Position numbers and translations under genes: made by a program
DNA from: Candidatus Micrarchaeota archaeon
GTDB taxonomy: Archaea > Micrarchaeota > Micrarchaeia > Anstonellales > Bilamarchaeaceae
Direction of reading: 5' to 3'
NCBI GenBank assembly: GCA_018304385.1
Contig: JAGVWJ010000005.1
Span: 2,814 to 66,813, forward strand
Length of the DNA: 64,000 nt
Notes under the pieces: generated by a model
What the model was told of the DNA's origin: nothing
Databases searched by the model: none
The model's input: the letters and a program-made list of their open reading frames with translations, nothing else
In this document: positions 1 to 64,000 of the stretch, in pieces
How the letters are laid out: each line of letters opens with the position of its first letter
Position numbering within the stretch: position 1 is the stretch's first letter

Positions 1-32
1 AAGTAATTATCTAAATTAAATGAGGTGAAAAA

Positions 33-239
33 ATGCTAGATAAAATTTGGCAATCAATAAAAAGAAACCATTTTGCGCAAATGGCAATATGCTGCGCATT
101 ACCTGTAGTTATTATTCTTGCAATGACATTGATAGGCCTTAATAGTCCATGGCTTTACTCAATAGCGCTTCTGGTCTGCCTTGGCTCACATTTGATTATG
201 ATGTATTTTAACGCCAAGGAGGGAAAAACATGTCATTAG
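33..239 (+). CDS. small integral membrane protein (2 predicted TM helices), unknown function
   Basis: 68-aa ORF. GAGGTGA Shine-Dalgarno-like motif at 22-28, 4 nt before the ATG. Two hydrophobic helices (AICCALPVVIILAMTLIGL, LYSIALLVCLGSHLIMMYF). First gene of a co-oriented metal-type cluster. Confidence 0.4.
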   Translation: MLDKIWQSIKRNHFAQMAICCALPVVIILAMTLIGLNSPWLYSIALLVCLGSHLIMMYFNAKEGKTCH

Positions 240-358
240 AAATTCCGCAAAAATATAACCCATGGTTGGAAAATGGATTCTGGATCATCTTGTTTATATT
301 TTCATATGTAGCAATGATGAAAGTGATGCACCCAGGTTGGACGATATTTGGATTTTAG
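230..358 (+). CDS. candidate 42-aa small membrane protein (below the ORF-track cutoff)
   Basis: ATG at 230 preceded by AAGGAGGG (216-223). Hand translation: MSLEIPQKYNPWLENGFWIILFIFSYVAMMKVMHPGWTIFGF*. One hydrophobic helix. Overlaps the upstream stop by 10 nt. Confidence 0.3.
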   Translation: MSLEIPQKYNPWLENGFWIILFIFSYVAMMKVMHPGWTIFGF

Positions 359-406
359 CGGTTAATACGTATGTTCTGAAAAGATAGAAGAAAATAAAAA
401 AGTATA

Positions 407-1390
407 TTGAGTATGATGGATATGAATACTAAGATATTTGCATTGTTGTTAATCATATTATTTTTCTTTGCATTTGGCTGTTCAGCACCAGTAACCGAAG
501 AACCAGATAAGACTTCAAATAAAACCAATGAAACAATACAGCAAAGGAATGAGACTACCCAACCAAATACAATAACCAAAACGGAGGATAATAAATTAAA
601 TACATCACCAGAATCTACCGTTGATTTTGATAAAATCAGGGAAGAAGTAATCCCTTCAAAAGGAATTAATCTTGGAATAAAATGGCGGGATATTGGCCCA
701 AGAACAGTAAAAAGCGGTGCCTTGAATTTAACAAAATTCGAAATAATAATGAAACGAAATGGAAAAACACTTACTACTGAACAGATGCAGATACTGCAAA
801 ACGGCAGCAACGATTACATTATAATAGATCACGATAATTCGCTTTTTGTATTAGATGTTTTCTGGGCATTTGGTTTGGTAAGCAAAAATCCTGTATTGGA
901 AAGCAGCCCAATGACTGAGAATATGGATTTCATTCCTAGATTTGCAAGCACTGGTGGCTGGCCTGTTGGTAACGTAGGTGGGGGGGAATTATTTGCCAGT
1001 AAAAAATTAGTTACATTAACTGACGCGCAGCAGAAAATTGTTGAAGAAGTTGCAGCGAATACCTATAGACCATGTTGCAATAATCCAACTTCTTTTCCAG
1101 ATTGCAACCATGGTATGGCTGCGCTTGGTTTGGCAGAATGGATGGCTTATCAGAATGCAACCAAAGAAGAGATTTATGAAGCGCTGCTGGCTGCAAATAG
1201 CTATTGGTTTCCACAAACATATCTGGAAACTGCCGTGTATTTTGAACTTCAGAATAAGAGCTGGAATGACATTGATCCAAAAGAAATACTTTCTGCTAAT
1301 TACTCGAGCGCGACAGGATATTATAATACTAAACAAAAAATAAAGGACGTTCCGCAGCTCAGCACAATAAGTGGAAGCTGTGGGGCATAA
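407..1390 (+). CDS. secreted Cys-rich lipoprotein, possible metal-binding protein
   Basis: Signal peptide plus lipobox (LFFFAFGC|S), then a T/N/E-rich linker. Cys/His motif RPCCNNPTSFPDCNHGMAALG. The track start at 407 is TTG; the ATGs at 413/416/422 are more likely starts. Confidence 0.55.
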   Translation: MSMMDMNTKIFALLLIILFFFAFGCSAPVTEEPDKTSNKTNETIQQRNETTQPNTITKTEDNKLNTSPESTVDFDKIREEVIPSKGINLGIKWRDIGPRTVKSGALNLTKFEIIMKRNGKTLTTEQMQILQNGSNDYIIIDHDNSLFVLDVFWAFGLVSKNPVLESSPMTENMDFIPRFASTGGWPVGNVGGGELFASKKLVTLTDAQQKIVEEVAANTYRPCCNNPTSFPDCNHGMAALGLAEWMAYQNATKEEIYEALLAANSYWFPQTYLETAVYFELQNKSWNDIDPKEILSANYSSATGYYNTKQKIKDVPQLSTISGSCGA

Positions 1391-1402
1391 AATGGTATCG
1401 GT

Positions 1403-2020
1403 ATGAATAAGCTATCTCTTCCTTTTATTTTTTACATGTTAATTACGGGTGCATTGGTGTTTCTTATTTTTATTACTCCGTATTTGGCATTCCTGAAAAA
1501 TCAGTTCGCAAATTTTTTATACGATGATGTTTTTTCATACATCTGCCATCAGAAGATATCAAGATCACTATGCTTGTTTAAGGATGATGCAGGATACCAT
1601 GTTGAAGATTGTTTACCTCAAACTGGTGCTTATAGGAATGATCTGCGCTCTGAAAAATCTGCACTTCACGATGGTCTTTTGGGATATAAGTTTCCAGTAA
1701 GCGCAAGGGACATGCTTATCTATGTTGGAATGTTTACTGGCGGTATTGCCTTGTTTATAACAAACAGGGCCAACTCTAGAACTGTGCCGCATGCGATATT
1801 TTTCATTCTTGCCCTAGTACCTATTGGCATAGACGGGATAACACAATCAGTTTTAGAATGGCGTGAAAGCACAAATTTGATAAGGGCAGCAACTGGATTT
1901 ATTGCTGGATTTGCAACAGGCATTTATGCGCCTCTGATACTCAATCATAAGTTTCTTAAATGCCAGGAGGCTCCGCCCCCTAGCGCAACCCCCCGAAACG
2001 CTGAGGCGAGGAAAAAATGA
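1403..2020 (+). CDS. DUF2085-like multi-pass membrane protein
   Basis: Several TM helices. ICHQKISRS motif resembles the CHQ signature I associate with DUF2085. Co-oriented, with a 12-nt gap from the upstream gene. Confidence 0.5.
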   Translation: MNKLSLPFIFYMLITGALVFLIFITPYLAFLKNQFANFLYDDVFSYICHQKISRSLCLFKDDAGYHVEDCLPQTGAYRNDLRSEKSALHDGLLGYKFPVSARDMLIYVGMFTGGIALFITNRANSRTVPHAIFFILALVPIGIDGITQSVLEWRESTNLIRAATGFIAGFATGIYAPLILNHKFLKCQEAPPPSATPRNAEARKK

Positions 2021-2574
2021 AACTGAATTGGCTTTATAAAAATCCAATTAATGCAGGTATGCTGGGAGCACTAGCGCTTTTGTTATTTTATTTTATTATT
2101 TTAACAATAGCTAATTCACCTTCGCACGCAGTGCAGCAATTTTTAGATATGTGGTATTGGGTTGTCACGCTAGCTATAGGGTTTGGAATACAGATTGGAT
2201 TATACGTGCATATAACCAATACAAAACATCAACTAAGTAAAGGTGCAACTGCCAGTGTCGCGACATCAGGTGGCATGTCAACTGTTTCAATGGCAGCATG
2301 CTGTGCCCATCATTTAACAGATGTACTGCCTCTATTAGGCTTGGCAGCTGCAGCAACATTTCTAGTAAAATACCAAACGCTTTTTCTTTTGATAGGTGTT
2401 GTGTCAAATTTAATTGGAATTACAATGATGCTAAAAATAATAAAAAAAGAAAAACTAAGTGGCAACTGCAGTATCCTGAAAAAAATCACAAAATATGATA
2501 TGAATGCATTATTCAAATTAGTTCTTGCAATTGGTGCAGGTATAATTTTTGGTTATTGGTTGATAATGCTATAA
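2017..2574 (+). CDS. membrane protein with intramembrane AACCAHH motif (putative metal-handling)
   Basis: 185-aa ORF with an ATGA overlap onto the upstream gene. Four or five hydrophobic helices. The CC-x-HH cluster lies inside a helix (MAACCAHHLTDVLP). Confidence 0.5.
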   Translation: MKLNWLYKNPINAGMLGALALLLFYFIILTIANSPSHAVQQFLDMWYWVVTLAIGFGIQIGLYVHITNTKHQLSKGATASVATSGGMSTVSMAACCAHHLTDVLPLLGLAAAATFLVKYQTLFLLIGVVSNLIGITMMLKIIKKEKLSGNCSILKKITKYDMNALFKLVLAIGAGIIFGYWLIML

Positions 2575-2602
2575 ATAACCAAAAAAAAATATCTTTATAA
2601 AT

Positions 2603-2614
2603 ATATTCGAATAT
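2603..2614. promoter_or_regulatory. perfect 12-bp palindrome ATATTCGAATAT in the ArsR-family gene promoter (candidate operator)
   Basis: Read directly from the sequence. It lies 11 nt upstream of the ArsR ATG (2625) and abuts a TTTATAAATAT TATA-like box (2594-2604). ArsR/SmtB repressors typically autoregulate through inverted repeats. Confidence 0.35.
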
Positions 2615-2624
2615 TCTAATATAT

Positions 2625-2939
2625 ATGAAAAAGGAATTATACCAGATGCATGCCGATATGTGCAAGGTGTTTTCTAATTGCGTTAGATTGGAAATTTTAA
2701 ATCTTTTGAGAGAAGGTGAACTAACAGTATCTAAACTCGTAGATAAAAGTGGCCTGACACAAGTAAATATATCCCAACATCTTTCAATAATGAAAAGCAA
2801 GGGCATGGTAACATCAAAAAGAAAAGGTTTAAACATATACTACAAACTTTCCAATCCTAAGATCATAAAGGCATTTGATATTATTCGCGAAGTGTTAAGT
2901 GAAAGATTAACGGAAAATAAAAAATTACTGGGGAAGTGA
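2625..2939 (+). CDS. ArsR/SmtB-family metalloregulatory transcription factor
   Basis: Winged-HTH core: RLEILNLLREGELTVSKLVDKSGLTQVNISQHLSIMKSKGMVTSKRKGLNIYYKL. Confidence 0.85.
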   Translation: MKKELYQMHADMCKVFSNCVRLEILNLLREGELTVSKLVDKSGLTQVNISQHLSIMKSKGMVTSKRKGLNIYYKLSNPKIIKAFDIIREVLSERLTENKKLLGK

Positions 2940-3466
2940 TGAGGATGAATAAGCTATTAGTGCTATTAATTTTATTCGGGATATTTGGAGTGGCTTCAGC
3001 TGATGGAGATGCCTTTGAAGAAGGAAAAGGGTTGGTTGACTCTAATATAAGCTGTGATCAGCTTACAGAACATCAATTGGAGGAAATCGGTGAGTACATC
3101 ATGGAGCAAATGCACTCTGGCACAAGCCATGAGGCAATGCATGAGATGATGGGATTTAAGGAAGGCGATCCAGAGGAAGAAAAGTTTCACGTTAATCTTG
3201 CAAAAACCATGTATTGCTGGGATAATAAATCTGGTGGGATGATGGGAAGCGGAATGATGAGCAGAGGGATGAAAAGTAACATGATGCAAAATATGACGGG
3301 CATTGGTTCAGCTGGAACACCTTATGGAATGATGGGATATTATAACACCGCAAACATCTTTGGATGGGATGTTTTTCATATTCTGCTGCTGGTTCTTTTA
3401 ATCGGATTGATTATTTTAGTGTACCTTAACATATTGACTAAACTAAAAGAAGGCAAAAAGAGATGA
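2939..3466 (+). CDS. secreted, C-terminally anchored Met/His-rich protein (putative Cu/metal binding)
   Basis: Signal peptide (LLVLLILFGIFGVASA). Met-rich tracts (MMGSGMMSRGMKSNMMQNM, HEAMHEMMG). C-terminal TM helix. ATG overlaps the ArsR stop (GTGATGA). Confidence 0.6.
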   Translation: MRMNKLLVLLILFGIFGVASADGDAFEEGKGLVDSNISCDQLTEHQLEEIGEYIMEQMHSGTSHEAMHEMMGFKEGDPEEEKFHVNLAKTMYCWDNKSGGMMGSGMMSRGMKSNMMQNMTGIGSAGTPYGMMGYYNTANIFGWDVFHILLLVLLIGLIILVYLNILTKLKEGKKR

Positions 3467-3795
3467 AGAAAATGAGAATTGGCCTTATACTAAATACCAG
3501 TGATCCGGAAACAGTCTGGAATGTATTTAGATTAGCGCTTGCTGCTGTTGAAAAAAAGCATAACGTAAAGGTCTTCTTGTTAGGTAACGGCGTTGAGGTT
3601 GACCAGATTTACAATCCAGAATTCAACGTAGAGAAAGAGACGACTCTCTTTAAAGAAAAGGGTGGTGAGATTCTTGCCTGCGGAACCTGTCTATATTTCA
3701 GAGGCAAAGGTAAAAGCAATGTTTGCCCTATCTCATCTATGGATGAATTAGTTAAGATTATTGAGGAATCTGATAAAATAATTAACTTTGGGTGA
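3463..3795 (+). CDS. DsrE/DsrF-like family protein
   Basis: 110 aa. Pattern MRIGLILNTSDPE...FLLGNGVEV...ACGTCL matches the small DsrE-fold proteins. ATGA overlap with the upstream gene. Confidence 0.5.
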   Translation: MKKMRIGLILNTSDPETVWNVFRLALAAVEKKHNVKVFLLGNGVEVDQIYNPEFNVEKETTLFKEKGGEILACGTCLYFRGKGKSNVCPISSMDELVKIIEESDKIINFG

Positions 3796-3799
3796 TCAA

Positions 3800-4189
3800 A
3801 TGAACATGGAGGATTTTGCTTACATTGTTGAAACTAAAAAAGGTTTTAATGACGCAATAGTTTCTGTACTTAAGGCAGTTGATCAAAGAGGCTGGGTACT
3901 ATTTAACGTATATGATATAAAAGAAAGGCTGGCGGCAAAGGGATTTGACCAACCGCCATTAAAAATAATCGAGATCTGCTCAGGAAAATATGCCAATCGC
4001 TTTCTTAATAAAAACAGATTAGTGTCACTATGCATGCCATGCAAGATAAATGTTCTCGAAGAAAAAGGAAAAGTAAAAATCATTGGCATGAAGCCAAGCA
4101 TGATCCCTGAATTTTTCCCAGAAGTTACAAAAGAAGAGGTTGAAGATGTTGAAAAAGAAGTTAAGGAGATCATCGATAATGCCAAGTGA
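3800..4189 (+). CDS. DUF302 domain protein
   Basis: Core FDQPPLKIIEICSGKYANRFL...LCMPCKINVLEEKGKVKI resembles DUF302. ATG at 3800 follows the upstream stop (3793-3795); the track start at 3788 is TTG. Confidence 0.55.
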   Translation: MNMEDFAYIVETKKGFNDAIVSVLKAVDQRGWVLFNVYDIKERLAAKGFDQPPLKIIEICSGKYANRFLNKNRLVSLCMPCKINVLEEKGKVKIIGMKPSMIPEFFPEVTKEEVEDVEKEVKEIIDNAK

Positions 4190-4814
4190 AAGAAAAGGAA
4201 AAGTCAAAAGAAATCCTATAGTAGAAAAATTCATTAGGTTTTGCGCAAGTGAATTCGGACGAAAGGTAATGGAAACAGAAGCAGAATATCTGCGAAAAGA
4301 ACTTGCCAACAGAAGAAAAATTTTAGAGATTGGTTGTGGAATAGGTGCGTTTGCAGAGAGACTTGCTGACCTAAACATCACTGGATTGGATGAATCAGAG
4401 GCAATGCTACAAGAAGCTAAAAAGAAAAGCAATAAAAAATTCGTTCGTGGCAGCGCCTATGATTTACCTTTCTCAGACCGTTCTTTTGATGCGGTTTTCC
4501 TTGTCACAACACTTGAATTTTTGGATAATTATAAAAAAGCGATGGAAGAGGTCGTTCGCGTATTGGAAAAAGGTGGCAAGCTTATTGTTATGATGCTAAA
4601 CTCAGAATCAGAATATTTCAAAGCGCATTCACAAAAACCTGATGATTATTTTAGGAGAATACGACACACAAATTCTGAAGAGATTGAGCAATTTGCCTCG
4701 AGATTTTTTGAATTAAGAGGAGAGTATTTTTTAGGTATTCGTGGTGAAGAAATATTCGATACCACTGATACGCAGTTTGCTGCGTTATATATAATAAAAG
4801 GGATAAAAAAATAA
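4179..4814 (+). CDS. class I SAM-dependent methyltransferase
   Basis: Motif I ILEIGCGIGAFAERL and post-I LDESEAML. AAGGAG at 4164-4169 precedes the ATG at 4179. The longer track ORF (4140) overlaps the DUF302 gene. Confidence 0.75.
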   Translation: MPSERKGKVKRNPIVEKFIRFCASEFGRKVMETEAEYLRKELANRRKILEIGCGIGAFAERLADLNITGLDESEAMLQEAKKKSNKKFVRGSAYDLPFSDRSFDAVFLVTTLEFLDNYKKAMEEVVRVLEKGGKLIVMMLNSESEYFKAHSQKPDDYFRRIRHTNSEEIEQFASRFFELRGEYFLGIRGEEIFDTTDTQFAALYIIKGIKK

Positions 4815-4819
4815 ACCAA

Positions 4820-5737
4820 TTATTGAACATCCTGAATTTTCGTAATTGCTGTTACAAACTGTCCACAATTGCTTCCTATCTGATTTTCTTCAAGCTCGCC
4901 AATGCTTACAATTACATCAAAACCAAGCGAGCGAAGATCTTCTACTAGTTTATCGATTGAATTTTCATTCTCTGAATCTAATGCAGAAATAAGATTATTA
5001 TCAGTTGCTTTCTTCGTAGGGTTTAAAGGAGTAATCTTAACTAAAAATTTATTAGAATCAAAATATTCATCAATTACTTTTGGTTCAACTGGATAATCTT
5101 TCATAAGTGCGAAATTCAGTGTTATTTTTCTATCGCCTTCAACAAAAAATTTTTCTCCATACTCGCTAATCTGCTCAAAGCTCCATTTTTTAATTGGAAT
5201 TAACTTGTCGCGCTTTTCGAAGTCAGTTGTATGAATAGAAAACTGCATTTGAAATTTACCATGTTTATAATATTTGTTCTTAATTTCCAATAAACGCGCA
5301 AAAAAATCATCCCTACCTTCTGGCGCAATGGTTGAAACTGATGGAATTAGACCAGGCGCATTATACTGCGCTGGCAATTCTTCTAGTACATCAAGCACTG
5401 CATTGTTATACGCTGGCTCACCCATCCTGGTAAACTGCACCTTAAACTTGTCTGTTGGGATCTTTCTATCTGGGAACCTTCTGCTAACAATATGATCTAC
5501 CTGTGCAAGTATCTCTTCCTTTGAAAGATTGCCCCCAAACTGCTGTCCTGCATCGCACATTAAACATTTCACTGGACAACCATGCATTACCGAAAGTACA
5601 AGCACCCATTTTTTTTCTATTGGCAAATTCGGCTGGAAGGATTCTACGAATTCTATTAATTTGCCGCTTTTTGTACGCGCAATGAAAACTGTTGCGATAT
5701 TTTCTTTTCCATAATTTTGGATCACTTCGATTGACAT
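4820..5737 (-). CDS. radical SAM enzyme (RlmN/Cfr-like layout), substrate unknown
   Basis: CX3CX2C cluster in MHGCPVKCLMCDAG, followed by NLSKEEILAQV as in RlmN-type enzymes. Last gene of a 3-gene overlapping operon. Confidence 0.6.
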   Translation of the reverse strand: MSIEVIQNYGKENIATVFIARTKSGKLIEFVESFQPNLPIEKKWVLVLSVMHGCPVKCLMCDAGQQFGGNLSKEEILAQVDHIVSRRFPDRKIPTDKFKVQFTRMGEPAYNNAVLDVLEELPAQYNAPGLIPSVSTIAPEGRDDFFARLLEIKNKYYKHGKFQMQFSIHTTDFEKRDKLIPIKKWSFEQISEYGEKFFVEGDRKITLNFALMKDYPVEPKVIDEYFDSNKFLVKITPLNPTKKATDNNLISALDSENENSIDKLVEDLRSLGFDVIVSIGELEENQIGSNCGQFVTAITKIQDVQ

Positions 5738-6555
5738 GATAGAAACCTCCCTACTTTAATGGCGGTATTCAACCCATCACCAACTGCAATGGCAGTATGC
5801 CTGAAGTTTTGTAATTTAATGTCGCCAGCAAGAAAAATCCCTAATTTTTCCAAAGCGTCTGAATCATTTGCTAATAAATCCTGCCAGCTTTTGCTAATAA
5901 AGGGCAATTTTTTCTCTCTGCCAATTGCTACCAACGTATGATCAGAAGGAATTGAATCGAACTTACCAAATTTATATATTTTTATATTCTGCTTCTTTAG
6001 TGCGCGCTTATACAAAATGGGGATACATTTTGTTTTATTTTTAATGAATAGATTGACTTGTCTTGCAGCATTGGCTACGTTAATTGCGTAGTCAAATGCA
6101 ATATCACCACTGCCGATTATATTAATTGTTTTTCCTTCAACATCCGAAAGTTGATCCAAGTCATAAAACAATTTTCTCTTACTTAAATTTACTTCTCCAT
6201 TTAATTTTTTTGGAATAGAACCGCTTGCGATTATTATAGTTTTAGAACAAAAGGTTTTATGATTTGTTTTTATAAAAAAGGTGCTAGCTCTATTATCTAT
6301 GGATTTAACTTCCAGAAATTGCGGCTTTATATTATGCACTTCTAACTGCTTTTGGAATAACCTAACTAAATCAGCTCCAAAAATGCCGGCAGGGAAACCT
6401 GGATAATTCTCTATAAGACTAGCGTTATTTAACAACCCACCTACCTTCTTTCTCTCCAATAAAATTATGTTAGTACCTGCGCGCTTTAATTGAATGGCTG
6501 CTGCTATACCTGCTGGACCAGCTCCGATTATAATCACATCATACATTTTTATCAC
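5722..6555 (-). CDS. FAD-dependent pyridine nucleotide-disulfide oxidoreductase (thioredoxin-reductase-like)
   Basis: N-terminal dinucleotide fold YDVIIIGAGPAGIAAAIQL and a second GSGDIA site. No obvious CxxC redox pair seen. Confidence 0.7.
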   Translation of the reverse strand: MIKMYDVIIIGAGPAGIAAAIQLKRAGTNIILLERKKVGGLLNNASLIENYPGFPAGIFGADLVRLFQKQLEVHNIKPQFLEVKSIDNRASTFFIKTNHKTFCSKTIIIASGSIPKKLNGEVNLSKRKLFYDLDQLSDVEGKTINIIGSGDIAFDYAINVANAARQVNLFIKNKTKCIPILYKRALKKQNIKIYKFGKFDSIPSDHTLVAIGREKKLPFISKSWQDLLANDSDALEKLGIFLAGDIKLQNFRHTAIAVGDGLNTAIKVGRFLSCQSK

Positions 6556-7205
6556 TCGAAAAGGGCAATTGTTTGGTTAGTAGTTACAGGGTAAACAAAG
6601 CCATGAGAAAGCGCTAATATACTTGCTAAATGTAGTTCTTCATTATATGTCGCAGTTGCATCCATTACAAAATATACATTAAAACCACGCAAAAAGGCCT
6701 CACGCGCAGTAGTATCACAGCATAGGTGTGTCATCACCCCTGTTAATACTATCTTCTCAATATTATTTTCTCTTAGAATTCTCTCCAAATTGGTTCCATA
6801 AAAGGCACTATAGCTGCTCTTGCGAATTACCTTGTCATCTCTAGATCTCTTTAATGCTAATTTAGAATAAAATGTTCCTTCAAGCACAGCGTCTGCCCAC
6901 CATTTTTCCATCATACCAGTATCTTCGCCTTCAGCTAGCGCATAACGCGTAAAAATAATAGGTAGACCCAAACTTCTAAACATCTTAATTAGTTTTTTAA
7001 TGTTTTGAATGATAGCTTTCCCAGCAGGCACAAATGCATGTGATTTTTCATTCAAGAAAAAGTTCTGCATGTCTATTACTAAAAGAGCGCAGCTACGTTT
7101 TGTAACTCTAGGTGGCAGCCTTAATCTACTGTGTTTTCTTATTTTTCCGAGCCATTCTTCACATTTCTTTTCCAGCCCGCCACGTAAGTAGTTGGTTTTT
7201 TCCAT
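6552..7205 (-). CDS. isochorismatase-family cysteine hydrolase
   Basis: ALLVIDMQNFF and LTGVMTHLCCDTTAREA motifs. The likely start MEKTNY at 7205 avoids the low-quality N-extension to 7256. Confidence 0.8.
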   Translation of the reverse strand: MEKTNYLRGGLEKKCEEWLGKIRKHSRLRLPPRVTKRSCALLVIDMQNFFLNEKSHAFVPAGKAIIQNIKKLIKMFRSLGLPIIFTRYALAEGEDTGMMEKWWADAVLEGTFYSKLALKRSRDDKVIRKSSYSAFYGTNLERILRENNIEKIVLTGVMTHLCCDTTAREAFLRGFNVYFVMDATATYNEELHLASILALSHGFVYPVTTNQTIALFE

Positions 7206-7266
7206 ATACACATAAAAGGAAGTAGTATTTTTAATCCTAAGTGAAAAAAAATTCACAATAGATGTT

Positions 7267-7665
7267 TTACTTTTTGCAAGCCAAGCAAGGCTCCAGATTG
7301 TTAGATGGTATTTTTACTCTATCTAACCCTCTTTTCTTCATTATCTTGCAGACCTTTCTAAAAGAGCAGCCAGAGCAAACAAAATTCTCAATCAAGAAGA
7401 ATAATGGAGGAACAATTTGCTCATTGGCATAGTAAGTCCTTTCCTTGCCTTTTTTCTTAAAGGATATTAAATTAACCTTTAATAAAGTGGCTAAATTATG
7501 AGATACCAGCGTCCTTTCATAATTTAAGTCTTTTACTATTTCAGTTACATTCTTTTCTTTTTGTAATAGAGATTGTAGAACAGCAATTCTAATTGGGTTT
7601 GCAAGTGTTGAAAAAAACTGCATACAAAATCTTTCGTACTTAACCATGAAGGATATATACTTCAC
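7267..7665 (-). CDS. ArsR-like winged-helix regulator with C-terminal Cys cluster
   Basis: LANPIRIAVLQSLLQKEKNVTEIVKDLNYERTLVSHNLATLLKVNLISFKKKGKERTYY, plus CSGCSF...C..C at the C-terminus. The start may be internal (M7 or M15). Confidence 0.65.
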   Translation of the reverse strand: MKYISFMVKYERFCMQFFSTLANPIRIAVLQSLLQKEKNVTEIVKDLNYERTLVSHNLATLLKVNLISFKKKGKERTYYANEQIVPPLFFLIENFVCSGCSFRKVCKIMKKRGLDRVKIPSNNLEPCLACKK

Positions 7666-7728
7666 ATAAATTTAAAAATAGAGACAAGAAACTAAAAAAT
7701 AGAAAAAGAAAAAAGAAAAAAAGAAGAT

Positions 7729-8163
7729 TTATCTTCTTTTTCCACCACTTGCTTTCATTGCTGGTGGTAGGTTTAATTCATTACCCATACCTTCTTCTTG
7801 ACCAGATGCCATTTGGTATACTGATATTAACGCAACGACCAATGCTGCTGGTGCAACAAATACTGCTAATGCAGCCAAGAAGCCGGTTATTGCTGGAGCA
7901 ACTGATGCCAACGACTCTACTTGTAATAATGGAGTCAAAGCACTTGATACTCCTAATAATGCGATAGCAGCTACCAAGAAACCAACTGCTTCTTTTGGAC
8001 TTATGTTCATAAATCCAACCAATAACCCTAACAATGCTAGAACTGCATATATGCCTGCAACATTTTCTTGTACAACAGCAACACTACCTGCTAAAAGTCC
8101 TACGACTAGTGCTAGCAAAACTCCTACTAGAAACAATATTTCTCCTAATTTTGATTCACCCAT
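7729..8163 (-). CDS. Ala/Leu/Val-rich integral membrane protein
   Basis: 144-aa ORF with four hydrophobic helices and no recognisable motif. Confidence 0.5.
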   Translation of the reverse strand: MGESKLGEILFLVGVLLALVVGLLAGSVAVVQENVAGIYAVLALLGLLVGFMNISPKEAVGFLVAAIALLGVSSALTPLLQVESLASVAPAITGFLAALAVFVAPAALVVALISVYQMASGQEEGMGNELNLPPAMKASGGKRR

Positions 8164-8371
8164 TCACATCACCCTGATAGCCATAGCCTTTTGGCTGAAA
8201 CTCATCTTGGAGCTTCTAGCTATCTTTTTTTATCGGGAGGACACCCGAGTTAAAGGAAAAAGAAACAAAATGTTTATAAATACAGTAGTCGAATTTACGG
8301 CGATAGTCTAATTTTTAGCTGTTTTTGAATATGAAATTATAGAAGGAAACACAAATAGACTCACTGCAATG

Positions 8372-8425
8372 CAACACAGTCTAGCTCCTGAGGAAATTAT
8401 TTTGCTTATGAGCTAGACTGTGTTG
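8372..8425. terminator. perfect 16-bp-stem hairpin downstream of the 8469-9335 gene
   Basis: CAACACAGTCTAGCTC (8372-8387) pairs with GAGCTAGACTGTGTTG (8410-8425) around a 22-nt loop. Read directly from the sequence. Confidence 0.4.
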
Positions 8426-8458
8426 TGAGCCTTGGGCCATGGGCATTGGGCATTGAGC
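8424..8458 (+). repeat. GC-rich heptanucleotide array, 5 units (tgtgagc cttgggc catgggc attgggc attgagc)
   Basis: Strict 7-nt period, consensus NNTGRGC. Member of a 4-site family (see 34341, 35114, 41499). Confidence 0.8.
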
Positions 8459-8468
8459 CATGAAAAAA

Positions 8469-9335
8469 TTAGTAGTCTTTTTTAACAGATAAGCCTTCAT
8501 CATCCAAACCAACAAATATTGGCAAGAGGCGCCCACATCTTGAAACTACTTCTTGGATTTCCGCGTGGGAAGGAAGAGGATTACTTAAAATTCCTTCACC
8601 CCATTTGGCAAGCATTTTTCTTGTAATATAAAGTGGATGTAAATTAACCAAAACAAATGCGACTCCGAATTTATTTTGCAGCTCTTTAACTCTTTCGATA
8701 GTTCTTACTGCTTCTTCTACTGCATCACGAAGCTGCATAGTTGGTACGGGCATAAGCATGACATTTATCTGCAAGCCCAAGCCAAGTTCTTTTGCCAATT
8801 GAAAAACCTGTTCCATGTGCTTTTCGCTAATCATTTTATGCAACCCACCTTCAGAAGTTCTTAATTGCACATCTTGAGTTTCATAACCAACTATAACCTC
8901 AAATCTGATGCTTGTTCTACTTATAATATAAAGAGCATGTTCTATCCTTTCTTTTCCCATTCTTGAGATAGCTATCTCAGGACGAGAGTCAATCCCAATG
9001 CATTCTAGATTTCGAAACATTAACATAGAGGTAATCGCAAAATTAAATGTTTCGTCGCTTATTTCAATCCTGCTTAAAACATTTCCTGACCCGTATAGAT
9101 TAACCTGCTTTACGAGATCTTTTTCATCACCTAGTTTTACAATATCCTCAACTAGTAAGCGCTGGTTTTCTTTTGGGTTTATACCCATTCCTAGTGTTGG
9201 AATATCACAGTGGTTGCATTGTCTTCCATAGAATACACAACCTTTAGCATTTTCGTTTTTAAGAAGTACTTCAAATCGCGGCCCTCTTGGGCTTACCCTT
9301 ATTGATCCGATTTTTCCATTTGCCATTGTAATCAA
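8469..9335 (-). CDS. radical-SAM-related / TIM-barrel-like protein, function unknown
   Basis: 288-aa ORF. Non-canonical Cys triad GCVFYGRQCNHCD (C-x6-C-x2-C). ATGA-type overlap with the upstream methyltransferase gene. Confidence 0.4.
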   Translation of the reverse strand: MITMANGKIGSIRVSPRGPRFEVLLKNENAKGCVFYGRQCNHCDIPTLGMGINPKENQRLLVEDIVKLGDEKDLVKQVNLYGSGNVLSRIEISDETFNFAITSMLMFRNLECIGIDSRPEIAISRMGKERIEHALYIISRTSIRFEVIVGYETQDVQLRTSEGGLHKMISEKHMEQVFQLAKELGLGLQINVMLMPVPTMQLRDAVEEAVRTIERVKELQNKFGVAFVLVNLHPLYITRKMLAKWGEGILSNPLPSHAEIQEVVSRCGRLLPIFVGLDDEGLSVKKDY

Positions 9336-10165
9336 CCATTAACTTTGAAGTTTTCCCAACCAGCACCGTAAGTATAACTTATAGTAAGTGAGATAATTTG
9401 TCCAGGGACCACGGAAATCTCTTTAGGCAATGGAACTATCATTGCAGGCATTGTGTCGTTTGCAGCTCCAAAATAAATACCAGGATATATTTCTACAATT
9501 GAAGTAAGACGTAACGCATTGATCTGCACCTTTGCCATTGCAGTTAATGTAATTCTAATGGTTGCATCAGGCGACATACCAGCAGAAAATAGAATTTCAC
9601 TTGCTACTACTGATGGGGTAACATCTAGCGCCTTTTCAGTGCTATCAAATTCAAAATAAGTTGTTGGAAATCTAACAAGTCCTTCTTCATCACCAAATGT
9701 TGCGTGCACTCCTTGTACCAAATTAATTATTTTTCTTGGTACTAATATAGGCTTATTTTCTAAAATTTTTAACAGATGACTTATAACTGGTATTTGGGGC
9801 TCAGCAACACACCAGGTACTAAGAAGTTCTCCGCATACAATATCAACGCTAGGAATTTCAGTTAATGATAATGCATCACCTATCATCAGCTTAATGATTC
9901 CTAATCCGTTTCTTTCAAAGTTCCTACGAGCAATTTCTGCCATTTTTTCATCTTTCTCTATAGCAATAACTTCTCTAGCACCTGCACAAGCTGCGTATAT
10001 AGCCAGCAAACCAGAACCTGTTCCGACGTCTAAAACTGTTTTTCCAGATGCAAAGTGGTCAAATGCCTTTTTGAAGGCCTGGTTTCTTCTCCTATTTCTA
10101 ACAAATTCCAGATGCCCGGCTGGTGCAAATGAACCATTATCAGTGTGTCTCAAAGCTGTTTGCAT
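9332..10165 (-). CDS. SAM-dependent methyltransferase with PRMT-like two-domain layout
   Basis: Motif I VLDVGTGSGLLAIYAACAGA, post-I VIAIEKDEKMAEIA, then a ~140-aa beta-rich C-terminal domain as in protein arginine methyltransferases. Confidence 0.6.
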   Translation of the reverse strand: MQTALRHTDNGSFAPAGHLEFVRNRRRNQAFKKAFDHFASGKTVLDVGTGSGLLAIYAACAGAREVIAIEKDEKMAEIARRNFERNGLGIIKLMIGDALSLTEIPSVDIVCGELLSTWCVAEPQIPVISHLLKILENKPILVPRKIINLVQGVHATFGDEEGLVRFPTTYFEFDSTEKALDVTPSVVASEILFSAGMSPDATIRITLTAMAKVQINALRLTSIVEIYPGIYFGAANDTMPAMIVPLPKEISVVPGQIISLTISYTYGAGWENFKVNG

Positions 10166-10250
10166 TTATTCACCCAATATAACTAAATACCACACATTTC
10201 TTATATATAAACACTTGTCGTCCCAACTACAAACGACTATAAATATTCGT

Positions 10251-11015
10251 ATGCAAAATATTATTATGGATGAAAAAGAACTGCTTGCTAAAATAGGTTT
10301 GAGCGAGAATGAATGTGAAGTATACTTAGCATTGTTAAAGCTTGGACCACTGTCTGCTTATGAGATAGCACAAAAAACAGGAATTTACAGACCGCATGTA
10401 TATGATAAGATAGAAACACTTGCCAAAAAAGGACTAGTTAGCTATGTACAAAAAGGAAAGAAAAAAATATTTTCTGCTGCACCGCCTTCAAAGATAATGG
10501 ATTATCTTAAAGAGCAAGAGAAAGATGTGCAAGAAGATATTAAACTATTAGCAGATAATCTCCAGCACCTTAGTTCTTTGTATAGTGTTTCAAAAGAAGA
10601 CACAAACGTCCAGGTGCTTATAGGGGTTGAGGGACTAAAACTTCGATTAAAAGATACTTATGAAACACCACATAAAGAGAATCTGATATTTGGCTTGAAT
10701 GAGGAAAAATATAATAAAGCATTGCCAGTTTTTATGCCGCAATATTTCAAAATACTAAAAGAAAAAGGGATAAGGGAGCGTGTCATAACGTATAAGAAGA
10801 AAGGAGTTTTCATGTTTGATAATGAAGTTACTACCTATAGATTTTTAGATACTAAAGATATGAACCCAGTAAATACTATAATTTACGGAAATAAGGTTGC
10901 GTTTATTATATGGGGTATGCCAATAACAACGATAATAATTGAAAACAAGCAACTCGCACACACGTATAGTGAGCATTTTGAATATTTATGGAAAATTGCT
11001 GATAGAAAAAATTAG
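10251..11015 (+). CDS. TrmB-family transcriptional regulator
   Basis: N-terminal LGLSENECEVYLALLKLGPLSAYEIAQKTGIYRPHVYDKIETLAKKGLV. ATG at 10251. The track ORF start at 9894 runs antisense through the neighbouring gene. Confidence 0.8.
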   Translation: MQNIIMDEKELLAKIGLSENECEVYLALLKLGPLSAYEIAQKTGIYRPHVYDKIETLAKKGLVSYVQKGKKKIFSAAPPSKIMDYLKEQEKDVQEDIKLLADNLQHLSSLYSVSKEDTNVQVLIGVEGLKLRLKDTYETPHKENLIFGLNEEKYNKALPVFMPQYFKILKEKGIRERVITYKKKGVFMFDNEVTTYRFLDTKDMNPVNTIIYGNKVAFIIWGMPITTIIIENKQLAHTYSEHFEYLWKIADRKN

Positions 11016-11429
11016 ATGTATACGAAAGGGACGAAAATGAAAAAGATACTCGTATTCGGAAACCCACTTGTACCCCAGGATTCACTAGCACTTAAAGTTG
11101 CAAAAACATTGCAAAAAGAATTTGTAGATATAGAATTTAAGGAACTTGATGCAGTAGAAGAAATACAAAACGAAGGGAAAAACCTGATTATACTTGATGT
11201 TGTTCAGGGGCTGAAAAAAACAATAGTGATAGATAATCTTGATCAAATAAAAACAACTAGCATCTATACAATGCATGATTTTGACCTTGCATGGAACTTA
11301 AAACTGCTAAAAAAAATAGGCGCAATTGAAGAAGTGAAGATAATAGGAATACCAATGAATTACGCAAAAAAGAATGCAGTCAAGGAAACAAAAAAAATCA
11401 TAACCAGTTTACTCTTAAAAAATGAGTAG
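11016..11429 (+). CDS. hydrogenase maturation endopeptidase-like protein
   Basis: KKILVFGNPLVPQDSLALKV...LIILDVVQG...MHDFDL pattern resembles HycI/FrhD-type proteases. Convergent with, and 32 nt overlapping, the large-subunit gene. Confidence 0.5.
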   Translation: MYTKGTKMKKILVFGNPLVPQDSLALKVAKTLQKEFVDIEFKELDAVEEIQNEGKNLIILDVVQGLKKTIVIDNLDQIKTTSIYTMHDFDLAWNLKLLKKIGAIEEVKIIGIPMNYAKKNAVKETKKIITSLLLKNE

Positions 11430-12696
11430 CACAACTCATGCATGGGTCATATGCCCTAATCAGTTTTTCAATTTCATATTGTATTTCGCGCTTTCTCTTT
11501 CCTTCATACAGATTCTGTTCAACGAGACGTGCAACATTCTTTTCCATACTAATTTGATTTTGGGCTGTTGGGATTACTAGATTGGCATACGTTACCTGCC
11601 CTAATTTATTTATTTTGAGATGATAATATAACGTTCCGCGCGGTGCCTCGATTGCTGCAACACCTTCACTGTCTTTCTCCAGTTTCAATACTGGGGACTT
11701 ACGCTCTTTTGGCTCCAGTTCTTCTATAATATCTAATGAACGATCTACGCAGTTAACTATCTCAATTGCCTGGGCAAGATTATTATGATAGATATTATCA
11801 GATGGAAACACCCTGAAAGCAGAACCAACATCTTCGCGAGTTTTTCGATGTAAACTGCCACCATTCAGATTCATACGCGCGAGCGCGCCAACGATATATG
11901 TTTTGCCTTCGAATTTAAATCCAAGCGCCTGCGAATATGGTATTACATTCCTAGTAAGGTGGTTAGCAAACTGTTCTTCTGGGATACAATAGTTGCGCGT
12001 AGAACAAAGTTGATCTCCAAGATAGCTAAAATCATCGTTTTTAATCGCAATATATTCGGGTTCCTGCTCTTTAAATTCAAAATTACATTTATAAAATATA
12101 TCAACGAACTCGAGCGCGTATGCGCGAACTTTTTTAAGATCAACAGCTACTGCCTTCAAATCCTCTTTTTTTGGAATTCTTACAAAGTTGCCAGGAACTG
12201 GATACATTGCATGAACTGCCCTGCCTGCAACAATGGTACTTAGCTTGTTTCCTGCAGCCTTAACATCAAATGCCTTGTGAACAAGATCATGCTCATAGCC
12301 TTCATCTGCAAAATCAAGAAGAGAATCTTTTCCAAAAAGATCAGGCAGGCAGAACAAATAAAGGTGCATTGCATGATCGCGTATATTAAGGCCATACAGG
12401 CTAAGATGGCGCAGCATAAGCGTTTGATAAGATGGAACATGGTGATATGCTTTCTCCACTGCTTCAATACAGCAGGTTAAATGTGCGATGCTGCATGTGC
12501 CACAAATCCGGGAAACAAGTTGATGGGTTGCAATGGCAGGCTTGCCACGAACTGCATTGGTAAAAAATCTTTTATTCTCGGTTATCCTCAGTTTCACATC
12601 AGTTACTTTGTTTCCTTCTACTTTGATATCTAGGTCTGCATGACCTTCAATCTTACTCAGATTATTCATATTTATATCGAAATTTCCTTTGTGCAT
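11398..12696 (-). CDS. [NiFe]-hydrogenase large subunit
   Basis: N-terminal RICGTCSIAH (RxCGxCxxxH) and C-terminal DPCMSCATH (DPCxxCxxH) Ni-Fe ligand motifs. 432 aa. Confidence 0.9.
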   Translation of the reverse strand: MHKGNFDINMNNLSKIEGHADLDIKVEGNKVTDVKLRITENKRFFTNAVRGKPAIATHQLVSRICGTCSIAHLTCCIEAVEKAYHHVPSYQTLMLRHLSLYGLNIRDHAMHLYLFCLPDLFGKDSLLDFADEGYEHDLVHKAFDVKAAGNKLSTIVAGRAVHAMYPVPGNFVRIPKKEDLKAVAVDLKKVRAYALEFVDIFYKCNFEFKEQEPEYIAIKNDDFSYLGDQLCSTRNYCIPEEQFANHLTRNVIPYSQALGFKFEGKTYIVGALARMNLNGGSLHRKTREDVGSAFRVFPSDNIYHNNLAQAIEIVNCVDRSLDIIEELEPKERKSPVLKLEKDSEGVAAIEAPRGTLYYHLKINKLGQVTYANLVIPTAQNQISMEKNVARLVEQNLYEGKRKREIQYEIEKLIRAYDPCMSCATHFLRVNWL

Positions 12697-13194
12697 TTAA
12701 ATCACTTTAAACTTTTTAAGACAATTATCAAGAGTTTTTAAAAAAACATTAGGATCCATCGGACAACCTGGGACGCGCTCATCAACCTTAACAAAGCTCT
12801 CAAGAGGATGAACTTTTTCCAGAAGATGAAATTTCTTAATGAGCGGCTTAATTTCCTTTTGAAGTTCAGCTGAAAAATTGTTCCGCTGTGCTGAAGGAAA
12901 ACCAGTACACGCACATTCCCCTATAGCGACCAAGTATTTGGAAATATGCTTTATTTTTTCAAGCTTTTTTCTCTCTTTGTCGCTGGAAATCGCACCTTCC
13001 ACAAACGCAACATCAAACGGGCCAAACTGATTTATTGATTTAAGCATCTTACAATGTCTGAATTCAATAAGTTTTTTCCACTCAAAATAATGTTCATTCA
13101 GCAACTCAACAAAAAGTATTGAACTGTCTTCGCAACAGGTAAACGTAAACCATCCAATGGCAAGTTTTTTTTGCATATTGAAAATAAGTGGCAT
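12697..13194 (-). CDS. [NiFe]-hydrogenase small subunit, minimal NuoB-like form (proximal cluster only)
   Basis: 165 aa. Cys motifs TCCEDS, GECACTG and PGCP. Directly abuts the large-subunit gene. Confidence 0.75.
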   Translation of the reverse strand: MPLIFNMQKKLAIGWFTFTCCEDSSILFVELLNEHYFEWKKLIEFRHCKMLKSINQFGPFDVAFVEGAISSDKERKKLEKIKHISKYLVAIGECACTGFPSAQRNNFSAELQKEIKPLIKKFHLLEKVHPLESFVKVDERVPGCPMDPNVFLKTLDNCLKKFKVI

Positions 13195-13226
13195 AAATTT
13201 ATTAACTTATTCAGATTGAAAGAATC

Positions 13227-14141
13227 ATGAGCAATGAAAAGGGAATAATGTTTGGATTTATTACAGCACTAATTAGTGGTGTTTCAATATTTGTAAACAG
13301 CTTTGGAGTAAGCCTAAGCGATCCTTTTGTTTATACAACCATAAAAAACGCACTTGTTGTAGTATTCATATTATCAACATTTTTTATATTCAAAAATATG
13401 CGCGAACTTTCTGCACTTACAAAAAAGCAGATTGCGCAGCTAGTGATAATTGGTTTGATTGGCGGAAGCGTTCCGTTTCTCTTATTTTTTTACGGTCTTT
13501 CGCTTGGTATAGCCTCTGTATCCTCTTTTATATTTAGGTCATTATTTATCTTTGCGTCGCTTATGGCAGTATTCTATCTTAAAGAAAAAATTGATCATAG
13601 ATTTTTTATTGGTGCGTTAATTGTTTTTATAGGAAATTTTCTTTTGGTTAAGGGTGATTTGGCATTCGGCACTGGGCAAATAATGGTTCTTATTGCAACA
13701 CTTCTATGGGCAATAGAATATAACTACTCAAGAAAGGTACTTGCAGCGCTCAGTCCAAGGGTTGTTGCATTAGGTAGAATGTTTTTCGGATCTATATTTT
13801 TGCTGGTCTTTCTTGGCGCCACTGGTAAGATTAATGCGCTTTTTGTTATTTCTTATGATATATTGCCCTGGACAATAATCGCATCATTATTCCTTTTCCT
13901 GTACGTTACTTTCTTTTATAGTGCGCTTAAATATACAACCGTATCAAATGCAACAGCTGCACTTGCACTTGGCGGACCAATAACTGCCCTACTAAATGCA
14001 GTTTTTATTGGTAAGGTTCCTGTAATAACTGAAATAATTGGTCTGCTTCTTACTGTTATAGGGGCTATTGTAATAATAGGCATCTCATCATCATTAAAAT
14101 CGATACTTCATCTAAGAGAAAATATAAGTGCGTTAAGATGA
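13227..14141 (+). CDS. EamA/DMT-family transporter
   Basis: About 10 TM helices arranged as two similar halves, typical of the drug/metabolite transporter superfamily. Confidence 0.7.
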   Translation: MSNEKGIMFGFITALISGVSIFVNSFGVSLSDPFVYTTIKNALVVVFILSTFFIFKNMRELSALTKKQIAQLVIIGLIGGSVPFLLFFYGLSLGIASVSSFIFRSLFIFASLMAVFYLKEKIDHRFFIGALIVFIGNFLLVKGDLAFGTGQIMVLIATLLWAIEYNYSRKVLAALSPRVVALGRMFFGSIFLLVFLGATGKINALFVISYDILPWTIIASLFLFLYVTFFYSALKYTTVSNATAALALGGPITALLNAVFIGKVPVITEIIGLLLTVIGAIVIIGISSSLKSILHLRENISALR

Positions 14142-14857
14142 ATACTAAAAAATTAGGTGCCGAATTGCAGGCTCGTTACTCTTTTGTACCAAACTGCCTT
14201 GGCTATTGCGGACCAAATACTTTTCAAAAAATCTATGTTAGATACCTGCAGGGACAAACAAATATCAAAAATGTTGAAAGAGAATTAAAAAAATTTATAA
14301 TACCATTTGCATACCTGAAACTTATTGCAAAAGCAAACAAAATGAAACCATGGGATTACAAAGTTGTTGAGGCATTCTGGCTTGGAAATGAATTGCTGAA
14401 CAATATAAAATACAAACAACTTAGAAACTTTATTCTACACGATTTAGTTAGGGTTGGTCTTGATAAAGAACGTGCATTAAAACTTATAGAAAAAATGCCG
14501 AAAGGCATGGTGCCGAGCCACTGCTTTCATGTTATATTTGTGCAGTTTATAACAAACAAAGTAGATAAAACAACAAAAAACTTTGACAATTGCCATGTTG
14601 GCTGGGGCAGAGTATTAACTATAAAGCCAACATCAGTTACATTGAGATATGTCGCACTTGATAAAAAGAATAATAAATACATGCTAACACCTAAAGTAAA
14701 GACGATCAAACACAGCCTCCTAAAAAATGTAAAAAAGGGAGATATTGTAACAACGCACTGGAATACTGCTATCCAGAAGATAACCAATAAACAGGCGAAA
14801 AATCTTAAGAAGTATACACTATGGAATATGAATAGATTAAACCGCATCATCCATTAA
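14138..14857 (+). CDS. conserved-looking hypothetical protein (Cys motif PNCLGYCGPN)
   Basis: 239-aa ORF with an ATGA overlap onto the EamA gene. Lys/Asn-rich native composition. No family recognised. Confidence 0.5.
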   Translation: MNTKKLGAELQARYSFVPNCLGYCGPNTFQKIYVRYLQGQTNIKNVERELKKFIIPFAYLKLIAKANKMKPWDYKVVEAFWLGNELLNNIKYKQLRNFILHDLVRVGLDKERALKLIEKMPKGMVPSHCFHVIFVQFITNKVDKTTKNFDNCHVGWGRVLTIKPTSVTLRYVALDKKNNKYMLTPKVKTIKHSLLKNVKKGDIVTTHWNTAIQKITNKQAKNLKKYTLWNMNRLNRIIH

Positions 14858-15679
14858 CATTATTGTTCTTCCTAAATTCGCGCGAACTGCTAGGCCAGGA
14901 ATAACAAGTCTGCTATCTTGCGACTCTATTATGCCAAGGCCGACTAATTCTCTAATCGCTGCGCCGTATGTAACCAAGTCGACATCCTTACTACCAAGAA
15001 CTAATTTTAATAATGCGATCTCGGATTGAGATAATCTTGCAATCCATTGGCAAGGTTTTCTTGAAATAGCTCGAACTATCGAACTGTCATCTAATTCAGG
15101 AGATTCTCTTAGAGTACTAAATACCTGATCTATAAAATAAGCTGATCCTCCGCTTAATTCTAAAAGTCTGGATACAACCTGATCGCTTAAATGAATAACA
15201 AATCCATCCAAATTAATAGTGTGAATACGATCTCTTGCCTCTTCTAATGATAATTGTGCATTCAATAAATATCTTTCAGTTCCAGGAAAATGCTCGTCAA
15301 AAACAGCTTCAACATCTGGTGCTTTATGCAATGCAAAAACAACGCGGGCGCCATTTGCGATTAATCTTTTTATTTGATTAGTATATACGATTCTATCTGC
15401 ACCAGAATGCTGAAAATTGCAAAAAGTAATTGCTTCATCTATTAATAAAACACCTGCGCGTGCGCGAGAAAGAGTTCTATAATCCAAGTTCCCGGCAACA
15501 TTATCTAAAAGCGGAGATTTGTCTTTAAGCTCCTCTGCAAGTGCGCGTAGCAATGTTGTCTTCCCGGTTTTATCCAATCCAACTATTTTTACGTGCTTTC
15601 CTTTTCTCAAAAGCGCGGCGATTTCTCCAGCCTCTTTTTGTCTTAAGGCCATAGGAACTGAAACTGCTACTGCATGCAT
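14837..15679 (-). CDS. P-loop ATPase (archaeal-ATPase/ORC-like) with C-terminal winged-helix-like region
   Basis: Walker A GLDKTGKTTLL and Walker B VLLIDEA. Ala/Arg/Leu-rich composition. Last gene of the atypical operon. Confidence 0.7.
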   Translation of the reverse strand: MHAVAVSVPMALRQKEAGEIAALLRKGKHVKIVGLDKTGKTTLLRALAEELKDKSPLLDNVAGNLDYRTLSRARAGVLLIDEAITFCNFQHSGADRIVYTNQIKRLIANGARVVFALHKAPDVEAVFDEHFPGTERYLLNAQLSLEEARDRIHTINLDGFVIHLSDQVVSRLLELSGGSAYFIDQVFSTLRESPELDDSSIVRAISRKPCQWIARLSQSEIALLKLVLGSKDVDLVTYGAAIRELVGLGIIESQDSRLVIPGLAVRANLGRTIMLMDDAV

Positions 15680-15715
15680 GATAAAAACCTTGAAATAGTA
15701 TCGTTAGAAGAATTA

Positions 15716-16717
15716 TTAACCTCTCTGAAAACGTTCGAAGATCTCTTGAAATCTTTCTAATTTTACCGTTAATTCAATAACTTCTTTGCCAAGCCTATCA
15801 ACTTCTCTTTTAATGGCCAACTTAAGTTCTGCATTTTCAGTACGAAGCCTGTTATTTTCTTGTAGCACTGAATTAGCTGCGTGGGCTAGCTCAATGTTTT
15901 GCCTTGTAAGTGCAGCGTTTTCTTCTGCAAGCCTTTCAACTCTAGGAATTAATTCAGCTAATCTCCTTTCCATGGCTTGAAGATTTGCATGTGATTGGGC
16001 CATTGCCTGATGATATGCTGCTAGTCTTTGTTCTACTGCTCCGATTGCCTGATTAAATAAAGACTCAACAAAACTTAAGAGCGTTATTTCTAATTCAACC
16101 TGCATTTTTCTAAATTTAGTAAGAGGCCTTCCACTTTTAAATAATTTTGGACTTCCATCATCATTTAGTATATATCTACCAGTTTTATCATCACGAAGAT
16201 AATCTGCCATTATTGGTTGACCGCCACCATTTAGCACATAGTCATTTTCCAAAATGCCTACTCGTCTTAATATAACTTCTATCTCTCCAGTTATTGCATC
16301 ATTAAGGGCAGTATGTGAATTTACAAGTTGTGTAACTGGCCCTTCCCTTATTGCATCCATATAAGCAGTAACATAGATTTCAACTAATCTAAGAACAACG
16401 TCTTTAAGCGGACCAAGTTGAGCTAATAATTCAGGAGGTAGATTTACATTAACCTTAAGCGGGGGTAACTTTGTGCGCCCTAACAATTCTGAGTCTTCTT
16501 CTATAGTGATATCAAAATCTGCTGGTTTTGGTGCTGGTGGTGCTCTTGACGACCCTCCTCGTGGACCTTCTACAAGCTCACCTGGTTCTACCTTAGCAAA
16601 ACATATTAAGCTTAGCGCACGCGGACCACGTGCATGTAATGGTAAAACTGCTGCCAAAGTTGGTGGCATTACATCTGAACCAGCACGACAAAGAGAACGA
16701 AACGCTAATCCTCCCAT
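15716..16717 (-). CDS. coiled-coil protein with R/G/P-rich N-module (EGPRGG)
   Basis: 333-aa ORF. The C-terminal ~110 aa are heptad-like (ERRLAELIPRVERLAEENAALTRQNIELAHAANSVLQENNRLRTENAELK). The N-terminus is homologous to the upstream gene's N-terminus. Confidence 0.6.
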   Translation of the reverse strand: MGGLAFRSLCRAGSDVMPPTLAAVLPLHARGPRALSLICFAKVEPGELVEGPRGGSSRAPPAPKPADFDITIEEDSELLGRTKLPPLKVNVNLPPELLAQLGPLKDVVLRLVEIYVTAYMDAIREGPVTQLVNSHTALNDAITGEIEVILRRVGILENDYVLNGGGQPIMADYLRDDKTGRYILNDDGSPKLFKSGRPLTKFRKMQVELEITLLSFVESLFNQAIGAVEQRLAAYHQAMAQSHANLQAMERRLAELIPRVERLAEENAALTRQNIELAHAANSVLQENNRLRTENAELKLAIKREVDRLGKEVIELTVKLERFQEIFERFQRG

Positions 16718-16828
16718 CTATCCACCATTATAAAAACTGATAAAATATGTATGGTAAGAACTATATTTAAACGTTTGTTTTAATGAAAAAAGAAGGATTT
16801 ATATAAAAAAATAGAAAAAGAAAAAAAA

Positions 16829-17746
16829 TTATTTTGGTTCTGGCTCTGCTTCGTCTTCAACACCAACTAATTTTGCTGCTGTTCGAAGTGCACCTTGCAC
16901 AACTTTCTTAACAGCTGCCAAAACATCTTTTTTAGTTGGTCTTTCATCTAAAGCTGCTTTTAGTTCTGTATTTGCTGCTTCTAATGCTTCCACTCTAGCT
17001 GCAAGAGGTCTAACTGCCTCTTGAACTGCTTCTGCAACTTGTGCTGGGGTTGCTCGTCCATCTGCTGTTGATTGTGCTTCCGAAGCTGCACTTGCTGCAC
17101 TACCTGCTGCTGTTTCTGCCTCTCCTACTCTTCCTTCTAATGCTTCCATTCTTTTAGCTGCTGAATCAGATGTAGTTTGTAATGCTCTTGTTAATTCTGT
17201 TCTTAATATACCGACAGCTTCGCTTACTGCTGCTTTAACATCATCTGGAGTTGCTTTTCCTGCTAATGCTTCTGTTAATCTTGTTTCCAACGCCGAGCAT
17301 GCTGCATCTACTGCTTTTTGATCAACCTTTCCATCTGCTGTTGTTCGCGCTGTTGCTGCTACCTGTTCTGCTGCTCCAACTTTTTCTTCTACTGCAGTCA
17401 TTCTTTGAGATGCAGAATCAGATGTGGTTTGTAATGCTCTTGTTAATTCTGTTCTTAACGTACCGATCGCTTCACTTACTGCTGCTTTAACATCATCTGG
17501 AGTTGCCCTTCCTGCTAAAAATCCTTCTATTACGCCAGCCAAAGCAACAAAAGGTGCTTCCATAAAACCTAAATTAGGAAGAGACTTTACTGCAGTTATT
17601 AAAGCTGGTGGACTACCCCCACCTCTTGGACCTTCTGCATCTGGGTCAGGTCTATTAAAACAAGGACGATTGTGCGGTCCGCCTAGGCGAGTGCTTCTTG
17701 CTGGATCAAATCCTAAAACTCTTGCTCTTTCACCTACCATAAACAC
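16829..17746 (-). CDS. Ala-rich repeat protein with R/G/P-rich N-module (EGPRGG)
   Basis: 305-aa ORF. An 84-aa-spaced internal duplication (ATPDDVKAAVSEA[IV]G[TI]LRTELTRALQTTSDSA). Four [RK][AP]T...V..AV motifs. Acidic C-terminal tail. Confidence 0.6.
   Translation of the reverse strand: MFMVGERARVLGFDPARSTRLGGPHNRPCFNRPDPDAEGPRGGGSPPALITAVKSLPNLGFMEAPFVALAGVIEGFLAGRATPDDVKAAVSEAIGTLRTELTRALQTTSDSASQRMTAVEEKVGAAEQVAATARTTADGKVDQKAVDAACSALETRLTEALAGKATPDDVKAAVSEAVGILRTELTRALQTTSDSAAKRMEALEGRVGEAETAAGSAASAASEAQSTADGRATPAQVAEAVQEAVRPLAARVEALEAANTELKAALDERPTKKDVLAAVKKVVQGALRTAAKLVGVEDEAEPEPK
17163..17266. repeat. intragenic direct repeat, copy 1 (partner 17415-17518, offset 252 bp)
   Basis: The ~104-bp copies differ at only a few positions (e.g. 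gatgtagtttgtaatgctcttgttaattctgttcttaa vs gatgtggtttgtaatgctcttgttaattctgttcttaa). Confidence 0.8.
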
Positions 17747-17829
17747 ACCTCTTCAATTTATAAAAATTGATAAGAAATGTTTTATAACAAAGGGTATTTA
17801 AATGTTTACGGAGGTGGAAAATCCAGTAT

Positions 17830-18708
17830 TTACAGTCTACTTACCTTCGTTGCTTCAGGTGACCTAGCTATTTCAATTGCTTTTCCATGATACTCTACTG
17901 CATATGCCCTAAATTCTTCAGCACTTGCAATTCTATCTATTCTTTCATAATTAGCTGCAACCTTGTCCAATACAGAAGCAGCTCTATCATATGCATCTCT
18001 TATAGCTTGATACTGTTCAACAGATTGAGAATATCTAAGACTGCGGCGTGTAGCAAGAGCTATTTTAACATTTGCGCTGAATGCCTTCATGTACATTCTT
18101 CGCTCTTTTTCATGGTCTCCAAGTTTAGCATATAAGTCCCCTCCTAGTGTATAAAGCTCTGGAAGAAAACTAGCAAAATGCATATCTGATATAGCAGACT
18201 CAACAATCCTTATTGCCTTTTGAATAAGTTCTAAATGATTGCCATTACTACCTGGAATTGCCTGTCTAAGATCAGCAGCATGAGCGAATGCAGCTGCAGC
18301 TTCTACTGGCTTACCACTTTTTTCGAAACCAAGACCTCTTTTAATCAAGGTGGATATTGTTTCACGATGAAGACTAGATGCCTTTGTATAGCATTTTCTA
18401 GCATTTTCTCTATCATGGGACACTGTGTAATAACCTGCTGCCCTTCTATATAATAATGCAGCCTTCTCATAATCGCCATTTTGTTCTGCAATGGCCGCAT
18501 CTTGCTCGTAGATGCTTGCGGCAGATTTTAAATTTCCTTTGCTAGACGGTTCGCTAGATCTAACAACTATCTGTGCTGTAGCTGGTGCAGTAGTTATATG
18601 TGGTTTCTGTGCTGCGCAACCCATAGCAATAGTTGCAACCAATGGTGCTAAAAGTCTAAAATTGACATTAGCAGACCTACCTGATGCTGACTGATAATTT
18701 AGTTTCAT
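17830..18708 (-). CDS. TPR/SNAP-like all-helical lipoprotein
   Basis: Signal peptide with lipobox (LVATIAMGC|A). Repeated helical hairpins with A..Y..A signatures (YEKAALLYRRAAGYY, ARKCYTKAS, AIRDAYDRAA). Confidence 0.6.
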   Translation of the reverse strand: MKLNYQSASGRSANVNFRLLAPLVATIAMGCAAQKPHITTAPATAQIVVRSSEPSSKGNLKSAASIYEQDAAIAEQNGDYEKAALLYRRAAGYYTVSHDRENARKCYTKASSLHRETISTLIKRGLGFEKSGKPVEAAAAFAHAADLRQAIPGSNGNHLELIQKAIRIVESAISDMHFASFLPELYTLGGDLYAKLGDHEKERRMYMKAFSANVKIALATRRSLRYSQSVEQYQAIRDAYDRAASVLDKVAANYERIDRIASAEEFRAYAVEYHGKAIEIARSPEATKVSRL

Positions 18709-18851
18709 TCAAATACACCTCATTATTTCTAAGTATTTTTTTATATCAAGTTAGATGAATACAACTGATCGAGCAATCATTCTAACTGAAAAATTGTAAA
18801 AATATATTAGCTTGGAAAGATTAATAAATATATGTAAATGTGTGATTGTGA

Positions 18852-18956
18852 TTATTTCTTTTTTAGTGGTTTTTGTTTTTCTAAGAATAAGTACTCATAA
18901 ACAAAACTAGCAAGTAGCGCTCCGAATATCGGGCCTACCCAATAGATAAATTGTGT
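18852..18956 (-). pseudogene. orphan 3' fragment of an aquaporin gene
   Basis: Hand translation gives ...STQFIYWVGPIFGALLASFVYEYLFLEKQKPLKKK*. The intact AqpM C-terminus reads ...APQFIYWVGPIFGALIAGFVYEYLFLKEAKLGKK*. No upstream coding part is present. Confidence 0.8.
18934..18955. repeat. 22-bp perfect direct repeat CCTACCCAATAGATAAATTGTG (partner 19810-19831)
   Basis: Read directly. Identity ends abruptly on the high-coordinate side of both copies, at 18956 and 19832. The ~80 nt on the low-coordinate side of each copy (18852-18933 vs 19731-19809) are only ~75% similar. Confidence 0.85.
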
Positions 18957-18973
18957 AGAATTTTGAGGATAAA

Positions 18974-19726
18974 TTAAAGAAAAAATGGAGCAAAAAAATA
19001 ACCTATTGCCCCTACAATTGCACCGCCAATGCCCCCTATAACTGGTGAAAGAATACTAAGTACAAGATCTGATCCACTTGCAGCCATTTCATAACGCCCT
19101 GTACCAATAACAAAATATGAAATAACATTGAGTGGTAACCATACACTAAACCAAATCCAAAGAAGAATAATTCCTTGAATAACTAACCCAAGATCAAAAC
19201 CATTTTTAGTAAGTACCATAGAGGTGTAAAATGAAAGGACGATCATACCTATGATTAAAGTAAACATAAAAAAGAATCTTCTCAAAAGTTCTGACTTATG
19301 GAATAGAAGTAAAAAGATAACCGAAATTGAAACAACTATGGGCGGTGCTAAAAAATTAATGAGAATGCCTTTTGCTTGTACAAAATATATGTAATTTGTA
19401 TATATACTCACAAAAAACAACAGAGGAATAGAAAACAAAGACAATAGAAAAAAAAGTACGCCTATGGGAAAGAGTAATTTAAATCTACTAAAGCATATAA
19501 TAGCCAAAACAAATGAACCTCCACCAACCATAAATATGATAGATATATCAACATTAAATGGTGGTAATAAACCATTCAAAAAAAGACCAGTAACCAGCCA
19601 GAATATTATTAAACCGCTAGTTGAAAACAGGAGGCGTTTAAGATCAAGAGAAAAACCAAATTCTTCTCTTGGAATTTTTTCTTTTAAGATTTCTTTAGAA
19701 TTTTTTGGCTTCATAAGTACAACCAA
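18974..19726 (-). CDS. polytopic membrane protein, unknown function
   Basis: 250-aa ORF with 6-7 hydrophobic helices and a Gly-rich C-terminus (GGIGGAIVGAIGYFF). It starts 4 nt after the aqpM stop and ends 17 nt before the aquaporin fragment. Confidence 0.55.
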   Translation of the reverse strand: MVVLMKPKNSKEILKEKIPREEFGFSLDLKRLLFSTSGLIIFWLVTGLFLNGLLPPFNVDISIIFMVGGGSFVLAIICFSRFKLLFPIGVLFFLLSLFSIPLLFFVSIYTNYIYFVQAKGILINFLAPPIVVSISVIFLLLFHKSELLRRFFFMFTLIIGMIVLSFYTSMVLTKNGFDLGLVIQGIILLWIWFSVWLPLNVISYFVIGTGRYEMAASGSDLVLSILSPVIGGIGGAIVGAIGYFFAPFFL

Positions 19727-19730
19727 TTAA

Positions 19731-20405
19731 TTATTTCTTCCCTAATTTCGCCTCTTTTAAAAATAAATATTCATAAACAAAGCCCGCAATTAATGCGCCG
19801 AATATTGGACCTACCCAATAGATAAATTGTGGCGCCCATATACCACTTGCCAATGCAGGACCGAATGCGCGTGCGGGATTCATTGCTGCACCAGTTTGTG
19901 TACCGCCCATCACTATATCATATATTAATACTGCACCTATTGCAAATCCAAAGAAGCCAGCTGGCGCTTGTTTGTTTACTGCAACGCCATAAATAGTTAG
20001 AATCAAGAAGAATGTAAGGACTGCTTCTAAAAGCATACCAAATCCAAAACCAAGCTCTGCTGGAAAACCATAAAGCTGCTCTCCGCTCGCTTGTGGATAC
20101 AGAAATAATAATAACAAACCTGCAACGCTAGCGCCTAATAATTGCGAGATAATATAATACACTGCTTTTACTAGCTCGATGCGCTTATTCGCAAGCATAG
20201 CAATAGTTACAGCAGGATTAAAATGCGCTCCGCTTATATGCGCTAATGAATAAATCATGGTCATTAAAACTAAGCCATGTGCTAATGCTATTCCAACAAC
20301 GCTAACTGCGCCATTTGTAAGCCCATTGACTAGAACAGCACCTGCACCAATAAAGACTAAAGCGAATGTTCCAATGAATTCTGCTACGTAATTTTTAAGT
20401 GTCAT
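19731..20405 (-). CDS. aqpM: aquaporin (MIP family, AqpM-like)
   Basis: Two NPA boxes (HFNPAVT, AMNPARA) and six TM helices. 224 aa. Confidence 0.9.
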   Translation of the reverse strand: MTLKNYVAEFIGTFALVFIGAGAVLVNGLTNGAVSVVGIALAHGLVLMTMIYSLAHISGAHFNPAVTIAMLANKRIELVKAVYYIISQLLGASVAGLLLLFLYPQASGEQLYGFPAELGFGFGMLLEAVLTFFLILTIYGVAVNKQAPAGFFGFAIGAVLIYDIVMGGTQTGAAMNPARAFGPALASGIWAPQFIYWVGPIFGALIAGFVYEYLFLKEAKLGKK

Positions 20406-20526
20406 TAATGAAAAACTAAAAACTAAAGATTTTTAATATGAAGCCCTCCTATATTTTTTACTTTTTATAAGAAAATATTGAACGGCTGACGCGGAGGAAC
20501 CGCGTTGATTAGGAGGGCAAAAGACG

Positions 20527-21060
20527 ATGGGAATTAGACCTGCAAAAGCAATTAGAGATATAAATAAGGTTGCGTGGACACGATACTCGAAGAGCAAACC
20601 AAGAAAGTCATACATAAAGGCTATGCCACATCAGGATTTACAGCAGTTTAGAATGGGTATACAAAAAGAAGACTATGATGTTATATTAAATCTGGAATGC
20701 CAAGAAGATGTAATATTACGGGATAACACAATTGAAAGCGCTCGCCAAAGCGCAAACAAACTCTTAGAAAAGAACATACCTACTGGTTATTACTTTATTG
20801 TAAGGATTTTCCCGCACCACGTAATCAGAGAAAACAAAATGATTGCTGGAGCTGGAGCAGACCGTCTACAGAAAGGTATGCGACAAAGCTTTGGCAGACC
20901 AACTGATAAGGCAGCACGCGTATATTCTGGCAAAGCGCTATTTACTGTATATACATACAAGCAATACGAACAACTAATTAGGCAGTCACTCGAAAGAGCA
21001 AAAAGAAAACTATCTGGTAGATTTAAGATAATTGAAGCTAAAAAAGGAAAGGCAGCATAG
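20527..21060 (+). CDS. rpl10e: 50S ribosomal protein L10e (uL16)
   Basis: N-terminus MGIRPAKAIRDINKVAWTRYSKSKPRKSYIK, with the internal RIFPHHVIRENKM...GAGADRLQKGMR motif. Confidence 0.9.
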   Translation: MGIRPAKAIRDINKVAWTRYSKSKPRKSYIKAMPHQDLQQFRMGIQKEDYDVILNLECQEDVILRDNTIESARQSANKLLEKNIPTGYYFIVRIFPHHVIRENKMIAGAGADRLQKGMRQSFGRPTDKAARVYSGKALFTVYTYKQYEQLIRQSLERAKRKLSGRFKIIEAKKGKAA

Positions 21061-21179
21061 TTACTGCAACTAGTAATCAGCTTTTGGCAGTGGTTTTTAG
21101 TGTTAACATATATTTTTAAACCTATTATAACATAGTTATTTATACAACTTTAGTGAAATAACTGTAGAGGGGATATAGT

Positions 21180-22802
21180 ATGGCAGGGGAGGATCGTGTT
21201 AGCGTTGATGATGCACTAATCAGCACAGATGTTGATAAGTTAATAAGAACTATTTCTACTAAGAAAAGAGTAAATATATACGAACTAGAAAAAGAAACAG
21301 GCATACACAAAAAAACAATAGATAAATGGATCCATGTTTTAGAGGATGAAGGATACATCAGAATAGAATACAAATTCACAAATACTTATGTTGTTTGGCT
21401 CGGTGCAGTACCAGCTAGCGCTCCAGAGGAGGAAATAGAATATGAGGTAATTAAGGAGAGCGACTCACCATTCAAAACAGATATAAAAAATGAAATTGAA
21501 AAACCTGAAGTAACTGTGCCAGAGGTCGTTAGCAAACCGATAGAAACAGTACAAGAAATTGAAAAGGTAGATGAGGAAAATGGTAAAGAAGAAATCCCAA
21601 CTAATATCGAGGAACCAAAAGAGTATGAATCTATAAAAATTGAACAAATAAAGGAAAGAGTATACGCTTATAGCCCAAAAGAAACTGCAGAAAAGAAGAA
21701 GATAAAAGAGGTAGTAAACGAATATCTTGACGAAATAAACAGACAGAAAACTGAGATTGAAAAACTAAAGCAGGAGAAAGAAAAATTATACAGAAACAGG
21801 TATATGACATTGGAAAATAAAATAGAAGGAGATATCGTAGCTATAACAGAGCGCGTTTTGGAAAAGGAAAGTCGCATTTTAGAGCTTAAAGAAAGGGTAT
21901 TAGAGCTACCAGATAAGGTAGATGAAGTAGAAAAATTACACAAAACAATGGAAAGAATAGAGAGGGAAGGGCGCGCCATTATTAAGGTTACAAAAGGAAA
22001 GGTAACCGACTTTTTGGATCATCTAAAGAAATCAGAAGAAGCAATAAATGAAGGGATAGCAAGGGGAAAAGAAACAGTAGAAAACGAAAAAACCAAGGTT
22101 AACCAATTAGAACAGACAAGTATTTCTATAAATGAAAGAGTAGATAATATAAAATCAACAATCGATCAAACACAAGGTGCTATTGACCAACTTACAGATT
22201 CAATGAAAGAGATGCTAAATCAACTAGAAGAGGCAACTGAAACCAAGGTAGAGATAGCTGAGATTACCAATAGAGTAAGGGTATCTGTTGACAAAAAAGA
22301 ACAGGAGTTAGAAACATTAGAAAATGAATTAGTTGAAATCAAAAAACTAGAGCAATGGATAATGGAATATCTTAATGATTATGAAAACAAGATTGGCGAG
22401 ATAGAGCAATATGTTAAAAATAGTGACGATGAATTAGACAGAATAAGAGAAGCTGCTGAAGGAGAATATATAAGGAAATATCTAAAAGAACTCGAAGGCC
22501 TTACTAGCATGTATGAAACTGAGCTAGATTATGCAGTAGCAGAAGAAAAAGGAATAGAAGATAGGATTGGTGAGGCAAGAGGAAGATTAAACGAGTTAAT
22601 ATTAGATAGCAAAACCATGATAAAAAAACTTCATAAAGATTCTACAAGTTTAGAAGAATTTGAACCAGTTGTTAGAAAGGTAAGGGACAAAGCAGAAAAG
22701 ACAAAGAAAACTGTTGAGGAAAAGGAAAAGGAGCGCGACAGGCTTAGCGAGGATATTAGAGGAAGAAGGACAAAGAAGAGTAAGAAAGGGAAGAAGAAGT
22801 AG
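21180..22802 (+). CDS. long coiled-coil protein with N-terminal winged-helix domain
   Basis: 540 aa. N-terminal wHTH (VNIYELEKETGIHKKTIDKWIHVLEDEGYIRI), then ~400 aa of E/K-rich heptad sequence and a basic tail. Confidence 0.6.
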   Translation: MAGEDRVSVDDALISTDVDKLIRTISTKKRVNIYELEKETGIHKKTIDKWIHVLEDEGYIRIEYKFTNTYVVWLGAVPASAPEEEIEYEVIKESDSPFKTDIKNEIEKPEVTVPEVVSKPIETVQEIEKVDEENGKEEIPTNIEEPKEYESIKIEQIKERVYAYSPKETAEKKKIKEVVNEYLDEINRQKTEIEKLKQEKEKLYRNRYMTLENKIEGDIVAITERVLEKESRILELKERVLELPDKVDEVEKLHKTMERIEREGRAIIKVTKGKVTDFLDHLKKSEEAINEGIARGKETVENEKTKVNQLEQTSISINERVDNIKSTIDQTQGAIDQLTDSMKEMLNQLEEATETKVEIAEITNRVRVSVDKKEQELETLENELVEIKKLEQWIMEYLNDYENKIGEIEQYVKNSDDELDRIREAAEGEYIRKYLKELEGLTSMYETELDYAVAEEKGIEDRIGEARGRLNELILDSKTMIKKLHKDSTSLEEFEPVVRKVRDKAEKTKKTVEEKEKERDRLSEDIRGRRTKKSKKGKKK

Positions 22803-23366
22803 TTACTCTTTATTCCTGCTTCTGGCATCATCCACTGCTGCAAGCCAGGAATCTGCTATTTTTAATAGATAATTACCAAATGTTTTGCTAAATGAAATAC
22901 GCATTGGTCTGAATTTTCTTTTGCTTTCTAAAGCAACAATTGTATCCCGTTCTATTTTTATCATACCTACTCTGCGCAAGCGTGGCAAAACACGATTATA
23001 GAATGTTGCTTTTGAGAGGTTATTTGATTTTATATAATTTGAGATTTCTTCTCCAGTAATATGTGTTTTATCATTTAGCAGCTTTAAAAAACCTAGGCTA
23101 ACTTCATAATATTTTGATTGATATTTTTTTGAAAACACAAAATTTGTTAGTTCTTCCAATGTCCATAGATTGCGTGTTGCATTCTCATCCTTATCTTGAA
23201 AATTGCGAAGCTCTTCACTGTCAAAGCGGGGAAAATAAAGTGATTCGCTTGATGGCACGCCACGTGAGGCAATTGATTGGTTTTGGGTCTTGGGTCGTGA
23301 GTCTTGCGTTTCGGATTCTTCTTGGTCGCTCATTTTTTCACCGGTAAACATCATCATGGTGGCCAA
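22803..23366 (-). CDS. hypothetical protein with C-terminal winged-helix-like segment
   Basis: 187-aa ORF. ISNYIKSNNLSKATFYNRVLPRLRRVGMIKIERD resembles a wHTH. Confidence 0.45.
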   Translation of the reverse strand: MATMMMFTGEKMSDQEESETQDSRPKTQNQSIASRGVPSSESLYFPRFDSEELRNFQDKDENATRNLWTLEELTNFVFSKKYQSKYYEVSLGFLKLLNDKTHITGEEISNYIKSNNLSKATFYNRVLPRLRRVGMIKIERDTIVALESKRKFRPMRISFSKTFGNYLLKIADSWLAAVDDARSRNKE

Positions 23367-23640
23367 AATTAATAAAACGAACTACTTTTTCATTTTCTCT
23401 GATTTCAAAAATTAGAACGTAGCTACCAATATGAGTTCTGCAACAGCCTTTCAAAACGTTTCCTAGCTCTTTATAATGATGCGGATTTTCTAAAATCTGG
23501 CTTATTTTCTTCTTAACCCGTTCATATGTTTGAGGATCATGTTTGGCTAATTTTTTCATTAAATCAAAAAAATAAGCGCTTTGTTCAATTGAGTAGGGCA
23601 AAGGATCACCCGCTTTCTTTGATGGCCCTGTCCATTTCAT
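23338..23640 (-). CDS. RelE/ParE-superfamily toxin
   Basis: C-terminal pattern CRTHIGSYVLIFEIRENEKVVRFINFGHHDDVY. Overlaps the upstream small antitoxin-like gene. Confidence 0.65.
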   Translation of the reverse strand: MKWTGPSKKAGDPLPYSIEQSAYFFDLMKKLAKHDPQTYERVKKKISQILENPHHYKELGNVLKGCCRTHIGSYVLIFEIRENEKVVRFINFGHHDDVYR

Positions 23641-23818
23641 CTACCGAACTAAAGCTTACTTTTTTCCCTTTTTCCATCTCTTTTCTAAGTTCCTCAGTTT
23701 TCTTAATAAAGTTTTCTTTCATTGGCCTCTCATGTAGCTCTTCTTCTACGATGTTCATTATGTATTTATACTTAAGTAATTCTTCGTACTCGGTTTTTGA
23801 GATAGTAACACTTTCCAT
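23606..23818 (-). CDS. antitoxin-like small protein
   Basis: 70-aa acidic ORF immediately upstream of, and overlapping, the RelE-like gene. Confidence 0.5.
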   Translation of the reverse strand: MESVTISKTEYEELLKYKYIMNIVEEELHERPMKENFIKKTEELRKEMEKGKKVSFSSVDEMDRAIKESG

Positions 23819-23862
23819 CTTATCACCAACCAGTATATAGTTAAGAAGAAATAAAATACTTA

Positions 23863-24180
23863 CTAGCTGAACATTGATCCAAAACCAGCTTCTGCGCCTT
23901 CGTCTTCTGCAGATATTTTATCTAAGATTTTCTTCTCTTTCTCACCGCTGAGCACTGTCGCAACAGGCTTAAGCTTTTCATCTGCTTTTTTTATATTTTC
24001 CTCAGAAGAAGAAACATAAATGTAAATCTTTGACTTATCCTCGCCAAGGCTTGCACCTTCACGAAACTTATACCCAATACGCTCTAAGCTATCTGTTGCA
24101 AATTTGTCAGCCTCAAGAATTTTTAAAAGATCTTTCTTTTTTGATAGGTCGCACTCGTAAACGCGCTTCATGATAATCAA
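23863..24180 (-). CDS. small acidic protein with ribosomal-stalk-like C-terminal tail
   Basis: 105-aa ORF ending ...AEDEGAEAGFGSMFS. ATGA-type overlap with the upstream membrane-protein gene. Confidence 0.45.
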   Translation of the reverse strand: MIIMKRVYECDLSKKKDLLKILEADKFATDSLERIGYKFREGASLGEDKSKIYIYVSSSEENIKKADEKLKPVATVLSGEKEKKILDKISAEDEGAEAGFGSMFS

Positions 24181-25055
24181 CTATAATCCTCTTCTTCTTT
24201 TTCTTCTTTCCTTTCCTTTTCTTTAATCTCTTCTTTTTCCTCTTTCTTTTCTTCCTTTTCTTTTCTCTTTTCTCTTTTCTTAGATTTATATTTAGTTGAA
24301 GCTGCTGCAACTGCAGGTGTAGCTGTAACTTTTCCACTTATAATTTTCTGAAAATAAAGTATCATGGCAGTATAAACTATTGGGAAACTAACAAAAAAGG
24401 TAATTATATTAATGACAGGAACAAACTGTGTAAGCCAAACTATTGCATATGCAACATATAAAATTAAAGCAAACACATGTGTGAATTTTAAAAACTTAAA
24501 ACAGTTCTTAAGTGAATCCTTTATTCCAGAATCATAAACTGCTGCTGAAACAAATGCGCCATAAAATACATAGTGTACGATAAATGTAAATAATAAGGAA
24601 AAAAATGCCACAATTGCGTCTGCATAAGGAAGATTCCAATTTTTTATTACGAAAAAGTAAAGTGCAGCTAGAACACCAGTTGGCAGTAATTCGAAAAAAG
24701 AACGGACTAAAAACAAACCAAAAAACCGTGGTGCCTTTTTTAATGAATAATGATAGAAATCAAAAAAACTAACCTTATCGCCATTTAGTACGTTCAAATA
24801 TCCATTCAACGCAGCACCTTTTACACCTGAAGAGAAATAGAAGAATAAAATTGCCAGGATAATAGCTAATGCAATTAATGGCGGTGAATCAACTGGAACT
24901 TTTACAACAGATGCAATAAAAAATCCAATAAGAAAAACACCAAGTAAGGCGAATAAAACAAGCAATTGTAATGCTAAATGAATAAATGCAACGCCAACAA
25001 ACGGAACTGGCTTGCTTGTATAAGAGGAAATTGCACGCTGAATAGAATCGAACAT
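24177..25055 (-). CDS. polytopic membrane protein with Lys/Glu-rich C-terminal tail
   Basis: 292-aa ORF with about 6 TM helices. Tail KKREKRKEKEEKKEEKEEIKEKERKEEKEEEDYS is encoded by the purine/pyrimidine tract at 24180-24290. Confidence 0.55.
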   Translation of the reverse strand: MFDSIQRAISSYTSKPVPFVGVAFIHLALQLLVLFALLGVFLIGFFIASVVKVPVDSPPLIALAIILAILFFYFSSGVKGAALNGYLNVLNGDKVSFFDFYHYSLKKAPRFFGLFLVRSFFELLPTGVLAALYFFVIKNWNLPYADAIVAFFSLLFTFIVHYVFYGAFVSAAVYDSGIKDSLKNCFKFLKFTHVFALILYVAYAIVWLTQFVPVINIITFFVSFPIVYTAMILYFQKIISGKVTATPAVAAASTKYKSKKREKRKEKEEKKEEKEEIKEKERKEEKEEEDYS

Positions 25056-25108
25056 GGTTGATTTATCAAAGATAAAGTATTTAAATATTATATTGTGATT
25101 TCCTCTTC

Positions 25109-26578
25109 ATGACTAATATTAAGGTATCACGCTGTATGTCAACGCAGCACCCAGATAATATAAATACACCGTTCTTTTCCGACAGCGAGGTACTAACTGG
25201 AGAGGCAGAGATAAAGGAGGCATTCTATGTATTCTCTCAGCTTGGCTGCAGAGAGCAAATGTGGGATAGCGAAGGAAAGGAAGTTGATGATGAGGTAATT
25301 GAAAAATTGCTTTCTAAATATACTGAATTCTTCAAAAAGAATATAATCGGTAAGGACGTCTTCCTAACTTACCGTGTGCCTAATCCAAGCGTTCAAAAAG
25401 AGCAAGGAAAGGTATTATTAGAAACACTGCATAGCATCCCACGCGCATTTGATGTTGCCGGCGTGCTTGGCCAAAACGTAGCACCGATATTTGAGGTAAT
25501 ATTGCCAATGACTACAACCCATGCTGAGATTGAGATGGTAAAAAATTATTATGAACGCGTTATAGTTGGTCAAAAAAATGCAAAGGTTTATCCTTCAAAA
25601 ACAGTCAAGGAATGGGTTGGCGATTTCCAGCCAGAGCATATAAATGTTATTCCGCTATTCGAAACTTTTGAGGCATTCCGTGATGCTCCTGGGATAATCG
25701 AGGAATATGTAAAAGGCAAGCGTTTAGAGTATCAGCGCGTGTTCCTTGCGCGAAGCGATCCAGCACTTAATTATGGAAGTGCTAGTGCGGTGCTTATGGC
25801 TAAGGTTGCTTTACTAGAATTGCACGAAGTACAGGAAAAGACCAGTGTTGAGATACTACCTATTCTTGGTGTTGGCAGCGCGCCATTTCGAGGAAACTTC
25901 ACCCCAGATAATGTAAGCAATTGCGGTGATGAATACCCAAGTGTGCAAACATTTACTGTACAATCCTCTTTCAAATATGATCATCCTTTTAGGGATGTTG
26001 CAAATGCAATTGATATTTTGAATCTAAGTCACAGACGCCCACCCTTGCCAATAGACAAGAAAAAAGCATTGAAATTTATCCATAAGATAAAGAACGAATA
26101 CCAGAAACAAATAGTGAGCTTAGCTGATTTAATTAATAGTATTGCTAAATACGTACCAGAGCGCCGTGGTAGAAAACTCCATGTAGGCTTGTTTGGATAT
26201 TCACGTTCTCTTAGGGGTATAAGTCTGCCCCGTGCGATAAAGTTTTGCGCTGCATTTTATTCCTTGGGAGTACCATCCGAGCTTTTGGGTTTAAACGCGC
26301 TTAGTGAGAAAGAATTCGAAGAATTGCATGAAATTTATGTTAAGCTAGATGAAGATTTGATAGATATTTGCAAATATGTTAATCTATCAAATATAAAGAA
26401 AATGCCTAATGCTGTAAAGAATGGCTTGCTTAAAGTGCTGGAATGGACAGAATATGAAGAAAATGAAGAATATGTTGAAATAACTTCCAACATTTATAAT
26501 GCAATTTCAAAAGGACAGAGCGCAACGCTAGTTGAAGATATTAAGCGCGCAGCATGGATGAGAAGATTTTTAGGATAG
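25109..26578 (+). CDS. ppcA: archaeal-type phosphoenolpyruvate carboxylase
   Basis: N-terminal signature R.MSTQHPDN. Length ~490 aa, typical of atPEPC. Confidence 0.85.
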   Translation: MTNIKVSRCMSTQHPDNINTPFFSDSEVLTGEAEIKEAFYVFSQLGCREQMWDSEGKEVDDEVIEKLLSKYTEFFKKNIIGKDVFLTYRVPNPSVQKEQGKVLLETLHSIPRAFDVAGVLGQNVAPIFEVILPMTTTHAEIEMVKNYYERVIVGQKNAKVYPSKTVKEWVGDFQPEHINVIPLFETFEAFRDAPGIIEEYVKGKRLEYQRVFLARSDPALNYGSASAVLMAKVALLELHEVQEKTSVEILPILGVGSAPFRGNFTPDNVSNCGDEYPSVQTFTVQSSFKYDHPFRDVANAIDILNLSHRRPPLPIDKKKALKFIHKIKNEYQKQIVSLADLINSIAKYVPERRGRKLHVGLFGYSRSLRGISLPRAIKFCAAFYSLGVPSELLGLNALSEKEFEELHEIYVKLDEDLIDICKYVNLSNIKKMPNAVKNGLLKVLEWTEYEENEEYVEITSNIYNAISKGQSATLVEDIKRAAWMRRFLG

Positions 26579-26611
26579 ATAGCTTCGCGAATTATAAACA
26601 GTGGCATTTTT

Positions 26612-27718
26612 ATGAACAGAGAAAATATGGTTGTTGAACTGGCTAAAGAACTCGTATCCCATGATTCTAACTGTGTTGAAGGAAAAGAGGGCGAGGTCGC
26701 ACAGTTTATTTTTAATTATTTAAAAGATCTTGGTTTAAAACCGGTAAAACAATTTTATGATGAGAAGAAAAATCGTTTTAATGTTCTTGTTTTTGGAAGC
26801 AATGAAACTAACCTTATGATTAATGGACATCTTGATACTGTACCAATAAACGATCCAAAAAACTGGCAGCGCAATCCATTCGGCGAAATTGCTAATGGAA
26901 AACTTTATGGTCGCGGAGCATGCGACACCAAAGGAAATATCGCATGTCTACTCGCATCTATGAGCGAGTACTTTAATGAAAACCTGGTTTATGTTTTTAA
27001 TGTTGAAGAAGAAATAACCCTTGGTGGAATAGAAAGGGTTTTAGAGTTACGAAAATCAAAACTAAAGAATATAACATATTCCTTATCCCTTGAGCCTACT
27101 GATGGAAAAATAATGGCTGGCAACAAGGGGCAATATGCATTCGAAGTAATTGCAAGAGGGAAAACTGCACACGCAAGCCAACCGTATCTTGGGGAAAACG
27201 CGATATACAAGATAGCTCAGGCTACACTCAGGATTCAAGAGTATAATAAAAAAATAAATAAAATAACCCATCCGCTATTTGGCCATGCAACAGCTAGCGT
27301 TGGTATAATTGATGGCGGAACAGCGTCAAATGTTGTGCCAGATCTTGCTAGCATAAATGTGGACAGAAGAATATTACCAAATGAAAATTCAGGTAAAGTC
27401 GAGAAAGAATTGAGAGAATTGGTCTCGCCGTTGGAGACAAAATTTATTAATAGAATAGAAGCATGCGAAACACCACTTGGTTCCAAAATTGTAAAAGAGA
27501 TGCAATTAGTTTTAAAAGATTTAAATATGGATAATAAAGCATATGGATTTACTGCAACATCAGAACTTTCAGAAATTAGATCGCATGGTATTGAAGGTAT
27601 AATATTTGGAACTGCGCAACTTGCACAGGCGCATAAGCCGGATGAATTTATTACCTTAGAAGAACTTAAAAGAGGAACTGAAATATTTAGTGCATTATTG
27701 AAAAAATGGCGTGCTTGA
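26612..27718 (+). CDS. M20-family metallopeptidase (ArgE/DapE-like deacylase)
   Basis: Motifs NGHLDTVP, GRGACDTKG and EEE...GG, with a dimerisation-domain insert and a C-terminal AHKPDE. Confidence 0.75.
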   Translation: MNRENMVVELAKELVSHDSNCVEGKEGEVAQFIFNYLKDLGLKPVKQFYDEKKNRFNVLVFGSNETNLMINGHLDTVPINDPKNWQRNPFGEIANGKLYGRGACDTKGNIACLLASMSEYFNENLVYVFNVEEEITLGGIERVLELRKSKLKNITYSLSLEPTDGKIMAGNKGQYAFEVIARGKTAHASQPYLGENAIYKIAQATLRIQEYNKKINKITHPLFGHATASVGIIDGGTASNVVPDLASINVDRRILPNENSGKVEKELRELVSPLETKFINRIEACETPLGSKIVKEMQLVLKDLNMDNKAYGFTATSELSEIRSHGIEGIIFGTAQLAQAHKPDEFITLEELKRGTEIFSALLKKWRA

Positions 27719-27785
27719 TCTCATTTTTACCTTTTATCGATAATATTAAAAATTGACTAAGAGATTAATACATTAGGTGAAATAC

Positions 27786-27968
27786 ATGAAATATGATAAT
27801 AATGTAACATTAGAAGAAATCCATAGGGATGTCGAAGAAATTAAAAAACAACTATCTTTTATAAGTGCGATACTAGTTGAAAAGATGAGTGAAGAAGATA
27901 TAGCTGATTACGAACAGGCTATGAAAGAATATAAGGAAGGAAAAACAACAAAGCTTTCAGACTGGTAG
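27786..27968 (+). CDS. antitoxin-like small protein
   Basis: 60-aa acidic ORF. AGGTGA lies 5 nt before the ATG at 27786. A 4-nt gap separates it from the toxin gene. Confidence 0.5.
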   Translation: MKYDNNVTLEEIHRDVEEIKKQLSFISAILVEKMSEEDIADYEQAMKEYKEGKTTKLSDW

Positions 27969-27972
27969 TTGC

Positions 27973-28233
27973 ATGGCTTATACTGTTCACATTGCTAATA
28001 AACCGAAAAAATTTGTAGAAAAACTTTTCCCTGATTATAAAAATACTATAAAAGAATGGTTGAAACAATTAGAAAACGACCCTTATCCAAGAGGCTGTAT
28101 ACCACTTGAGGGCAAACCGCATTGCTATAGGGTAAGAATAGGGTCATTTAGAGTTCAGTATGCTGTTTCAGAGCAAGAAAAAATAATCATGGTTTTTAAA
28201 ATCTCTAGGAGAGATGAAACTACATACAAATAA
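27973..28233 (+). CDS. RelE/ParE-superfamily toxin
   Basis: Pattern YRVRIGSFRVQYAVSEQEKIIMVFKISRRDETTY. Confidence 0.7.
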   Translation: MAYTVHIANKPKKFVEKLFPDYKNTIKEWLKQLENDPYPRGCIPLEGKPHCYRVRIGSFRVQYAVSEQEKIIMVFKISRRDETTYK

Positions 28234-28243
28234 AGTTGGTGCC

Positions 28244-29392
28244 ATGTCTCTCGAATCAGAATCCCTTGAATTACACAAAAAACTTCGTGGAAAGATTAGC
28301 ATTGCTGCGCGAGCTAAGATAAAAAATACAAAGGATCTTTCATTACTTTATACTCCAGGGGTAGCAGAACCAAGTAGAATCATTGCAAAAAATAGAGACG
28401 CAGCATATGATTTAACTAATAAATGGAACAATGTTGCAATTGTCACTGATGGAACACGCGTACTTGGCTTAGGGGATATTGGCCCTGAAGCCGCGCTCCC
28501 TGTAATGGAAGGCAAAGCACTAATTATGAAAGAATTTGCAAATATTGATGCATTCCCATTATGTCTAAAAACAAAAGATACTGATGCAATTGTTGAAACT
28601 GTAAAAAATATAGAACCTGTATTTGGAGCAATTAATCTAGAGGATATTGAAACCCCAAAAGTATTTGATATAGAAGAACGCTTAACAGAAGAATTAAACA
28701 TTCCAGTTTTTCATGATGACCAGCATGGAACTGCAATGGTTGTGCTTGCTGGCTTGATAAATGCATTAAAAATAACTGGAAAGAAAAAAGATGGTGTAAA
28801 AATCGCTGTTAATGGGGCTGGCAGTGCAGGACACGCGATTGCAAAACTATTATCTGCGTATGGAATCAAAGATATAACTGTATTTGATAGACAAGGTGCG
28901 ATATACTCCAATAGACCAAATCTCGAATCGCATAAAGCAAAGATTGCAGATATAACAAACAGAGAAAAGTATAGTGGAACGATTGCTGAATTTAAAAACG
29001 CAGATGTAATAATTTCTGCTACTGCGCCAGGTGCGCTTCCACATGAAACAATAAAAAATATGCACCAACCAAGGATAGTTTTTGCACTTGCCAATCCTAT
29101 TTCTGAAATTTCACTAGAAGAAGCGAAAAAGCGGGGCATTGCTGTTTTTGGAACTGGAAGAAGTGATTATCCGAATCAACTCAACAATTCTGTAGTGTTC
29201 CCAGGATTTCTTCGAGCGCTTTTAGACTTAAGAGTCAGGAAAATAACTGAGAAAATGAAAATTGCTGCTTCTGAAGGCATTGCGAAGCTGGTAAGTAATG
29301 CTGAGTTAAAAAAAGGAAAGATAATCCCAGATGCATTTGATAAAAGGGTTGTCAAAAGCATAGTTAACGAAGTGAAAAAATCTTTGAATTAA
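28244..29392 (+). CDS. NAD(P)-dependent malic enzyme (short form)
   Basis: LSLLYTPGVAEP, FHDDQHGTA and the dinucleotide fold VNGAGSAGHAIAKLL. The start MSLESE at 28244 avoids overlap with the toxin gene. Confidence 0.85.
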   Translation: MSLESESLELHKKLRGKISIAARAKIKNTKDLSLLYTPGVAEPSRIIAKNRDAAYDLTNKWNNVAIVTDGTRVLGLGDIGPEAALPVMEGKALIMKEFANIDAFPLCLKTKDTDAIVETVKNIEPVFGAINLEDIETPKVFDIEERLTEELNIPVFHDDQHGTAMVVLAGLINALKITGKKKDGVKIAVNGAGSAGHAIAKLLSAYGIKDITVFDRQGAIYSNRPNLESHKAKIADITNREKYSGTIAEFKNADVIISATAPGALPHETIKNMHQPRIVFALANPISEISLEEAKKRGIAVFGTGRSDYPNQLNNSVVFPGFLRALLDLRVRKITEKMKIAASEGIAKLVSNAELKKGKIIPDAFDKRVVKSIVNEVKKSLN

Positions 29393-29564
29393 GATAACAA
29401 GGTAGTTTTTTAATTGTTGCTAGTAAAATAGGTATATGGGTGGGGCCCTACTAGCTAGAAGTGTTGTTGGACGATCAGCTAGTAAGCCAAGAATAAATGG
29501 AGAACCTTTATTAGATGAAAGAAAACCAACAGTTAGCGTCACTGCAAGTAGTAGAATAACTAAT

Positions 29565-30014
29565 ATGATAATAAAGACGCCAAAATATTGCCTAACTCAT
29601 ATCAAATTTAGACAACTGGGTTTTGAAAAACTTGTTGCTATTTCTCGTGCTATTACTTATGTTGAAAGGAATTTTGCATCTGGAAAAGGAATGTATAAAG
29701 AATGTGCCATTATTCTTGGTGACAGAAACGGAAAGTCAAGAAATAGAAGAGAGATAGAGGCAACTAGCAAAAAATGTTTTTGCTGTAATAGTAGGGATGA
29801 TCTAACTAATCATCATATTGTCCCAGTCTCACGTAATGGGGCAGACTGCAAAGAAAATATAGTAAGAATTTGTAGTGGGTGCCACGCTGAATTAGAAACT
29901 AGGATATCTCGTATGGAACAGGACTCAGATACTAAAACATGCTACCTGGATTATATTGCAATATTAGTTGTATTTGAGTTAGAAAAGATGAATCGAACTA
30001 CTTCTTCGCTATAG
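29565..30014 (+). CDS. standalone HNH endonuclease
   Basis: CFCCNSRDDLTNHHIVPVSRNGADCKENIVRICSGCHAELE (C..C...HH...N...C..CH). The upstream part of the track ORF (29436) has poor coding character. Confidence 0.7.
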   Translation: MIIKTPKYCLTHIKFRQLGFEKLVAISRAITYVERNFASGKGMYKECAIILGDRNGKSRNRREIEATSKKCFCCNSRDDLTNHHIVPVSRNGADCKENIVRICSGCHAELETRISRMEQDSDTKTCYLDYIAILVVFELEKMNRTTSSL

Positions 30015-31392
30015 TTTCGCTTGGCCCTAAAGCACTTGCAATTATTCTTTCAACTTCTTTTTCGCTTAATAGCTTCTTTTCTATTATCAGTTGTTTAAGA
30101 GATTTGTTTCTTGTATATGCTTCTGTTACTAATTTAGAAACTTGTGAATAACCTAAATATGGATTAAATGCAGTTGCATATGCAAATGAATTGTCAAAAT
30201 GTTCTCTACAGCGCTTTTCATCGACTCGCAATCCATCAATGCATTTCTCTCTAAACATTTTTGTAGCATTTTTTAGAAGGTCTAAAGCTTGCATTAGATT
30301 ATAAGCTATTAATGGAGTCATCCAGTTAAGCTCAAGCTGACTGGAATTTGCTGCTTGCAATATAGCGAAATCATTAGCCATGACTTGCACACATACCATG
30401 TTAACTGCTTCTGGCGCGCTCGGGTTTATTTTACCAGGCATAATGCTTGAACCTGGCTCAACTGCTGGCAAGATTATTTCAGCAATACTGGTTTTTGGAC
30501 CGCTTGCTAATAGACGCAGATCATTTGCAATTCTATTAAGCGTTGTTGCATAATTTCGCAATGATGAAGATGCAGATAAAAATGAGTTCGTATCTTGTGT
30601 AGTCTGAATGCTACTGTCTGCTGCTTTTAGTTTTAGGCCAGTTATTTTCGATAAATGGAAAACCATTTTTTCCTTAAACTTTGGATGTGTATTTATTCCT
30701 GTGCCTATCGCAGTACCGCCAATGCCTAAATACTCCAAGCACTCGAACAGATAGCCAATACGATAAACATCATCGCGAATAGATTTTGAATAAGCATCAA
30801 ACACCTGGCCATAGCTTATTGGAACTGCATCTTGCAGATGCGTTCTTCCAACCTTAATTAGTTTCTCGTATTGTTTTGCTTTCTTTTCAAATGATCTTTG
30901 AATTGCTTCGGCTTCTTTAATTAGATTCTTTACTTCTAAAAGTGCTGCGATGCGAATTGCAGTTGGAGTAACATCATTAGAACTTTGCGCCATATTTACA
31001 TGATTATTTGTATGGACTAAGTACTGGCCTTTTTTTCCCCCTAAGAGCTCGGTAGCACGATTCGCTAGCACTTCATTTACATTCATATGCATAGGCGTAC
31101 CTGCGCCAGCTTGGAATGCATCTAAGATAAACTGATCATTGAATTTGCCATTTAGCGTTTCATCACATGATTTGATAATTGCATCTGCAACTCTCTTATC
31201 TAAAACACCAAGTTCGCTATTCGCTAAAGCTGCGACTTTTTTTATTAATATGTATGCACGAATAATACGCAAATCAACCTTCTGACCAGATAATTTGAAT
31301 GTATTTGCAGCGCGCACTGTAAATGCACCATAATAAGCATCTGCTGGTACTTCCACCTTTCCGAGAAAATCTTGTTCTGTACGGTTTGCCAT
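29998..31392 (-). CDS. aspA: aspartate ammonia-lyase / class II fumarate hydratase family enzyme (aspartase-like N-terminus)
   Basis: SS-loop signature GSSIMPGKINP. N-terminus EQDFLGKVEVPADAYYGAFTVRA resembles aspartase more than FumC. 464 aa. Confidence 0.75.
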   Translation of the reverse strand: MANRTEQDFLGKVEVPADAYYGAFTVRAANTFKLSGQKVDLRIIRAYILIKKVAALANSELGVLDKRVADAIIKSCDETLNGKFNDQFILDAFQAGAGTPMHMNVNEVLANRATELLGGKKGQYLVHTNNHVNMAQSSNDVTPTAIRIAALLEVKNLIKEAEAIQRSFEKKAKQYEKLIKVGRTHLQDAVPISYGQVFDAYSKSIRDDVYRIGYLFECLEYLGIGGTAIGTGINTHPKFKEKMVFHLSKITGLKLKAADSSIQTTQDTNSFLSASSSLRNYATTLNRIANDLRLLASGPKTSIAEIILPAVEPGSSIMPGKINPSAPEAVNMVCVQVMANDFAILQAANSSQLELNWMTPLIAYNLMQALDLLKNATKMFREKCIDGLRVDEKRCREHFDNSFAYATAFNPYLGYSQVSKLVTEAYTRNKSLKQLIIEKKLLSEKEVERIIASALGPSETIAKK

Positions 31393-31444
31393 ATCAAGTA
31401 TTCATGATCTCATATTTTTAAATTCTTTCATTTACGTTTGAAAC

Positions 31445-31786
31445 ATGGCAGAAGAAAAGCAAAAACCGGATGAAAAGATTGATCTAGCAGTGGTCTTAGT
31501 ATCGCATCTATTTTTAGGTGGGGGTATTTACATATTAGGAAAAACACTTAAAAACAAAAAAGAAGAGGTGTTTGGATTAATTTTTGCAATATTATCCATT
31601 GGTACATTTCTTTATTTTCTGTTTTTACCTTGCCAAGATGCAAAAAAAGAATTAATTGGTGGGGAATGTGAGTTGACAACTATTCTCTTTATTATTGGAG
31701 CACTATCATGGATTTATGTAATTGCAAGGGTAATACAAAATAGGAAGAAAGTTATATTGAGTCTAAAAAATCTAGGAGAGGCATAA
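31445..31786 (+). CDS. small membrane protein
   Basis: 113-aa ORF with three hydrophobic helices. Confidence 0.45.
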   Translation: MAEEKQKPDEKIDLAVVLVSHLFLGGGIYILGKTLKNKKEEVFGLIFAILSIGTFLYFLFLPCQDAKKELIGGECELTTILFIIGALSWIYVIARVIQNRKKVILSLKNLGEA

Positions 31787-31790
31787 CGTC

Positions 31791-32765
31791 CTACTTTTTG
31801 CCAATCAGCACAAACTGAGCAAGCATTGCTTCTATTTGAATTCGCTCATTTGCGCCTTCGACCATTCTAAAATTATACTCACCGAGCTTATCAATCAGCG
31901 TAATCTTTTTCTCTTCTGCAATTTCCAGATTAGGAATCTCACGATAAACCTGTAATAAAATATCCTCACCACTAAGACCATAATTAATAATAAGCTGATC
32001 TAAATTTTCTCTTGCTTTTACAAAATCTCCTTTTAATGCCAGGCTAAGCATATCCTGGATTTCTTTTGGCCTGGCGCGAGAGCTTATTTTATGTACAAGC
32101 GCAGCAGTAATGTGTTTAGCATGCAAAGACGCACCTTGCAAAACATTGAGCGCTCGGCGCATATCGCCTTCACTAACATAGAATATTGCTTTTATCGCAT
32201 CCTCATCTAACTTAAGATCCTCTGCCTTTGCAACGCGCTCGAGCATCTTCTTAACATCCTGTTCGTTTAATGGCAGAAATCTAAATAAAGCACATCTGCT
32301 TTGCAAAGGCTCAATAATTTTACTGGAATAATTCGCAGATAAAATAAACCTTGTAGCAGTACTAAAACTTTCCATTGTTCTGCGCAGCGCATGCTGTGCA
32401 TCGCTTGTAAGTGCATCGCTTTCATCCAGAAAAATAAGCTTAAATGGTACATCTCCTAATGCCACACTGCGTGCAAAATCCTTTATACGACCGCGGACTA
32501 TGTCTATGCCACGGTCATCGCTTGCATTAAGTTCTGCAAAATTTCCTGCAAAATCATGCCCAAACAGATCCCTTGCCATGGCGAGCGCTGCAGTTGTTTT
32601 TCCTACGCCAGGCGGACCAGCAAATAATAAATGCGGCATGTTTTTTTGTTTGACAAATGCCTTCAGACCTTTTACAACCTCTTCCTGCCCTATAATATCC
32701 TCAAGTGAAACAGGTCGATATTTCTCTGTCCAAGGTAAAAGCTCATTTGAATTTTCTTTTGGCAT
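31791..32765 (-). CDS. rfcS: replication factor C small subunit
   Basis: PWTEKYRP, intein-free P-loop GPPGVGKTTAAL, DESDALT, SRC motif (QSRCALFRF). Confidence 0.92.
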   Translation of the reverse strand: MPKENSNELLPWTEKYRPVSLEDIIGQEEVVKGLKAFVKQKNMPHLLFAGPPGVGKTTAALAMARDLFGHDFAGNFAELNASDDRGIDIVRGRIKDFARSVALGDVPFKLIFLDESDALTSDAQHALRRTMESFSTATRFILSANYSSKIIEPLQSRCALFRFLPLNEQDVKKMLERVAKAEDLKLDEDAIKAIFYVSEGDMRRALNVLQGASLHAKHITAALVHKISSRARPKEIQDMLSLALKGDFVKARENLDQLIINYGLSGEDILLQVYREIPNLEIAEEKKITLIDKLGEYNFRMVEGANERIQIEAMLAQFVLIGKK

Positions 32766-32775
32766 AATTAATCAA

Positions 32776-33372
32776 CTAGTTTATCTTGAAATCTAGATCT
32801 GGGGCTTTTTCAGTACCTGCTGCAGCCTCAAAGAGTTTGCGTTCTTTGAATCCAAAAAGACTAGCAAAGAAATTTCCTGGGAATGTCTTTATTACTTTAT
32901 TATATTCAGTTACTGCATCGTTATAGCGGTTGCGTTCTACGCGCACGCGATTTTCCTGGCCTTCATATGTTGTCCTGAAATCCTTAAACGCTTCAGCAAA
33001 TTTTATATTTGGATAGTTTTCTTGTAGAACTATTGGAAAAACTGTGCTAATCGCGTTATCAAAATCTGCAGAAGCAGCAACCTTTTCATCAGTATTTCTT
33101 GCGCTTAAATAACGAGCGCGAGCATCTGCGAGATTCTTTAATATCTCTGTTTCAGCTTCTGTCTGTGCAACAACACTTTGCACGATACGTGGAATTAAAT
33201 CAAATCTTTCCTGATAAACAGTTTCTACCTTTGACCAGGCATTATCCACTTCTAGATTAAGAGATTGGATAGAATTATATTGCATAATAGTAAACAATAT
33301 GCCCAATACTACAAAACCAGCAAGCGCTGCTAATATGATCACAAATCCTTTTTTTGTTTGCATATATACCAC
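32776..33372 (-). CDS. LemA-family protein
   Basis: N-terminal TM helix plus RYNDAVTEYNKVIKTFPGNFFASLFGFKERKLFEA. Confidence 0.85.
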   Translation of the reverse strand: MVYMQTKKGFVIILAALAGFVVLGILFTIMQYNSIQSLNLEVDNAWSKVETVYQERFDLIPRIVQSVVAQTEAETEILKNLADARARYLSARNTDEKVAASADFDNAISTVFPIVLQENYPNIKFAEAFKDFRTTYEGQENRVRVERNRYNDAVTEYNKVIKTFPGNFFASLFGFKERKLFEAAAGTEKAPDLDFKIN

Positions 33373-33412
33373 CAGATTAATTACAAAGATAAGATATTAA
33401 AATATGAGGCTA

Positions 33413-34285
33413 TCACCAGCTGCCGCTTGCGCCTCCACCTCCACTCATACCACCACCAAACCCACCCCAACTACTTCCGCTAGAACTCCAACTTCCTCCG
33501 CTGTAACCACCAGACCAGCTTCCGCTTGTATCAGACCAACCTCCGCTTGTATTAAACAGGCCACCCTGCCATTTTGAAATAGATCTTCCAATGTTTGTAA
33601 ACTTCATAAAAAAAATAAATGGCAAAAACGCTATTGTTGCTGATATGAATAGATTTCCTACATATATCTCTAAGATAGCAAATAAAACCAAAGGCAATAC
33701 AAAAGGAAGTAAAAATAGAAGAAATGGCAATGAAAAAATTACGATAAATAAACCCCCTATGATATCAAAGATATCTAAACCATCATCTTGTTTGGCAACC
33801 AAAGAAGGTTCGTATCCGCCAGTTTCTATAATCTGCTTTATTGCAAGTACTGCATTATAAATTCCTTCTCCGTATTTCTCTTCTTTAAATTTCGGTTTTA
33901 TTATATTGTCTATTATATCCTTAGTATGAATATCTGTGAGTACGCCTTCTAATCCATAACCAACTTCAATGCGCATTTTTTGATCATTTAACGCAACTAA
34001 AATTAGCACACCATTGTTCTCATTTTTCTGCCCTATACCCCATTCCTTATATATCTCAACCGCATATGTTTCGATGTCCAAACCGTCCAAACTATTAACA
34101 GTAAGTACTGCAATTTCTACAGTAGTATTTTTTTCAAAAGCTGAGATAAGGGTATTTAGTTCCACTTCATACCCTTCACCAATAATGTCTGCATAATCAT
34201 TAACATAACCGATTGACTGTGGATAATTTTGTGCAAAACTAACTGAAAAAAACAAAAATAACATTAAAAACGTGCGGAAGTGCAT
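33413..34285 (-). CDS. TPM-domain protein (YgcG-like) with Gly/Ser-rich tail
   Basis: YVNDYADII...VEIAVLTVNSL...NNGVLILVALNDQKMRIEVGYGLEG. C-terminal TM segments and a GGxS-rich tail. Classic pairing with LemA. Confidence 0.85.
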   Translation of the reverse strand: MHFRTFLMLFLFFSVSFAQNYPQSIGYVNDYADIIGEGYEVELNTLISAFEKNTTVEIAVLTVNSLDGLDIETYAVEIYKEWGIGQKNENNGVLILVALNDQKMRIEVGYGLEGVLTDIHTKDIIDNIIKPKFKEEKYGEGIYNAVLAIKQIIETGGYEPSLVAKQDDGLDIFDIIGGLFIVIFSLPFLLFLLPFVLPLVLFAILEIYVGNLFISATIAFLPFIFFMKFTNIGRSISKWQGGLFNTSGGWSDTSGSWSGGYSGGSWSSSGSSWGGFGGGMSGGGGASGSW

Positions 34286-34340
34286 GCTAGGATAATGGTA
34301 AATAATTTATTAAATGTATTCGAAGAATATAGACTACTGC

Positions 34341-34410
34341 AGTGGGCAATGAGCAGTGAGCAGTGAGCCAAATGAAACGAGGCTCAAAGCTCAAGGCACA
34401 GGGCTCAAGG
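34341..34410. repeat. inverted pair of heptanucleotide arrays (4 x NNTGRGC, 13-nt spacer, 4 x GCYCANN)
   Basis: agtgggc aatgagc agtgagc agtgagc (34341-34368) faces ggctcaa agctcaa ggcacag ggctcaa (34381-34408). Pairing gives 5-bp helices separated by 2x2 mismatches. Confidence 0.8.
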
Positions 34411-34428
34411 CCAAAAGAGGTAATATTT

Positions 34429-35115
34429 ATGGATAGAGTAGCTACTGGAATAGAAGGATTAGATAAGATGCTTAATGGGGGTATTCCTGCAAGAAGGCAT
34501 GTTGCATTATATGGCGGACCTGGTGCTGGTAAAACAAGCTTTGCTTTTGAATTCTTATATCGTGGTGCAAAATTAGGGCAGAATGGCGTATATATAACGC
34601 TAGAGGAAACAGACGAAGATATAATAGCAAATATGAAAAATACCTTTCCAATGCTCACTGACATTGATGACGTAGTAAAACAAAAAAAACTAGAAATAGT
34701 AAAACCCGATAAGTTGCAATTAGAAGAAGTTGCGAATGTTTTGGAGGATAGAATAACTGAAAATGATATTAAACGCGCTGTTATTGACTCTGCTACTATG
34801 ATAAATCTATCATTTGAAAAACAAATAGAGTATAGGCAAACACTATTTGAATTTCTATCTCTTTTAAGAAACCTAGATTGCACAACCATAACAACATTAG
34901 AAGCAGCTACAAGTAGAAAAGAAGAGATGAGATTTGATATTGAACATTTTGTTATGGATGGAATTATAAGTTTGTATAATCTTGACAGAGAGGGCACGCG
35001 AATACGTGCTTTAGAAATACTGAAAATGCGTGGTACAGATCACGCACGCGATCTTGTTCCGTTTAAGGTTACGCCTTCTGGAATTAAGGTTTATGTAGGG
35101 GAAAAGGTATTCTGA
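34429..35115 (+). CDS. KaiC/RecA-superfamily ATPase (single-domain KaiC-like)
   Basis: MDRVATGIEGLDKMLNGGIPARRHVALYGGPGAGKTSFAFEF (Walker A). Walker B-like VIDS. Start chosen at 34429 because the track start at 34363 lies inside the heptad array. Confidence 0.75.
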   Translation: MDRVATGIEGLDKMLNGGIPARRHVALYGGPGAGKTSFAFEFLYRGAKLGQNGVYITLEETDEDIIANMKNTFPMLTDIDDVVKQKKLEIVKPDKLQLEEVANVLEDRITENDIKRAVIDSATMINLSFEKQIEYRQTLFEFLSLLRNLDCTTITTLEAATSRKEEMRFDIEHFVMDGIISLYNLDREGTRIRALEILKMRGTDHARDLVPFKVTPSGIKVYVGEKVF

Positions 35116-35148
35116 TTGGCCATGGGCTATGAGCAATGGGCAATGAGC
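35114..35148 (+). repeat. GC-rich heptanucleotide array, 5 units (gattggc catgggc tatgagc aatgggc aatgagc)
   Basis: Begins at the stop codon of the KaiC-like gene. Same NNTGRGC family. Confidence 0.8.
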
Positions 35149-35247
35149 AAAGTGATGTTTAATTTACATAAGAGAACATTGAATGACCGAATCGGGGTGC
35201 CGAACGTAGTGAGGTGGGGTCCCGATTCTAACCTAAGAAATCCATGA

Positions 35248-35601
35248 GTGCTGGAACATATGAACACACAAGAGATGCGAAAAATATTTTTTGTAATAAC
35301 TACTACGATTGGACTAGCAGTATTGCTCGCTGTATTAAAGTTCCGTGGAATTGAGATGAAGCAAGCACCGCTATTGTTTGTTGGTGCACTGCTTGGGCTG
35401 ATAATTTATATGCAAGAAAAAGAGCACAACATAATTGCATGGCTGCTTGCAGGATTTCTTGGGTTTTTAGTATTCCCAATAACCTATGAAAACAGGAATC
35501 TAAGCCAGCTTGCGATTTTTGCCTTGATATTTACGATTTTTGTATTGATGCCACCAATATTAATAAAATTAAGAGAACGGATTTTTACAGAAACAGTATA
35601 A
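35248..35601 (+). CDS. small membrane protein
   Basis: 117-aa ORF with four hydrophobic helices. Confidence 0.45.
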   Translation: MLEHMNTQEMRKIFFVITTTIGLAVLLAVLKFRGIEMKQAPLLFVGALLGLIIYMQEKEHNIIAWLLAGFLGFLVFPITYENRNLSQLAIFALIFTIFVLMPPILIKLRERIFTETV

Positions 35602-35625
35602 ATGTTAAAAAGAAAGGTGTAAACA

Positions 35626-38451
35626 ATGTATGATCATAAGCAAGTAGAAAAAGACATAGCGAAATTTTGGAAAGAAGAAAAAATATACGAAAAAATAAAA
35701 AAGAAGAATTCAAAAGGCAAACCATTCTATTTTTGCGATGGGCCACCTTATGCTACAGGTAGTATACATCCTGGCACTGGTTGGAATAAAACAATAAAAG
35801 ATTCTATATGCAAATACCTGAGATTGCGTGGCTATAATGTACGCGCGCAGCCAGGGTATGATACCCATGGCTTGCCAATAGAGGTAAAGGTCGAACAAGA
35901 ACTAAAGTTGAAGCATAAGAACGAGATCGAAAAACTTGGCGTGGAAAAATTTATTCAAAGATGCAAAGAGTTTGCCACTAAATATATTGGAATAATGAAT
36001 GACCAGTTCCTCTCTCTGGGCGTTTGGATGGAATTTGACAAACCATACATCACATACAAAGATGAGTATATAGAAAAATCATGGCAAACGCTTAAGCGCG
36101 CGTGGGATCGCGGACTTATGCATGAAGGTATATATGTATTGCCATATTGCTACAGATGCGAAACAACAATAGCGAATTACGAATTAGAATACGGCGAAGA
36201 AACGGATCCAAGCATATATGTAAAATTCAAAGTAAAAGACAATGAATATTTGATAATCTGGACAACCACGCCATGGACGCTTGTTGCGAATATGGGTGTA
36301 ATGGTTCATCCAACACTAAAATATGTAAAAGTGAAAGTTGATGACGAGATTTGGATAATCGCAAAGGATAGATTTGATTTTGTAATGAATTTAATTGGAA
36401 AAAGCGCAACAGTAATAGAAGAATTAAGCGGTAAAAAATTAGAAGGAAAAAAATACGAGCATCCATTCCAAGATAAGATCGCAAAGAACTATGAACGACG
36501 CGTTGTATTGAGCGATGAATATGTAACAACAGAAGAAGGAACTGGCTTAGTGCATACTGCACCTGGTACTGGACCAGAAGATTTTATAATTGGAAAACGC
36601 TTTGGCATAGAGCCATTCTGTCCTGTTGATGAGCATGGGAATTATACAAAAGAGGCAGGCGAATTCTTCCATGGGAAAAACGTGAAGGCAACAAACCCAG
36701 AAATTATACAGATACTTAAAGATAATGGAACGCTTGTGCAGGAAGAACGCATTCGTCATAGATATCCTCACTGTTGGCGTTGTAAAACTCCGCTAATATT
36801 TGTAACAACAAAACAATGGTTTATAACAATATCAAAAACAAAAGAAAAAATGCTTGAAGAAATAGAAAAAATAGAGTGGTATCCTGATTTTGCAAAGCAA
36901 CGTTTTAAGGAATTTGTAACCGTTGCACCAGACTGGTGTATATCCAGACAACGTTATTGGGGTATTCCACTGCCAATATGGAAATGCAAAAAATGCGAAA
37001 AAACAAAGGTTATAGATTCAAAAAAAGAATTACCAAAGATTAAGGAACTGCATCGCCCATACATAGATGAAGTAACATTCAAATGTACATGTGGAAGCGA
37101 GATGAAGAGGATATCTGATGTGTTAGATGTCTGGTTTGATTCTGGCAATGCAGTTTGGGCATCTCTAGATGAAAGTGATTCAAAAGAATTTAGTGAAAGA
37201 ACAGATTTGATAATAGAGGGACAAGATCAGATACGTGGATGGTTTTACTCGCTGCTTGGCTCAGGAATTGTAAAATATGATGCATCCCCATACAAAAGAT
37301 TGCTAATGCATGGATTTTTTGTTGATGAGAAAGGAGAAAAGATGAGCAAAAGCGTTGGAAACTTCGTCCCATTAGAAGAGATACTCACAAAATATGGTGC
37401 TGATAGCTTCAGATTATGGGGCTTAAGCAATACAATTTGGGAAGAGCTTAAGTTTAATTGGGAGGATATCAAAAAGGCAAGCAGTGATTTGAACATAGCA
37501 CTTAACCTAGTTACATTCCTGGGGAGATTTTATCCAAATAAAAAAATACAAAAAGCTGAGCTTAGCCCTGAAGACCATTGGATAATATCTCGAAAGAATA
37601 GTGTAATAAAAAATTTTAGGGAAGCATTTGAAAAGTATGAAATAAATCAAGGCATTAAGGCATTACGTAACTTTATAGTTGATGATATTAGCAGATTCTA
37701 CATGAAAATAGCCAAGGATAGAATAGGAAAAGGCGAGAACGCTGAGGCTGCATTGTACACGACTTACGAGTGCATCTTTGCATCATTGAAAATGCTTTCT
37801 GTTATATGCCCATTCATTAGTGAATATTTATATAGAACGTTCTTCAAAAAATTTGAGAAACAAGAAAGCGTATTTATGTTTGCCTTTGAAGATGAAGACT
37901 CAACAAGGATAGACGCAGCAGTAGAAAGGCAGGTGGAAATTGTAAGAGAGTTATGCACTGCTGCACTTAATGCTAGACAAGCAACACAAATAAAAGTACG
38001 CTGGCCATTACGAACCCTTTGGATAGAAACAAAATCCCAAGAGATAAAGGAGAGCATTTCAAGATTCAGTGAAATAATACTGCGCTTGGTTAATGTAAAA
38101 GAGGTTAAAGTAGTAGAACAGATAGAAAAAAAGGATCACGTAATGCAAGAGATCGTTAATGGAAAAATATATATAGAGAAGAAAATCGATGAAGAGCTTT
38201 ATGAAGAAGGACTAGTTAATGAGGTTAAGAGAAGAATCCAAATGCTTAGAAAAGAGGCTGAACTTGTAGAGAAAGATAAAATAAGCGTGAGACTTAGTGG
38301 AGAGGAAGAGCTAATTGCAATAGTACAAAAGTTTCAGGATAAAATTGCCAAGGATGTTAATGCAAAGGAGATAAAGATTGCAGAGGAAAAAGAGATGAAA
38401 GAGTTTGAGATTGATGGCCGGAAAGTTAGGATAGCAATAAAAAAGGTTTGA
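35626..38451 (+). CDS. ileS: isoleucyl-tRNA synthetase
   Basis: FYFCDGPPYATGSIHPGTGWNKTIKD...GYDTHGLPIE, an editing-domain insert, KMSKS (GEKMSKSVGN), and a Zn-type CxxC pair (CWRCKTP). Confidence 0.85.
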   Translation: MYDHKQVEKDIAKFWKEEKIYEKIKKKNSKGKPFYFCDGPPYATGSIHPGTGWNKTIKDSICKYLRLRGYNVRAQPGYDTHGLPIEVKVEQELKLKHKNEIEKLGVEKFIQRCKEFATKYIGIMNDQFLSLGVWMEFDKPYITYKDEYIEKSWQTLKRAWDRGLMHEGIYVLPYCYRCETTIANYELEYGEETDPSIYVKFKVKDNEYLIIWTTTPWTLVANMGVMVHPTLKYVKVKVDDEIWIIAKDRFDFVMNLIGKSATVIEELSGKKLEGKKYEHPFQDKIAKNYERRVVLSDEYVTTEEGTGLVHTAPGTGPEDFIIGKRFGIEPFCPVDEHGNYTKEAGEFFHGKNVKATNPEIIQILKDNGTLVQEERIRHRYPHCWRCKTPLIFVTTKQWFITISKTKEKMLEEIEKIEWYPDFAKQRFKEFVTVAPDWCISRQRYWGIPLPIWKCKKCEKTKVIDSKKELPKIKELHRPYIDEVTFKCTCGSEMKRISDVLDVWFDSGNAVWASLDESDSKEFSERTDLIIEGQDQIRGWFYSLLGSGIVKYDASPYKRLLMHGFFVDEKGEKMSKSVGNFVPLEEILTKYGADSFRLWGLSNTIWEELKFNWEDIKKASSDLNIALNLVTFLGRFYPNKKIQKAELSPEDHWIISRKNSVIKNFREAFEKYEINQGIKALRNFIVDDISRFYMKIAKDRIGKGENAEAALYTTYECIFASLKMLSVICPFISEYLYRTFFKKFEKQESVFMFAFEDEDSTRIDAAVERQVEIVRELCTAALNARQATQIKVRWPLRTLWIETKSQEIKESISRFSEIILRLVNVKEVKVVEQIEKKDHVMQEIVNGKIYIEKKIDEELYEEGLVNEVKRRIQMLRKEAELVEKDKISVRLSGEEELIAIVQKFQDKIAKDVNAKEIKIAEEKEMKEFEIDGRKVRIAIKKV

Positions 38452-38633
38452 ACAACATGGAAAAAGAAAAATGTCCGAAATGTAGCTCAGAGAAAGTTGT
38501 AGCGATTCTCTACGGTAAGCCTGCAGCTACAGCAATGGAATCTGCAAAAAGAGGAGAAATTGTATTAGGTGGCTGTTGTATAGAGAAAAATGCTCCACAC
38601 CGGCATTGTAAAAATTGCAAAAATGAATGGTAA
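38448..38633 (+). CDS. zinc-ribbon protein
   Basis: 61 aa with CPKC...CKNC. ATGA-type overlap with ileS. Confidence 0.5.
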   Translation: MNNMEKEKCPKCSSEKVVAILYGKPAATAMESAKRGEIVLGGCCIEKNAPHRHCKNCKNEW

Positions 38634-38635
38634 AC

Positions 38636-39112
38636 TCACTTGTTCCAATATTTTTCAATGTTATCTCTATTTATCTCCAAAAATTTCTCTCGAAAATGAT
38701 AATTTCTAAGCAAGCCCTTATCTTCAATGCCCGTCACTATCAATTTAGCAACAAACATGCATTCTATGCTTCTTAAACCACCATCTGGCCTAATGCTGGA
38801 TTTTTTGGTTCTTGGGTAAGCAGTCTTAAATCCACTAATGCTTCTTCTTTGGATGTCTTGGGGAAAACGCTTAGAAAGCTTTAGTGCATCCTTCCAGCCC
38901 ATGTCAATTAAGATTAGATCTTTTCTATCATCTCTAGAAGTAAGCGGTTCTGCCCCAATCTGCAAAAGGATTTTATCAGCAAAATGCCAGGAACCTACGG
39001 TTCCTAGCGCAACCTCCCTTTGTTCATAGATAAAAACATCTTCTCTATCTTTAATATAATTTACAGAGCAGTCTCTATTTTTATCATTCCAGAAAATATG
39101 AAACTGAATCAT
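38636..39112 (-). CDS. hypothetical protein
   Basis: 158-aa ORF with reasonable coding composition and no motif recognised. Confidence 0.45.
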   Translation of the reverse strand: MIQFHIFWNDKNRDCSVNYIKDREDVFIYEQREVALGTVGSWHFADKILLQIGAEPLTSRDDRKDLILIDMGWKDALKLSKRFPQDIQRRSISGFKTAYPRTKKSSIRPDGGLRSIECMFVAKLIVTGIEDKGLLRNYHFREKFLEINRDNIEKYWNK

Positions 39113-39242
39113 ACATAATATTAAATACTAAATAAATTTAAGTATCTTCATGAAAAGGAAAAACTTAAATGTAAAAAATGTGGCACGTGGCAGAAGGATT
39201 AATATCCCAAATGTACCAAACTTAAACTCACCAATTTGTTAC

Positions 39243-39884
39243 TTATACAACAGCAGGTCTACGCTTTTGAACTGATGCCCCAAGTTCAGGTGTTTCTTTT
39301 GTTCTAGCATCATAAACTCTAATAATTATTAAATCTCCTTCCATCTTTAATTCTCCTAATCTTAAAACTAAACCAGGTTTATGATTATAACCAAATATTT
39401 CATTCCACACTTTTATCAAATTCTCAATAGCAACCTTTACCTCGCTAAAAGCCTTTTGTCTTTTGGCCATATCACTCTCTCGAACTCTTAATATGACATC
39501 TCCTTTTAGCCCTAGTTTAGTTGTCCGTCTTAAGCTGTCAAAAGTTTCAAATGAAACCCCCAACCTATCGCAGGATTCTGCTAACAACAAAAGATTTCTT
39601 CGATAAAAAGAATCTGAAACTGAACCCTTTCCTCGGTCTAAATGTCCTTCTCCTGCAAAGGAGAATCTATCAACCCTGGTTAACCCTTCTTTATACGTCT
39701 TTAAATATCTTTCAACATCTGCCTCTATTTTGAGAATTGCTGGTTTGAACCCTTCCCCTTCACTCACTAATACGCCTCCCTCAACGCCCTTTGCTGATGC
39801 ACCCATATGCAAAAGTGCATTTCTATACCTAAGCTCGTCATCCTGCAATACAGGTACTTTCTTTGAATCTTTATCACCTGACAT
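39243..39884 (-). CDS. hypothetical protein
   Basis: 213-aa ORF with no motif recognised. Confidence 0.45.
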   Translation of the reverse strand: MSGDKDSKKVPVLQDDELRYRNALLHMGASAKGVEGGVLVSEGEGFKPAILKIEADVERYLKTYKEGLTRVDRFSFAGEGHLDRGKGSVSDSFYRRNLLLLAESCDRLGVSFETFDSLRRTTKLGLKGDVILRVRESDMAKRQKAFSEVKVAIENLIKVWNEIFGYNHKPGLVLRLGELKMEGDLIIIRVYDARTKETPELGASVQKRRPAVV

Positions 39885-39917
39885 ATTAAATCACCTCATT
39901 GCACCAGCACAGAAGGA

Positions 39918-40103
39918 TTAGGCGTTCTTAAACTGCCTTCTATTTCTCATAACTCCCCAACAGTTTTTGCAAATTGCCATATGTTTAATCTTATGCACTT
40001 TCTTAGTGCTTCTTATACAAGAAACACAATCATTCTTGCTGCAATAATTGCATTTTGTAAGTTTTGCTGTTTGTTTGCTGCATCGTTCACAACTCAATAT
40101 CAT
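39918..40103 (-). CDS. Cys-rich zinc-finger protein
   Basis: 61 aa with four C..C pairs (CERC, CNYC, CVSC, CKNC). Confidence 0.5.
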   Translation of the reverse strand: MILSCERCSKQTAKLTKCNYCSKNDCVSCIRSTKKVHKIKHMAICKNCWGVMRNRRQFKNA

Positions 40104-40186
40104 AAGTATACCTCCAACTAAATAAATAAATAGATTAAACTATTTCATATAGGAATATTTTTAAAGTTTAATCAATTTGTGAATAC

Positions 40187-41479
40187 ATGGCTAAAATAGA
40201 CTGGTATGATGAATTTGTTGATTTTCATTATAAACCTGCAAAGGATGATTTAGTTTGTCTCTACTATTTTGAACCTGGAGAAGGCATAAGCGCAAAGGAG
40301 GCAATAGGCAGAATTGCAAGTGAAAGCTCTTCTGGAACTTGGACAACACTATATAAGCTGCCAGCGCGTGTTGCAAAGATTAAGGCGCGTGCGTTTGTAG
40401 TAAAAGGTAATTATGTGAAAGTAGCTTATCCAATAGACTTATGGGAAGAAGGAAACGCGCCACAATTACTAAGTGGAATTGCAGGAAACATATTCGGTAT
40501 GAAAGCGCTTAAGAATTTACGATTAATGGATGTAACGCTACCGCATGCTTATCTTAAACATTTCAAAGGGCCAAGCTTAGGTATTCACGGAATAAGGAAA
40601 AAAATGCGTGTTGCAAAACGTCCGCTAACTGGCGCAGTTCCAAAACCAAAAATAGGCTTCAGCGCGCAAGAGCATGCAGACATTGCATTTGAAACATGGA
40701 TGGGTGGATTTGATATTGTAAAGGATGATGAAAATTTGACTACAACAAATTTCAATAGATTCGAAGATCGAGTAAAGCTGATGACAAGATTGCGCGATAA
40801 GGCTGAAAAAGAAACAGGTGAGTGCAAAGATGCATTTCTCAATATAACTGGCGAAACAAACGAGATGATCCGAAGAGCGAAGCTGCTGTATGACAGTGGA
40901 TGGAGATTCGCAATGATAGACGTAGTAACTGCTGGCACTGCTGCAGTGCAAACTTTACGCGATGTGTGCGCCGAGCTCGGCCTAGCAATACATGCGCATC
41001 GCGCAATGCATGCTGCATTTGATAGGAATCCAAAACATGGAATGACAATGTATTTCTTAGCAAAATTAATGCGATTAATTGGAGCTGATGAGATTCATGT
41101 TGGAACTGCTGTAGGAAAATTAGTTGGCACGGCCCAAGAAGTAAAATCAATAGCTGATATGCTAAGAGAAAATCGCATAAAAGAAGGAAAATTAAATCTT
41201 GCGCAGGATTGGGGCAATCATAAACCAATGCTTCCTGTTTCTTCAGGTGGATTGCATCCTGGCCTAGTGCCAGCTGTAATGAAAATATTTGGAAATGATC
41301 TTACGCTTTTAGTTAGTGGAGGCATTCATGGTCATCCTAAAGGCACGCGCGCTGGTGCTAAAGCAGCAATGCAGGCAATAGAAGCAACAATGAATGGCGT
41401 AAGCCTAGACGAATATGCGAAAAAGCATGTTGAACTTGCGCAAGCATTGGAGAAATGGGGATACTACAAACCGAAGTAA
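40187..41479 (+). CDS. rbcL: RuBisCO large subunit, form III-like
   Basis: GIAGNIFGMKAL, PKPKIG, GGFDIVKDDENL (carbamylated-Lys motif), HAHRAMHAA, SSGGLHPG. 430 aa. No small-subunit gene nearby. Confidence 0.9.
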   Translation: MAKIDWYDEFVDFHYKPAKDDLVCLYYFEPGEGISAKEAIGRIASESSSGTWTTLYKLPARVAKIKARAFVVKGNYVKVAYPIDLWEEGNAPQLLSGIAGNIFGMKALKNLRLMDVTLPHAYLKHFKGPSLGIHGIRKKMRVAKRPLTGAVPKPKIGFSAQEHADIAFETWMGGFDIVKDDENLTTTNFNRFEDRVKLMTRLRDKAEKETGECKDAFLNITGETNEMIRRAKLLYDSGWRFAMIDVVTAGTAAVQTLRDVCAELGLAIHAHRAMHAAFDRNPKHGMTMYFLAKLMRLIGADEIHVGTAVGKLVGTAQEVKSIADMLRENRIKEGKLNLAQDWGNHKPMLPVSSGGLHPGLVPAVMKIFGNDLTLLVSGGIHGHPKGTRAGAKAAMQAIEATMNGVSLDEYAKKHVELAQALEKWGYYKPK

Positions 41480-41498
41480 AAAGCAATGCGCAAACGTG

Positions 41499-41533
41499 GC
41501 TCAATGCCCATTGCTCAAGGCTCATGGCCACTG
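41499..41533 (-). repeat. GC-rich heptanucleotide array, 5 units in reverse orientation (gctcaat gcccatt gctcaag gctcatg gccactg)
   Basis: Starts 20 nt after the rbcL stop. The reverse complement reads cagtggc catgagc cttgagc aatgggc attgagc. Confidence 0.8.
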
Positions 41534-41588
41534 TTTATATATCTTTTTGAATAATATGATTCCACTAGTTATCGTTTTGGGTGGATGA

Positions 41589-42686
41589 ATGTCTTTAAGA
41601 ACTGAAACACCAGCAAGAGGGATAGTTGCGACTGTAAGTACGCATGACATAAGTAGGGTTGCCCCTCTAGTAGATAGGCCAACATTAGGCCAAACACTTA
41701 GATTTACAAGACTCAACTTAGATGAAACTGAAGAAAGAAAGAAAGCGATTGCAATACATAATGCAGCATGGCGTAATGAAGCATTAATGAGAAAGCAAGG
41801 ATTTACAAGCACGGAAATAGAACGATCAAAAGCACTAGAAATAGATGAAGATGAATTAAGAGTAAGATTCGCATTGTTTCCAGAAGGTCAGATAGTTGGA
41901 AGAACAGAACAAAGTGCATTAGTTAGCATGTTAAATACCAGACTTATTTTTATTAGAAGCGCAGATGAGATACGCGCAGGATATAAAAGAATGTCTTCAG
42001 AACCAATGGAACCAGATGTTAGACAAATTGATGGTATTGCACAAATTGCAGATCATGTTGGCATTCTTGTTTGCTTTTCAATCGTAACTGATCCGCAATT
42101 CCAAGGAAAAGATGTCGCATTAGCAACGCTTGCACACGGAATAGAGATTGCATCACAACTCGGCTTGGCAGCAGTGCCTTATAGCGCGCCACGCGGATTT
42201 GGCGCGTACAGAAAAAGATTCCCAGAGGTAGAAATAATGACTTATTTGCATATTACCAAGCCAGCAAAGACTGATGATTCAATGGCTGAAATGTATAGAA
42301 GGTATACGCAAGCGCTCGAGCGATTTAATAATGCTAATACAGCAAGAATATATACACAAAGACTTAAACCAATCGATACCACATTATTCACAACTGAAGC
42401 ATTTGCACCAGAAGGCTTTAGCGCATATTCAGAATTTAAATTTAGGCATGGCTCATGGTTTAGAGCGCAATACGGTCGAGAACCAACAGTAGTTGATTAC
42501 ATAAGAATAACTGGAAGGCAGCATGTTGATCCAGTTATGAATATGCATATCCAATTTGGCGCTGATTTTATTTATGATAGGGACGGAAGAATAACCTGCG
42601 TTTTTGAGGATTCTAGATCAGAGGATGTTATGGCAGGCGGCTATAACGTTGCGCTCACGTACCATCATAGAAATATTTTTGTCTAG
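41589..42686 (+). CDS. hypothetical protein, possible GNAT-like acyltransferase core
   Basis: 365-aa ORF. The segment VCFSIVTDPQFQGKDVALATLAHGIEIASQLGL loosely resembles GNAT motif A. Weak call. Confidence 0.35.
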   Translation: MSLRTETPARGIVATVSTHDISRVAPLVDRPTLGQTLRFTRLNLDETEERKKAIAIHNAAWRNEALMRKQGFTSTEIERSKALEIDEDELRVRFALFPEGQIVGRTEQSALVSMLNTRLIFIRSADEIRAGYKRMSSEPMEPDVRQIDGIAQIADHVGILVCFSIVTDPQFQGKDVALATLAHGIEIASQLGLAAVPYSAPRGFGAYRKRFPEVEIMTYLHITKPAKTDDSMAEMYRRYTQALERFNNANTARIYTQRLKPIDTTLFTTEAFAPEGFSAYSEFKFRHGSWFRAQYGREPTVVDYIRITGRQHVDPVMNMHIQFGADFIYDRDGRITCVFEDSRSEDVMAGGYNVALTYHHRNIFV

Positions 42687-42711
42687 TAAAAGAGAACAAG
42701 CACGAAATTTC

Positions 42712-42755
42712 GCAAAATTTTGTGCGCATTGTAAATTATCAAATTTACAATACAA
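42712..42755. promoter_or_regulatory. 44-bp conserved element A with 10-bp perfect inverted repeat (ATTGTAAATT-atca-AATTTACAAT)
   Basis: 43/44 identical to 62637-62680. Lies 105 nt upstream of the pilin-like gene start. The two copies fall in different reading frames of the track ORFs that cover them, so they are non-coding. Confidence 0.7.
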
Positions 42756-42859
42756 TTAAAAATCTAAACTTGGCGAATAAGAATATGGCAAAGGCACAGG
42801 TCGCTATTGGTTTGAACACCCGATTGTTCGACGAATCGAACAATGGGCCCATAAATCGA

Positions 42860-43366
42860 ATGTCGATTTATCGGGAGTTCAAAGCTCGCAACTTACGCGG
42901 TCAAGTTGCGATTGAATACTTAATGACTTACGGCTGGGCAATATTAGTACTACTTATAATAATTGGTTTAATATTGGGAAGCGGTATAGCCTCGCCAATA
43001 ATCTCAGAAGACTGTAATCTAGGTTCAAAAATTACATGCAGACATTTCCTATATAATGATGGTGCAAATCTAAAGCTATTAATAAACATGACAAATGGCT
43101 TTGAACATAAGATAAAAATAAAAACTATCACAGTAACGCTAGTTGGAAAGGGCAATATGGCAACTGTACTCACAAATGATGATCCTGAAAGTGGAGAGAG
43201 CTCAAGTATAGAAGCTACGTTCGCAGGCTATAACGCGCCAAGAGACAGCTCAAAAACAATCCAGGTTCTTATAAACTATTATTCGTGCGCGCCAGAGGTT
43301 AATCCTAGCTGCGTAGATATTGCAACGCACCCAATAAGCGGAAAGATAAGCGCTAAGGCTAACTGA
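42860..43366 (+). CDS. class III signal-peptide (archaeal type IV pilin-like) protein
   Basis: MSIYREFKARNLRG|QVAIEYLMTYGWAILVLLIIIGLIL: a basic leader, RG|Q cleavage motif, Glu at +5 and a hydrophobic helix. Confidence 0.7.
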   Translation: MSIYREFKARNLRGQVAIEYLMTYGWAILVLLIIIGLILGSGIASPIISEDCNLGSKITCRHFLYNDGANLKLLINMTNGFEHKIKIKTITVTLVGKGNMATVLTNDDPESGESSSIEATFAGYNAPRDSSKTIQVLINYYSCAPEVNPSCVDIATHPISGKISAKAN

Positions 43367-43762
43367 CTATCGCTTCCATTCTTTAATATCAGGATGAAAA
43401 TCGACTTGATACTCTGGGATTCCTAAAGAAACACCATACTTTCTGGCTTCATCATACTGTGCTTTGCTAGTTCGATCTATTTTGAAAATTTTGTTGCGGA
43501 AAATTATATAGTGATATTGATCGTTTTTAAAATCCGCATACCAGTCATTGTGAACAGAATCTAAAGAGGTACTGATTTCTTCTGCTATTTCATCAGCCCG
43601 ATTTTCAGGAACCTCAACATTGTATAGTGTCCACTTCTTCAAATATGGCGTTTGATGTCTCTCAGTAACTTTTTCAATTTTTGTAGCAAGTATCTTCACT
43701 TTTTTTAAAACATCTTTATTTCCAAGACTTTCTTCAATTATGACGCCCGTATAGTTAGACAT
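43367..43762 (-). CDS. hypothetical protein
   Basis: 131-aa ORF. Its start codon overlaps the valS stop codon by 1 nt. Confidence 0.5.
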   Translation of the reverse strand: MSNYTGVIIEESLGNKDVLKKVKILATKIEKVTERHQTPYLKKWTLYNVEVPENRADEIAEEISTSLDSVHNDWYADFKNDQYHYIIFRNKIFKIDRTSKAQYDEARKYGVSLGIPEYQVDFHPDIKEWKR

Positions 43763-46152
43763 TACGAGACCTCAACTTTAAATTCTCCTTTTTCCTGTTC
43801 AACTTCTTTTATTTTTCCTATTGCCTTAAGCTCATTTACTAATTCGTAGCTCAATAATGTATCCAATGATAATTTTATTTTTGTAAGCTCAGCATTTTGT
43901 GGCATTTTATTCTTAGATTTATATTGACGAACCTCGCCAATAACCTGATTAAATGGCCCCATTGTTTCTACTGACTTTTCATCAATCTCCTTAGCTTCTG
44001 GCCATTCGCTTAAATGAATTGATTTTGTTTTTTTCGCTTCTTGCTCGAAAAGCGCATGATATAACTCTTCGCTTATGTGCGAAGCAAATGGCGCAAGCAA
44101 TTTTATTGTATTAAACAAAATATAGCGTAAAACATACTGCCCATTGTGTTTTGCCTTTTTATCAATTCCATATATTCTATACTTTACATATTCTAGATAA
44201 TTATCACAAACATCATGCCAAAAGAAGGTATGTAATTTATTAATTGCCTGCTGGAATTCGAATACTTCCATATGCTCAGTAAATGATTTTATTAGTTCGT
44301 GCAATCTTGATAGAATCCATCTATCTACTAATGACAAATCTTTGAACGAAACTGATTTGCCAGTATAATCATCTGTGCTCTTTTCCACTAAACGGGCTGC
44401 ATTCCATAGTTTGTTAAGAAAACTTTTCGCATATTTTATATCCTCATAACTAAATGGCCTGTCTTTTGCCATTGCTCCGCTCATGGCTGCCCATTGTCTA
44501 ATTGCATCAGTTGGATATTCCTGCTGAAGCTGCGAAGGGGATATGATATTGCCTAAGCTTTTGCTCATCTTTTTGCCATCTGGTGCCAGCACATTCCCAT
44601 TAAGCAAAATGTTTTCCCATGGTTTCTTGCCAGTTAAACCAACCCCGCTTCTATAAATTGTATAAAATGCCCATGTACGTACTATCTCTACTCCTTGCGG
44701 CCTAAGCGAATTTGGATAAAGCTTAGCAAATTTTTCTTTATCATCTGGCCAACCAGATATAATCAATGGAGTAATAGAAGAATCCACCCAGCAATCACAT
44801 GTGCTTGTTTCTGGCTTTAGTTCTGCGCCACACTTGCATTTTTTTGGTGTTGATTTCTCTGCATAATATGGTAGCTCATTAATGTCTGCAGCAATAGTTG
44901 CGTTACATTTTCCACAGTAATAAAATGGTAATGGTGTACCAAATACCCTCTGTCTGGAGATAACCCAGTCCCATTCTGCACCCTCCACCCAATCAATAAG
45001 ATAGGTAATGCCAAAATCCGGGAACCATTTAACTTCGTGCGCAAGATCTTTTATTTTTTTTCCAGTAGTTCTAATATCAGCAAACCACTGCTTACTTGGA
45101 ATAAGCTCAACTAATGTTTTGCATCTATCATGAACTTTTACTACTTGCTTGAGATTTTTCTTGCCTACTATTTTGCCATCTTTTTCTAGTATCTCAACTA
45201 TTTTCTTTTTGGCTTCTGTTGCTTTTAGCCCATCAATCTCTTTTATTCCAGTATTCTTCATTTTTCCGAATTGATCTATGCAATCAATAAGAGGCAATTT
45301 GTATCTGTGCATCCATACTACATCCATCTTGTCTCCAAAGGTACAAACTTGTAAAATACCTGTTCCAAATTCCTTGTCAACTTCTTTATCTGGAATTATT
45401 GGAACCTCTTTTCCTAAAGCAGTTTTCGCCTTCTTTCCTTGCAAGCTTTTATAGCGCTCATCTTCTGGATTAAACATTACTGCTACGCAAGCAGGAATGA
45501 GCTCTGGCCTAGTTGTCGCTATAATTAAATCTTCACCATTTGGCCCAGTAAACTTAATATCATAGATAATTCCATCCTTTTCTTCATCATCAAGCTCTGC
45601 CTTAGCTATTGCTGATACGCATTTCGGACACCAATAAACAGGATATTCAGCACGATATATTAGTTTTTTATTGTACATCTCAATAAGTGAGATCTGCACT
45701 TTTTTATGATATTCTGGATCCATTGTCCTGTATTCAAATTTCCAATCTGGGCTAAACCCCATTTCTATCATTTGCTGCTTCATTCTTGCTATGAACTCGC
45801 CAGTCCATGCTACGCATTTTTCTCGAAATTCTGCTGGCTTTAGCCTTCCAAACTTTTGCTCTACTTTTACTTCAGTTGGAAATCCTTGGCAATCCCAACC
45901 CTGTGGATAATAGACGTTATAACCGTTCATGCGCTTATAGCGCGCAACAAAATCAAAAAAGCTATAGCTAAGCACATGGCCCATGTGGAGTTCGCCACTG
46001 GTGAAAGGAGGAGGAGTATCGATTGAGTAATGTTTCGAGTTTCCTGTTTTCAGTTTCGTTTCGTCAAACTTAAAAATTTTATTCTCTTGCCAATACTCTT
46101 GCCATTTTTTTTCCATTGATTTGTCGAATCGTTCAGGTAACATAGAGATCAC
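43762..46152 (-). CDS. valS: valyl-tRNA synthetase (short form)
   Basis: YSIDTPPPFTSGELHMGHVLSYSFFDFVARYKRMNGYNVYYPQGWDCQGFPTE, YWCPKC and KMSKSLGN. 796 aa. The start may be the M at 46143. Confidence 0.85.
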   Translation of the reverse strand: MISMLPERFDKSMEKKWQEYWQENKIFKFDETKLKTGNSKHYSIDTPPPFTSGELHMGHVLSYSFFDFVARYKRMNGYNVYYPQGWDCQGFPTEVKVEQKFGRLKPAEFREKCVAWTGEFIARMKQQMIEMGFSPDWKFEYRTMDPEYHKKVQISLIEMYNKKLIYRAEYPVYWCPKCVSAIAKAELDDEEKDGIIYDIKFTGPNGEDLIIATTRPELIPACVAVMFNPEDERYKSLQGKKAKTALGKEVPIIPDKEVDKEFGTGILQVCTFGDKMDVVWMHRYKLPLIDCIDQFGKMKNTGIKEIDGLKATEAKKKIVEILEKDGKIVGKKNLKQVVKVHDRCKTLVELIPSKQWFADIRTTGKKIKDLAHEVKWFPDFGITYLIDWVEGAEWDWVISRQRVFGTPLPFYYCGKCNATIAADINELPYYAEKSTPKKCKCGAELKPETSTCDCWVDSSITPLIISGWPDDKEKFAKLYPNSLRPQGVEIVRTWAFYTIYRSGVGLTGKKPWENILLNGNVLAPDGKKMSKSLGNIISPSQLQQEYPTDAIRQWAAMSGAMAKDRPFSYEDIKYAKSFLNKLWNAARLVEKSTDDYTGKSVSFKDLSLVDRWILSRLHELIKSFTEHMEVFEFQQAINKLHTFFWHDVCDNYLEYVKYRIYGIDKKAKHNGQYVLRYILFNTIKLLAPFASHISEELYHALFEQEAKKTKSIHLSEWPEAKEIDEKSVETMGPFNQVIGEVRQYKSKNKMPQNAELTKIKLSLDTLLSYELVNELKAIGKIKEVEQEKGEFKVEVS

Positions 46153-46174
46153 AATAAAAAAGAATAAATATCGT

Positions 46175-46504
46175 TTAGCTCAACTCTACTATAAGTCTCT
46201 TTTCCTTTGCTTGTGTAATTATAACTGGTTTCGAAGAACTTGAAATACCAAGTGCCTTTGCAACACTAGATTTAAGAGCAATTGCAAGATTTCCACCTAT
46301 TTTGTAAATGGTAGCTTTTTCTGAACCGAATAAACCAAGTTCTTTCATTTTACTTTCTATCCTAGCAGCTTCTTTTGAATTAAATATCTGTTCGTCACAA
46401 GCATTACAAATCTCTGCTTTAAAATGTCCAACAAATATCCCATGACGGACAACGTCTACAATTTTTTTTGTTATCTTTCCTTTCTCACATATAGGGCATA
46501 CCAT
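46175..46504 (-). CDS. zinc-finger + AbrB/SpoVT-like antitoxin
   Basis: MVCPICEKG...CNACDE zinc ribbon, followed by IYKIGGNLAIALKSSVAKALGI (a swapped-hairpin-like segment). Located downstream of the toxin gene. Confidence 0.55.
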   Translation of the reverse strand: MVCPICEKGKITKKIVDVVRHGIFVGHFKAEICNACDEQIFNSKEAARIESKMKELGLFGSEKATIYKIGGNLAIALKSSVAKALGISSSSKPVIITQAKEKRLIVELS

Positions 46505-46512
46505 AAAACCAC

Positions 46513-46719
46513 CTACGTGCGATAGCACGTTATTATTAGCCAGTATCCTTTTTCCTTTTGCGCAACAACTTCAAGGCCGCGATAATAAAACTTATATTTT
46601 TTTTCTGAAATGCGTGTCGTTTGGCTAGACTTTATAATTGTCTCTTCTACCTCATTTGTTGTTATTTTTTCATCTGGCATGGATTCCAGAATAGCGTGCT
46701 TAGTGTACTTCAAGCGCAT
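46513..46719 (-). CDS. DUF4258-like toxin
   Basis: 68 aa. MRLKYTKHAILESMPDEKITTNEVEETI... resembles DUF4258-type toxins. The toxin-first gene order matches HigBA/MqsRA. Confidence 0.5.
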   Translation of the reverse strand: MRLKYTKHAILESMPDEKITTNEVEETIIKSSQTTRISEKKYKFYYRGLEVVAQKEKGYWLIITCYRT

Positions 46720-46721
46720 AG

Positions 46722-46741
46722 ATATTTAATATATTAAATAT
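46722..46741. promoter_or_regulatory. 20-bp perfect palindrome ATATTTAATATATTAAATAT upstream of the toxin-antitoxin operon
   Basis: Read directly. Starts 3 nt upstream of the toxin start codon (46719). Confidence 0.35.
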
Positions 46742-46821
46742 ATTTAATACTATCGTTTTATGATAAATAAAATTTAAACGGATTTACCACGCCATCTCTA
46801 AGAATAGATAATAAAAAATAA

Positions 46822-47658
46822 TTACAAAAAATCCCAAACCCTTTTCCAAATCCTTTGCCCATCCTTCGCCGCAATGCATGCAATACCAGTAGCATTTTCA
46901 ACCTTTTTCGCTTCTTTATCTGCTACAGGTATCATCTTCATGCCCATATGCGAAAGAATCGCCAGCTTTGGCTTTGCAATCTTTAATATTTCTATTACAT
47001 CAAGCGTTGTCATGTGGCCATGATATGGATCTGGCAGGGGTTTTAGACAATTCAAAATTAAATAGTCGCATCCATGATAGCTTTCACCAATTCCTTCATA
47101 ATACTCCGTATCACTAGTATAACCAATCACTGCACCATCAATCCAAAGCTTAAAGCCAAAGCAGCTTTTTTCATCATGTTTAGTTCTAATAGATTCTATT
47201 TCGAACTCGCCTTTTTTTGTTTTTATTTTTTTCTTTTCGCCCCAATTACCAGAATAAACCTGGCCAGCTAGGCCTTGGTGATATAAAGAAACTCCACGAT
47301 CGCCACGTTCATCTCCATCTATCGTATATTTGCTACCAATGAGCGTGCCACCTTTCTTAAGCGTATTTCCAGACATTGCTTCTACAAGAAGTTGCGCATC
47401 GTTTACATGATCAACATGATAATGTGTAACAATAACAGCATCTAATTTATGAACATCTTGTTTCAATCGCAGGCTATGCAATAATGCACCAGGCCCCGGA
47501 TCAACATGGATATTCGCAGATTTTGAATTAATTCTAAATCCAGCTGTTGCACGTATTTGCTTTAGTAGATTAAATCTACCGCCTCCTGTGCCTAAGAAGA
47601 GAATTGAGAAATCCGAAGGATTTCGAGAGCTTTGAACTCTGTTCAAATTAAGTTCCAT
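46822..47658 (-). CDS. MBL-fold metallo-hydrolase
   Basis: VTHYHVDHVND (HxHxDH) and a later H in LSHMG. Start MELNLN at 47658. Confidence 0.75.
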   Translation of the reverse strand: MELNLNRVQSSRNPSDFSILFLGTGGGRFNLLKQIRATAGFRINSKSANIHVDPGPGALLHSLRLKQDVHKLDAVIVTHYHVDHVNDAQLLVEAMSGNTLKKGGTLIGSKYTIDGDERGDRGVSLYHQGLAGQVYSGNWGEKKKIKTKKGEFEIESIRTKHDEKSCFGFKLWIDGAVIGYTSDTEYYEGIGESYHGCDYLILNCLKPLPDPYHGHMTTLDVIEILKIAKPKLAILSHMGMKMIPVADKEAKKVENATGIACIAAKDGQRIWKRVWDFL

Positions 47659-47888
47659 ACGAAAAATTAGAAGAGAATGTTTTTTAATAATAGCAAAGCT
47701 TAGAAACATTTTAATATAGTTGTTATTAATATAACACTATGAGATTATCTTCAAGTGCAGTTGCTGCAGTAATAACATCTAGCCCAGAAAGACGTTCCTT
47801 CCCTACACCAGTAACTGCAGGACCAAAAAGAATAAAGCTTGACATATGTTTTGTTTTTACTAACTACAATCCGAATGAAGTGTATATT

Positions 47889-48227
47889 ATGATATACAAG
47901 GGATATATAAGTGATGGCGAGTCTACAGGTAGCACCACAAAACCAACACTGATAAAAATTGCATCCTTTAGTGAAAGGTCATTAAAGCTAAAGAGCCTAG
48001 CTGAGTTACTTCCAATGAACGAGAACTTAGAAGCACGTTTAGCTCAGCAACAGTCAGGAAAGGTATTAGGGGCTGCTGTTTTTAATTACTTAATAGAAGA
48101 TATTGGAACAAATGGCAACGGCATTGAGTTAAATGGAAAATTAAAACCAGAGTTTGTTGAAGCTTTATTTGCTAAAGACCAAGCAAGATTAGATGATATC
48201 GCAAAAAGTAAAGATATTGAATTATAA
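47889..48227 (+). CDS. hypothetical protein
   Basis: The 112-aa core from the ATG at 47889. The upstream part of the track ORF has atypical composition. Confidence 0.35.
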   Translation: MIYKGYISDGESTGSTTKPTLIKIASFSERSLKLKSLAELLPMNENLEARLAQQQSGKVLGAAVFNYLIEDIGTNGNGIELNGKLKPEFVEALFAKDQARLDDIAKSKDIEL

Positions 48228-49154
48228 TTAGACGGTTTGTAATTTTTCAATCATTCCACAGAATACGCAAATTTCATTAGCAGAAGGCTCCTTGCATTGC
48301 TTGCAGTATTTCATTTCTAGTTTTTCGCCATCTTCTGCTAGACCTTTTCTAAGTGCTTTCTCCATTGCAAAAAAGCTGTTAACTATTTTGAACTTTGTGC
48401 CTGTATACTTTTCTTCTGTTTCATTTAGCTGTTCACGCACATGAGCACGAAATGCATGTCTTGCGTATGGGCACTCTTGAAAATCTATTTCTATGCCACT
48501 TGTCAAAGCATACACAGCAACTTCTTTTTCTGGAGTTCGCATTAACGGACGAATCCGTGGAACGAATTTTTCATCCTCTACAAGCGGTTCGTTAAGGCGA
48601 GCAAGACGTTGTGGTTCATTGCGCATTATATTCATTAAAACTGTTTGTGCAATATCATCAAGATTATGCCCCAATGCTAGTTTATCTGCGTTTAGCTCGC
48701 GAGCTGCATTATTTAATAGACGGCGACGCATAACACCACAGTAACTGCATGGTATCTCTTCCTCACCTTTTTTCTTCATTATTTCATCTAAGCTTAGACC
48801 AACTTCTTTTTTATAAGAAAAAGTATGATGTTCTATGCCTAGCTTCTTGCATTCTGCTTTTGCAAATTCAAGTGTTTTATTCCTATATCCTTCAATGCCT
48901 TCATCAATTGTTATTGCAATTATCTCAAATGGTAATGTCTCTCGCAACCGTGCTAATGAATATAAAAGAACACAACTATCCTTTCCACCGCTTAGCCCAA
49001 CAGCAATACGCTCATTCCTTTTAATCATTGCAAACTCGCGAATAGTTGCCCTGATGCGCTTATCAAACATTTCCTTGAAATGTTTTTCGCATAAATGTGT
49101 TTTTGAATATGGTAAGTAGATGATTGCTGGAGATTTACAAGAAGAACAGAACAT
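48228..49154 (-). CDS. ttuA: tRNA 2-thiolation protein, TtuA/NcsA (Ncs6/Ctu1) family
   Basis: PP-loop GLSGGKDS. N- and C-terminal CxxC zinc fingers (CSSC...C, CKQC...CVFC). Fe-S Cys in CSYCG. LALGHNLDD. Confidence 0.8.
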   Translation of the reverse strand: MFCSSCKSPAIIYLPYSKTHLCEKHFKEMFDKRIRATIREFAMIKRNERIAVGLSGGKDSCVLLYSLARLRETLPFEIIAITIDEGIEGYRNKTLEFAKAECKKLGIEHHTFSYKKEVGLSLDEIMKKKGEEEIPCSYCGVMRRRLLNNAARELNADKLALGHNLDDIAQTVLMNIMRNEPQRLARLNEPLVEDEKFVPRIRPLMRTPEKEVAVYALTSGIEIDFQECPYARHAFRAHVREQLNETEEKYTGTKFKIVNSFFAMEKALRKGLAEDGEKLEMKYCKQCKEPSANEICVFCGMIEKLQTV

Positions 49155-49171
49155 AGATATTACCTAAATAA

Positions 49172-49555
49172 TTAATGAATTCGTTCGATTCCTGGGATTA
49201 GATCAAAATCTGAGTCGAATGAAATTATTTTCTCAATATTGAATTTTTTCATTATGATAATATTGCTAGCGTCACCGAAACTAAGCCCATCGTATTTTTC
49301 TACAAAATACATAATCTGTTCTATCCCCTCCTTTATTTCTACAACAGCAATATCTGATTCAATAATTTTTTCCCAAGTTTCCATGGATTTTTTACCGCCA
49401 TCCCTGCTCTTTATTACTGTAATGATTTCAGATAGAATAATAGTTGTTATAACACCTCGTTCTTCAGAACCTTGAACAAGTTCTACTGCTTTAGAATGCT
49501 CTTCTTCCCTATCTCGAAAAAAAGCAATAAGAACATCTGCATCTAAAAGAATCAC
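49172..49555 (-). CDS. vapC: PIN-domain toxin (VapC)
   Basis: MILLDADVLIAF (Asp4/6), E in SEIITV and a C-terminal FDSDFD: the classic PIN acidic quartet. Confidence 0.8.
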   Translation of the reverse strand: MILLDADVLIAFFRDREEEHSKAVELVQGSEERGVITTIILSEIITVIKSRDGGKKSMETWEKIIESDIAVVEIKEGIEQIMYFVEKYDGLSFGDASNIIIMKKFNIEKIISFDSDFDLIPGIERIH

Positions 49556-49837
49556 TTAAACACCATATACGATTTTATCTATGTCTTTAGAAGAACCTTT
49601 AGGCCCGCCTTTTATGAACCCCGCATATTTTAATAAACCAAAACCCTTCCTCGCTTTTTTTCCTTCGAGATATCCATATTTTTCCTCTGCCACGTGCTCA
49701 AGCGCCATTTCGATTACTTGCGCCTCAGTCACTCGTTCGCCCTTCTCAAGTTGCTCATGAGCCTGAACATATTTGAGGATTACGTCCGCTTGCTTGGGAA
49801 TCTTCTTGGTTATATATTCGCTTGCCATAAATACCAC
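49556..49837 (-). CDS. VapB-like antitoxin
   Basis: 93-aa ORF directly abutting vapC with no gap. Confidence 0.55.
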   Translation of the reverse strand: MVFMASEYITKKIPKQADVILKYVQAHEQLEKGERVTEAQVIEMALEHVAEEKYGYLEGKKARKGFGLLKYAGFIKGGPKGSSKDIDKIVYGV

Positions 49838-49883
49838 CTTTTACACTAATTACACTTTTTACACCAAAGAATTTAAAAACGTG

Positions 49884-50072
49884 CTATCCACCAAAAACAA
49901 CTTTAATAACTTCTACTGTGTCGCTTCCATCAACCTTAGTTGTTTCGGGCGCTAGCTTACCATTCACCTTTATTACTACTTCCTCGCGGCGCATGCCTAA
50001 TTGCTTTATAAGCTGTTCTGCAGTGCCTTTAAACTCTAGCTGTTTCTTTTCATTATTTAGAATAAGTTGCAT
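49884..50072 (-). CDS. ThiS/MoaD-fold ubiquitin-like protein with C-terminal Gly-Gly (SAMP/TtuB-like)
   Basis: 62 aa ending ...VEVIKVVFGG*. Pattern VNGK...V.DGD.VE is typical of ThiS/MoaD. Confidence 0.75.
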   Translation of the reverse strand: MQLILNNEKKQLEFKGTAEQLIKQLGMRREEVVIKVNGKLAPETTKVDGSDTVEVIKVVFGG

Positions 50073-50102
50073 TGCATGATATTACCTTGATTGAATTGTT
50101 TA

Positions 50103-51036
50103 TTAAGGATTTACTATTGGCCAGATCTGCTTTCCTTTGTGATATACGCTCCCAGCACGTATTGCTGCTTCAAATAATGGCCCCGACATATTCCCATTAA
50201 TGTGTATTTCACCGCCATACATGCTACATGCAACTGTTATTCCAACGTCGCCCATAACCAAAATACTGCCTCCATGCATCTCTGCACCTAGAGTATGGCC
50301 ACAGTTTCCTTGAACGATTATTTTACCGCCTCTCATCTTCAACCCAACATAATTTGAAGCATTGCCTTTTATTTTGATAGAGCCTCCATTTAGCATAATC
50401 CCTGCAAACGGTGCAGCATTACCATAAACAATAATCTTACCTTTCATGCAATTTCCGAGCCGTTCACCTGCATTTCCCTTCACTATGACTGTACCACCAT
50501 CCATTAGCGCGGCGCAATCATATCCTGCGTCACCTTCGACAATGATGGTTTTTCTATTATAAATTCCTAAAAGGCCTAGGTCGTCTAGATGACGAGTAAA
50601 TATTGTGTAAGTAGAATCCGACCCATTATTTATCAATGCACTCAGGAACAAACCAGCTCTTTTAGCAAAATCTTTTTCATTCTGAAATTCTCTTATTTAT
50701 CAATGCACTCAGGAACAAACCAGCTCTTTTAGCAAAATCTTTTTCATTCTGAAATTCTCCAAGAGCAAGGTTGAAATTCTCGATATCCGCTTTAGTGTAT
50801 GCGAAACTTCGAATAAGTTCTAATGCTTTCTGGTAACTTTTTCTTGGGTCGACAACAGCCATATCGTCTTTAACAAGCTCGAAGTTTTGCCATGCCTGCT
50901 TTAGAGCTCTTAATGTTTCGTTTTCTTTTATCTCTGCTTTTCTAACTGCGTGTGTAGGCTCGCGTTTATATCTTCGAAATTGATCACTCGCTCGAGCATC
51001 CGAAACTTTTGCGATTCTCCTTTCAACTAGCATCAT
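50103..51036 (-). pseudogene. GXGXG-repeat paralog split by a 67-bp tandem duplication
   Basis: Track ORFs 50677-51036 (N-module, ends ...AGLFLSALINKRISE*) and 50103-50651 (starts MFLSALINNGSDS...) are two halves of one gene. 934 nt minus 67 nt gives 867 nt, which is 289 codons. Confidence 0.85.
50626..50759. repeat. perfect 2 x 67-bp tandem duplication
   Basis: 50626-50692 equals 50693-50759 base for base (ttatttatcaatgcactcaggaacaaaccagctcttttagcaaaatctttttcattctgaaattctc). The flanking bases differ. Confidence 0.95.
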
Positions 51037-51910
51037 TATTCACCGGATAAATTAGTTTACCTTTATGAAATACCTTACCTCCCATCTTATTAACACCAAG
51101 CGAATGGTAATCTCCATTCAAATGAATTTCTCCGCCTTCCATTGCTAAACCAGTATCGTGACCACAATTACCTTCAATTACAATAAGCCCTCCTTTCATA
51201 CATCTTCCGAACTCTTGGTAAGGAGCATTTCCATATACATGTATCCTTCCGCCCGTCATAGAACCTCCGATATACGGCCCAGCATCACCTTTTATTATAA
51301 GCTCGCCACCATGCATATTACTTCCGCTGCCATAATCGCCATATCCTTCAACAATAATTATTCCGCCTTGCATTTCAAGCGCAGCAAATGCAGACGCGTC
51401 CCCTCTTACAATAATAGTTCCTCTTTCCATTTTATGTCCTATGCGCGTTACGTCATTTCCATAGATTATTATGTTTTTAACATTACGAAAACCCAGATCA
51501 TATATTGTTGCATCGTTAGGTGGTTTTATTAAATACCTGGTATCTACAGTATAATTTTCTTCGCTTCCAGTATTGATTAACGCACTTAGTAATAGCCCTG
51601 TTTTTTGAGCAAACCATTTTTCATCTTGAAATTCTATCAATGCGATAACGAATTTTTCTACATCTTTTGCAGAAACGCTTAGGTTTCCTATAAGTCCTAA
51701 AACCCGAACGTATGCCGCATCTTCATTATCTTGCCCATACGCGAATTTATTCCAGATATTTCTTAGTTCTTTGAGAACTACGTCTTCTTTTACATCTGGT
51801 GCTCGAACTTCGTGCGGAGTTTCGCGTTTATATTTACCAAAAATATCGCCTGCGTGTGCAATAGCTGAAACATTTGACACACCCCTTTGTCTTTTTGTAA
51901 TTTTAATCAT
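51023..51910 (-). CDS. N-module + GXGXG beta-helix repeat protein (paralog 3)
   Basis: 295 aa. N-motif GDIFGKYKRETPHEVR, then repeats IIVRGDASAFAALEMQGGIIIVEGYGDYGSGSNMHGGELIIKGDAGPYIGGSMTGGRIHVYGN, and tail FHKGKLIYP. Confidence 0.7.
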   Translation of the reverse strand: MIKITKRQRGVSNVSAIAHAGDIFGKYKRETPHEVRAPDVKEDVVLKELRNIWNKFAYGQDNEDAAYVRVLGLIGNLSVSAKDVEKFVIALIEFQDEKWFAQKTGLLLSALINTGSEENYTVDTRYLIKPPNDATIYDLGFRNVKNIIIYGNDVTRIGHKMERGTIIVRGDASAFAALEMQGGIIIVEGYGDYGSGSNMHGGELIIKGDAGPYIGGSMTGGRIHVYGNAPYQEFGRCMKGGLIVIEGNCGHDTGLAMEGGEIHLNGDYHSLGVNKMGGKVFHKGKLIYPVNNDAS

Positions 51911-51937
51911 TTTAAATCACTCTTTTTCGGTACGGTC

Positions 51938-52741
51938 TCAGCCTATCATAAAAACGTCTAAAGGGGAAGCATTCCAATCAGCAAAGATTTTCTGCCTAGT
52001 TCCTCCTAGATAATCACGAACCAAAGGTCCAATATAAAGGTTAACTCTTTTTAGATTTCTAGTTGTGTTATCTACTTGTTGGTCCTCCATCTTATCTCCT
52101 ATTGGAATTCTAAATCTTTCATCGTATTTGTACCAACCAGCTTCTCTAGGAAAGTTTTCAACTAAGCTAAGATTACTCTCATTGGTTACTCTAAGTTCAT
52201 AGTTATTGCCCCCCAGGGCAACTAGCTCAAAATTCGGATACTCCACTACCAATGCACAATTTATTTTACTTTGGAATTGTTTTGGAACATGAAACTTAAT
52301 ACAATATTCTACATCTTCTTCATCTAACAACCTATATTTGATCCGCTTCCCAAATTTTTTATCAGGTGCTTCGTATATAATAAATGTCCCTGTTATTACT
52401 GGGTAATCTGGTGGTATTCCACTCTCTCCATAATTCGTTTCAGTTAAAATTCTATCATGAATATCATTAGGAACTATTAGCTTGTTTTCTCTTTGTGCTA
52501 AAGCTATAGCTTTAAAGAAATTTAAACTTCCACAATATTCCAATAGTGCGATTACTGCTTCGGGCTTCATACCTCTCAGCATTTCTCTCGTTCTTTGTAT
52601 TCTTTCAGCTAAAGATTGATCTGTAACATCTGCCGATCTAACTGCTTGTGGTTTTTCTTTTTTGTATCTTCTAAATAGATCACTCGCCCGCGTAACAGCA
52701 GAAACAGATCGAACTCTTTCTATTTTCGTAGTTGTAATCAT
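51938..52741 (-). CDS. N-module protein with unrelated C-terminal domain (paralog 2)
   Basis: 267 aa. N-motif SDLFRRYKKEKPQAVR. No GXGXG repeats. The C-terminal ~170 aa are unrecognised. Confidence 0.6.
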   Translation of the reverse strand: MITTTKIERVRSVSAVTRASDLFRRYKKEKPQAVRSADVTDQSLAERIQRTREMLRGMKPEAVIALLEYCGSLNFFKAIALAQRENKLIVPNDIHDRILTETNYGESGIPPDYPVITGTFIIYEAPDKKFGKRIKYRLLDEEDVEYCIKFHVPKQFQSKINCALVVEYPNFELVALGGNNYELRVTNESNLSLVENFPREAGWYKYDERFRIPIGDKMEDQQVDNTTRNLKRVNLYIGPLVRDYLGGTRQKIFADWNASPLDVFMIG

Positions 52742-53448
52742 TTAACATCACTTTTTTCTGGCCATAGTTGTTTGCCTTTGTGATAAATTTTAATATCAGA
52801 TTTAGGGTTACGATGTAGGAAAAGTTTTGAAAAACGGGGTTTGTCTCCATTAACATGTAATGTTCCTCCTCGCATGCTCATGGCAACCCAACTACCAGCA
52901 CTGCCTTCCACTATTACCGTTCCACCGTCCATATTCCATCCCAAATATGCACCGCAATCTCCTTTTACTAATATCCTGCCTTGAGTCATGTGGTCGCCAA
53001 TCCTTATTCCAGCATCACCGTTTATAGTTACGTTCTTGATATTCCCGTACACAGGCGTATTTATCCTTACTGAAAGATGATGCGTATGTATTGTAATTTC
53101 TCTATCTTCACAATTATTGATTAATTGGCTGAGAAAATACCCTGCCTTCCATTCAAAACCCTTTTCATGTTGAAATAATATAAGACTAAGGCTGAACTTC
53201 TCAATATCTTTTGCAGTATATGAAATACCTCTCAATAAGTATCGTGCCTTTGCACGCGCTTTCCCTTCTTGTAAACCTGGTCTAAATTTTTTCCATGCAT
53301 CTGTTATTTGTTTTAGTGTTTGGTCTTCTTCGACTTTAACTTGTCTGACAGGTTGGCGCTCTTCTTTTTTATATCTCCTGAAATAGTCAGCAGCAGCTAA
53401 TCGTTCATGTCCTTTTGGTGTTCCTCTTCGTTGTCGCATTTTTATCAC
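52738..53448 (-). CDS. N-module + short GXGXG beta-helix repeat protein (paralog 1)
   Basis: 236 aa. N-motif ADYFRRYKKEERQPVR, repeats VTINGDAGIRIGDHMTQGRILVKGDCGAYLGWNMDGGTVIVEGSAGSWVAMSMRGGTLHVNGD, tail YHKGKQLWP. Confidence 0.7.
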   Translation of the reverse strand: MIKMRQRRGTPKGHERLAAADYFRRYKKEERQPVRQVKVEEDQTLKQITDAWKKFRPGLQEGKARAKARYLLRGISYTAKDIEKFSLSLILFQHEKGFEWKAGYFLSQLINNCEDREITIHTHHLSVRINTPVYGNIKNVTINGDAGIRIGDHMTQGRILVKGDCGAYLGWNMDGGTVIVEGSAGSWVAMSMRGGTLHVNGDKPRFSKLFLHRNPKSDIKIYHKGKQLWPEKSDVK

Positions 53449-53548
53449 ATAAACTATGGTAAAAAGTGTTTAAAAAGGCATTGTTTTTAATGACAAACAC
53501 GGTCGTGCTAAATTTAAATAATATACTGGCGAATATCTCTTGATTATT

Positions 53549-54799
53549 ATGAAAATCAAATCTATCTTTGCTAGAGAAATCCTAGATTCTCGAGGAACCC
53601 CAACCGTAGAAGTAGATGTAACAATCGAGACACAAGACTCGAAACCGGAGACTGCTCGCGGCGCGGCGCCTAGTGGTGCTAGCACTGGTGCATATGAAGC
53701 AATGGAGTTGCGCGATGGTGAGAAACGCTATTTAGGAAAAGGCGTACAAAACGCAGTTGAAAACGTAAATAAAAAAATAGCAAAAGCACTTGTTGGTAAA
53801 AATTTAAAAGATCAGAAAGATGCAGACGAACGCATGCTAAAACTAGATGGTACGGAAAACAAATCAAAGCTAGGCGCAAACGCGATTGTTGCAACTTCAA
53901 TGGCAATTGCTAGGGCATTTGCAAAAGAACAAGGAAAAGAATATTTCGAATTTTTAGGCGGAAAAAAACTTCCGCAGCCTATGTTTAATATCTTAAATGG
54001 AGGAAAGCACGCTGGCGGAAAGTTAGCAATACAAGAATTTATGATAATACCAAAAGGCAAGACTTTCTCAGAAACGCTACAAATGGCGAGCGAGATTTAC
54101 CATATTCTTGGAAAGCAGCTTAGCGAAAAATATGGCGCAAGCGCTCGCAATGTAGGTGATGAAGGTGGTTTCGCTCCGCCAATGGATAAATGCGAAGATG
54201 CAATCATTGCGATAGTTAAGGCAATAGAAGAAGCTGGATATACGAAAGAAACAAAACTCGCATTTGACATCGCAGCTAGCTCTTTCTATGATGGAGTAAA
54301 GAAAACATATGCACTAGATGAAGAAGAGATAAGTAAAGACATGTTAATGGACTATTATATTGATCTAGTAGAACGCTATCCTACAATAGCAAGCATAGAA
54401 GATCCATTTCAAGAAGATGATTTCAATTCTTTTTCCACATTAACGAACGAACTCGAACCTAAAGTTATGATAGTTGGGGACGATTTACTAGTTACAAACC
54501 CAAAGCGCATTCAAAATGCGCTCAAGACAAAGGCATGTAATGCACTATTGCTTAAAGTAAATCAGATTGGCACAGTTAGCGAGGCGATTGATGCAGCTAA
54601 GCTTTGTAGAAAAAATAACTGGAAAATAGCAGTAAGCCATCGCTCTGGAGAAACAGAAGACACATTCATAGCTGATTTGGCAGTTGGAATAAATGCAGAA
54701 TTCATAAAAACAGGTTCGCTTGCACGAAGCGAAAGAACAGCAAAGTATAATCAATTGCTAAGAATAGAAGAAAAATTAACAGATAACTATGACCATTAA
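53549..54799 (+). CDS. eno: enolase
   Basis: MKIKSIFAREILDSRGTPTVEVDV..., LLLKVNQIGTVSE, SHRSGETED. ATG at 53549. Confidence 0.95.
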   Translation: MKIKSIFAREILDSRGTPTVEVDVTIETQDSKPETARGAAPSGASTGAYEAMELRDGEKRYLGKGVQNAVENVNKKIAKALVGKNLKDQKDADERMLKLDGTENKSKLGANAIVATSMAIARAFAKEQGKEYFEFLGGKKLPQPMFNILNGGKHAGGKLAIQEFMIIPKGKTFSETLQMASEIYHILGKQLSEKYGASARNVGDEGGFAPPMDKCEDAIIAIVKAIEEAGYTKETKLAFDIAASSFYDGVKKTYALDEEEISKDMLMDYYIDLVERYPTIASIEDPFQEDDFNSFSTLTNELEPKVMIVGDDLLVTNPKRIQNALKTKACNALLLKVNQIGTVSEAIDAAKLCRKNNWKIAVSHRSGETEDTFIADLAVGINAEFIKTGSLARSERTAKYNQLLRIEEKLTDNYDH

Positions 54800-55190
54800 A
54801 CTAGGTCTGATGAAAGTTTTTATAAGCCTAATAAATACCATCGGCTCAATATTAGTGCTGCTTGGGTTTTTTATCTTTCTAAATGCTGAAGAAACGACAT
54901 TATTAATTATTGGGTTATTTTTAATTATCATCACAGAGGCAGCAAGCATAAATATGCTTAATTATGAGGAGAAGAGAAAACTAGAAAACACAAAAGATGA
55001 GTTTCTAAAGAACATAGGCATGATATTTGCATGGCCCGTATTATTATTCATCTTATACATGATGTCGCCAAACAAAGCAGTACTATCTTTTACATTCATA
55101 ATGACTATAACAGCAGCTATAAAAGCCATTTCGTTAATAATAAAAGTATATCTGATTGATAAAAGAATAGTAATTGGAAGGCAGGAATAA
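54789..55190 (+). CDS. small membrane protein
   Basis: 133-aa ORF with four hydrophobic helices. Overlaps the eno stop by 11 nt. Confidence 0.45.
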   Translation: MTIKLGLMKVFISLINTIGSILVLLGFFIFLNAEETTLLIIGLFLIIITEAASINMLNYEEKRKLENTKDEFLKNIGMIFAWPVLLFILYMMSPNKAVLSFTFIMTITAAIKAISLIIKVYLIDKRIVIGRQE

Positions 55191-55191
55191 A

Positions 55192-58100
55192 ATGGTTGAC
55201 TCTAAAAAATCAAGTTCAGTAGATGCAAAAACTTACTATCAGCTAGGCAATGATTTCTACGAGAAAGCAGATTATGAGAAGGCTATTGAAAATTATAATA
55301 TGGCAATACTGCTAAACCCAATATTTTCAGAGGCATATTTTAATCGGGCTTTATGCTACTACCAACTAAAGAACTTTGATAAATCTATAGTTGATTACTC
55401 AAAGGCTGCAGAACTAGATCCTCCAAACTCAATTATATATAATAACCGAGGCGACGCCTATTATAGAAAGCAGGATTTTAAAGAAGCAGTAAAGGATTAT
55501 GATAAGGCCATTCAACTTAACCCTAATTATCTAAAGGCATTTTATAACCGCGGGTTATCTTATGCTAGCCTAGAAGAATATGAAAAAGCAATAGAGGATT
55601 TTAGCAAAGTAATCCAACTTAAAGAAGATTTTGCAGAGGCATATCACTTACGCGGATTATGCTTTGAATATGCAAATAATCTAAGTACTGCGATAGAGGA
55701 TTATGAAAAGGCACTAAAGCTTAATCCAGATTTAACAGAGGCAAAGCAGCATTTAGAGGGGGCAAAAGCAAAGCAAGCGCAGGAAGGAACAAAAGAGGGA
55801 GAAGGCAAGGCAGGCAGTGATATAAAAATGCTCCAAAAACCCAATATGAGTTTTGAAGATGTAGCTGGCATGATTAAAATGAAAGAAGAAATCAGAGATA
55901 CCATAGTTTATCCAATGATTAATCCAGAGCTTGCAAAACATTATGGGAAGCTAGGTGGGGGCGGCATATTGATGTATGGGCCGCCGGGATGCGGTAAGTG
56001 TGTTTCTGGTGATACCCCGGTACTTTTAAGCAATGGCGACCTTAAGCCTATCAGTGCCTTATACGAAGAAGCAAAATGCAATAGTAATGAGAAACGAATT
56101 AATGAAAATGAAACAATTGTTGAAAATCCTGATTTGGAAGTACTTTCATTTAATAGAAAAACGGCAAAAATGGAAAGGAAAAGGATTAACTTTGTTTATA
56201 AACAGAGATATAAAGGAAAATTATATGAGATTGTCACGCATTCCGGAAGAAGAATCGAGGTAACACCGGAGCATCCGTTTATTTCGATCAATAATGGCAT
56301 AGAAAAAATAAAGGCTGACCTTTTAAGAAAAGGCACTTATATCGCAATACCACGCGAAATTTCTACTATTCCAAATCAATTAGATAAAAAAATCCAAAAA
56401 CTCGAACAATTCAATAATATTTCAACTCCAACCGGAGATATGTTAAGATATATATCATATAGACATCCGCATACCAGAGCAATTCATCCAATATATGAAG
56501 TAAACCAAGAGCTTGCCAATTTTTTTGGAATGGTTTTATCAGAAGGATCGGCGATTCATGGTACTTTGTTTTTCTCTAATTCAGATCATGAGCTTATTGA
56601 TTGCGTGGCAAACACCTCTAAAAATATGTTTGGAATAACACCGCGAATAAATCCTGATACTTCAGAGGGTGTTTATAAAGTTGAGATAGGTTCTGTTGGA
56701 TTAATAAAATTCTTGGAGCTCGCTCATGGATTTAAAATGCAGGGATCAAGAAACACAAAAATTCCAAAATCTATAATGGAATCAGATGAAGAAATAGCTG
56801 GCGCTTTCCTAAGAGCAGTATTTGAATGTGAAAGTAATATACGAACAGATGTTCCTGAGATAGAATTTACAACTGCAAGTAAAGAATTTGCTAATGGAAT
56901 TTCTTATTTACTTTTAAGATTTGGAATAGTGGCTAGAATAAAACCAAAGATAATAAAAGGAAACGATCATATTTATTGGAGACTTTATATAAGTAGTCAT
57001 ACTAATCTTACATGCTTTGAAAGAGAGATAGGACTAATTAGTGAAAGAAAAAGAAAGGCATTAGAAAAATGGACAAAAAGAAACATAACCGGCTCTACTA
57101 ACGTAGATGTAATTCCGAACATAAGCGCATTATTAAAACGAGCCAGGGAATCACTTGGGCTCAGTAAAGAAAGATTCTATCAATCTAAAAATGGTTATAG
57201 GTATGAACTTTCAAAAAATATAAGTAGAGACTACCTTAAAAGAATAATGACTGGCAAGGAAAAAACAGAGGAAGTAAAAAAATTGAGTATTATCGTTGAG
57301 AGCGATGTCTTATGGGATGAGGTAATTGAAGTCAATGTTCAAGAGGTAAATTGCAACGTATATGATTTAACAGTAGAAGACAACCACACATTTATAGCTG
57401 GATTTGGCGGGATGGTAGTCCATAATACTTACATAGTGAAGGCTGCTGCTGGCGAATGTAAGGCTGGTTTCATAAACGCAAAATTAAGCGATTTATTAGA
57501 TATGTACGTAGGTAACACAGAGAAAAATATACATAAGGTTTTTGAACTAGCTAGAAAAAATTCACCGTGCATATTATTCTTTGATGAAGTAGATGCTATT
57601 GGCGGAAGACGTGACCAAGGAGAGGGTGCGCAGTACATGAAAATGGCGGTAAACCAAATGCTTTACGAGATGGATGGTATAGAAGCGCATAACGAAAATG
57701 TATTAGTTATCGCTGCTACTAACGCACCATGGGATGTTGATCCTGCATTAAGAAGAAGCGGTAGATTTAGCAAGGCTATATATATCTCAGAACCAGACAC
57801 TACATCAAGAGAGGCAATAATAAAATTACATGCTAAAAAGAGGCCAATGGCAAAAGGAATTCCGTTTAAGTTACTAGCCTGGGCAACATATGGGTATGCA
57901 TCTTCAGATTTAAAGGCACTGGTTATGGAATCTACGGATATCCCATGGAAAGAGGCATACCTATCAATACAAGCAAAATCCCAACAATATATAAAACAAG
58001 GAATAGCCCAGGAAGAGGCAGATCAAAGAGCAAAAACAGAGATACAGCCAAGGCCTGTTACAACCAGAGATTTCCTAAATGCGTTAGGTAAAAGAGATTC

Positions 58101-58341
58101 AAGCTTGCCTCCTTGGTACGGCCAAGCAAAGAAACAAATAGGTAAACAAGAAGAGATAACAATGATAGATGGAAAAGAGCACAAAAAAGTCGGTGAACCA
58201 AAGATGGGTCCAGAAGAAAGACAGCAGTTTAAGGCATTGCTAGGACAGATAGAAAAACGAAACAAATCTTGGTATAAACTGTATATAAAAATGATAAGAG
58301 TATTTGCAATTGGATTATTACATTTAAAATCTATATTTTGA
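55192..58341 (+). CDS. TPR-repeat AAA+ ATPase, intein-containing
   Basis: About 5 TPR units (AYFNRALCYYQLKNFDKSIVDYSKAAELDP...). AAA+ core split at the Walker A: YGPPGCGK|C...HN|TYIVKAAA. Walker B ILFFDEVD. Arg-finger region PALRRSGRF. ATG at 55192; the track start at 55174 is TTG. Confidence 0.85.
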   Translation: MVDSKKSSSVDAKTYYQLGNDFYEKADYEKAIENYNMAILLNPIFSEAYFNRALCYYQLKNFDKSIVDYSKAAELDPPNSIIYNNRGDAYYRKQDFKEAVKDYDKAIQLNPNYLKAFYNRGLSYASLEEYEKAIEDFSKVIQLKEDFAEAYHLRGLCFEYANNLSTAIEDYEKALKLNPDLTEAKQHLEGAKAKQAQEGTKEGEGKAGSDIKMLQKPNMSFEDVAGMIKMKEEIRDTIVYPMINPELAKHYGKLGGGGILMYGPPGCGKCVSGDTPVLLSNGDLKPISALYEEAKCNSNEKRINENETIVENPDLEVLSFNRKTAKMERKRINFVYKQRYKGKLYEIVTHSGRRIEVTPEHPFISINNGIEKIKADLLRKGTYIAIPREISTIPNQLDKKIQKLEQFNNISTPTGDMLRYISYRHPHTRAIHPIYEVNQELANFFGMVLSEGSAIHGTLFFSNSDHELIDCVANTSKNMFGITPRINPDTSEGVYKVEIGSVGLIKFLELAHGFKMQGSRNTKIPKSIMESDEEIAGAFLRAVFECESNIRTDVPEIEFTTASKEFANGISYLLLRFGIVARIKPKIIKGNDHIYWRLYISSHTNLTCFEREIGLISERKRKALEKWTKRNITGSTNVDVIPNISALLKRARESLGLSKERFYQSKNGYRYELSKNISRDYLKRIMTGKEKTEEVKKLSIIVESDVLWDEVIEVNVQEVNCNVYDLTVEDNHTFIAGFGGMVVHNTYIVKAAAGECKAGFINAKLSDLLDMYVGNTEKNIHKVFELARKNSPCILFFDEVDAIGGRRDQGEGAQYMKMAVNQMLYEMDGIEAHNENVLVIAATNAPWDVDPALRRSGRFSKAIYISEPDTTSREAIIKLHAKKRPMAKGIPFKLLAWATYGYASSDLKALVMESTDIPWKEAYLSIQAKSQQYIKQGIAQEEADQRAKTEIQPRPVTTRDFLNALGKRDSSLPPWYGQAKKQIGKQEEITMIDGKEHKKVGEPKMGPEERQQFKALLGQIEKRNKSWYKLYIKMIRVFAIGLLHLKSIF
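55999..57426 (+). mobile_element. intein (476 aa) with LAGLIDADG homing-endonuclease domain, inserted in the P-loop
   Basis: Cys1 block A CVSGDTPVLL, block B VTPEHPF, LAGLIDADG-like motifs FFGMVLSEGS and AGAFLRAVFECES, block F VYDLTVEDNHTFIAG, terminal VVHN followed by Thr+1. Excision restores GPPGCGKT. Confidence 0.9.
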
Positions 58342-58346
58342 TATAA

Positions 58347-59876
58347 TTAACCGAACATCCCACCATCTGATATCTTTCCTGTTTTTTTACCATACATGTT
58401 CTGCATTCTTGCTAAATCATCATATAATTCTGGATAAAGCTCCCTTAACTCCGCTCCCATAATCATTCTACCAAGAGAGGTAAACCACTCTGTTAAATCA
58501 GATCGCTCTTTCCTTATTGCCTCGTCTATCAAATTATTTGTCACTGGTGCTTCCTTACCTGATTTTAAAGATTGCGTATATGCAGCCTCTGCTGCAGCCT
58601 CACAAACTGCTTGAACGTCTGCGCAGGAGAAATGCCAAGTCTGCTTTGAAAACTTTTTATGATTTAGATTTTTTTCAACTGGAATATCCTTTAGATACAT
58701 CTTAAAGAGCGCTTCGCGCGATGCGCCATCTGGGGGGCTTACATAAATCAATTTTCCAAACCTACCGCTTCGTTTAAGTGCATCATCTATAAACCAAGGC
58801 GCATTTGTCGCACCTAAAACAAGAACGTTTTCATTTTTCTTATCAATCTGATCAATCTCAATAAGTAATTGCGCAATCATGGATCTCTCCCATGAATGCT
58901 CTGCCTCAGCCCTACGCCATCCTAGCCCATCTAATTCATCTAAAAATAATATACATGGCGCGTTTTTCCTTGCAGTTTCAAATGCTGCATGTATATTCTT
59001 CTCGCTATTACCAATCCATTTATCAAGAATATCGCTTACTTTTATATTTATTATATTTAGTTTTGTCTCTCCAGCTAAAGCCATAGTAATCGAGGTTTTT
59101 CCACAACCTGGAGGACCATATAATATTATTCCGCCGCCAATTTTTTTCTTATATTTCTTAGCCAATTCTGGATTCTTCAGTGGCTCGATAATAGAGAATT
59201 TCAAACGCTCTTTTAACTCGTCCATGCCAGCAACGCTTGCGAAATTAGTTTCTGGAATCTCTGGCTTGAATGATTCTGAGGTTTGAGCTCCTCTATTAAC
59301 TGCTTGCGCACCCCCTAAATTATCTAACGCCTTTTTTGCTTCTCTTAGAAGAGGGTCGAGTTCGAGCGCTTTTTTATAGTCTGCCTTTGCCTCTTCTATT
59401 TGGCCCATTTGTTGATATACTAAACCCCGTAGGTCATACGCCTTTGCATACTTAGGATTAAATTCTAATGCATTATTAAGATCATTTAATGCGCAATCAG
59501 CATTTAATTTATAATAATAGTGCAATACTGCCCTACCGTAATAAGCACGCCAAAATTTAGGATAGAGAACTATAGAAGCATTATAATGTGCAAATGCATT
59601 TCCATATTCTTTTTTTTCATAGTAAACCAGACCCAAATCACAATGTACAGTTGCATGTTTTGGATTTATTTCGAGCGTTCTTATATAATCTAATAGGGCT
59701 AGATCAAACTCTGATTTATAATAATGCGAAACCCCCCTACGATAATGTGAATCTGCATTCTTTGGATCAAGCTTAATTGCCTCACTGAAATATCTTATCG
59801 CATTATCGTAATCGCTGCTCTTATAATAGCGCTCGGCCTCAGATAAAACCTCTTTTATATTATTTTTATTTGGCAT
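58347..59876 (-). CDS. TPR-repeat AAA+ ATPase, intein-free paralog
   Basis: TPR units, then YGPPGCGKTSITMALAGE, Walker B ILFLDELD, and ALKRSGRF. Convergent with its paralog; the stop codons are 5 nt apart. Confidence 0.85.
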   Translation of the reverse strand: MPNKNNIKEVLSEAERYYKSSDYDNAIRYFSEAIKLDPKNADSHYRRGVSHYYKSEFDLALLDYIRTLEINPKHATVHCDLGLVYYEKKEYGNAFAHYNASIVLYPKFWRAYYGRAVLHYYYKLNADCALNDLNNALEFNPKYAKAYDLRGLVYQQMGQIEEAKADYKKALELDPLLREAKKALDNLGGAQAVNRGAQTSESFKPEIPETNFASVAGMDELKERLKFSIIEPLKNPELAKKYKKKIGGGIILYGPPGCGKTSITMALAGETKLNIINIKVSDILDKWIGNSEKNIHAAFETARKNAPCILFLDELDGLGWRRAEAEHSWERSMIAQLLIEIDQIDKKNENVLVLGATNAPWFIDDALKRSGRFGKLIYVSPPDGASREALFKMYLKDIPVEKNLNHKKFSKQTWHFSCADVQAVCEAAAEAAYTQSLKSGKEAPVTNNLIDEAIRKERSDLTEWFTSLGRMIMGAELRELYPELYDDLARMQNMYGKKTGKISDGGMFG

Positions 59877-59922
59877 ACTTTATCACGCTATAATTTAAAT
59901 AAATACTAGATTAAATAACATT

Positions 59923-61074
59923 ATGCAAATAAATGGAAGGATGTTTTTAAAAAACCAGATAGTTGAAAAGGGCATTGTAATTGAAGATGGGATAATTAAA
60001 AAAATTGCAAATATTGCGCAGAGCGAGCAAGAGAAACAGGATCAAGTAATTAATGCGATTAACATGTTAATTCTGCCCGGCTTAGTTGACGTGCACGTCC
60101 ATATGCGCGAACCTGGTGATACCTATAAAGAGGATTTTCTTACTGGAAGTAAGGCAGCAATTGCTGGAGGCATAACAACAGTTATAGATATGCCAAATAA
60201 CAAGGTACCAACAGTAACTGCAGCACGCTTAGAAGAAAAGAAAAAGCTTGTAAAAAAAGCAATCTGTGATATTTTTTTTCATATGGGTACTACTTAGCAT
60301 AACTTTAATTAAATAAAAAAGGCAGATCCGATTTCATTAAAAATATACGCAAGCGAGACAACTGGAAATATGAAAATAAATGATGAGAATATAATTAAGA
60401 AACATTTTGAAAACTTTGATAAAAATAAACCAATAGTTATTCATGCAGAAGGACAACAATTAATAGAGAAAATCGCTGCACTTGCAAAGAAAACAAAAAG
60501 AAAAATACATCTTGCGCATGCAACAACTGCAAAAGAAATAGAAACTATTAAGGCAATTGGCGCAAGTGTGGAAGTAACACCACATCATTTATTCTTATCA
60601 AAAAAGCATGAGGAAAAACTAGGTAAGCTTGCTCCAGTAAAACCACCTTTGCGTGATGAAACTAGCAGAAAATCGCTTTGGCAAAATTTAGATAAAATAG
60701 ATTGCATAGCAACAGATCATGCACCGCATAGCCTAGAAGATAAAGAAAATGGTGCATATGGCTATCCTGGACTGGAAACTAGCTTAGCATTAATGCTAGA
60801 TGCTTACAACAAAAGACTGCTTACGCTAAGCTGGATTGTAGAAAGAATGGCAACAAACCCTGCAAGAGTATTTGGACTAAATTGTGGCGAGATCGCAACA
60901 GGTAAGAAAGCAGACTTGATTATTGTTGATGTTAAGGGAGAGTGGCGCGTTAACGGTGAAGAACTAGAAACAAAATGCAAATGGTCGCCATTTGATGGCC
61001 AAATGCTTAAGGGAAGGGTAAAAACTGTAATTAGAAATGGAAAGGTAGTTTACGAGAACGAGGAATTTTATTAA
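59923..61074 (+). pseudogene. pyrC: dihydroorotase interrupted by two in-frame stop codons
   Basis: N-part LPGLVDVHVHMREPG...TTVIDMPN and C-part ...IVIHAEG...ATDHAPH are in the same frame. TAG at 60295 and TAA at 60310 interrupt it (FHMGTT*HNFN*IKKADPISLKIY). Confidence 0.75.
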
Positions 61075-61517
61075 TTCTTAACACTAACTTTCTGTCCGTC
61101 ATAAGAAATATTAAATCTTTTCAAGCCTTGTAATGGTTTATCTATTGTTAATTCATCAACTGGAAAGCGCACAACATTGACAAAATCAGTTTCTCCGCTT
61201 TGAGTAGAGGCTTTAACAATTACTTCACCACCACGGCCAAGGTTTTTCAACTTTACAGATTTCACATTTCCAGGAATAAATACTTCAACTATCAGAGAAG
61301 ACCCCTCTCCTAGATTTCCAATCGCATTTATTAGACTGGCGATTCGACCTGATGCAAGTTCTGCTTGCACCTGCGCTAGCTGCTCATTTGCTTCGTTTGT
61401 TTTAAAATAAACATGCAAAAGTAGGGGGATAAAAAGAGCTAATATAGCGGCAATCATAACCATTAACTCAATACTTACCTGCGCCCTACTGCTTTTGTAT
61501 CCCATACTATTCCTCAA
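61071..61517 (-). CDS. class III signal-peptide (archaeal type IV pilin-like) protein
   Basis: MRNSMGYKSSRA|QVSIELMVMIAAILALFIPLLL: a basic leader, Q+1, E+5 and a hydrophobic helix. Overlaps the upstream CBS gene by 11 nt. Confidence 0.65.
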   Translation of the reverse strand: MRNSMGYKSSRAQVSIELMVMIAAILALFIPLLLHVYFKTNEANEQLAQVQAELASGRIASLINAIGNLGEGSSLIVEVFIPGNVKSVKLKNLGRGGEVIVKASTQSGETDFVNVVRFPVDELTIDKPLQGLKRFNISYDGQKVSVKN

Positions 61518-62595
61518 TACGTGATTTCTTCCTATTTTTAACTATGCCCTTCTTTTTATTTAATAATGTGTAAACCTCCTTGGATAATTTTGCAATGGTA
61601 TCATTAAGCTTGTAATCCTCTGCTGAAACCGAAAGCCGATCTTTATCCAAGTCCACTAATATCTTAGCAATATAAACAGATTTGTTTTTCTTAATGTGCA
61701 AGGATACACTAACTATAGTAAATGATTTTGAAAATTTATCAAGTGTATCCATAATTGTTTTGCGAACATCCTCGTGGTATTGCTGATCATCTTCAGTCAG
61801 CCCACTAATCGAGATATCTATATGTTCTTTGGAGAGATCGAGGACTTCTTTGAAAATGTCCAAGGCAGCCAACAGGCCTACTGGTTTATTATTAGAAACA
61901 ACAAGTAAAGACGGCGATGTATGCTCAATCATTTTCTTTATAGCATCCTCAAGTTGACTATCTTTATTTACAACAGTTAGACCCTCACGCAATAATTCTG
62001 ACAAAGGCATGTCACCTTCTTTATCTACTTCTGTAATAAATCTCTCTCCCCTTCTACCTTTTGGTTTTAAAATCGCGGCCATATCAAATGTTGATAAGAT
62101 CCCATATGGATAACTATCTTTCAGAACAACAAGGCGATGCGTCCCAAGTTCTTTCATTTTAGTCTTAGCATTAGCTAATGTACTATTAATATCGATAGTA
62201 TACGCAGGTGTTTTCATAACCTCTGATATAGATTTTCTTGGAATTAGCCTAAGCGCCAATAGATCCTTAAGAACTTCAATCCTAGTAATTAAACCCAATG
62301 GTAAGCTCTTTTTTATATCAACAACAGGTAGTGCCTTAAAATGACCTGTTAAAAATGCGTTTAGCTTATCCAATATTGTAGATTCCTTGTAAAGCACTGA
62401 TGTTTTAACACAGGAATGTTCACATTTTGCCTTACTAACATCCGTAATGCCTAAACGAATATTTCGATCGTCTATTAACCCTAAATAGGAACGGTTTTTC
62501 ATAATAATAACTGCTGTTCCTGTACGCAATATCTCATTTAAAGCCTTTGATAAAGGCTCATCTGCATCAAGTATTAGTGCATCTTTTACTTCCAT
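61507..62595 (-). CDS. CBS-domain protein (about 4 CBS motifs) with HPF/RaiA-like C-terminal domain
   Basis: Repeated CBS-type beta-alpha-beta-beta-alpha segments (e.g. THRLVVLKDSYPYGILSTFDM). The C-terminal ~100 aa (ISISGLTEDDQQYHEDVRKTIMDTLDKFSK...VSLHIKKN...AKILV...AEDYKLNDTIAKLSKEV) resemble the hibernation-factor fold; this part is weak. Confidence 0.6.
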   Translation of the reverse strand: MEVKDALILDADEPLSKALNEILRTGTAVIIMKNRSYLGLIDDRNIRLGITDVSKAKCEHSCVKTSVLYKESTILDKLNAFLTGHFKALPVVDIKKSLPLGLITRIEVLKDLLALRLIPRKSISEVMKTPAYTIDINSTLANAKTKMKELGTHRLVVLKDSYPYGILSTFDMAAILKPKGRRGERFITEVDKEGDMPLSELLREGLTVVNKDSQLEDAIKKMIEHTSPSLLVVSNNKPVGLLAALDIFKEVLDLSKEHIDISISGLTEDDQQYHEDVRKTIMDTLDKFSKSFTIVSVSLHIKKNKSVYIAKILVDLDKDRLSVSAEDYKLNDTIAKLSKEVYTLLNKKKGIVKNRKKSRIEE

Positions 62596-62636
62596 TTTCT
62601 CCCTCCAAATTAAGAATTATTGATAAGGACAAAATT

Positions 62637-62680
62637 GCAAAATTTTGTCCGCATTGTAAATTATCAAATTTACAATACAA
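62637..62680. promoter_or_regulatory. 44-bp conserved element B with 10-bp perfect inverted repeat
   Basis: 43/44 identical to 42712-42755. Lies in the divergent intergenic region, 42 nt upstream of the CBS/pilin operon start (62595) and 41 nt upstream of the scpA ATG (62721). Confidence 0.7.
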
Positions 62681-62720
62681 AAACAAATATATAAAAACAA
62701 ATAACATTAATAAACCTAGT

Positions 62721-63407
62721 ATGCATCCCCATGCAACGCAAGTGTTCAGCTTAGAGTCTATAGTATCAAAACCAACCTGGAAAGAGATACTCCTAGAATT
62801 AATAGACACCAAAAGATTAGAACCGTGGAAGATAGATATAGTCCAAATAGCAGACAATTATATGAAGAAAATTAGAGAGATGGAAAAAATAAGCCTGGTT
62901 ATACCCGCAAATATAATATTAGCTGCTTCTATTCTTCTAAGATATAAAAGTGAGTATCTACGATTTGAAGAGCCAGTGCAGGTAATTGTACCGCTTGAAG
63001 AGGGCGCAGAATTTGAAGAAATGCCGCAACTAGAGCTAAGCGCAAGGATTCCACCAAAAAGGCAGATAACATTGGATGAACTAATCCAAGAGATGGAAAA
63101 AATAATAAAATACGAAACGACTGAGCGCGTTATAAAACATCGTGGTGGCATAGAAGAATTTGTTAACCTGCCATTAAGGGATGTTGATATTGAGAAGAAA
63201 ATGAATGAAATATTGGGCAAGATTAAGAATAGTGTTGATGATCAAGGCTGGACTCTATTCTCTCGCGTAATAGATAAAAATGATAAAATAGAGATAATAT
63301 ACACATTAGTCTCAATTCTGCATCTAACTCAAAAGCAAACAATAGATATAAAACAGGATGAAATATTTGGAGATATATTCATTTATTTATTAAATGAAAA
63401 AAATTAG
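62721..63407 (+). CDS. scpA: segregation and condensation protein A (kleisin)
   Basis: EPWKIDIVQIADNYMKKIREME...IPANIILAASILLRYKSEYL and a C-terminal winged-helix-like segment. ATG at 62721; the track ORF start at 62547 runs through the promoter element. Confidence 0.7.
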   Translation: MHPHATQVFSLESIVSKPTWKEILLELIDTKRLEPWKIDIVQIADNYMKKIREMEKISLVIPANIILAASILLRYKSEYLRFEEPVQVIVPLEEGAEFEEMPQLELSARIPPKRQITLDELIQEMEKIIKYETTERVIKHRGGIEEFVNLPLRDVDIEKKMNEILGKIKNSVDDQGWTLFSRVIDKNDKIEIIYTLVSILHLTQKQTIDIKQDEIFGDIFIYLLNEKN

Positions 63408-63419
63408 AAATAAAAACAT

Positions 63420-63443
63420 TATTTATTGGCGAACCAATAAATA
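63420..63443. terminator. perfect 10-bp-stem hairpin (TATTTATTGG-cgaa-CCAATAAATA) between convergent genes
   Basis: Read directly. Lies between the scpA stop (63407) and the sepF stop (63478). Confidence 0.4.
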
Positions 63444-63445
63444 TG

Positions 63446-63474
63446 CCCATTGTTGCTGCAAAGCAACAATTGGG
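63446..63474. terminator. 12-bp-stem hairpin with GCAA (GNRA-type) tetraloop and one bulge
   Basis: CCCATTGTTGCT-gcaa-AGCAACAAtTGGG, immediately after the first hairpin. Confidence 0.4.
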
Positions 63475-63477
63475 AAA

Positions 63478-63873
63478 CTATAATGACCTACTTCCTGAAG
63501 ATGCAACTGCCTTTGGTTTTGATTTAACGATTTTTACATTTGTTGGTGTTAATAAAACCGCATCTTGCGAAAGCAATGCAATATCACCATTCATTTTATT
63601 TGCTTGAGATTTCAGTTTTGCTAAAATACCTCGCAAACGATTTGGTTGTTTTGATAATGGTAGAATGTTCATTATAATTACATTCTTTTGTGAAAGTTCT
63701 TTTGCTGCAAGATCTGCATCACCTTCGTTTCGCAAATCAATGCGCTTCACATAGAAATCTGCTGGAGGACTTATTACATCTCCTTCAGAATCCATTACCT
63801 CTTCCAAATCTGGAAATTCAGCTGATTCACTCTTCCCAAAAAGCTTATCTAAAAGTCCCATCATATCACCCAA
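63478..63873 (-). CDS. sepF: SepF-like cell-division protein
   Basis: FYVKRIDLRNEGDADLAAKELSQKNVIIMNILPL...LRGILAKLKSQANKMNGDIALLSQDAVLLTPTNVKI matches the SepF/DUF552 pattern. Confidence 0.65.
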   Translation of the reverse strand: MGDMMGLLDKLFGKSESAEFPDLEEVMDSEGDVISPPADFYVKRIDLRNEGDADLAAKELSQKNVIIMNILPLSKQPNRLRGILAKLKSQANKMNGDIALLSQDAVLLTPTNVKIVKSKPKAVASSGSRSL

Positions 63874-64000
63874 TTTATAATTATTATATTCGCCTTATAG
63901 CATATAGAAACAATTAATTTTTAAATGCTCGCACAACGCATATTAAGAATTTATGACGTAGAATAACAAGATTAAAGCAATGATTACTGCTAATCCTGCA

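Follow-up and report, generated by a model that had tools for sequence, protein, structure and literature searches.

Two fibrous proteins with a common N-terminal tag and a putative ATPase_2/STAND-like ATPase at a variable junction of Micrarchaeota genomes

The Locus and Its Genes

The window analysed here is a stretch of 64,000 nucleotides from a Candidatus Micrarchaeota contig (JAGVWJ010000005.1). As originally predicted, four co-oriented ORFs were called on its minus strand: the genes of a TPR/SNAP-like protein (292 aa, 17830–18708), an Ala-rich α-helical repeat protein (303 aa, 16829–17740, or 305 aa from a GTG at 17746), a coiled-coil protein (333 aa, 15716–16717) and a P-loop NTPase (280 aa, 14837–15679). 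The 21-nt convergent overlap at the end of the block is real, and its partner is a DUF6390 gene (14138–14857). The aquaporin fragment bordering the block could also be verified. It is the orphaned 3′ end of an aquaporin (MIP) gene (18852–18956, minus strand), which forms the left edge of the variable region; 18879–18955 matches 19755–19831 at 83%. The C-terminus encoded by this fragment (LEKQK...) matches the MIP type of the sister Micrarchaeota genome L013, and the 3′ end of the intact aquaporin gene resembles the L017 type. The 77-nt direct repeat encloses a 246-aa membrane gene only, not the four-gene block. A chimeric assembly, which had been considered, is excluded because one or both junctions recur in at least six independent assemblies, which come from different samples. 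No tRNA gene was found in the 64-kb window. A ParE toxin gene lies close by and is present in some strains and absent in others.

Composition and Codon Use

The proteins of the block had been described as Ala/Arg-rich and unlike those of the rest of the window, and this was confirmed; they are also poor in Lys, Ile and Asn. The GARP fraction of the four proteins is 0.27–0.41 vs 0.21 ± 0.05 in the background, K+I+N+F+Y is 0.09–0.24 vs 0.31 ± 0.04 (z −1.7 to −4.9) and R/(R+K) is 0.56–0.67 vs 0.33. By amino-acid composition, the Ala-rich gene is the sole extreme outlier and the ATPase a mild one. A native coiled-coil protein encoded next door (A 0.04, K 0.13) is unlike the block proteins.

At the level of DNA, the noticeably higher GC content reported earlier holds only weakly, as the region has a GC content of 0.393 against 0.364 ± 0.010 in equal-sized windows (z = 3.0), and 0.42 is reached only in the 17–18 kb kilobase. 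The excess is confined to codon positions 1 and 2 (GC12 z +1.4 to +4.8), whereas GC3 of the block genes (0.13–0.25) is below the background of 0.29. Codon log-likelihoods given the amino acids are 0.21–0.37 for the block genes vs an average of ~0.14, which means that window-preferred codons are used more strongly. No gene in the window has a stronger codon bias than the Ala-rich gene, in which GCA accounts for 81% of the Ala codons vs 54% in the background. The hyper-native codon signature recurs in the L013 orthologues. The description of the block as compositionally foreign was therefore not borne out for the DNA, in which the codon preference of the window is followed, only more strongly. 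The proteins themselves have long had this odd composition, which is encoded in the A-ending codons preferred by the genome. Such codon bias would suggest high expression of the genes; bias and expression may not go together in this organism, where the gene of ribosomal protein L10e has an average codon score.

Promoters and Transcription Units

A BRE/TATA-like box of the Ala-rich gene (AAACATTTAAATA, 17795–17807, minus strand) recurs as an exact copy upstream of the coiled-coil/ATPase unit (AAACGTTTAAATA, 16764–16776, minus strand). These are the only two exact matches of the motif in 64 kb, and the motif is kept in L013 and L026. About 15 nt (14–16) downstream of the TATA box of the Ala-rich gene lies a private promoter/initiator element (ACATTTCTTATCAA, 17767–17780, minus strand), whose second copy (ACATATTTTATCAG) is found at 16737–16750 on the same strand. 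Exact matches to the pattern ACAYWYYTTATCAR occur in the window at these two promoters only, and the element is located at equivalent positions in related loci. The promoters of the two fibrous genes are thus almost identical to each other; all three lineages have preserved them, and more closely than the proteins.

An oligo-T tract after the Ala-rich gene (16795–16828, minus strand), with the same arrangement in L026, is read as an archaeal terminator-like signal, and the Ala-rich gene is thus a putative transcription unit of its own. The gap of 36 nt between the coiled-coil and ATPase genes contains a Shine-Dalgarno-like AAGGT site, and both gap and site are conserved in L013; judging from the sequence, only these two genes look co-transcribed. 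The four-gene operon that had been proposed was consequently not supported, given the separate BRE/TATA promoters of the Ala-rich and coiled-coil genes, the oligo-T tract and the lack of the TPR gene in L013.

The TPR Lipoprotein Gene

The TPR/SNAP-like protein carries an N-terminal signal peptide and a lipobox (LLAPLVATIAMG followed by C, IAMGC type), and this lipoprotein-type signal, pointing to an extracytoplasmic protein, distinguishes it from other TPR/SNAP-like helical repeat proteins. Its likeness to them consists of two marginal Pfam matches, TPR_8 (25.8, cut-off 25.7) and SNAP (25.2, cut-off 25.0). Designed consensus TPR proteins in the PDB were matched weakly, and no specific TPR subfamily was matched. 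The gene adjoins the Ala-rich gene in every strain contig covering the site. Nevertheless, it is absent at the L013 locus, where the three core genes persist, it is not conserved together with them, and it is without the private promoter element. It is thus peripheral and outside the conserved core.

The Two Fibrous Proteins and Their Shared Tag

In the AF2 model of the Ala-rich protein, residues 1–45 are disordered and are followed by helices of 18–60 residues, at low confidence (pLDDT 48). A tandem repeat of 252 nt (84 aa) occurs twice in its gene (17104–17266 and 17356–17518, minus strand; 85% identical), and strain variants of 212 and 235 aa were observed. Relatives form 5 clusters only among 5.8 billion clusters. 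The coiled-coil protein has a tag at its N-terminus, varies in its middle part and ends in a heptad coiled coil of ~130 residues (periodicity peak at 3.5 residues, residues 205–333); only non-specific coiled-coil matches were obtained for it. None of the three non-ATPase proteins, which had not been recognised originally, belongs to a recognisable family.

Past their first ~40 residues the two fibrous proteins are unrelated to each other. Those ~40 residues form a shared, disordered, Pro/Gly/Arg-rich tag, detected by aligning the coiled-coil and Ala-rich profiles with hhalign (35 columns, probability 96.9%, E 2e-10), and the tag motif HMM matches these two genes only. The tag of the Ala-rich protein is of subtype A (...GGPHNRPCFNRPDPDAEGPRGGG..., encoded at 17606–17740, minus strand), and that of the coiled-coil protein is of subtype B (...LHARGPRALSLICF...EGPRGG...). 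The differences from L013 in the Ala-rich tag region are mostly synonymous. In L013, as in L016, both tags are of one subtype; in the window they are not, which suggests gene conversion of the tags. Signal peptides and transmembrane segments are absent from the three core proteins, and nothing points to the envelope location that had been proposed for them.

The ATPase

Walker A (GLDKTGKTT), Walker B (VLLIDEA) and a C-terminal winged helix, all noted originally, were recovered. The 280-aa protein comprises only a nucleotide-binding domain, a helical lid and the winged helix (AF2 pLDDT 63, moderate). Top Foldseek matches of the model are RuvB, PAB2304 (2qen), SSO1545 (2fna), NLR/CED-4 and MalT (TM ~0.35). 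Although the ATPase itself reaches no Pfam or NCBIfam threshold, hhalign aligned its profile over the full length (98.6%, 261 columns) with those of ATPase_2-like proteins matching PF01637, nSTAND1 and AAA_16. With the archaeal ATPase_2 (PF01637) and STAND proteins it has in common the P-loop domain with Walker A and an hhhhDE Walker B, the segment L-x-a/p-L-s-x-E-E that follows strand 5, a G-G-x motif in the helical lid and the C-terminal winged helix; 2qen and 2fna, solved examples of ATPase_2 proteins, are both among its top matches. It differs in having Ala, Ser or Thr for the Pro of the GxP motif, in lacking a sensor or effector domain and in being only 280 aa long. From these profile and model comparisons, the ATPase appears to be remotely related to the archaeal ATPase_2/STAND group and very rare, with ~4–6 family members among 15 billion proteins.

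RuvB and ORC/Cdc6-type AAA+ proteins have the same order of three domains (AAA+ core, lid, winged helix), and RuvB structures are the best Foldseek matches (E 6e-6 to 1e-4), though identity is 14–17% and TM 0.33–0.37 on a model of pLDDT 63. The ATPase has no sequence-level match to the RuvB or Cdc6 families, and the block is without RuvA or a replication-origin or DNA-repair context. With MalT-type STAND regulators (8bob among the matches) the likeness would be one of function only, i.e., a nucleotide switch and a DNA-binding domain over a small dedicated regulon, here two private promoters with one common element; in MalT, a far larger protein, the HTH is of LuxR type and a sensor domain is present. 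The winged helix of STAND and AAA+ proteins is often not DNA-binding.

In three other archaeal contigs, ATPase homologues occur in a different conserved context without coiled-coil partners, and therefore the ATPase does not need them. There, the homologues adjoin secreted lipoproteins and Big-domain surface proteins, with an oligo-T tract and a separate promoter between the lipoprotein and ATPase genes.

Evolution of the Block

Gene content at the MIP/TrmB junction differs in every genome examined. The three-gene core of Ala-rich, coiled-coil and ATPase genes lies at the same junction in L013, whereas L017 has an empty site in which the aquaporin gene directly abuts TrmB, so that the block is accessory, as had been supposed. 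In L018, an MNT (nucleotidyltransferase+HTH) gene is followed by a 144-aa ORF, which has no family match and could be its partner. Compared with L013, dS is 0.70–1.23 in the core and 0.83–1.97 in the flanking genes, so the core falls within the flank range. In contrast, dN/dS is 0.29–0.61 in the core vs 0.02–0.08 in the flanks, a non-synonymous divergence 5–10 times higher. From equal dS and higher dN/dS it follows that the core is inherited and fast-evolving; the genes are probably native and old, and their vertical inheritance would go back at least to the split from the L013 lineage.

Among strains, a sharp recombination breakpoint lies at 17279, inside the Ala-rich gene, from which a 273-nt stretch between 22-nt repeats is deleted in two assemblies; one assembly carries a nonsense SNP. 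Three lineages have kept the ORFs intact over a dS of ~1, with strong conservation of the N-terminal tag, the promoters and a C-terminal motif (ERPTKxDV...QGALRTAAKL).

Possible Roles of the Block

No known system matching the block was found. Our best guess, offered with little confidence, is that the core genes make up a self-contained module whose ATPase regulates or remodels the pair of tagged coiled-coil proteins; both roles are inferred. The NTPase would be the nucleotide-dependent switch of the module, with either or both of two actions. Its winged helix may bind the private element and control both transcription units, its own included, or it may recognise the common N-terminal tag and control assembly or turnover of a cytoplasmic scaffold, which the Ala-rich and coiled-coil proteins would form together. 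A role of the ATPase in regulating the fibrous proteins is plausible.

A defence module against viruses or mobile elements, in which the NOD-only STAND-like NTPase would be the sensor or switch and the tagged coiled-coil proteins its partners or effectors, is compatible with this best guess but is a more specific claim, which we consider unlikely. The homology of the ATPase, the variable hotspot with its MNT gene and 144-aa ORF in L018, the nearby ParE gene that varies among strains, and fast protein evolution with allelic mosaicism are in its favour. However, no PADLOC system was matched beyond local matches to the P-loop, an effector domain (nuclease, protease, TIR or pore-former) could not be recognised, and the strong promoter and extreme codon bias of the Ala-rich gene would be expected of an abundant structural protein more than of an immune sensor. 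Close to the original idea, the fibrous proteins might instead be exported by an unrecognised route as envelope or surface fibrils, with the tag as signal and the TPR lipoprotein as anchor. The signal peptide and lipobox would fit such an apparatus, the shared tag looks as a targeting signal would, and ATPase homologues elsewhere adjoin surface proteins. Moreover, repeat-number variation and the hypervariable 5′ half of the Ala-rich gene resemble surface antigens; in contacting hosts or viruses, the fibrils would vary like streptococcal M proteins. The latter are repeat-containing fibrous coiled-coil proteins in which both the N-terminal half and the number of repeats vary, and by analogy they would share with the block Ala-rich α-helical fibres, tandem repeat gain and loss by recombination, and 5′ regions that are mosaic among strains. 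The analogy goes no further, as the fibrous proteins belong to an archaeon and have no signal peptide, cell-wall anchor or sequence similarity to M proteins. The tag of the Ala-rich protein is predicted to be disordered and has no hydrophobic core, the block encodes no membrane or secretion component, L013 retains the core without the TPR gene, and other lineages separate lipoprotein from ATPase by an oligo-T tract and promoter, all of which make exported fibrils distinctly unlikely.

It is improbable that these are orphan genes in decay or without function, left to drift as constraint is relaxed, as might be thought from dN/dS of 0.3–0.6, the nonsense allele and an extremely narrow taxonomic range: dN/dS is nevertheless below 1, the ORFs have stayed intact, tag, C-terminal motif and promoters are conserved, and codon bias is the strongest in the window. 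The proposal of a foreign operon that came in recently, either from a virus or from a GC-rich donor, appears very improbable. It could draw on the GC-rich-type amino-acid composition, so unlike that of the neighbouring native coiled-coil protein, on the empty site in L017 and on the aquaporin fragment at the left edge. Yet recent acquisition is largely refuted by native codon use with GC3 under the genome mean, synteny of the core in L013 and flank-like dS. Besides the missing tRNA gene and a direct repeat that does not bracket the block, no block protein matches an integrase or viral hallmark family. No virus was matched either by the ATPase alignment in IMG/VR or by the Ala-rich protein among GenBank phages, and the ATPase model gave only generic AAA+ matches in BFVD. 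An ancient gain of the block in the common ancestor is still conceivable.

With some hesitation, we regard the block as a lineage-restricted accessory island of groundwater Micrarchaeota at the variable MIP/TrmB junction. Rapid protein evolution, recombination in the Ala-rich gene and repeat gain and loss appear to indicate weak or diversifying constraint on its sequences. Low constraint alone could account for high dN/dS in coiled coils; the evolutionary pattern would be in keeping with a part played in conflict or in interaction with a host.

Gene content and composition of the block

The four minus-strand reading frames of the block (14837-18708) were found with exactly the coordinates claimed in the original prediction: a TPR-like gene (17830-18708), an Ala-rich gene (16829-17740), a coiled-coil gene (15716-16717) and an ATPase gene (14837-15679). 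The window comes from a groundwater 'Candidatus Micrarchaeota' population, and the four gene products are deposited under J4450_01030 to J4450_01045 as hypothetical proteins. Six or more assemblies, made independently from different samples (ENA megahit contigs, ANAN16 scaffolds, JGI, Logan), contain either or both of the block's edges, and a chimeric assembly, a concern raised with the original prediction, is therefore excluded.

The unusual protein composition noticed earlier was confirmed: GARP of the block proteins is 0.27-0.41 vs 0.21 ± 0.05 in the window, K+I+N+F+Y is 0.09-0.24 vs 0.31 ± 0.04, and R/(R+K) is about 0.6 vs 0.33. The DNA itself shows only a small effect. The region has a GC content of 0.393 vs 0.364 (z = 3), just one 1-kb window of the block reaches 0.42, and the excess is confined to codon positions 1 and 2; the description of the DNA as noticeably more GC-rich holds only weakly, and GC3 of the block genes is below background (0.13-0.25 vs 0.29). 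Given their amino acids, all four genes use the preferred codons of the window more strongly than the other genes do (codon log-likelihood 0.21-0.37 vs about 0.14). The Ala-rich gene is the most codon-biased ORF in the window (GC3 z = -5.9), with GCA making up 81% of Ala codons vs 54% in the background, TTA 67% of Leu codons vs 32%, and A at the third position of 60% of codons vs 38%. This pattern is the reverse of a foreign signature, and the GC3 and codon likelihood values do not bear out the idea of compositionally foreign DNA. Since the orthologues in the related locus L013 (GCA_053535495.1) carry a codon pattern matching that of the core, which comprises the Ala-rich, coiled-coil and ATPase genes, the signature is an old property of these genes.

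Two other proteins of the window were observed alongside. A 540-aa Lys-rich coiled-coil protein (21180-22802) adjoins the L10e gene, gives weak matches to an N-terminal Lrs14-type HTH and an SMC-like coiled coil, and is kept in L013 (85%) and in the related loci L017 (65%) and L020 (36%); this native coiled coil uses Lys (0.13), whereas the block proteins use Arg and Ala. A 144-aa Ala-rich membrane protein (7729-8163), for which no family match was found, has high codon bias (codon log-likelihood 0.27), 94% identity to its L013 copy with an unusually low dS (0.26), and an N-terminus that resembles those read for ORFs of L017, L019 and L020.

Locus comparison and descent of the core

The core occupies the junction between the aquaporin gene (MIP) and TrmB. 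In L017, from a slightly more distant member of the Micrarchaeota, MIP directly abuts TrmB; in L013 the junction holds an Ala-rich gene (257/258 aa), a coiled-coil gene (331 aa) and an ATPase gene (296 aa). In the window it holds a 246-aa membrane gene, a MIP fragment, the TPR gene, the three core genes, DUF6390, EamA and [NiFe]-hydrogenase genes. Of these, the TPR gene, the 246-aa membrane gene, DUF6390, EamA and the hydrogenase genes are missing from L013. A conserved site is thus polymorphic for presence and absence: empty in L017, with the core in L013, and with the core plus extras in the window. In the related locus L018, on which no TrmB homologue was detected, unrelated genes lie downstream of MIP (7634-12535): an 833-aa orphan, a 390-aa Arg/Ala-rich HEAT-like protein, an MNT-like gene (nucleotidyltransferase+HTH) and an unannotated 144-aa ORF without a family match, which may be the partner of the MNT gene. 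As gene content differs among the window, L013, L017 and L018, the junction is a hotspot at which content varies, with the core as an accessory island there.

A second variable segment of the junction was observed at 11016-14857, where five genes (DUF6390, EamA, the small and large [NiFe]-hydrogenase subunits and a 130-aa ORF) lie between the ATPase gene and TrmB. It is missing from L013, in which the ATPase stop codon is 2 nt from that of TrmB. On the other side, an orphaned aquaporin 3' end (18852-18956) is found just past the stop of the 246-aa multi-pass membrane gene (18974-19714), which has no family match. The fragment ends in LEKQK, as does the L013 aquaporin, while the intact aquaporin gene (19731-20405) has a 3' end of the L017 type. 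The stretch 18852-19831 looks like a recombination scar where an incoming aquaporin 3' end, along with the membrane gene, took the place of the old one.

Comparison of the window with L013 separates the core from its flanks at the protein level. The flanking proteins are 85-96% identical, the three core proteins 58%, 29% and 55%. In Nei-Gojobori estimates, which for dS are near saturation and for the Ala-rich gene are lowered by codon bias, dS of the core (0.70-1.23) was within the range of the flanks (0.83-1.97), whereas dN was 0.28-0.75 in the core vs 0.025-0.08 in the flanks. The dN/dS ratio was 0.50 for the Ala-rich gene, 0.61 for the coiled-coil gene and 0.29 for the ATPase gene, vs 0.02-0.08 for the flanks. 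Because dS equals that of the flanks and dN is higher, the core was present in the common ancestor and evolves fast at the protein level. Replacement of the core by an allele of a distant lineage was considered and rejected, as dS matches the flanks.

A viral or mobile origin was also examined. No tRNA gene was found in the window, no viral or PHROG family was matched by the block proteins, and nothing was found with the ATPase alignment in IMG/VR or in a tblastn search of GenBank phages with the Ala-rich protein. The ATPase model gave only generic AAA+ matches when compared by Foldseek with the BFVD viral structures. The sole long direct repeat brackets the 246-aa gene and not the block, the L013 island has no flanking repeats, and att-type scars around it were looked for without success. 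The integrase, att repeats, tRNA target and hallmark genes of an integrated virus or integrative element were accordingly not found.

Promoters and transcription units

The Ala-rich and coiled-coil genes, whose products are referred to here as the fibrous proteins, have a common promoter layout: a BRE/TATA-like box (AAACRTTTAAATA), a spacer of ~15 nt, a private element (ACAYWYYTTATCAR), and then a GGTGG/GAGGTG ribosome-binding site followed by ATG. The box has only two exact matches in the 64 kb (17795-17807 and 16764-16776), and the private element has no exact match in the window other than those at 17767-17780 and 16737-16750. The layout is kept in L013 and in L026, an 853-nt contig encoding an Ala-rich homologue at 40% identity, and these promoters are more conserved than the proteins that follow them. 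A second promoter copy in L026, 3' of the T-rich terminator of the Ala-rich gene, implies a coiled-coil-type gene downstream.

In the window, an oligo-T tract lies 3' of the Ala-rich gene, and the gap between the coiled-coil and ATPase genes is 36 nt with a Shine-Dalgarno-like site, as in L013. The layout suggests three transcription units, namely TPR, Ala-rich, and coiled-coil with ATPase. A single four-gene operon, as originally proposed, does not agree with the separate conserved BRE/TATA promoters, the oligo-T tract and the lack of the TPR gene in L013. A search of Rfam (E <= 0.1) over 14000-20600 returned nothing, and a sigma-70/terminator scan, of a type unsuited to archaea, stayed below the shuffled expectation.

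The fibrous proteins and their shared tag

In the AF2 model of the Ala-rich protein (pLDDT 48, used for secondary structure only and too poor for a fold search), residues 1-45 are predicted to be disordered and are followed by helices of 18-60 residues. Two tandem repeats of 84 aa (252 nt, 85% identical) lie within its gene, and its C-terminal motif (ERPTKxDV....KKxVQGALRTAAKL) is kept even in the 40%-identical homologue. The coiled-coil protein consists of an N-terminal tag, a variable middle and a region of clean heptad periodicity over the last ~130 residues.

Homology between the two fibrous proteins is limited to this tag, the first 35-45 residues (hhalign probability 96.9%, E 2e-10), with the consensus ...RGP(H/F)NRPCF..PEPD.EGP.G.G.... 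In the window and the related loci, the tag HMM matches no genes other than the Ala-rich and coiled-coil ones. Differences between the window and L013 in the tag region are mostly synonymous, third-position changes, which shows that the region is translated; an untranslated RNA or DNA element was rejected on the same ground. A class III (pilin) or Sec/Tat signal was dismissed for want of a consistent hydrophobic core. The N-terminus of the HEAT-like protein in L018 (LHRRSLGPFYNREPTP) has a faint likeness to the tag, undetected by the motif HMM, which may be due to chance.

Two subtypes of the tag were found, 'GPHNRPCF' and 'GPRALSL[IV]CF'. In the window each fibrous gene carries one of them, and both are represented; in L013 both genes carry 'GPHNRPCF' (96 nt, 83% identical), and in the strain L016 both carry 'GPRALSL[IV]CF'. 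This pattern suggests gene conversion, or selection keeping the two tags matched.

Variation was also seen within the population. Over 7829-17279 the strain L016 shares 99.93% identity with the window; past 17279, within the 5' part of its Ala-rich gene (about half of the gene), identity drops abruptly to 78%, with indels, and the Ala-rich product is a 235-aa mosaic protein. A 212-aa variant of the Ala-rich protein, produced by a 273-nt deletion between 22-nt direct repeats (17057-17078 and 17330-17351), was seen in two independent k141 assemblies. A single scaffold shows an additional repeat copy together with an N-gap. At a distance of a few kb from the block, a ParE-toxin-family gene was called in the strain assemblies L001 (1897-2199), L011 and L012 (both 4926-5228), at a place corresponding to about 23400-23800 of the window, but not in L002 and L004, and the toxin gene thus varies in presence within the population.

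With the Ala-rich alignment nothing was found in metagenome contigs, and a PDB sequence search with the Ala-rich query gave noise only. A word-indexed protein search with a 4-sequence tag profile returned one fragment and missed the full-length proteins of the query, although the database contains them; an empty result of such a search with short profiles is not evidence of absence. Both fibrous families are about as rare as that of the ATPase.

The ATPase

The Walker A (GLDKTGKTT, fitting GxxxxGK[ST]) and Walker B (VLLIDEA, fitting hhhhD[DE]) motifs named in the original prediction are both in the sequence, with the Walker G, K and first D invariant or near-invariant in a 5-member family alignment. 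In the AF2 model (pLDDT 63), a P-loop core with five strands is joined by a helical lid and, at the C-terminus, a winged helix, which agrees with the wHTH-like tail proposed earlier. Top Foldseek matches were RuvB, PAB2304 and SSO1545 (archaeal Walker-type ATPases), NLR/CED-4, MalT and Hda, with low TM-scores of 0.33-0.37.

Pfam scores of the ATPase itself were below threshold (AAA_16 14.2 vs 32.6, nSTAND3 14.4 vs 27.2, AAA_22 18.9 vs 27), PF01637 was not matched in the Pfam scan, and no NCBIfam model passed. The family profile aligned full-length with a group of distant relatives, P0008/9/11/12 (hhalign 98.6%, E 1.3e-15, 261 columns), which approach the thresholds of PF01637 (22-32 bits, cut-off 33.2) and nSTAND1 (26.4 vs 27.1), with AAA_16 also just under threshold. 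The link to PF01637/STAND is a remote one. A GxP motif in the helical domain is a STAND signature; at its position the ATPase family has SGGSAYF, SGRSFYF or SGQTVHF, compared with GGRP in the distant relatives, the Gly being kept and the Pro lost. STAND proteins typically carry fused sensor or effector domains, whereas the ATPase ends after the winged helix (residue 280) with no further domain. From profile and model, the protein is described as one that would work like a STAND/ATPase_2-type nucleotide switch, and it is not filed as a member of PF01637.

It differs from the classical AAA+ unfoldases (Vps4, Cdc48, spastin clade) in having no match to Pfam AAA (PF00004) and no N-terminal domain such as MIT, the P-loop beginning at residue 34; Vps4 and spastin are low-ranked Foldseek matches only (E > 2e-3, TM 0.26-0.29). 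An ESCRT-III/Vps4-like or PspA-like system was rejected because of the insignificant matches and the missing MIT domain.

The family is very small, with about five members among 15 billion proteins. Relatives fall into only three clusters among 5.8 billion, and among 1.84 billion representatives searched exhaustively with an HMM there were four close members and five weak matches. The alignment found nothing in GTDB genomes or JGI metagenome contigs, and a PDB sequence search gave P-loop noise only. Homologues at 36-42% identity were found on three other archaeal contigs. Elsewhere the ATPase gene always comes after a Cys-rich PD40-type beta-propeller lipoprotein gene (L014 8235-10864; L025 286-2537; JGI 3300042731 contig), the two sequenced lipoproteins, of L014 and L025, being 70% identical. 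On the two longer contigs (L014 and the P0006 contig), a Big-domain surface protein of ~720 aa is encoded downstream of the ATPase, with TyrRS and AlaRS in the vicinity; in L025, a short contig, adenylosuccinate synthetase comes next instead. The homologues have a promoter of their own in L014 and L025, the two loci with available DNA. Since they sit in a different, stable context, the ATPase is older than its partnership with the coiled-coil genes.

The TPR protein

Matches of the TPR protein to TPR_8 (25.8 vs 25.7) and SNAP (25.2 vs 25.0) in Pfam are above the gathering threshold, both marginally. The PROSITE PS51257 rule describes a basic n-region, a hydrophobic h-region and [LIVMFWSTAG]2-[LIVMFYSTAGCQ]-[AGS]-C within residues 15-35. 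The predicted lipoprotein-type signal of the TPR protein fits it with MKLNYQSASGRSANVNFRLLAPLVATIAMG-C31 (IAMG|C31), the most hydrophobic 19-residue window being 15-33, and the lipobox originally assigned to this protein is upheld at the sequence level. The protein has the amino-acid signature of the rest of the block; its gene is without the private promoter element and, as noted, missing from L013. The fetched loci contained neither a paralogue nor a homologue of it, and a PDB sequence search gave designed-TPR noise only.

Interpretation

These comparisons show a native, accessory, fast-evolving module with a three-gene core, in which one tag and one private promoter element link the two fibrous proteins. 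A minimal switch-type NTPase, probably co-transcribed with the coiled-coil gene, belongs to it. Of the original interpretation, the accessory and unrecognised character of the block stands; recent import and the four-gene operon do not, and an envelope apparatus found no support.

The rival readings are recent transfer, surface fibril, defence and decay. 'GC-rich-looking' proteins in an AT-rich genome, from which an acquired module had been proposed, are no evidence of foreign DNA; position-specific GC, amino-acid-conditioned codon preference and dS relative to flanks can separate a native fast-evolving module from a recent import, and here the core is syntenic in L013 with dS within the flank range. 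As to a surface fibril or the envelope-associated apparatus put forward earlier, no signal peptide or transmembrane segment was found in the Ala-rich, coiled-coil or ATPase proteins, and nothing was found that points to the envelope. For defence, PADLOC-DB 2.0 matched no system, giving only local P-loop matches (mad8, 24 bits) and a single coiled-coil match (JetC, 13.6 bits). Pfam, PHROGs, NCBIfam and PADLOC scans of the four proteins gave nothing above threshold except the marginal TPR/SNAP matches, and the statement that the three non-ATPase proteins are unrecognised proved right; a literature search on the block proteins also found nothing. As to decay, a TTA-to-TGA nonsense change was seen in one assembly. 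Hypothetical genes that evolve rapidly are a common feature of variable islands.

For the native module, we suggest that the NTPase would control both fibrous proteins, transcriptionally, with its winged helix acting on the private element, post-translationally, acting through the tag, or in both ways. The rapid evolution of the module may be a response to conflict or to pressure from host contact. A more complete picture, which we regard as improbable, would be an undescribed self-regulating archaeal module in which a minimal NOD-only STAND-like NTPase reads the tag and controls fibre or scaffold assembly, serving immunity or the DPANN symbiont-host interface, with gene conversion keeping tag and reader matched while the rest diversifies.

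What emerges is a very small set of orphan genes in Micrarchaeota whose internal logic is unusually clear, with a common tag, a private promoter element and a putatively co-transcribed switch-type ATPase, and this opens otherwise 'hypothetical' proteins to specific binding experiments. It provides a well-defined orphan module with a testable internal logic. DPANN archaea depend on host-cell contact, and their fast-evolving, lineage-specific proteins are poorly understood; the module is a reasonable candidate for such host-contact functions.

Follow-up and report, generated by a model that had tools for sequence, protein, structure and literature searches.

We consider it fairly probable that the inverted pair of heptamer arrays in front of a KaiC-like gene of a Micrarchaeota archaeon is a gene-less member of a class of intergenic heptamer arrays and hairpins that resemble the intervening sequences (IVS) of rRNA genes, and that any effect it has on the transcript is generic at most. 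The pair lies in a window of 64,000 nucleotides, by which we mean the whole stretch of DNA analysed, and its host belongs to the DPANN archaea. It does not look like a dedicated KaiC switch, since it belongs to a repeat class that comes and goes between close relatives.

Layout and predicted folding of the pair

The pair is made up of two arms and a short spacer:

34341-34368, plus strand: left arm, four heptads AGTGGGC AATGAGC AGTGAGC AGTGAGC (consensus NNTGRGC)
34369-34380, no strand: spacer of 12 nt, which forms the hairpin loop
34381-34414, minus strand: right arm of inverted heptads, read on the minus strand as TTGGC-CT-TGAGC-CC-TGTGC-CT-TGAGC-TT-TGAGC

The four direct heptads at 34341-34368 and the four reverse heptads at 34381-34408 (ggctcaa agctcaa ggcacag ggctcaa) are present exactly as the original prediction had them, but the spacer measures 12 nt and not 13. 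C34369 pairs with G34381, leaving a loop of 11 nt. The right arm reaches 34414 via a fifth, degenerate unit (TTGGC on the minus strand), and its third unit is GCACA. The lag-7 autocorrelation of the pair is 0.63. The window arrays have an exact period of 7 with 4-5 units per array around the core TGRGC; the cores are conserved and the 2-nt spacers between them are free.

Our predictions suggest that the pair can form a stable periodic hairpin as RNA, which agrees with the earlier proposal of a structured element. The RNA fold of 34330-34420 has an energy of -33.9 kcal/mol (z -4.36), and none of the 200 shuffles was equally good. The predicted RNA structure runs 6 bp / 2x2 / 5 bp / 2x2 / 2+2 bp / 2x2 / 5 bp / 2x2 / 2 bp, and the 2x2 loops of this ladder are purine-purine mismatches. 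The regular ladder of 5-bp helices and 2x2 mismatches first described is only partly recovered: periodic helices are indeed predicted, but one rung consists of 2+2 bp around an A.A mismatch and another contains a G.U pair. Like the arms of IVS-like cassettes, the two inverted heptamer-array arms are predicted to be able to form one stem. Across all intergenic gaps of the window the pair is the second most stable 80-nt fold. The same stretch folded as DNA reaches just -15.6 kcal/mol (z -2.8), so if the structure matters, it should matter in RNA. A DNA cruciform was rejected for the same reason, as the periodic 2x2 mismatches leave only this energy.

Several familiar elements were considered and rejected. 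Rfam 15 gave no gathering-level match anywhere in the window and nothing relevant in 34200-35300 at E values up to 1, and a known RNA family was rejected for want of a match. An intrinsic terminator was rejected as well, since no terminator-like site was found in 34000-35400 and the flanking genes diverge from the spacer. No tRNA was found in the window. A G-quadruplex was rejected because no window array has four G3 runs; TGGGC units number three at most in any window array, with one in the left arm of the pair.

Another stable structure of the window lies at 20441-20520 (-28 kcal/mol), just upstream of the gene at 20527-21060. Its outer stem GCCCTCCTA/TAGGAGGGC surrounds an inner hairpin, GACGCGG/CCGCGTT, as well as a promoter-like stretch rich in A+T.

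The array family within the window

The pair is no decayed gene, as the original prediction already argued, and it does belong to a dispersed, 7-nt-phased family. The pattern (TGRGCNN)x3 with at most 2 mismatches has 17 matches at 5 arrays in the window, where shuffles lead one to expect 0.35. The three further family sites that had been predicted do exist, at the following positions:

8426-8458, plus strand: array A1, five units, 10 nt from the stop of the minus-strand gene at 8469-9335
35116-35148, plus strand: array A4, five units, beginning directly after the KaiC stop codon
41499-41531, minus strand: array A5, five units, 19 nt after the stop codon of a form III RuBisCO gene

None of the three is coding, and each has a stop codon at a distance of 0-19 nt. 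The family is present in many copies (5 arrays at 4 sites in 64 kb), and the orientation of the arrays relative to the neighbouring gene is mixed within the window. Non-coding DNA makes up only about 8% of the window (92% is coding), yet it contains all four sites, the chance of which is roughly 1e-4. The original prediction would have been weakened by a motif no more frequent in intergenic DNA than expected from composition; within the window this objection does not hold, with 4 of 4 sites intergenic. The RuBisCO gene beside A5 (large subunit, PF00016 / PF02788) occupies 40187-41479, and in one relative (L136) it lies 4.5 kb downstream of KaiC.

That all five window arrays have TGAGC as their end, and that A4 and A5 are identical at 28 of 32 nt, hints at the copying of a defined element of ~33 nt rather than at slippage having built each array independently. 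Outside the arrays the window sites have nothing in common: we saw neither shared flanks nor terminal inverted repeats nor target duplications. The sites are therefore no pieces of a longer IS or MITE, an origin that would have counted against the prediction. The pair is short, G+C-rich, dispersed and inverted, as an IS or MITE fragment, a chance occurrence or an assembly artefact might be. We nevertheless consider any of these highly improbable: the sites share the arrays only, independent assemblies of at least 10 samples gave the identical sequence, and the 17 matches against 0.35 expected speak against chance.

An alternative hypothesis is that the arrays are operators or iteron-like elements, in which a DNA-binding protein would read one heptad per subunit and block or modulate KaiC transcription, the remaining window sites being further binding sites of a global factor. 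The strict 7-bp phasing, the conserved TGRGC core and the free 2-nt spacers are in line with this, as is the occurrence of arrays in both direct and inverted arrangement. The unit is kept in genomes of 36% and ~65% G+C, fitting sequence-specific recognition, and the pair directly follows the predicted promoter. However, the iteron-like binding first suggested finds no support in the positions of the sites, just one of the four being near a promoter while the other three abut stop codons. The relatives moreover carry the array elsewhere or nowhere at the KaiC locus, so the gene is independent of it. We regard an operator as unlikely.

Two well-known systems offer functional analogies only. The omega ribbon-helix-helix repressor of plasmid pSM19035 uses 7-bp units, one per protein dimer, in direct or inverted arrangement; its operators sit in the promoters of a few plasmid genes, whereas most window arrays are at gene 3' ends. 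The REP / BIME elements of enterobacteria are G+C-rich intergenic repeats of ~35 nt that follow stop codons in both orientations, often as inverted pairs, and are able to stabilise the upstream mRNA. A single REP is an imperfect palindrome mobilised by the RAYT transposase. Unlike REP, a single window heptad array is not self-complementary, as the folds of A4 and A5 are no better than those of shuffles (z -1.2 and +0.2, respectively).

Two of the arrays have a separate hairpin nearby. A near-perfect hairpin of 16-17 bp with a 22-nt loop at 8372-8425 abuts array A1 downstream of the minus-strand gene at 8469-9335, and with ~-42 kcal/mol it is the strongest fold in the intergenic DNA of the window. 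The composite of array and hairpin recurs after KaiC, where A4 is followed by this feature:

35189-35228, plus strand: G+C-rich hairpin GAATCGGGG...CCCGATTC, 40 nt after A4, inside a spacer of 144 nt, without an Rfam match

A repeat of a different kind is found at 50626-50759, a perfect tandem duplication of a 67-nt unit (TRF score 268) that spans the gap between the ORFs 50103-50651 and 50677-51036. Either the unit was duplicated recently or the repeat is an artefact of the assembly.

The leader of the KaiC-like gene and its state in relatives

The pair is located between the predicted promoter and the start codon of the KaiC-like gene, where we recognise these features:

34306-34314, plus strand: predicted TATA-like box TTTATTAAA of the KaiC-like gene, invariant in five aligned upstream regions
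34315-34340, plus strand: conserved promoter-proximal or initiator block GAAGAATATA..., from the alignment
34415-34428, plus strand: remaining leader with the Shine-Dalgarno sequence GAGGT (34416-34420), which is conserved in relatives
34429-35115, plus strand: KaiC/RadA-like single-domain ATPase gene of 228 aa (PF06745, E 1e-55)

For annotation purposes, the longest ORF of this gene opens at GTG 34363 within the left array, while the true start is ATG 34429, as the homologues all have 228 aa at 100% coverage. These homologues are 77-91% identical and labelled Micrarchaeota, Micrarchaeia or Bilamarchaeaceae, and the exact protein is present on contigs from aquifer and groundwater metagenomes. 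The five aligned upstream regions have an invariant ATAAATAATTTATTAAAG..GAATATA, then a variable stretch, and then a conserved GGAGG-type ribosome-binding site and ATG. Judging from archaeal promoter geometry, TTTATTAAA is predicted to be the TATA box, and transcription is predicted to start near 34336-34340, ~26 nt downstream of the TATA centre. The pair probably represents the 5' end of a KaiC leader RNA of ~92 nt, since it sits between the conserved promoter block and the ribosome-binding site. The Shine-Dalgarno sequence is unpaired in the centroid structure, i.e. the predicted hairpin leaves it single-stranded. Across the relatives the leader varies from ~38 to 96 nt, being ~38-56 nt without an insert, with the promoter block conserved.

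The gene order in the relatives is the RFC small subunit (minus strand), KaiC (plus strand), a gene of 107-116 aa and IleRS. This synteny is also seen in relatives without arrays, which argues that KaiC is resident and that the arrays were added later. A mobile KaiC cassette bracketed by arrays was rejected on the same grounds, the gene being syntenic in array-free relatives. Compared with all relatives examined, the window has an insertion at 32776-34285 between the RFC small-subunit gene and KaiC, made up of a LemA (PF04011) and a TPM-domain (PF04536) gene. We rejected the idea that the arrays mark this insertion, because its junctions carry no heptad arrays.

The state of the leader differs widely among the relatives:

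L131-133, KaiC 91% identical: an insert of 66 nt where the window leader has the pair, 51% identical, against 84% for the promoter block
L259, KaiC 89% identical: one reverse array GCTCA CG GCTCA TT GCCCA GT GCCCA directly upstream of the TATA box, no leader insert
L268, KaiC 87% identical: a different, G+C-rich multi-hairpin region as upstream region
L134, L136, L137, L260, L261, L263/L266 and L269, KaiC 79-90% identical: no array

As in IVS-like cassettes, presence and absence differ among close relatives at the same gene junction. The insert of L131 has a lag-7 autocorrelation of 0.56 and folds with -20.6 kcal/mol (z -2.1). By its units TAGGN / GCTWA it reads as a decayed or diverged version of the window pair, with one apparent G-C to A-U double change. 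Positions 1-265 of L268 hold at least 4 short perfect hairpins, e.g. TTGACGC..GCGTCAA and TTTGTCAGCG..CGCTGACAAA, and represent a different structured insert at the same junction. On the other side of the gene, the spacer from KaiC to the next gene is 0-36 nt in the relatives versus 144 nt in the window, and both array A4 and the hairpin at 35189-35228 are lineage-specific, being absent in all relatives. We found one array in ~100 kb of related Micrarchaeota DNA, which is partly redundant, versus 5 in the 64-kb window. The state of the leader in the relatives indicates that arrays are gained, lost and relocated over a short evolutionary scale and that KaiC expression is independent of them. 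The pair is not conserved at the locus, which speaks against a KaiC-specific regulatory site.

One could still suppose a selected element of the KaiC mRNA, whose periodic stem would set the half-life or serve as a gene-specific processing site. Such an element would account for a strong fold placed exactly between the predicted start and the Shine-Dalgarno sequence, with the latter free, and for a hairpin of different sequence at the same place in L131. We judge it very unlikely, however: the pair is missing from the leader in 8 of the 9 other relatives compared, its arms are ordinary family arrays with no co-adapted order, Rfam gives no match for the element, and one rung is mismatched while another has a wobble pair.

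Phase variation is another explanation, in which slipped-strand changes in the number of heptads would alter the promoter-gene spacing or the leader. The tandem unit is not a multiple of three and lies between promoter and start codon, as this would require, but the units differ from one another. Across both spacers that flank KaiC, ten contigs from different samples have the same sequence and show no length difference, although these are assemblies in which rare variants may be missed. We hold phase variation to be exceedingly improbable.

Heptamer arrays elsewhere and the meaning of the pair

The unit of the window arrays is also abundant in bacteria, where it again forms inverted pairs. Among the matches listed for the general four-unit pattern in genome contigs we saw only bacteria, including Cyanobacteria, Acidobacteriota, Gemmatimonadota, Bacteroidota, Planctomycetota, Verrucomicrobiota, Actinomycetota and others. 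With a 44-bit pattern made specific for the window arrays, the matches listed from metagenomes are mostly soil contigs of 60-70% G+C; these carry ATTGRGC arrays that are heterogeneous like those of the window. The host of the window is not among the matches listed for either pattern, and we derive no frequencies from them. ATTGGGC-type arrays occur in Nostoc, Calothrix, Tolypothrix and Fischerella among the matches listed. Genes in the bacterial loci were called only crudely. Of 213 internal sites, 84 have a stop codon that points at them no more than 60 nt away, at a median distance of 8-11 nt, and the ratio of TGRGC to GCYCA on the sense strand is 49:35 (p 0.16).

The loci from the matches listed contain 24 non-redundant inverted pairs. 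When the unit order in one arm was permuted, the folds became no weaker (mean z +0.17; 17 informative pairs, the window pair among them), so that stems arise by juxtaposed arrays and not by arm-by-arm co-evolution. Bacterial neighbours with a real spacer are inverted in 22 cases versus 7 out-of-phase direct ones, and the inverted, hairpin-forming design may thus be favoured and not accidental. We do not claim any special preference for TGRGC as a core, because the control cores used on viral contigs were partly rotations of real repeats: CGRTG and GCRGT correspond to real TGAGCGA and AGTGAGC arrays, and only GTRCG is independent. On viral contigs this GTRCG control gave 58 loci versus at least 120.

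Families of tandem heptanucleotides scattered in intergenic DNA are not new as such. The STRR, reportedly described by Mazel et al. in 1990 (cited in PMC4692102), are short tandemly repeated repetitive heptamers of heterocystous cyanobacteria. They resemble the window arrays in being families of tandem heptanucleotides in intergenic DNA, but STRR arrays are often longer and of identical units, with several unrelated units per genome. The GGGAATC / GGGANTN repeats of Xanthomonas and GGGGAYT of Nostoc are intergenic heptamer repeats described by Rehm et al. in 2015 (PMC4692102). Their arrays mostly have about four units, are heterogeneous with a conserved core and ~90% intergenic, and lie much nearer to where the upstream ORF ends (mean 28 nt), with equal use of both strands and some inverted pairs (PMC4692102). 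The window arrays match them almost point by point in units, intergenic position, ORF-end location, use of both strands and inverted pairs. They differ in that the Xanthomonas and Nostoc repeats have another unit, are G-quadruplex-capable and have bacterial hosts, while the window arrays are from an A+T-rich DPANN archaeon.

The TAACTGA direct repeats of Beggiatoaceae, cyanobacteria and Bacteroidetes (MacGregor 2015, PMC4679880) are likewise intergenic heptamers, in 2-6 copies, with a patchy cross-phylum spread for which no transfer mechanism is known (PMC4679880). They are located a few nt upstream of start codons and hardly ever occur inverted, with one indirect repeat in 170 sets (PMC4679880). 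Of the four window sites, by contrast, three come after stop codons and one consists of an inverted pair. A literature search with the literal repeat strings returned nothing relevant, and in the literature on this class we found no description of intergenic heptamer arrays in archaea.

A link to the rRNA intervening sequences comes from the PF05635 (S23p / IVP) cassettes. In the IVS of the Coxiella 23S rRNA, inverted repeats at the ends form a 28-bp stem; the element also holds an S23p ORF and tandem heptamers that vary, is excised by RNase III, and is described as selfish and variable between strains (PMC4990558). We seeded 360 loci (2.7 Mb) on TGRGC arrays and found PF05635-like ORFs in 6 of them, 4 of which are directly bracketed by inverted heptamer arrays. 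The bracketed cases, which come from bacterial and viral-collection contigs, are as follows:

L051, Algoriphagus, 5457-6087: CAGTGGG x4, PF05635 ORF, heptamers x13
L168, 1197-1689: ATTGAGC, PF05635 ORF (frameshifted), GCYCAAT x9
L242, 5413-5928: GCYCAAT x6, PF05635 ORF, TTGRGC x6
L286, 11860-12313: PF05635 ORF bracketed by inverted heptamer arrays
L432, 440-896: PF05635 ORF likewise bracketed, in a locus from the GTRCG control pattern

In L168 both the unit and the arm orientation are identical to those of the window pair. These independent cases, with L168 and L242 carrying an ATTGRGC-type unit, support linking "orphan" heptamer hairpins to rRNA intervening sequences. The pair is like the 23S rRNA IVS / PF05635 cassettes in its inverted-repeat ends forming a stem and in having heptamers within the element (PMC4990558). 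It is unlike them in that its loop is 12 nt without an ORF, it lies outside an rRNA gene and its arms join only via 5-bp cores with 2x2 mismatches. The bacterial IVS elements are cut by RNase III. Searches with tblastn and jackhmmer found no PF05635-like ORF in the window or in the Micrarchaeota loci. Given the 12-nt loop and the lack of such an ORF, the pair is at most a gene-less relative of IVS-like cassettes.

We propose that the pair arose as two adjacent, oppositely oriented copies of a short array (NNTGRGC)4-5, which would be dispersed through the non-coding DNA of the Micrarchaeota genome. A resident, syntenic KaiC-like gene would have acquired it in its 5' leader, where it begins a few nt past the predicted transcription start and stops just before the ribosome-binding site, and it would be transcribed as the 5' end of the KaiC mRNA. 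A 5'-terminal imperfect stem of this kind could slow 5'-end-dependent decay or give a double-strand-specific nuclease a target. The pair would be tolerated in the leader because the ribosome-binding site stays free, and the arrays may persist since spacers near gene ends tolerate them. With its 12-nt loop, the pair would be a gene-less version of the IVS-type hairpin cassettes.

Some observations stand against this generic reading. Although its sequence has diverged by 49%, L131 still has the 7-nt periodicity and a hairpin at this position, and the structure could be under constraint. The excess of inverted spaced neighbours (22 vs 7) and the uniform TGAGC array ends likewise speak against the generic reading. 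A further hypothesis, which we think quite unlikely, would make the pair an archaeal gene-less member of cross-domain selfish elements with inverted heptamer-array arms that are served by a dedicated trans-acting partner. If this were true, the partner, for which the PF05635 four-helix-bundle protein or a double-strand-specific nuclease would be candidates, would recognise, maintain or process the arms. In that case such a partner would have constrained the periodicity and hairpin of L131, and the system would have spread horizontally, bringing the ATTGRGC unit to Micrarchaeota, soil bacteria and cyanobacteria alike.

The relatives provide a natural experiment, in which the same promoter and gene come with a leader carrying the canonical pair, a decayed pair, an array shifted upstream of the promoter, or none. 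With the pair and its sister arrays, the intergenic heptamer arrays, themselves unexplained, now include members from a DPANN archaeon.

What the first reader, a model, noticed from the sequence alone, without database searches (positions are those of the whole stretch)
50103..53448. Tandem paralog operon: unrecognised basic N-module fused to GXGXG beta-helix repeats, followed by a GG-terminated ubiquitin-like gene
Four consecutive minus-strand genes share an N-terminal motif: a basic leader, then a.D.F(R/G)(R/K)YK(K/R)E....VR....(V/I)..(D/N)..L. The genes are 52738-53448, 51938-52741, 51023-51910 and the split gene 50103-51036. Three of them (all but 51938-52741) extend this into the same ~110-aa N-terminal module with 'EKF.L.L..FQ.EK.F..K.G..LS.LIN'. 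Those same three continue into several turns of the G-xx-G-xxx-G repeat (e.g. IIVEGDAGYDCAALMDGGTVIVKGNAGERLGNCMKGKIIVYGNAAPFAG...). They end with a shared hKGK.(I/L)(W/Y)P tail. The second gene keeps only the leading motif, on an unrelated ~170-aa C-terminal domain. The genes overlap (ATGA at 52738-52741; 14 nt at 51023-51036), so they form one operon. A 62-aa ThiS/MoaD-fold gene ending in GG lies 30 nt downstream. GXGXG domains are best known as the non-catalytic C-terminal domain of glutamate synthase large subunit and of FwdC/FmdC, and no such catalytic partner is nearby. A fusion to a novel module, amplified in what looks like a streamlined genome and sitting next to a ubiquitin-like modifier or sulfur carrier, has no obvious explanation.
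Basis: partly seen in the sequence, partly recalled or inferred. Interest (0 to 1): 0.8.

Follow-up and report, generated by a model that had tools for sequence, protein, structure and literature searches.

The report
Leader-tagged beta-helix gene array, Micrarchaeota
Four neighbouring genes in a tiny symbiotic archaeon belong to a large, undescribed, lineage-specific gene family (dozens of copies per genome) that share a short N-terminal tag. In related genomes these genes always sit in one operon with a dedicated AAA+ ATPase and a VWA co-chaperone. The ubiquitin-like gene next door belongs to tRNA thiolation, not to this array.

Summary
Four co-directional, overlapping minus-strand genes (50103-53448) share an N-terminal leader. 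Three continue into a roughly 110-aa helical module and a FwdC-like GXGXG beta-helix. One carries an unrelated domain.

Two points need correcting:
- The "split" fourth gene is caused by a perfect 67-nt tandem duplication (50626-50759). An independent assembly of the same organism lacks it and has an intact 288-aa gene.
- The GG-terminated Ubl pairs with the NcsA/TtuA tRNA 2-thiolation gene. The two are directly adjacent in the orthologous locus of a related MAG. In the window a VapBC pair is inserted between them. No other array locus has a Ubl.

What it is: a small satellite array of a Micrarchaeota-restricted two-family system.
- 251 clusters carry the leader, and they fall into only two families.
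- Tandem arrays reach 14 genes, and one MAG holds at least 43 copies.
- In 13 of 13 informative loci, a clade-specific MoxR-like AAA+ ATPase and a roughly 600-aa HExxH + VWA(MIDAS) protein lie in the same operon as such arrays.

Most likely mechanism (inferred): the disordered leader is the handle captured by the VWA protein, for AAA+-driven remodelling or assembly.

No Glt or Fwd catalytic partner is present, and I found no literature on this system. I rate it a new variant of a known kind.

The parts
52738..53448 (-). G1: a GX-family gene of 236 aa. It has the leader, the helical N-module, a short GXGXG beta-helix and the HKGKQLWP tail. The ORF finder starts it at GTG 53448. The L008 gene call uses the ATG at 53439.
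   Evidence: (PF01493, 37.9 bits)
53323..53400 (-). Leader of G1 (residues 17-42, LAAADYFRRYKKEERQPVRQVKVEED)
   Evidence: leader HMM E 6e-13
51938..52741 (-). G2: a G2-family gene of 267 aa. It has the same leader and first helix, then an unrelated alpha+beta domain with no family or fold match. Its start overlaps the G1 stop (ATGA).
52619..52693 (-). Leader of G2 (residues 17-41, TRASDLFRRYKKEKPQAVRSADVTD)
   Evidence: E 2.6e-12
51023..51910 (-). G3: a GX-family gene of 295 aa. Layout: leader (about residues 18-43), four helices (44-114), right-handed beta-helix (119-288). The AF2 model has pLDDT 88 and pTM 0.81.
51782..51859 (-). Leader of G3 (residues 18-43, AHAGDIFGKYKRETPHEVRAPDVKED). 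This segment has low confidence in the AF2 model.
50103..51036 (-). G4: a GX-family gene that is frameshifted in this window. It reads as one 288-aa protein once one 67-nt copy is removed. Its start overlaps the end of G3 by 14 nt.
50920..50997 (-). Leader of G4 (residues 14-39, ARASDQFRRYKREPTHAVRKAEIKEN)
   Evidence: E 4.4e-12
50626..50759 (.). Perfect tandem duplication of 2 x 67 nt inside G4. It covers the conserved EFQ.EK.F..K.G..LSALIN motif and causes the apparent split. It is absent from the independent assembly L008.
49884..50072 (-). ThiS/SAMP2-like Ubl of 62 aa with a C-terminal GG. It is not part of the array. It is the sulfur-carrier partner of NcsA.
49172..49837 (-). VapB-like gene (49556-49837) plus PIN/VapC (49172-49555). 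This toxin-antitoxin pair is inserted between the Ubl and NcsA, and is absent from the orthologous locus L043.
48228..49154 (-). NcsA/TtuA-type tRNA 2-thiolation PP-loop ATPase (308 aa), the functional partner of the Ubl
   Evidence: (NcsA model E 6.7e-73)

Best explanation
**What the array is.** The four genes are a satellite array of a multigene system restricted to Micrarchaeota (DPANN archaea). Two protein families carry the same N-terminal tag, which is disordered and about 25 residues long. In this clade it reads a-D-x-F-(R/G)-(R/K)-Y-K-x-E-x4-V-R. The aromatic residue and the Glu are conserved across clades.
- The GX family adds a four-helix module and a FwdC-derived GXGXG beta-helix with a variable number of 19-residue coils.
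- The G2 family adds an unrelated alpha+beta domain.

**The primary locus in related genomes.** There, such arrays lie in one operon with a clade-specific MoxR-like AAA+ ATPase. The operon also holds a roughly 600-aa protein with an N-terminal HExxH motif and a C-terminal VWA domain with an intact MIDAS site.

**Proposed mechanism (inferred).**
1. The VWA/MIDAS domain captures the extended leader through its invariant Glu.
2. The AAA+ ring remodels the bound protein.
3. The HExxH domain possibly removes the leader.
4. The beta-helix paralogs are thereby released or assembled into a hetero-oligomeric structure.

**Shown versus inferred.**
- Shown: family membership, the shared leader, the fold, the gene expansion and the operon linkage to AAA+/VWA in relatives.
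- Inferred: leader-VWA recognition, leader processing and the nature of the final assembly.

**The Ubl.** It belongs to the Ubl-NcsA tRNA thiolation pair and is adjacent only by local synteny.
For: **The leader marks exactly two families.**
- A leader-only profile finds 251 clusters among 1.84 billion representatives. The leader always lies at about residues 12-55.
- The C-terminal parts of the 150 hits listed, pooled with the earlier homologs, fall into only two families: 137 GX and 70 G2.
- The homology between the two families is limited to the leader and the first helix.

**Fold.**
- The G3 model has pLDDT 88, a low-confidence leader, four helices and a beta-helix.
- Its best structural matches are FwdC chains: 5t61_C at E 3e-5, 39% identity over 152 columns, rmsd 2.0.
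- A PDB profile search gives FmdC/FwdC at 1e-35 to 5e-23.

**Restriction and expansion.**
- All 34 genome loci come from Micrarchaeota MAGs.
- Co-directional arrays of up to 12 genes (L011) and 14 genes (L054) occur, often mixing GX and G2 genes.

**Linkage to AAA+/VWA, tested from the AAA+ side.**
- Leader-family genes are adjacent to or interleaved with AAA+ and VWA in L044, L046, L047, L049, L051, L054, L055, L056, L057 and the P0253 contig.
- The same holds in MAG loci L009, L017 and L037.
- Examples: L046 reads AAA-GX3-VWA-GX5, and L056 reads AAA-GX5-VWA-GX4.

**Nature of the partners.**
- The AAA+ matches Pfam AAA_5 and AAA_lid_2 above their cut-offs.
- It forms a distinct Micrarchaeota clade, with scores dropping from 348 to 116 bits outside it.
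- The VWA protein has invariant HEIGH, DSSGS, GGGT and FTDG motifs.

**Co-variation.** Leader sequence changes with the AAA+/VWA clade but is uniform among paralogs of one genome. Leader identity is 49-55%, against 34-42% for the rest of the protein.

**General mechanism.** VWA MIDAS sites bind extended peptides, and MoxR ATPases remodel the bound client. This is taken from PMC7159879.

**Paralog age.** The window paralogs are old (32-38% identical), yet each has a 64-65% ortholog in MAG nzgw32.
Against: - No AAA+ or VWA gene lies within the 64-kb window. Linkage for this particular array is by family membership only.
- Part of the AAA+/VWA adjacency could be inherited synteny. GluRS and a membrane protein also recur beside arrays.
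- The VWA domain is below Pfam's gathering score (20.1 versus 27 bits).
- The HExxH region matches no peptidase model. The best is SprT-like at E 0.22, in one member out of seven.
- The biological role of the final product is unknown.
Confidence: 0.55

Rival explanations
1. The system is a diversifying conflict (defence or host-interaction) system centred on MoxR-VWA. The large, fast-evolving arrays of beta-helix proteins would act as variable sensors, decoys or effectors rather than as building blocks of a housekeeping structure.
For: - MoxR-vWA pairs form the core of several diversifying conflict systems (PMC7159879).
- The family is hugely expanded and dispersed, with at least 43 copies in one MAG.
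- Coil number varies across the family.
- Array orthologs are 64-65% identical, while the flanking NcsA and Ubl are 86-92% identical.
- Array content changes between close relatives: L043 has an extra paralog.
- One cassette lies next to an integrase and a Prim-Pol/D5 element.
Against: - There are no PADLOC or PHROGs matches.
- No recognisable toxin or effector domain is present apart from the HExxH motif.
- No third VMAP or iSTAND component was seen.
- The N-module pattern finds no match in viral contigs.
- Individual paralogs are retained as orthologs across species.
Confidence: 0.2
2. The GX and G2 proteins act on their own as scaffold or filament proteins, or as adaptors. In this reading their adjacency to AAA+/VWA is inherited synteny without a functional link, and the leader binds some other common partner such as nucleic acid, membrane or a housekeeping chaperone.
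For: - Most arrays, including the window's, are far from AAA+/VWA.
- GluRS and a membrane protein recur next to arrays just as AAA+/VWA do in several loci.
- The leader in this clade is strongly basic, with pI about 10.
- The weak structural neighbours of G2 are OB-fold nucleic-acid binders.
Against: - Arrays sit at different positions relative to the two genes: between AAA+ and VWA (L017, L046, L049, L056, L057), after VWA, or overlapping the AAA+ stop (L009). Static synteny does not explain this.
- Linkage holds in 13 of 13 informative AAA+ loci, down to 41-47% AAA+ identity.
- The basic charge of the leader is not conserved in other clades.
- The OB-fold matches are not significant (E at least 0.013, TM at most 0.2).
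Confidence: 0.15
3. This is the first reader's reading: the beta-helix array works with the adjacent GG-terminated Ubl, either as targets or scaffolds of ubiquitin-like conjugation or as part of a sulfur relay.
For: - The Ubl lies 30 nt downstream on the same strand.
- This adjacency is kept in the orthologous locus L043.
Against: - In L043 the Ubl is followed after 19 nt by NcsA/TtuA, its known type of partner. The window has the same pair, split by a VapBC insertion.
- No other array among 57 loci (611 kb) has a Ubl.
- No E1-like gene is present nearby.
Confidence: 0.03
4. The genes are ordinary stand-alone GXGXG subunits of a split glutamate synthase or of formylmethanofuran dehydrogenase (GltB domain 3, or FwdC/FmdC).
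For: - Pfam GXGXG is above threshold.
- The best PDB matches are FwdC/FmdC.
- Some database names say "glutamate synthase domain-containing protein 3" or "formylmethanofuran dehydrogenase subunit C".
Against: - NCBIfam FwdC models score far below their cut-offs: 70-104 against 130.65, and 60-94 against 340.
- The N-terminal third is replaced by a family-specific leader and helical module.
- No Glu_synthase, GATase or FwdA/B/D partner appears in the window neighbourhood or in any related locus.
- Up to 14 tandem copies occur.
Confidence: 0.02

Closest known systems
FwdC/FmdC (formylmethanofuran dehydrogenase subunit C) and the C-terminal GXGXG domain of the glutamate synthase large subunit (Pfam PF01493)
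   Same: Both have a right-handed beta-helix built from G-xx-G-xxx-G coils. G3 is 39% identical to FwdC (5t61_C) over 152 aligned columns with rmsd 2.0, and profile E-values reach 1e-35.
   Different: - The N-terminal part is replaced by a leader and a four-helix module.
- Coil number is variable.
- There are no catalytic partner subunits.
- The genes form tandem multigene arrays.
- They are linked to AAA+/VWA genes instead of Fwd or Glt genes.
- Scores are below the FwdC equivalog cut-offs.
MoxR-type AAA+ / VWA co-chaperone systems with dedicated clients. Examples are RavA-ViaA, CbbQ-CbbO, NorQ-NorD, CoxD-CoxE, and p618/p892 in tail development of Acidianus two-tailed virus (as summarised in PMC7159879).
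   Same: - An AAA_5/AAA_lid_2 ATPase is encoded next to a VWA protein with an intact MIDAS motif and next to the presumed clients.
- The clients carry an extended, disordered peptide of the kind MIDAS sites bind.
   Different: - The clients are two new families, present in dozens of paralogs per genome, and most are encoded away from the chaperone pair.
- The VWA protein carries an N-terminal HExxH motif.
- The ATPase clade is specific to Micrarchaeota.
- Neither partner is in this window.
MoxR-vWA-centred ternary conflict systems (VMAP, iSTAND, FtsH and beta-propeller types; Kaur et al. 2020, PMC7159879)
   Same: Both have a MoxR-vWA core with variable, rapidly diversifying associated proteins that share an N-terminal adaptor-like region.
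   Different: - No VMAP, iSTAND, FtsH or propeller third component was seen.
- No recognisable effector domains are present.
- The host is a DPANN archaeon rather than a multicellular bacterium.
- The shared region is a short peptide plus one helix, not a folded effector-associated domain.
SAMP2/Urm1-type Ubl with an Ncs6/NcsA/TtuA tRNA 2-thiouridine synthetase
   Same: This describes the neighbouring genes 49884-50072 and 48228-49154: a ThiS-fold protein ending in GG next to a PP-loop ATPase with a TtuA LIM-type zinc finger.
   Different: It is not part of the beta-helix array. In this window a VapBC insertion separates the pair.

Membership tests
Pfam GXGXG (PF01493) beta-helix domain | Score at or above the gathering cut-off (32.5 bits) | tested here: met
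   G1 scores 37.9 bits, G3 41.0 and the C-terminal half of G4 45.4. The fold is confirmed by the AF2 model and Foldseek.
FwdC/FmdC (NCBIfam TIGR03122 / NF042910 equivalogs) | Whole-protein score at or above the curated cut-off (130.65 / 340 bits) | tested here: not met
   Scores are 69.9-103.5 bits and 60.2-93.9 bits. The match covers only the beta-helix.
FwdC/FmdC or GltB domain 3 | Encoded with catalytic partners (FwdA/B/D, or GATase_2 plus the Glu_synthase FMN domain) | tested here: not met
   None lies within about 10 kb in the window; the amidohydrolase at 59923-61074 is a dihydroorotase. None appears in the related loci with Pfam-annotated genes.
Leader-tagged GX / G2 system of Micrarchaeota (defined here) | N-terminal leader motif at residues about 12-55, followed by either the helical N-module with GXGXG helix or the G2 domain | tested here: met
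   The leader HMM gives E 6e-13 to 4e-12 for all four genes. The GX N-module HMM gives 6e-42 to 2e-38 for G1, G3 and G4. The G2 HMM gives 7e-101 for G2.
Leader-tagged GX / G2 system of Micrarchaeota (defined here) | Genomic linkage to the clade-specific MoxR-like AAA+ and the HExxH-VWA protein | tested here: not met
   Neither gene is in the 64-kb window (tblastn). The linkage is seen in 13 of 13 informative AAA+ loci elsewhere, including the close relative MAG nzgw32 (L009). Whether this organism has the pair cannot be told from the window.
MoxR-type AAA+ with VWA partner (the related-locus proteins) | An AAA_5 or AAA_3 ATPase with the MoxR/chelatase lid, and a partner with a VWA fold and a MIDAS motif (DxSxS...T...D) | tested here: inconclusive
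   AAA_5 (32.1 bits against 22) and AAA_lid_2 (24.5 against 22.7) are above their cut-offs. VWA_2 is hit in 7 of 7 members but below its cut-off (best E 1.6e-4). DSSGS, GGGT and FTDG are invariant. There is no PDB sequence match.
ThiS/MoaD/SAMP-type Ubl | ThiS-family match and a C-terminal Gly-Gly | tested here: met
   Pfam ThiS scores 37.2 bits (cut-off 22.5) and SAMP2 scores 27.0 (cut-off 27). The sequence ends ...VVFGG. The NCBIfam ThiS and SAMP2 equivalogs are below their cut-offs.
NcsA/TtuA tRNA 2-thiolation enzyme | PP-loop ATPase domain plus an N-terminal TtuA LIM zinc finger, with an adjacent Ubl sulfur carrier | tested here: met
   ATP_bind_3 (67.2 bits) and TtuA_LIM_N (38.5 bits) are above their cut-offs. 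The NcsA equivalog gives E 6.7e-73 but is below its cut-off (245.6 against 500). The Ubl is directly adjacent in L043.
Known anti-phage defence systems (PADLOC) and phage protein families (PHROGs) | A match to any model | tested here: not met
   PADLOC gives no hits. PHROGs gives only two insignificant hits (E 0.017 and 0.071).
VMAP / iSTAND MoxR-vWA ternary conflict systems | A third conserved VMAP or inactive-STAND component, plus effector domains fused to vWA | not tested
   No dedicated models were available. Gene maps of 13 cassettes show only AAA+, HExxH-VWA, GX/G2 genes and, in four loci, a small protein of about 140 aa upstream.

The most novel reading that the evidence does not exclude
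Micrarchaeota would possess an undescribed protein-handling machine. It would consist of a lineage-specific MoxR-like AAA+ ATPase and an HExxH-VWA protein that recognise, and perhaps cleave, a dedicated N-terminal leader code. The machine would service dozens of fast-evolving paralogs of a repurposed FwdC beta-helix and a second novel domain. By my estimate these paralogs make up several per cent of the genes of a roughly 1-Mb symbiont genome. The system would build a variable hetero-oligomeric structure used in the interaction with the host archaeon or with viruses.
Probability: 0.3. Interest if true: 0.8.

Novelty: new variant of a known kind. Interest (0 to 1): 0.62.

Why it matters
DPANN archaea have very small genomes, so spending dozens of genes on one family points to an important, lineage-defining function.

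Three things follow from this analysis:
- A structural subunit of a C1 / nitrogen-metabolism enzyme (FwdC or the GltS beta-helix) has been repurposed.
- The analysis defines a short leader motif shared by exactly two families.
- It ties both families to a dedicated AAA+/VWA pair.

This turns a set of "hypothetical proteins" into a testable client-chaperone system. It gives a handle on what Micrarchaeota build inside or on their cells. It also corrects database names that would wrongly imply glutamate synthase or methanogenesis-type enzymes in these organisms.

Tried and rejected
- **Family libraries.** Pfam, NCBIfam, PHROGs and PADLOC scans of the N-module and of G2 gave no consistent family.
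- **N-module structure.** The PDB profile search gave only a weak Roquin ROQ-domain hit (E 0.017). I treated it as noise because Foldseek gave no support.
- **G2 structure.** Foldseek of the G2 model against the PDB gave only insignificant OB-fold hits (E at least 0.013, TM at most 0.2). Against viral structures it gave nothing.
- **Shared adaptor domain.** A profile-profile comparison of the N-module with the VWA protein found no shared domain.
- **Viral contigs.** A scan with the N-module pattern found nothing.
- **Too-diverse alignment.** I repeated it with 8 sequences.
- **AAA+ and VWA proteins.** PDB and NCBIfam searches gave no match.
- **Promoter and terminator scan.** It is uninformative for an archaeon.
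- **Literature.** Searches for Micrarchaeota with GXGXG, with formylmethanofuran dehydrogenase and with MoxR, and for DPANN tandem beta-helix paralogs, found nothing relevant.
- **Signals considered and rejected.** A Tat or Sec signal does not fit, because there is no hydrophobic segment (maximum Kyte-Doolittle 19-residue mean at most 1.5). A PCNA-binding PIP box does not fit either; I judged this by eye from the leader consensus and ran no tool for it.
- **FwdA partner.** The nearby amidohydrolase is a dihydroorotase, not FwdA.

Full report
**1. The observation**

The minus strand between 50103 and 53448 carries four consecutive ORFs:
- G1, 52738-53448, 236 aa
- G2, 51938-52741, 267 aa
- G3, 51023-51910, 295 aa
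- G4, read as two pieces, 50677-51036 and 50103-50651

G1 and G2 overlap by ATGA. G2 and G3 are 27 nt apart. G3 and G4 overlap by 14 nt. A 62-aa ORF ending in GG starts 30 nt after G4.

Pfam GXGXG (PF01493) is above its gathering score for G1, G3 and the C-terminal half of G4. G2 matches nothing. An alignment of the four proteins shows the shared leader, the shared helical module of G1, G3 and G4, and the HKGK..(W/Y)P tail.

The leader is not a chance resemblance:
- A 27-column HMM built from both families hits only these four ORFs among all six-frame ORFs of the window (E 6e-13 to 4e-12; the next-best window ORF has E 2.3).
- A profile-profile comparison of the GX N-module with the G2 family aligns 49 columns at 96.6% probability and E 5e-10.

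**2. The split gene**

G4 is interrupted by a perfect two-copy tandem duplication of 67 nt at 50626-50759. The duplication covers the most conserved N-module motif. Because 67 is not a multiple of three, it shifts the frame. Deleting one copy gives a continuous 288-aa protein.

An independent metagenome assembly of the same organism (L008; its G3 is 100% identical) carries the same four-gene array next to enolase, with G4 intact at 288 aa. A DNA alignment shows that it differs only by lacking one 67-nt copy. The split is therefore an assembly artefact or a strain-level lesion. It is not a feature of the family.

**3. The Ubl**

The 62-aa gene matches Pfam ThiS, matches SAMP2 at the borderline, and ends in GG. 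Downstream lie a VapB-like gene, a PIN/VapC gene, and then an NcsA/TtuA-type PP-loop tRNA 2-thiolation enzyme.

In the orthologous locus of MAG nzgw32 (L043) the order is:
- G2-type gene (partial)
- G3 ortholog (65% identical)
- an extra GX paralog
- G4 ortholog (64%)
- Ubl (92%)
- NcsA (86%)

There, only 19 nt separate the Ubl from NcsA, and there is no VapBC. So the Ubl and NcsA form the functional pair, and the window has a toxin-antitoxin insertion between them.

Among 57 loci (611 kb) gathered around family members, a Ubl lies next to an array only in the window, in L008 and in L043. The array-Ubl adjacency is local synteny.

**4. What the proteins are**

G3 has only 26 homologous clusters in the word-indexed search. 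All that carry a source name come from Micrarchaeota or "ainarchaeum" MAGs, and they are named hypothetical or misnamed as GltB domain 3 or FwdC.

The AF2 model of G3 is confident (pLDDT 88, pTM 0.81):
- residues 1-40 have low confidence
- four helices span residues 44-114
- a right-handed beta-helix spans residues 119-288

Foldseek finds FwdC chains (5t61_C, E 3e-5, 39% identity over 152 columns, rmsd 2.0) and nothing significant for the N-module. A family profile hits FmdC/FwdC at 1e-35 to 5e-23 and glutamate synthase at about 1e-11. The NCBIfam FwdC equivalogs are far below their cut-offs. The N-module matches no Pfam family in any of 25 members.

The coil period is 19 residues, and coil number varies widely across the family. 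There are no hydrophobic segments. The leader is basic in this clade, with pI about 10.

G2 has 52 homologous clusters. The few that carry a source name are Micrarchaeota, none has a Pfam domain, and one contig often holds several copies. Its model (pLDDT 75) shows helices followed by an all-beta region. It has no significant neighbour in the PDB or among viral structures. The best hits are weak OB-fold matches.

**5. The leader defines exactly two families**

I searched a 32-column leader-only profile against 1.84 billion representative proteins. It found 251 clusters at E of 1e-3 or better, with the leader always near the N-terminus. I clustered the parts downstream of the leader for the 150 listed hits together with the earlier homologs. 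This gave two families only, 137 GX and 70 G2, plus one probable frameshift product and some short fragments.

**6. Expansion and arrays**

A scan of one genome per GTDB species with N-module patterns returned 34 loci, all from Micrarchaeota MAGs:
- at least 11 loci in nzgw32
- 8 in MFD01689.bin.1.58
- 6 in Sv348
- 4 in Ca. ainarchaeum STA_81
- 2 in an Anstonellaceae MAG

I annotated the loci with local HMMs. Co-directional, overlapping tandem arrays turn out to be the rule: 12 genes in L011, 7 in L034, 6 plus 2 in L009, and 5-6 in several others. G2-type genes are often at an end of a GX array or inside it. Summed over its loci, nzgw32 has at least 43 family genes.

The window paralogs are old (32-38% identical), yet each has an ortholog at 64-65%. 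The window's four-gene array is a small instance of this pattern.

**7. The conserved partners**

Neighbour clustering showed two recurrent genes next to arrays. One is a MoxR-like AAA+ ATPase (Pfam AAA_5 and AAA_lid_2, both above cut-off). The other is a roughly 600-aa VWA protein. GluRS and a membrane protein also recur.

To remove ascertainment bias I searched from the AAA+ side. A metagenome scan and a homolog search gave about 53 closely related clusters. Those with a taxonomic source name are Micrarchaeota or ainarchaeum. Scores drop sharply, from 348 to 116 bits, to generic MoxR proteins.

Every contig with enough flank has family genes in the same operon:

| Locus | Gene order |
|---|---|
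| L046 | AAA-GX3-VWA-GX5 |
| L056 | AAA-GX5-VWA-GX4 |
| L054 | AAA, then 13 GX-like genes of about 200-300 aa, then VWA |
| L055 | GluRS-AAA-VWA-GX6 |
| L057 | AAA-GX-VWA-GX-GluRS |
| L044 | AAA-VWA-GX |
| L049 | G2..AAA..G2-VWA-G2-GX |
| L047, L051 | AAA-GX |
| P0253 contig | AAA, six family-sized genes (the first is the GX member P0024; four hit GXGXG), then a 582-aa VWA-sized protein |
| L009, L017, L037 (MAG loci) | family genes adjacent to AAA+ |

That is 13 of 13 informative loci. Arrays take different positions relative to the two genes, which argues against mere static synteny.

The VWA protein has an invariant N-terminal HEIGH (HExxH) motif and invariant MIDAS elements DSSGS, GGGT and FTDG. 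Pfam VWA_2 is hit in 7 of 7 members, but below threshold.

Leader sequence is clade-specific:

| Clade | Leader form |
|---|---|
| window | D.F(R/G)(R/K)YK.E....VR |
| L055 | RF.GFKPE |
| L056 | DLFDGLDPEE |
| L054 | DYL.GL.EQ |

The leader is uniform among the paralogs of one genome. It is also better conserved than the rest of the protein (49-55% against 34-42% identity). This is as expected if a common, co-evolving partner reads it.

None of these partner genes lies in the 64-kb window.

**8. Mechanism**

It is established that VWA MIDAS sites bind extended, unstructured peptides. It is also established that MoxR ATPases remodel the bound client to drive complex assembly. An archaeal precedent is the MoxR-vWA pair of the archaeal phage-tail assembly system (PMC7159879).

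My inference is as follows:
1. The disordered leader, with its conserved aromatic residue and Glu, is the handle captured by the VWA domain.
2. The AAA+ ring remodels the client.
3. The HExxH region may remove the leader.
4. The beta-helix paralogs, which are co-translated from overlapping genes, are assembled into a hetero-oligomer.

The nature and role of that product are unknown. The main alternative is a diversifying conflict or host-interaction role. The expansion, the faster divergence than flanking housekeeping genes and the gain and loss of array genes all fit that alternative.

**9. Context and exclusions**

Around the array the window encodes:
- enolase
- two TPR-AAA ATPases, one with an intein
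- a dihydroorotase split into two ORFs
- type III RuBisCO
- a class I aminoacyl-tRNA synthetase
- a metallo-beta-lactamase-fold protein

There is no glutamate synthase or Fwd partner. There are no PADLOC or PHROGs matches and no match in viral contigs. The window has no tRNA genes and no Rfam hits. Literature searches found no description of this system.

**10. Verdict**

The array belongs to an undescribed, Micrarchaeota-specific, massively expanded two-family system. In relatives the system is tied to a dedicated MoxR-like AAA+ / HExxH-VWA pair. I rate it a new variant of a known kind (a MoxR-VWA client system with a repurposed GXGXG beta-helix), with interest about 0.6.

Noticed in passing
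window 49172-49837: A VapB-like / PIN (VapC) toxin-antitoxin pair sits between the Ubl and its NcsA partner. The orthologous locus L043 has the Ubl and NcsA only 19 nt apart with no such pair, so this is a recent insertion into a functional gene pair.
   Followed up: yes
window 55174-58341 and 58347-59876: Two convergently oriented TPR + AAA (CDC48/PAN-like) ATPase genes lie here. The first (1055 aa) carries an intein with a LAGLIDADG homing endonuclease inside the AAA domain. The second (509 aa) has no intein.
   Followed up: partly
window 59923-60297 and 60370-61074: Dihydroorotase (pyrC) is split into two ORFs that cover model positions about 1-127 and 184-411. About 56 central residues are missing, and the 72-nt gap is too short to hold them. 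This is a pseudogene or a second assembly defect in this window.
   Followed up: partly
window 40187-41479: A type III RuBisCO large subunit (NCBIfam rubisco_III, 572.6 bits, above its cut-off) lies here. From my own knowledge, this fits the nucleotide-salvage pathway known from DPANN archaea.
   Followed up: no
window 1-64000: The whole 64 kb has no tRNA gene and no Rfam family above threshold.
   Followed up: yes
window 52219-52260 (G2 residues about 161-174): The window's G2 reads NCALVVEYPNFEL where the family consensus is NCALVxEHPDFEL. It therefore lacks the nearly invariant His and Asp of the most conserved G2 motif. If that motif is an active or binding site, this copy may be inactive.
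   Followed up: no
L037 3753-5552, L046 9494-11215, L055 11386-13194, L056 5569-7278, L057 4382-6142: The VWA partner protein has an invariant HEIGH (HExxH) motif near residue 70. This suggests a zincin-like peptidase domain fused to the VWA domain. No peptidase HMM confirms it (SprT-like E 0.22 in one member).
   Followed up: partly
L037 1849-2289, L044 7489-7917, L048 7442-7906, L057 1743-2162: A small conserved protein of about 140 aa, with no family match, lies immediately upstream of the AAA+ gene in four loci. It may be a further component of the cassette.
   Followed up: no
contig holding P0253 (JGI 3300072015, 63,873 nt; no DNA retrievable): An AAA+/GX/VWA cassette lies directly downstream of an integrase and a Prim-Pol/D5-type primase-helicase, which looks like an integrated element. 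The cassette may be mobile in some lineages.
   Followed up: no
protein P0079 (529 aa): This is a single ORF with two complete GX units, each with leader, N-module and beta-helix. It is either a natural fusion or read-through of two tandem paralogs.
   Followed up: no
window 46175-46528: A small ORF has a weak MqsA-antitoxin-like match (E 2.4e-4, below cut-off). It may belong to another toxin-antitoxin module in this small genome.
   Followed up: no
L009 8544-9530: A Fic/DOC-family protein is encoded between a six-gene array and the AAA+ gene in MAG nzgw32.
   Followed up: no
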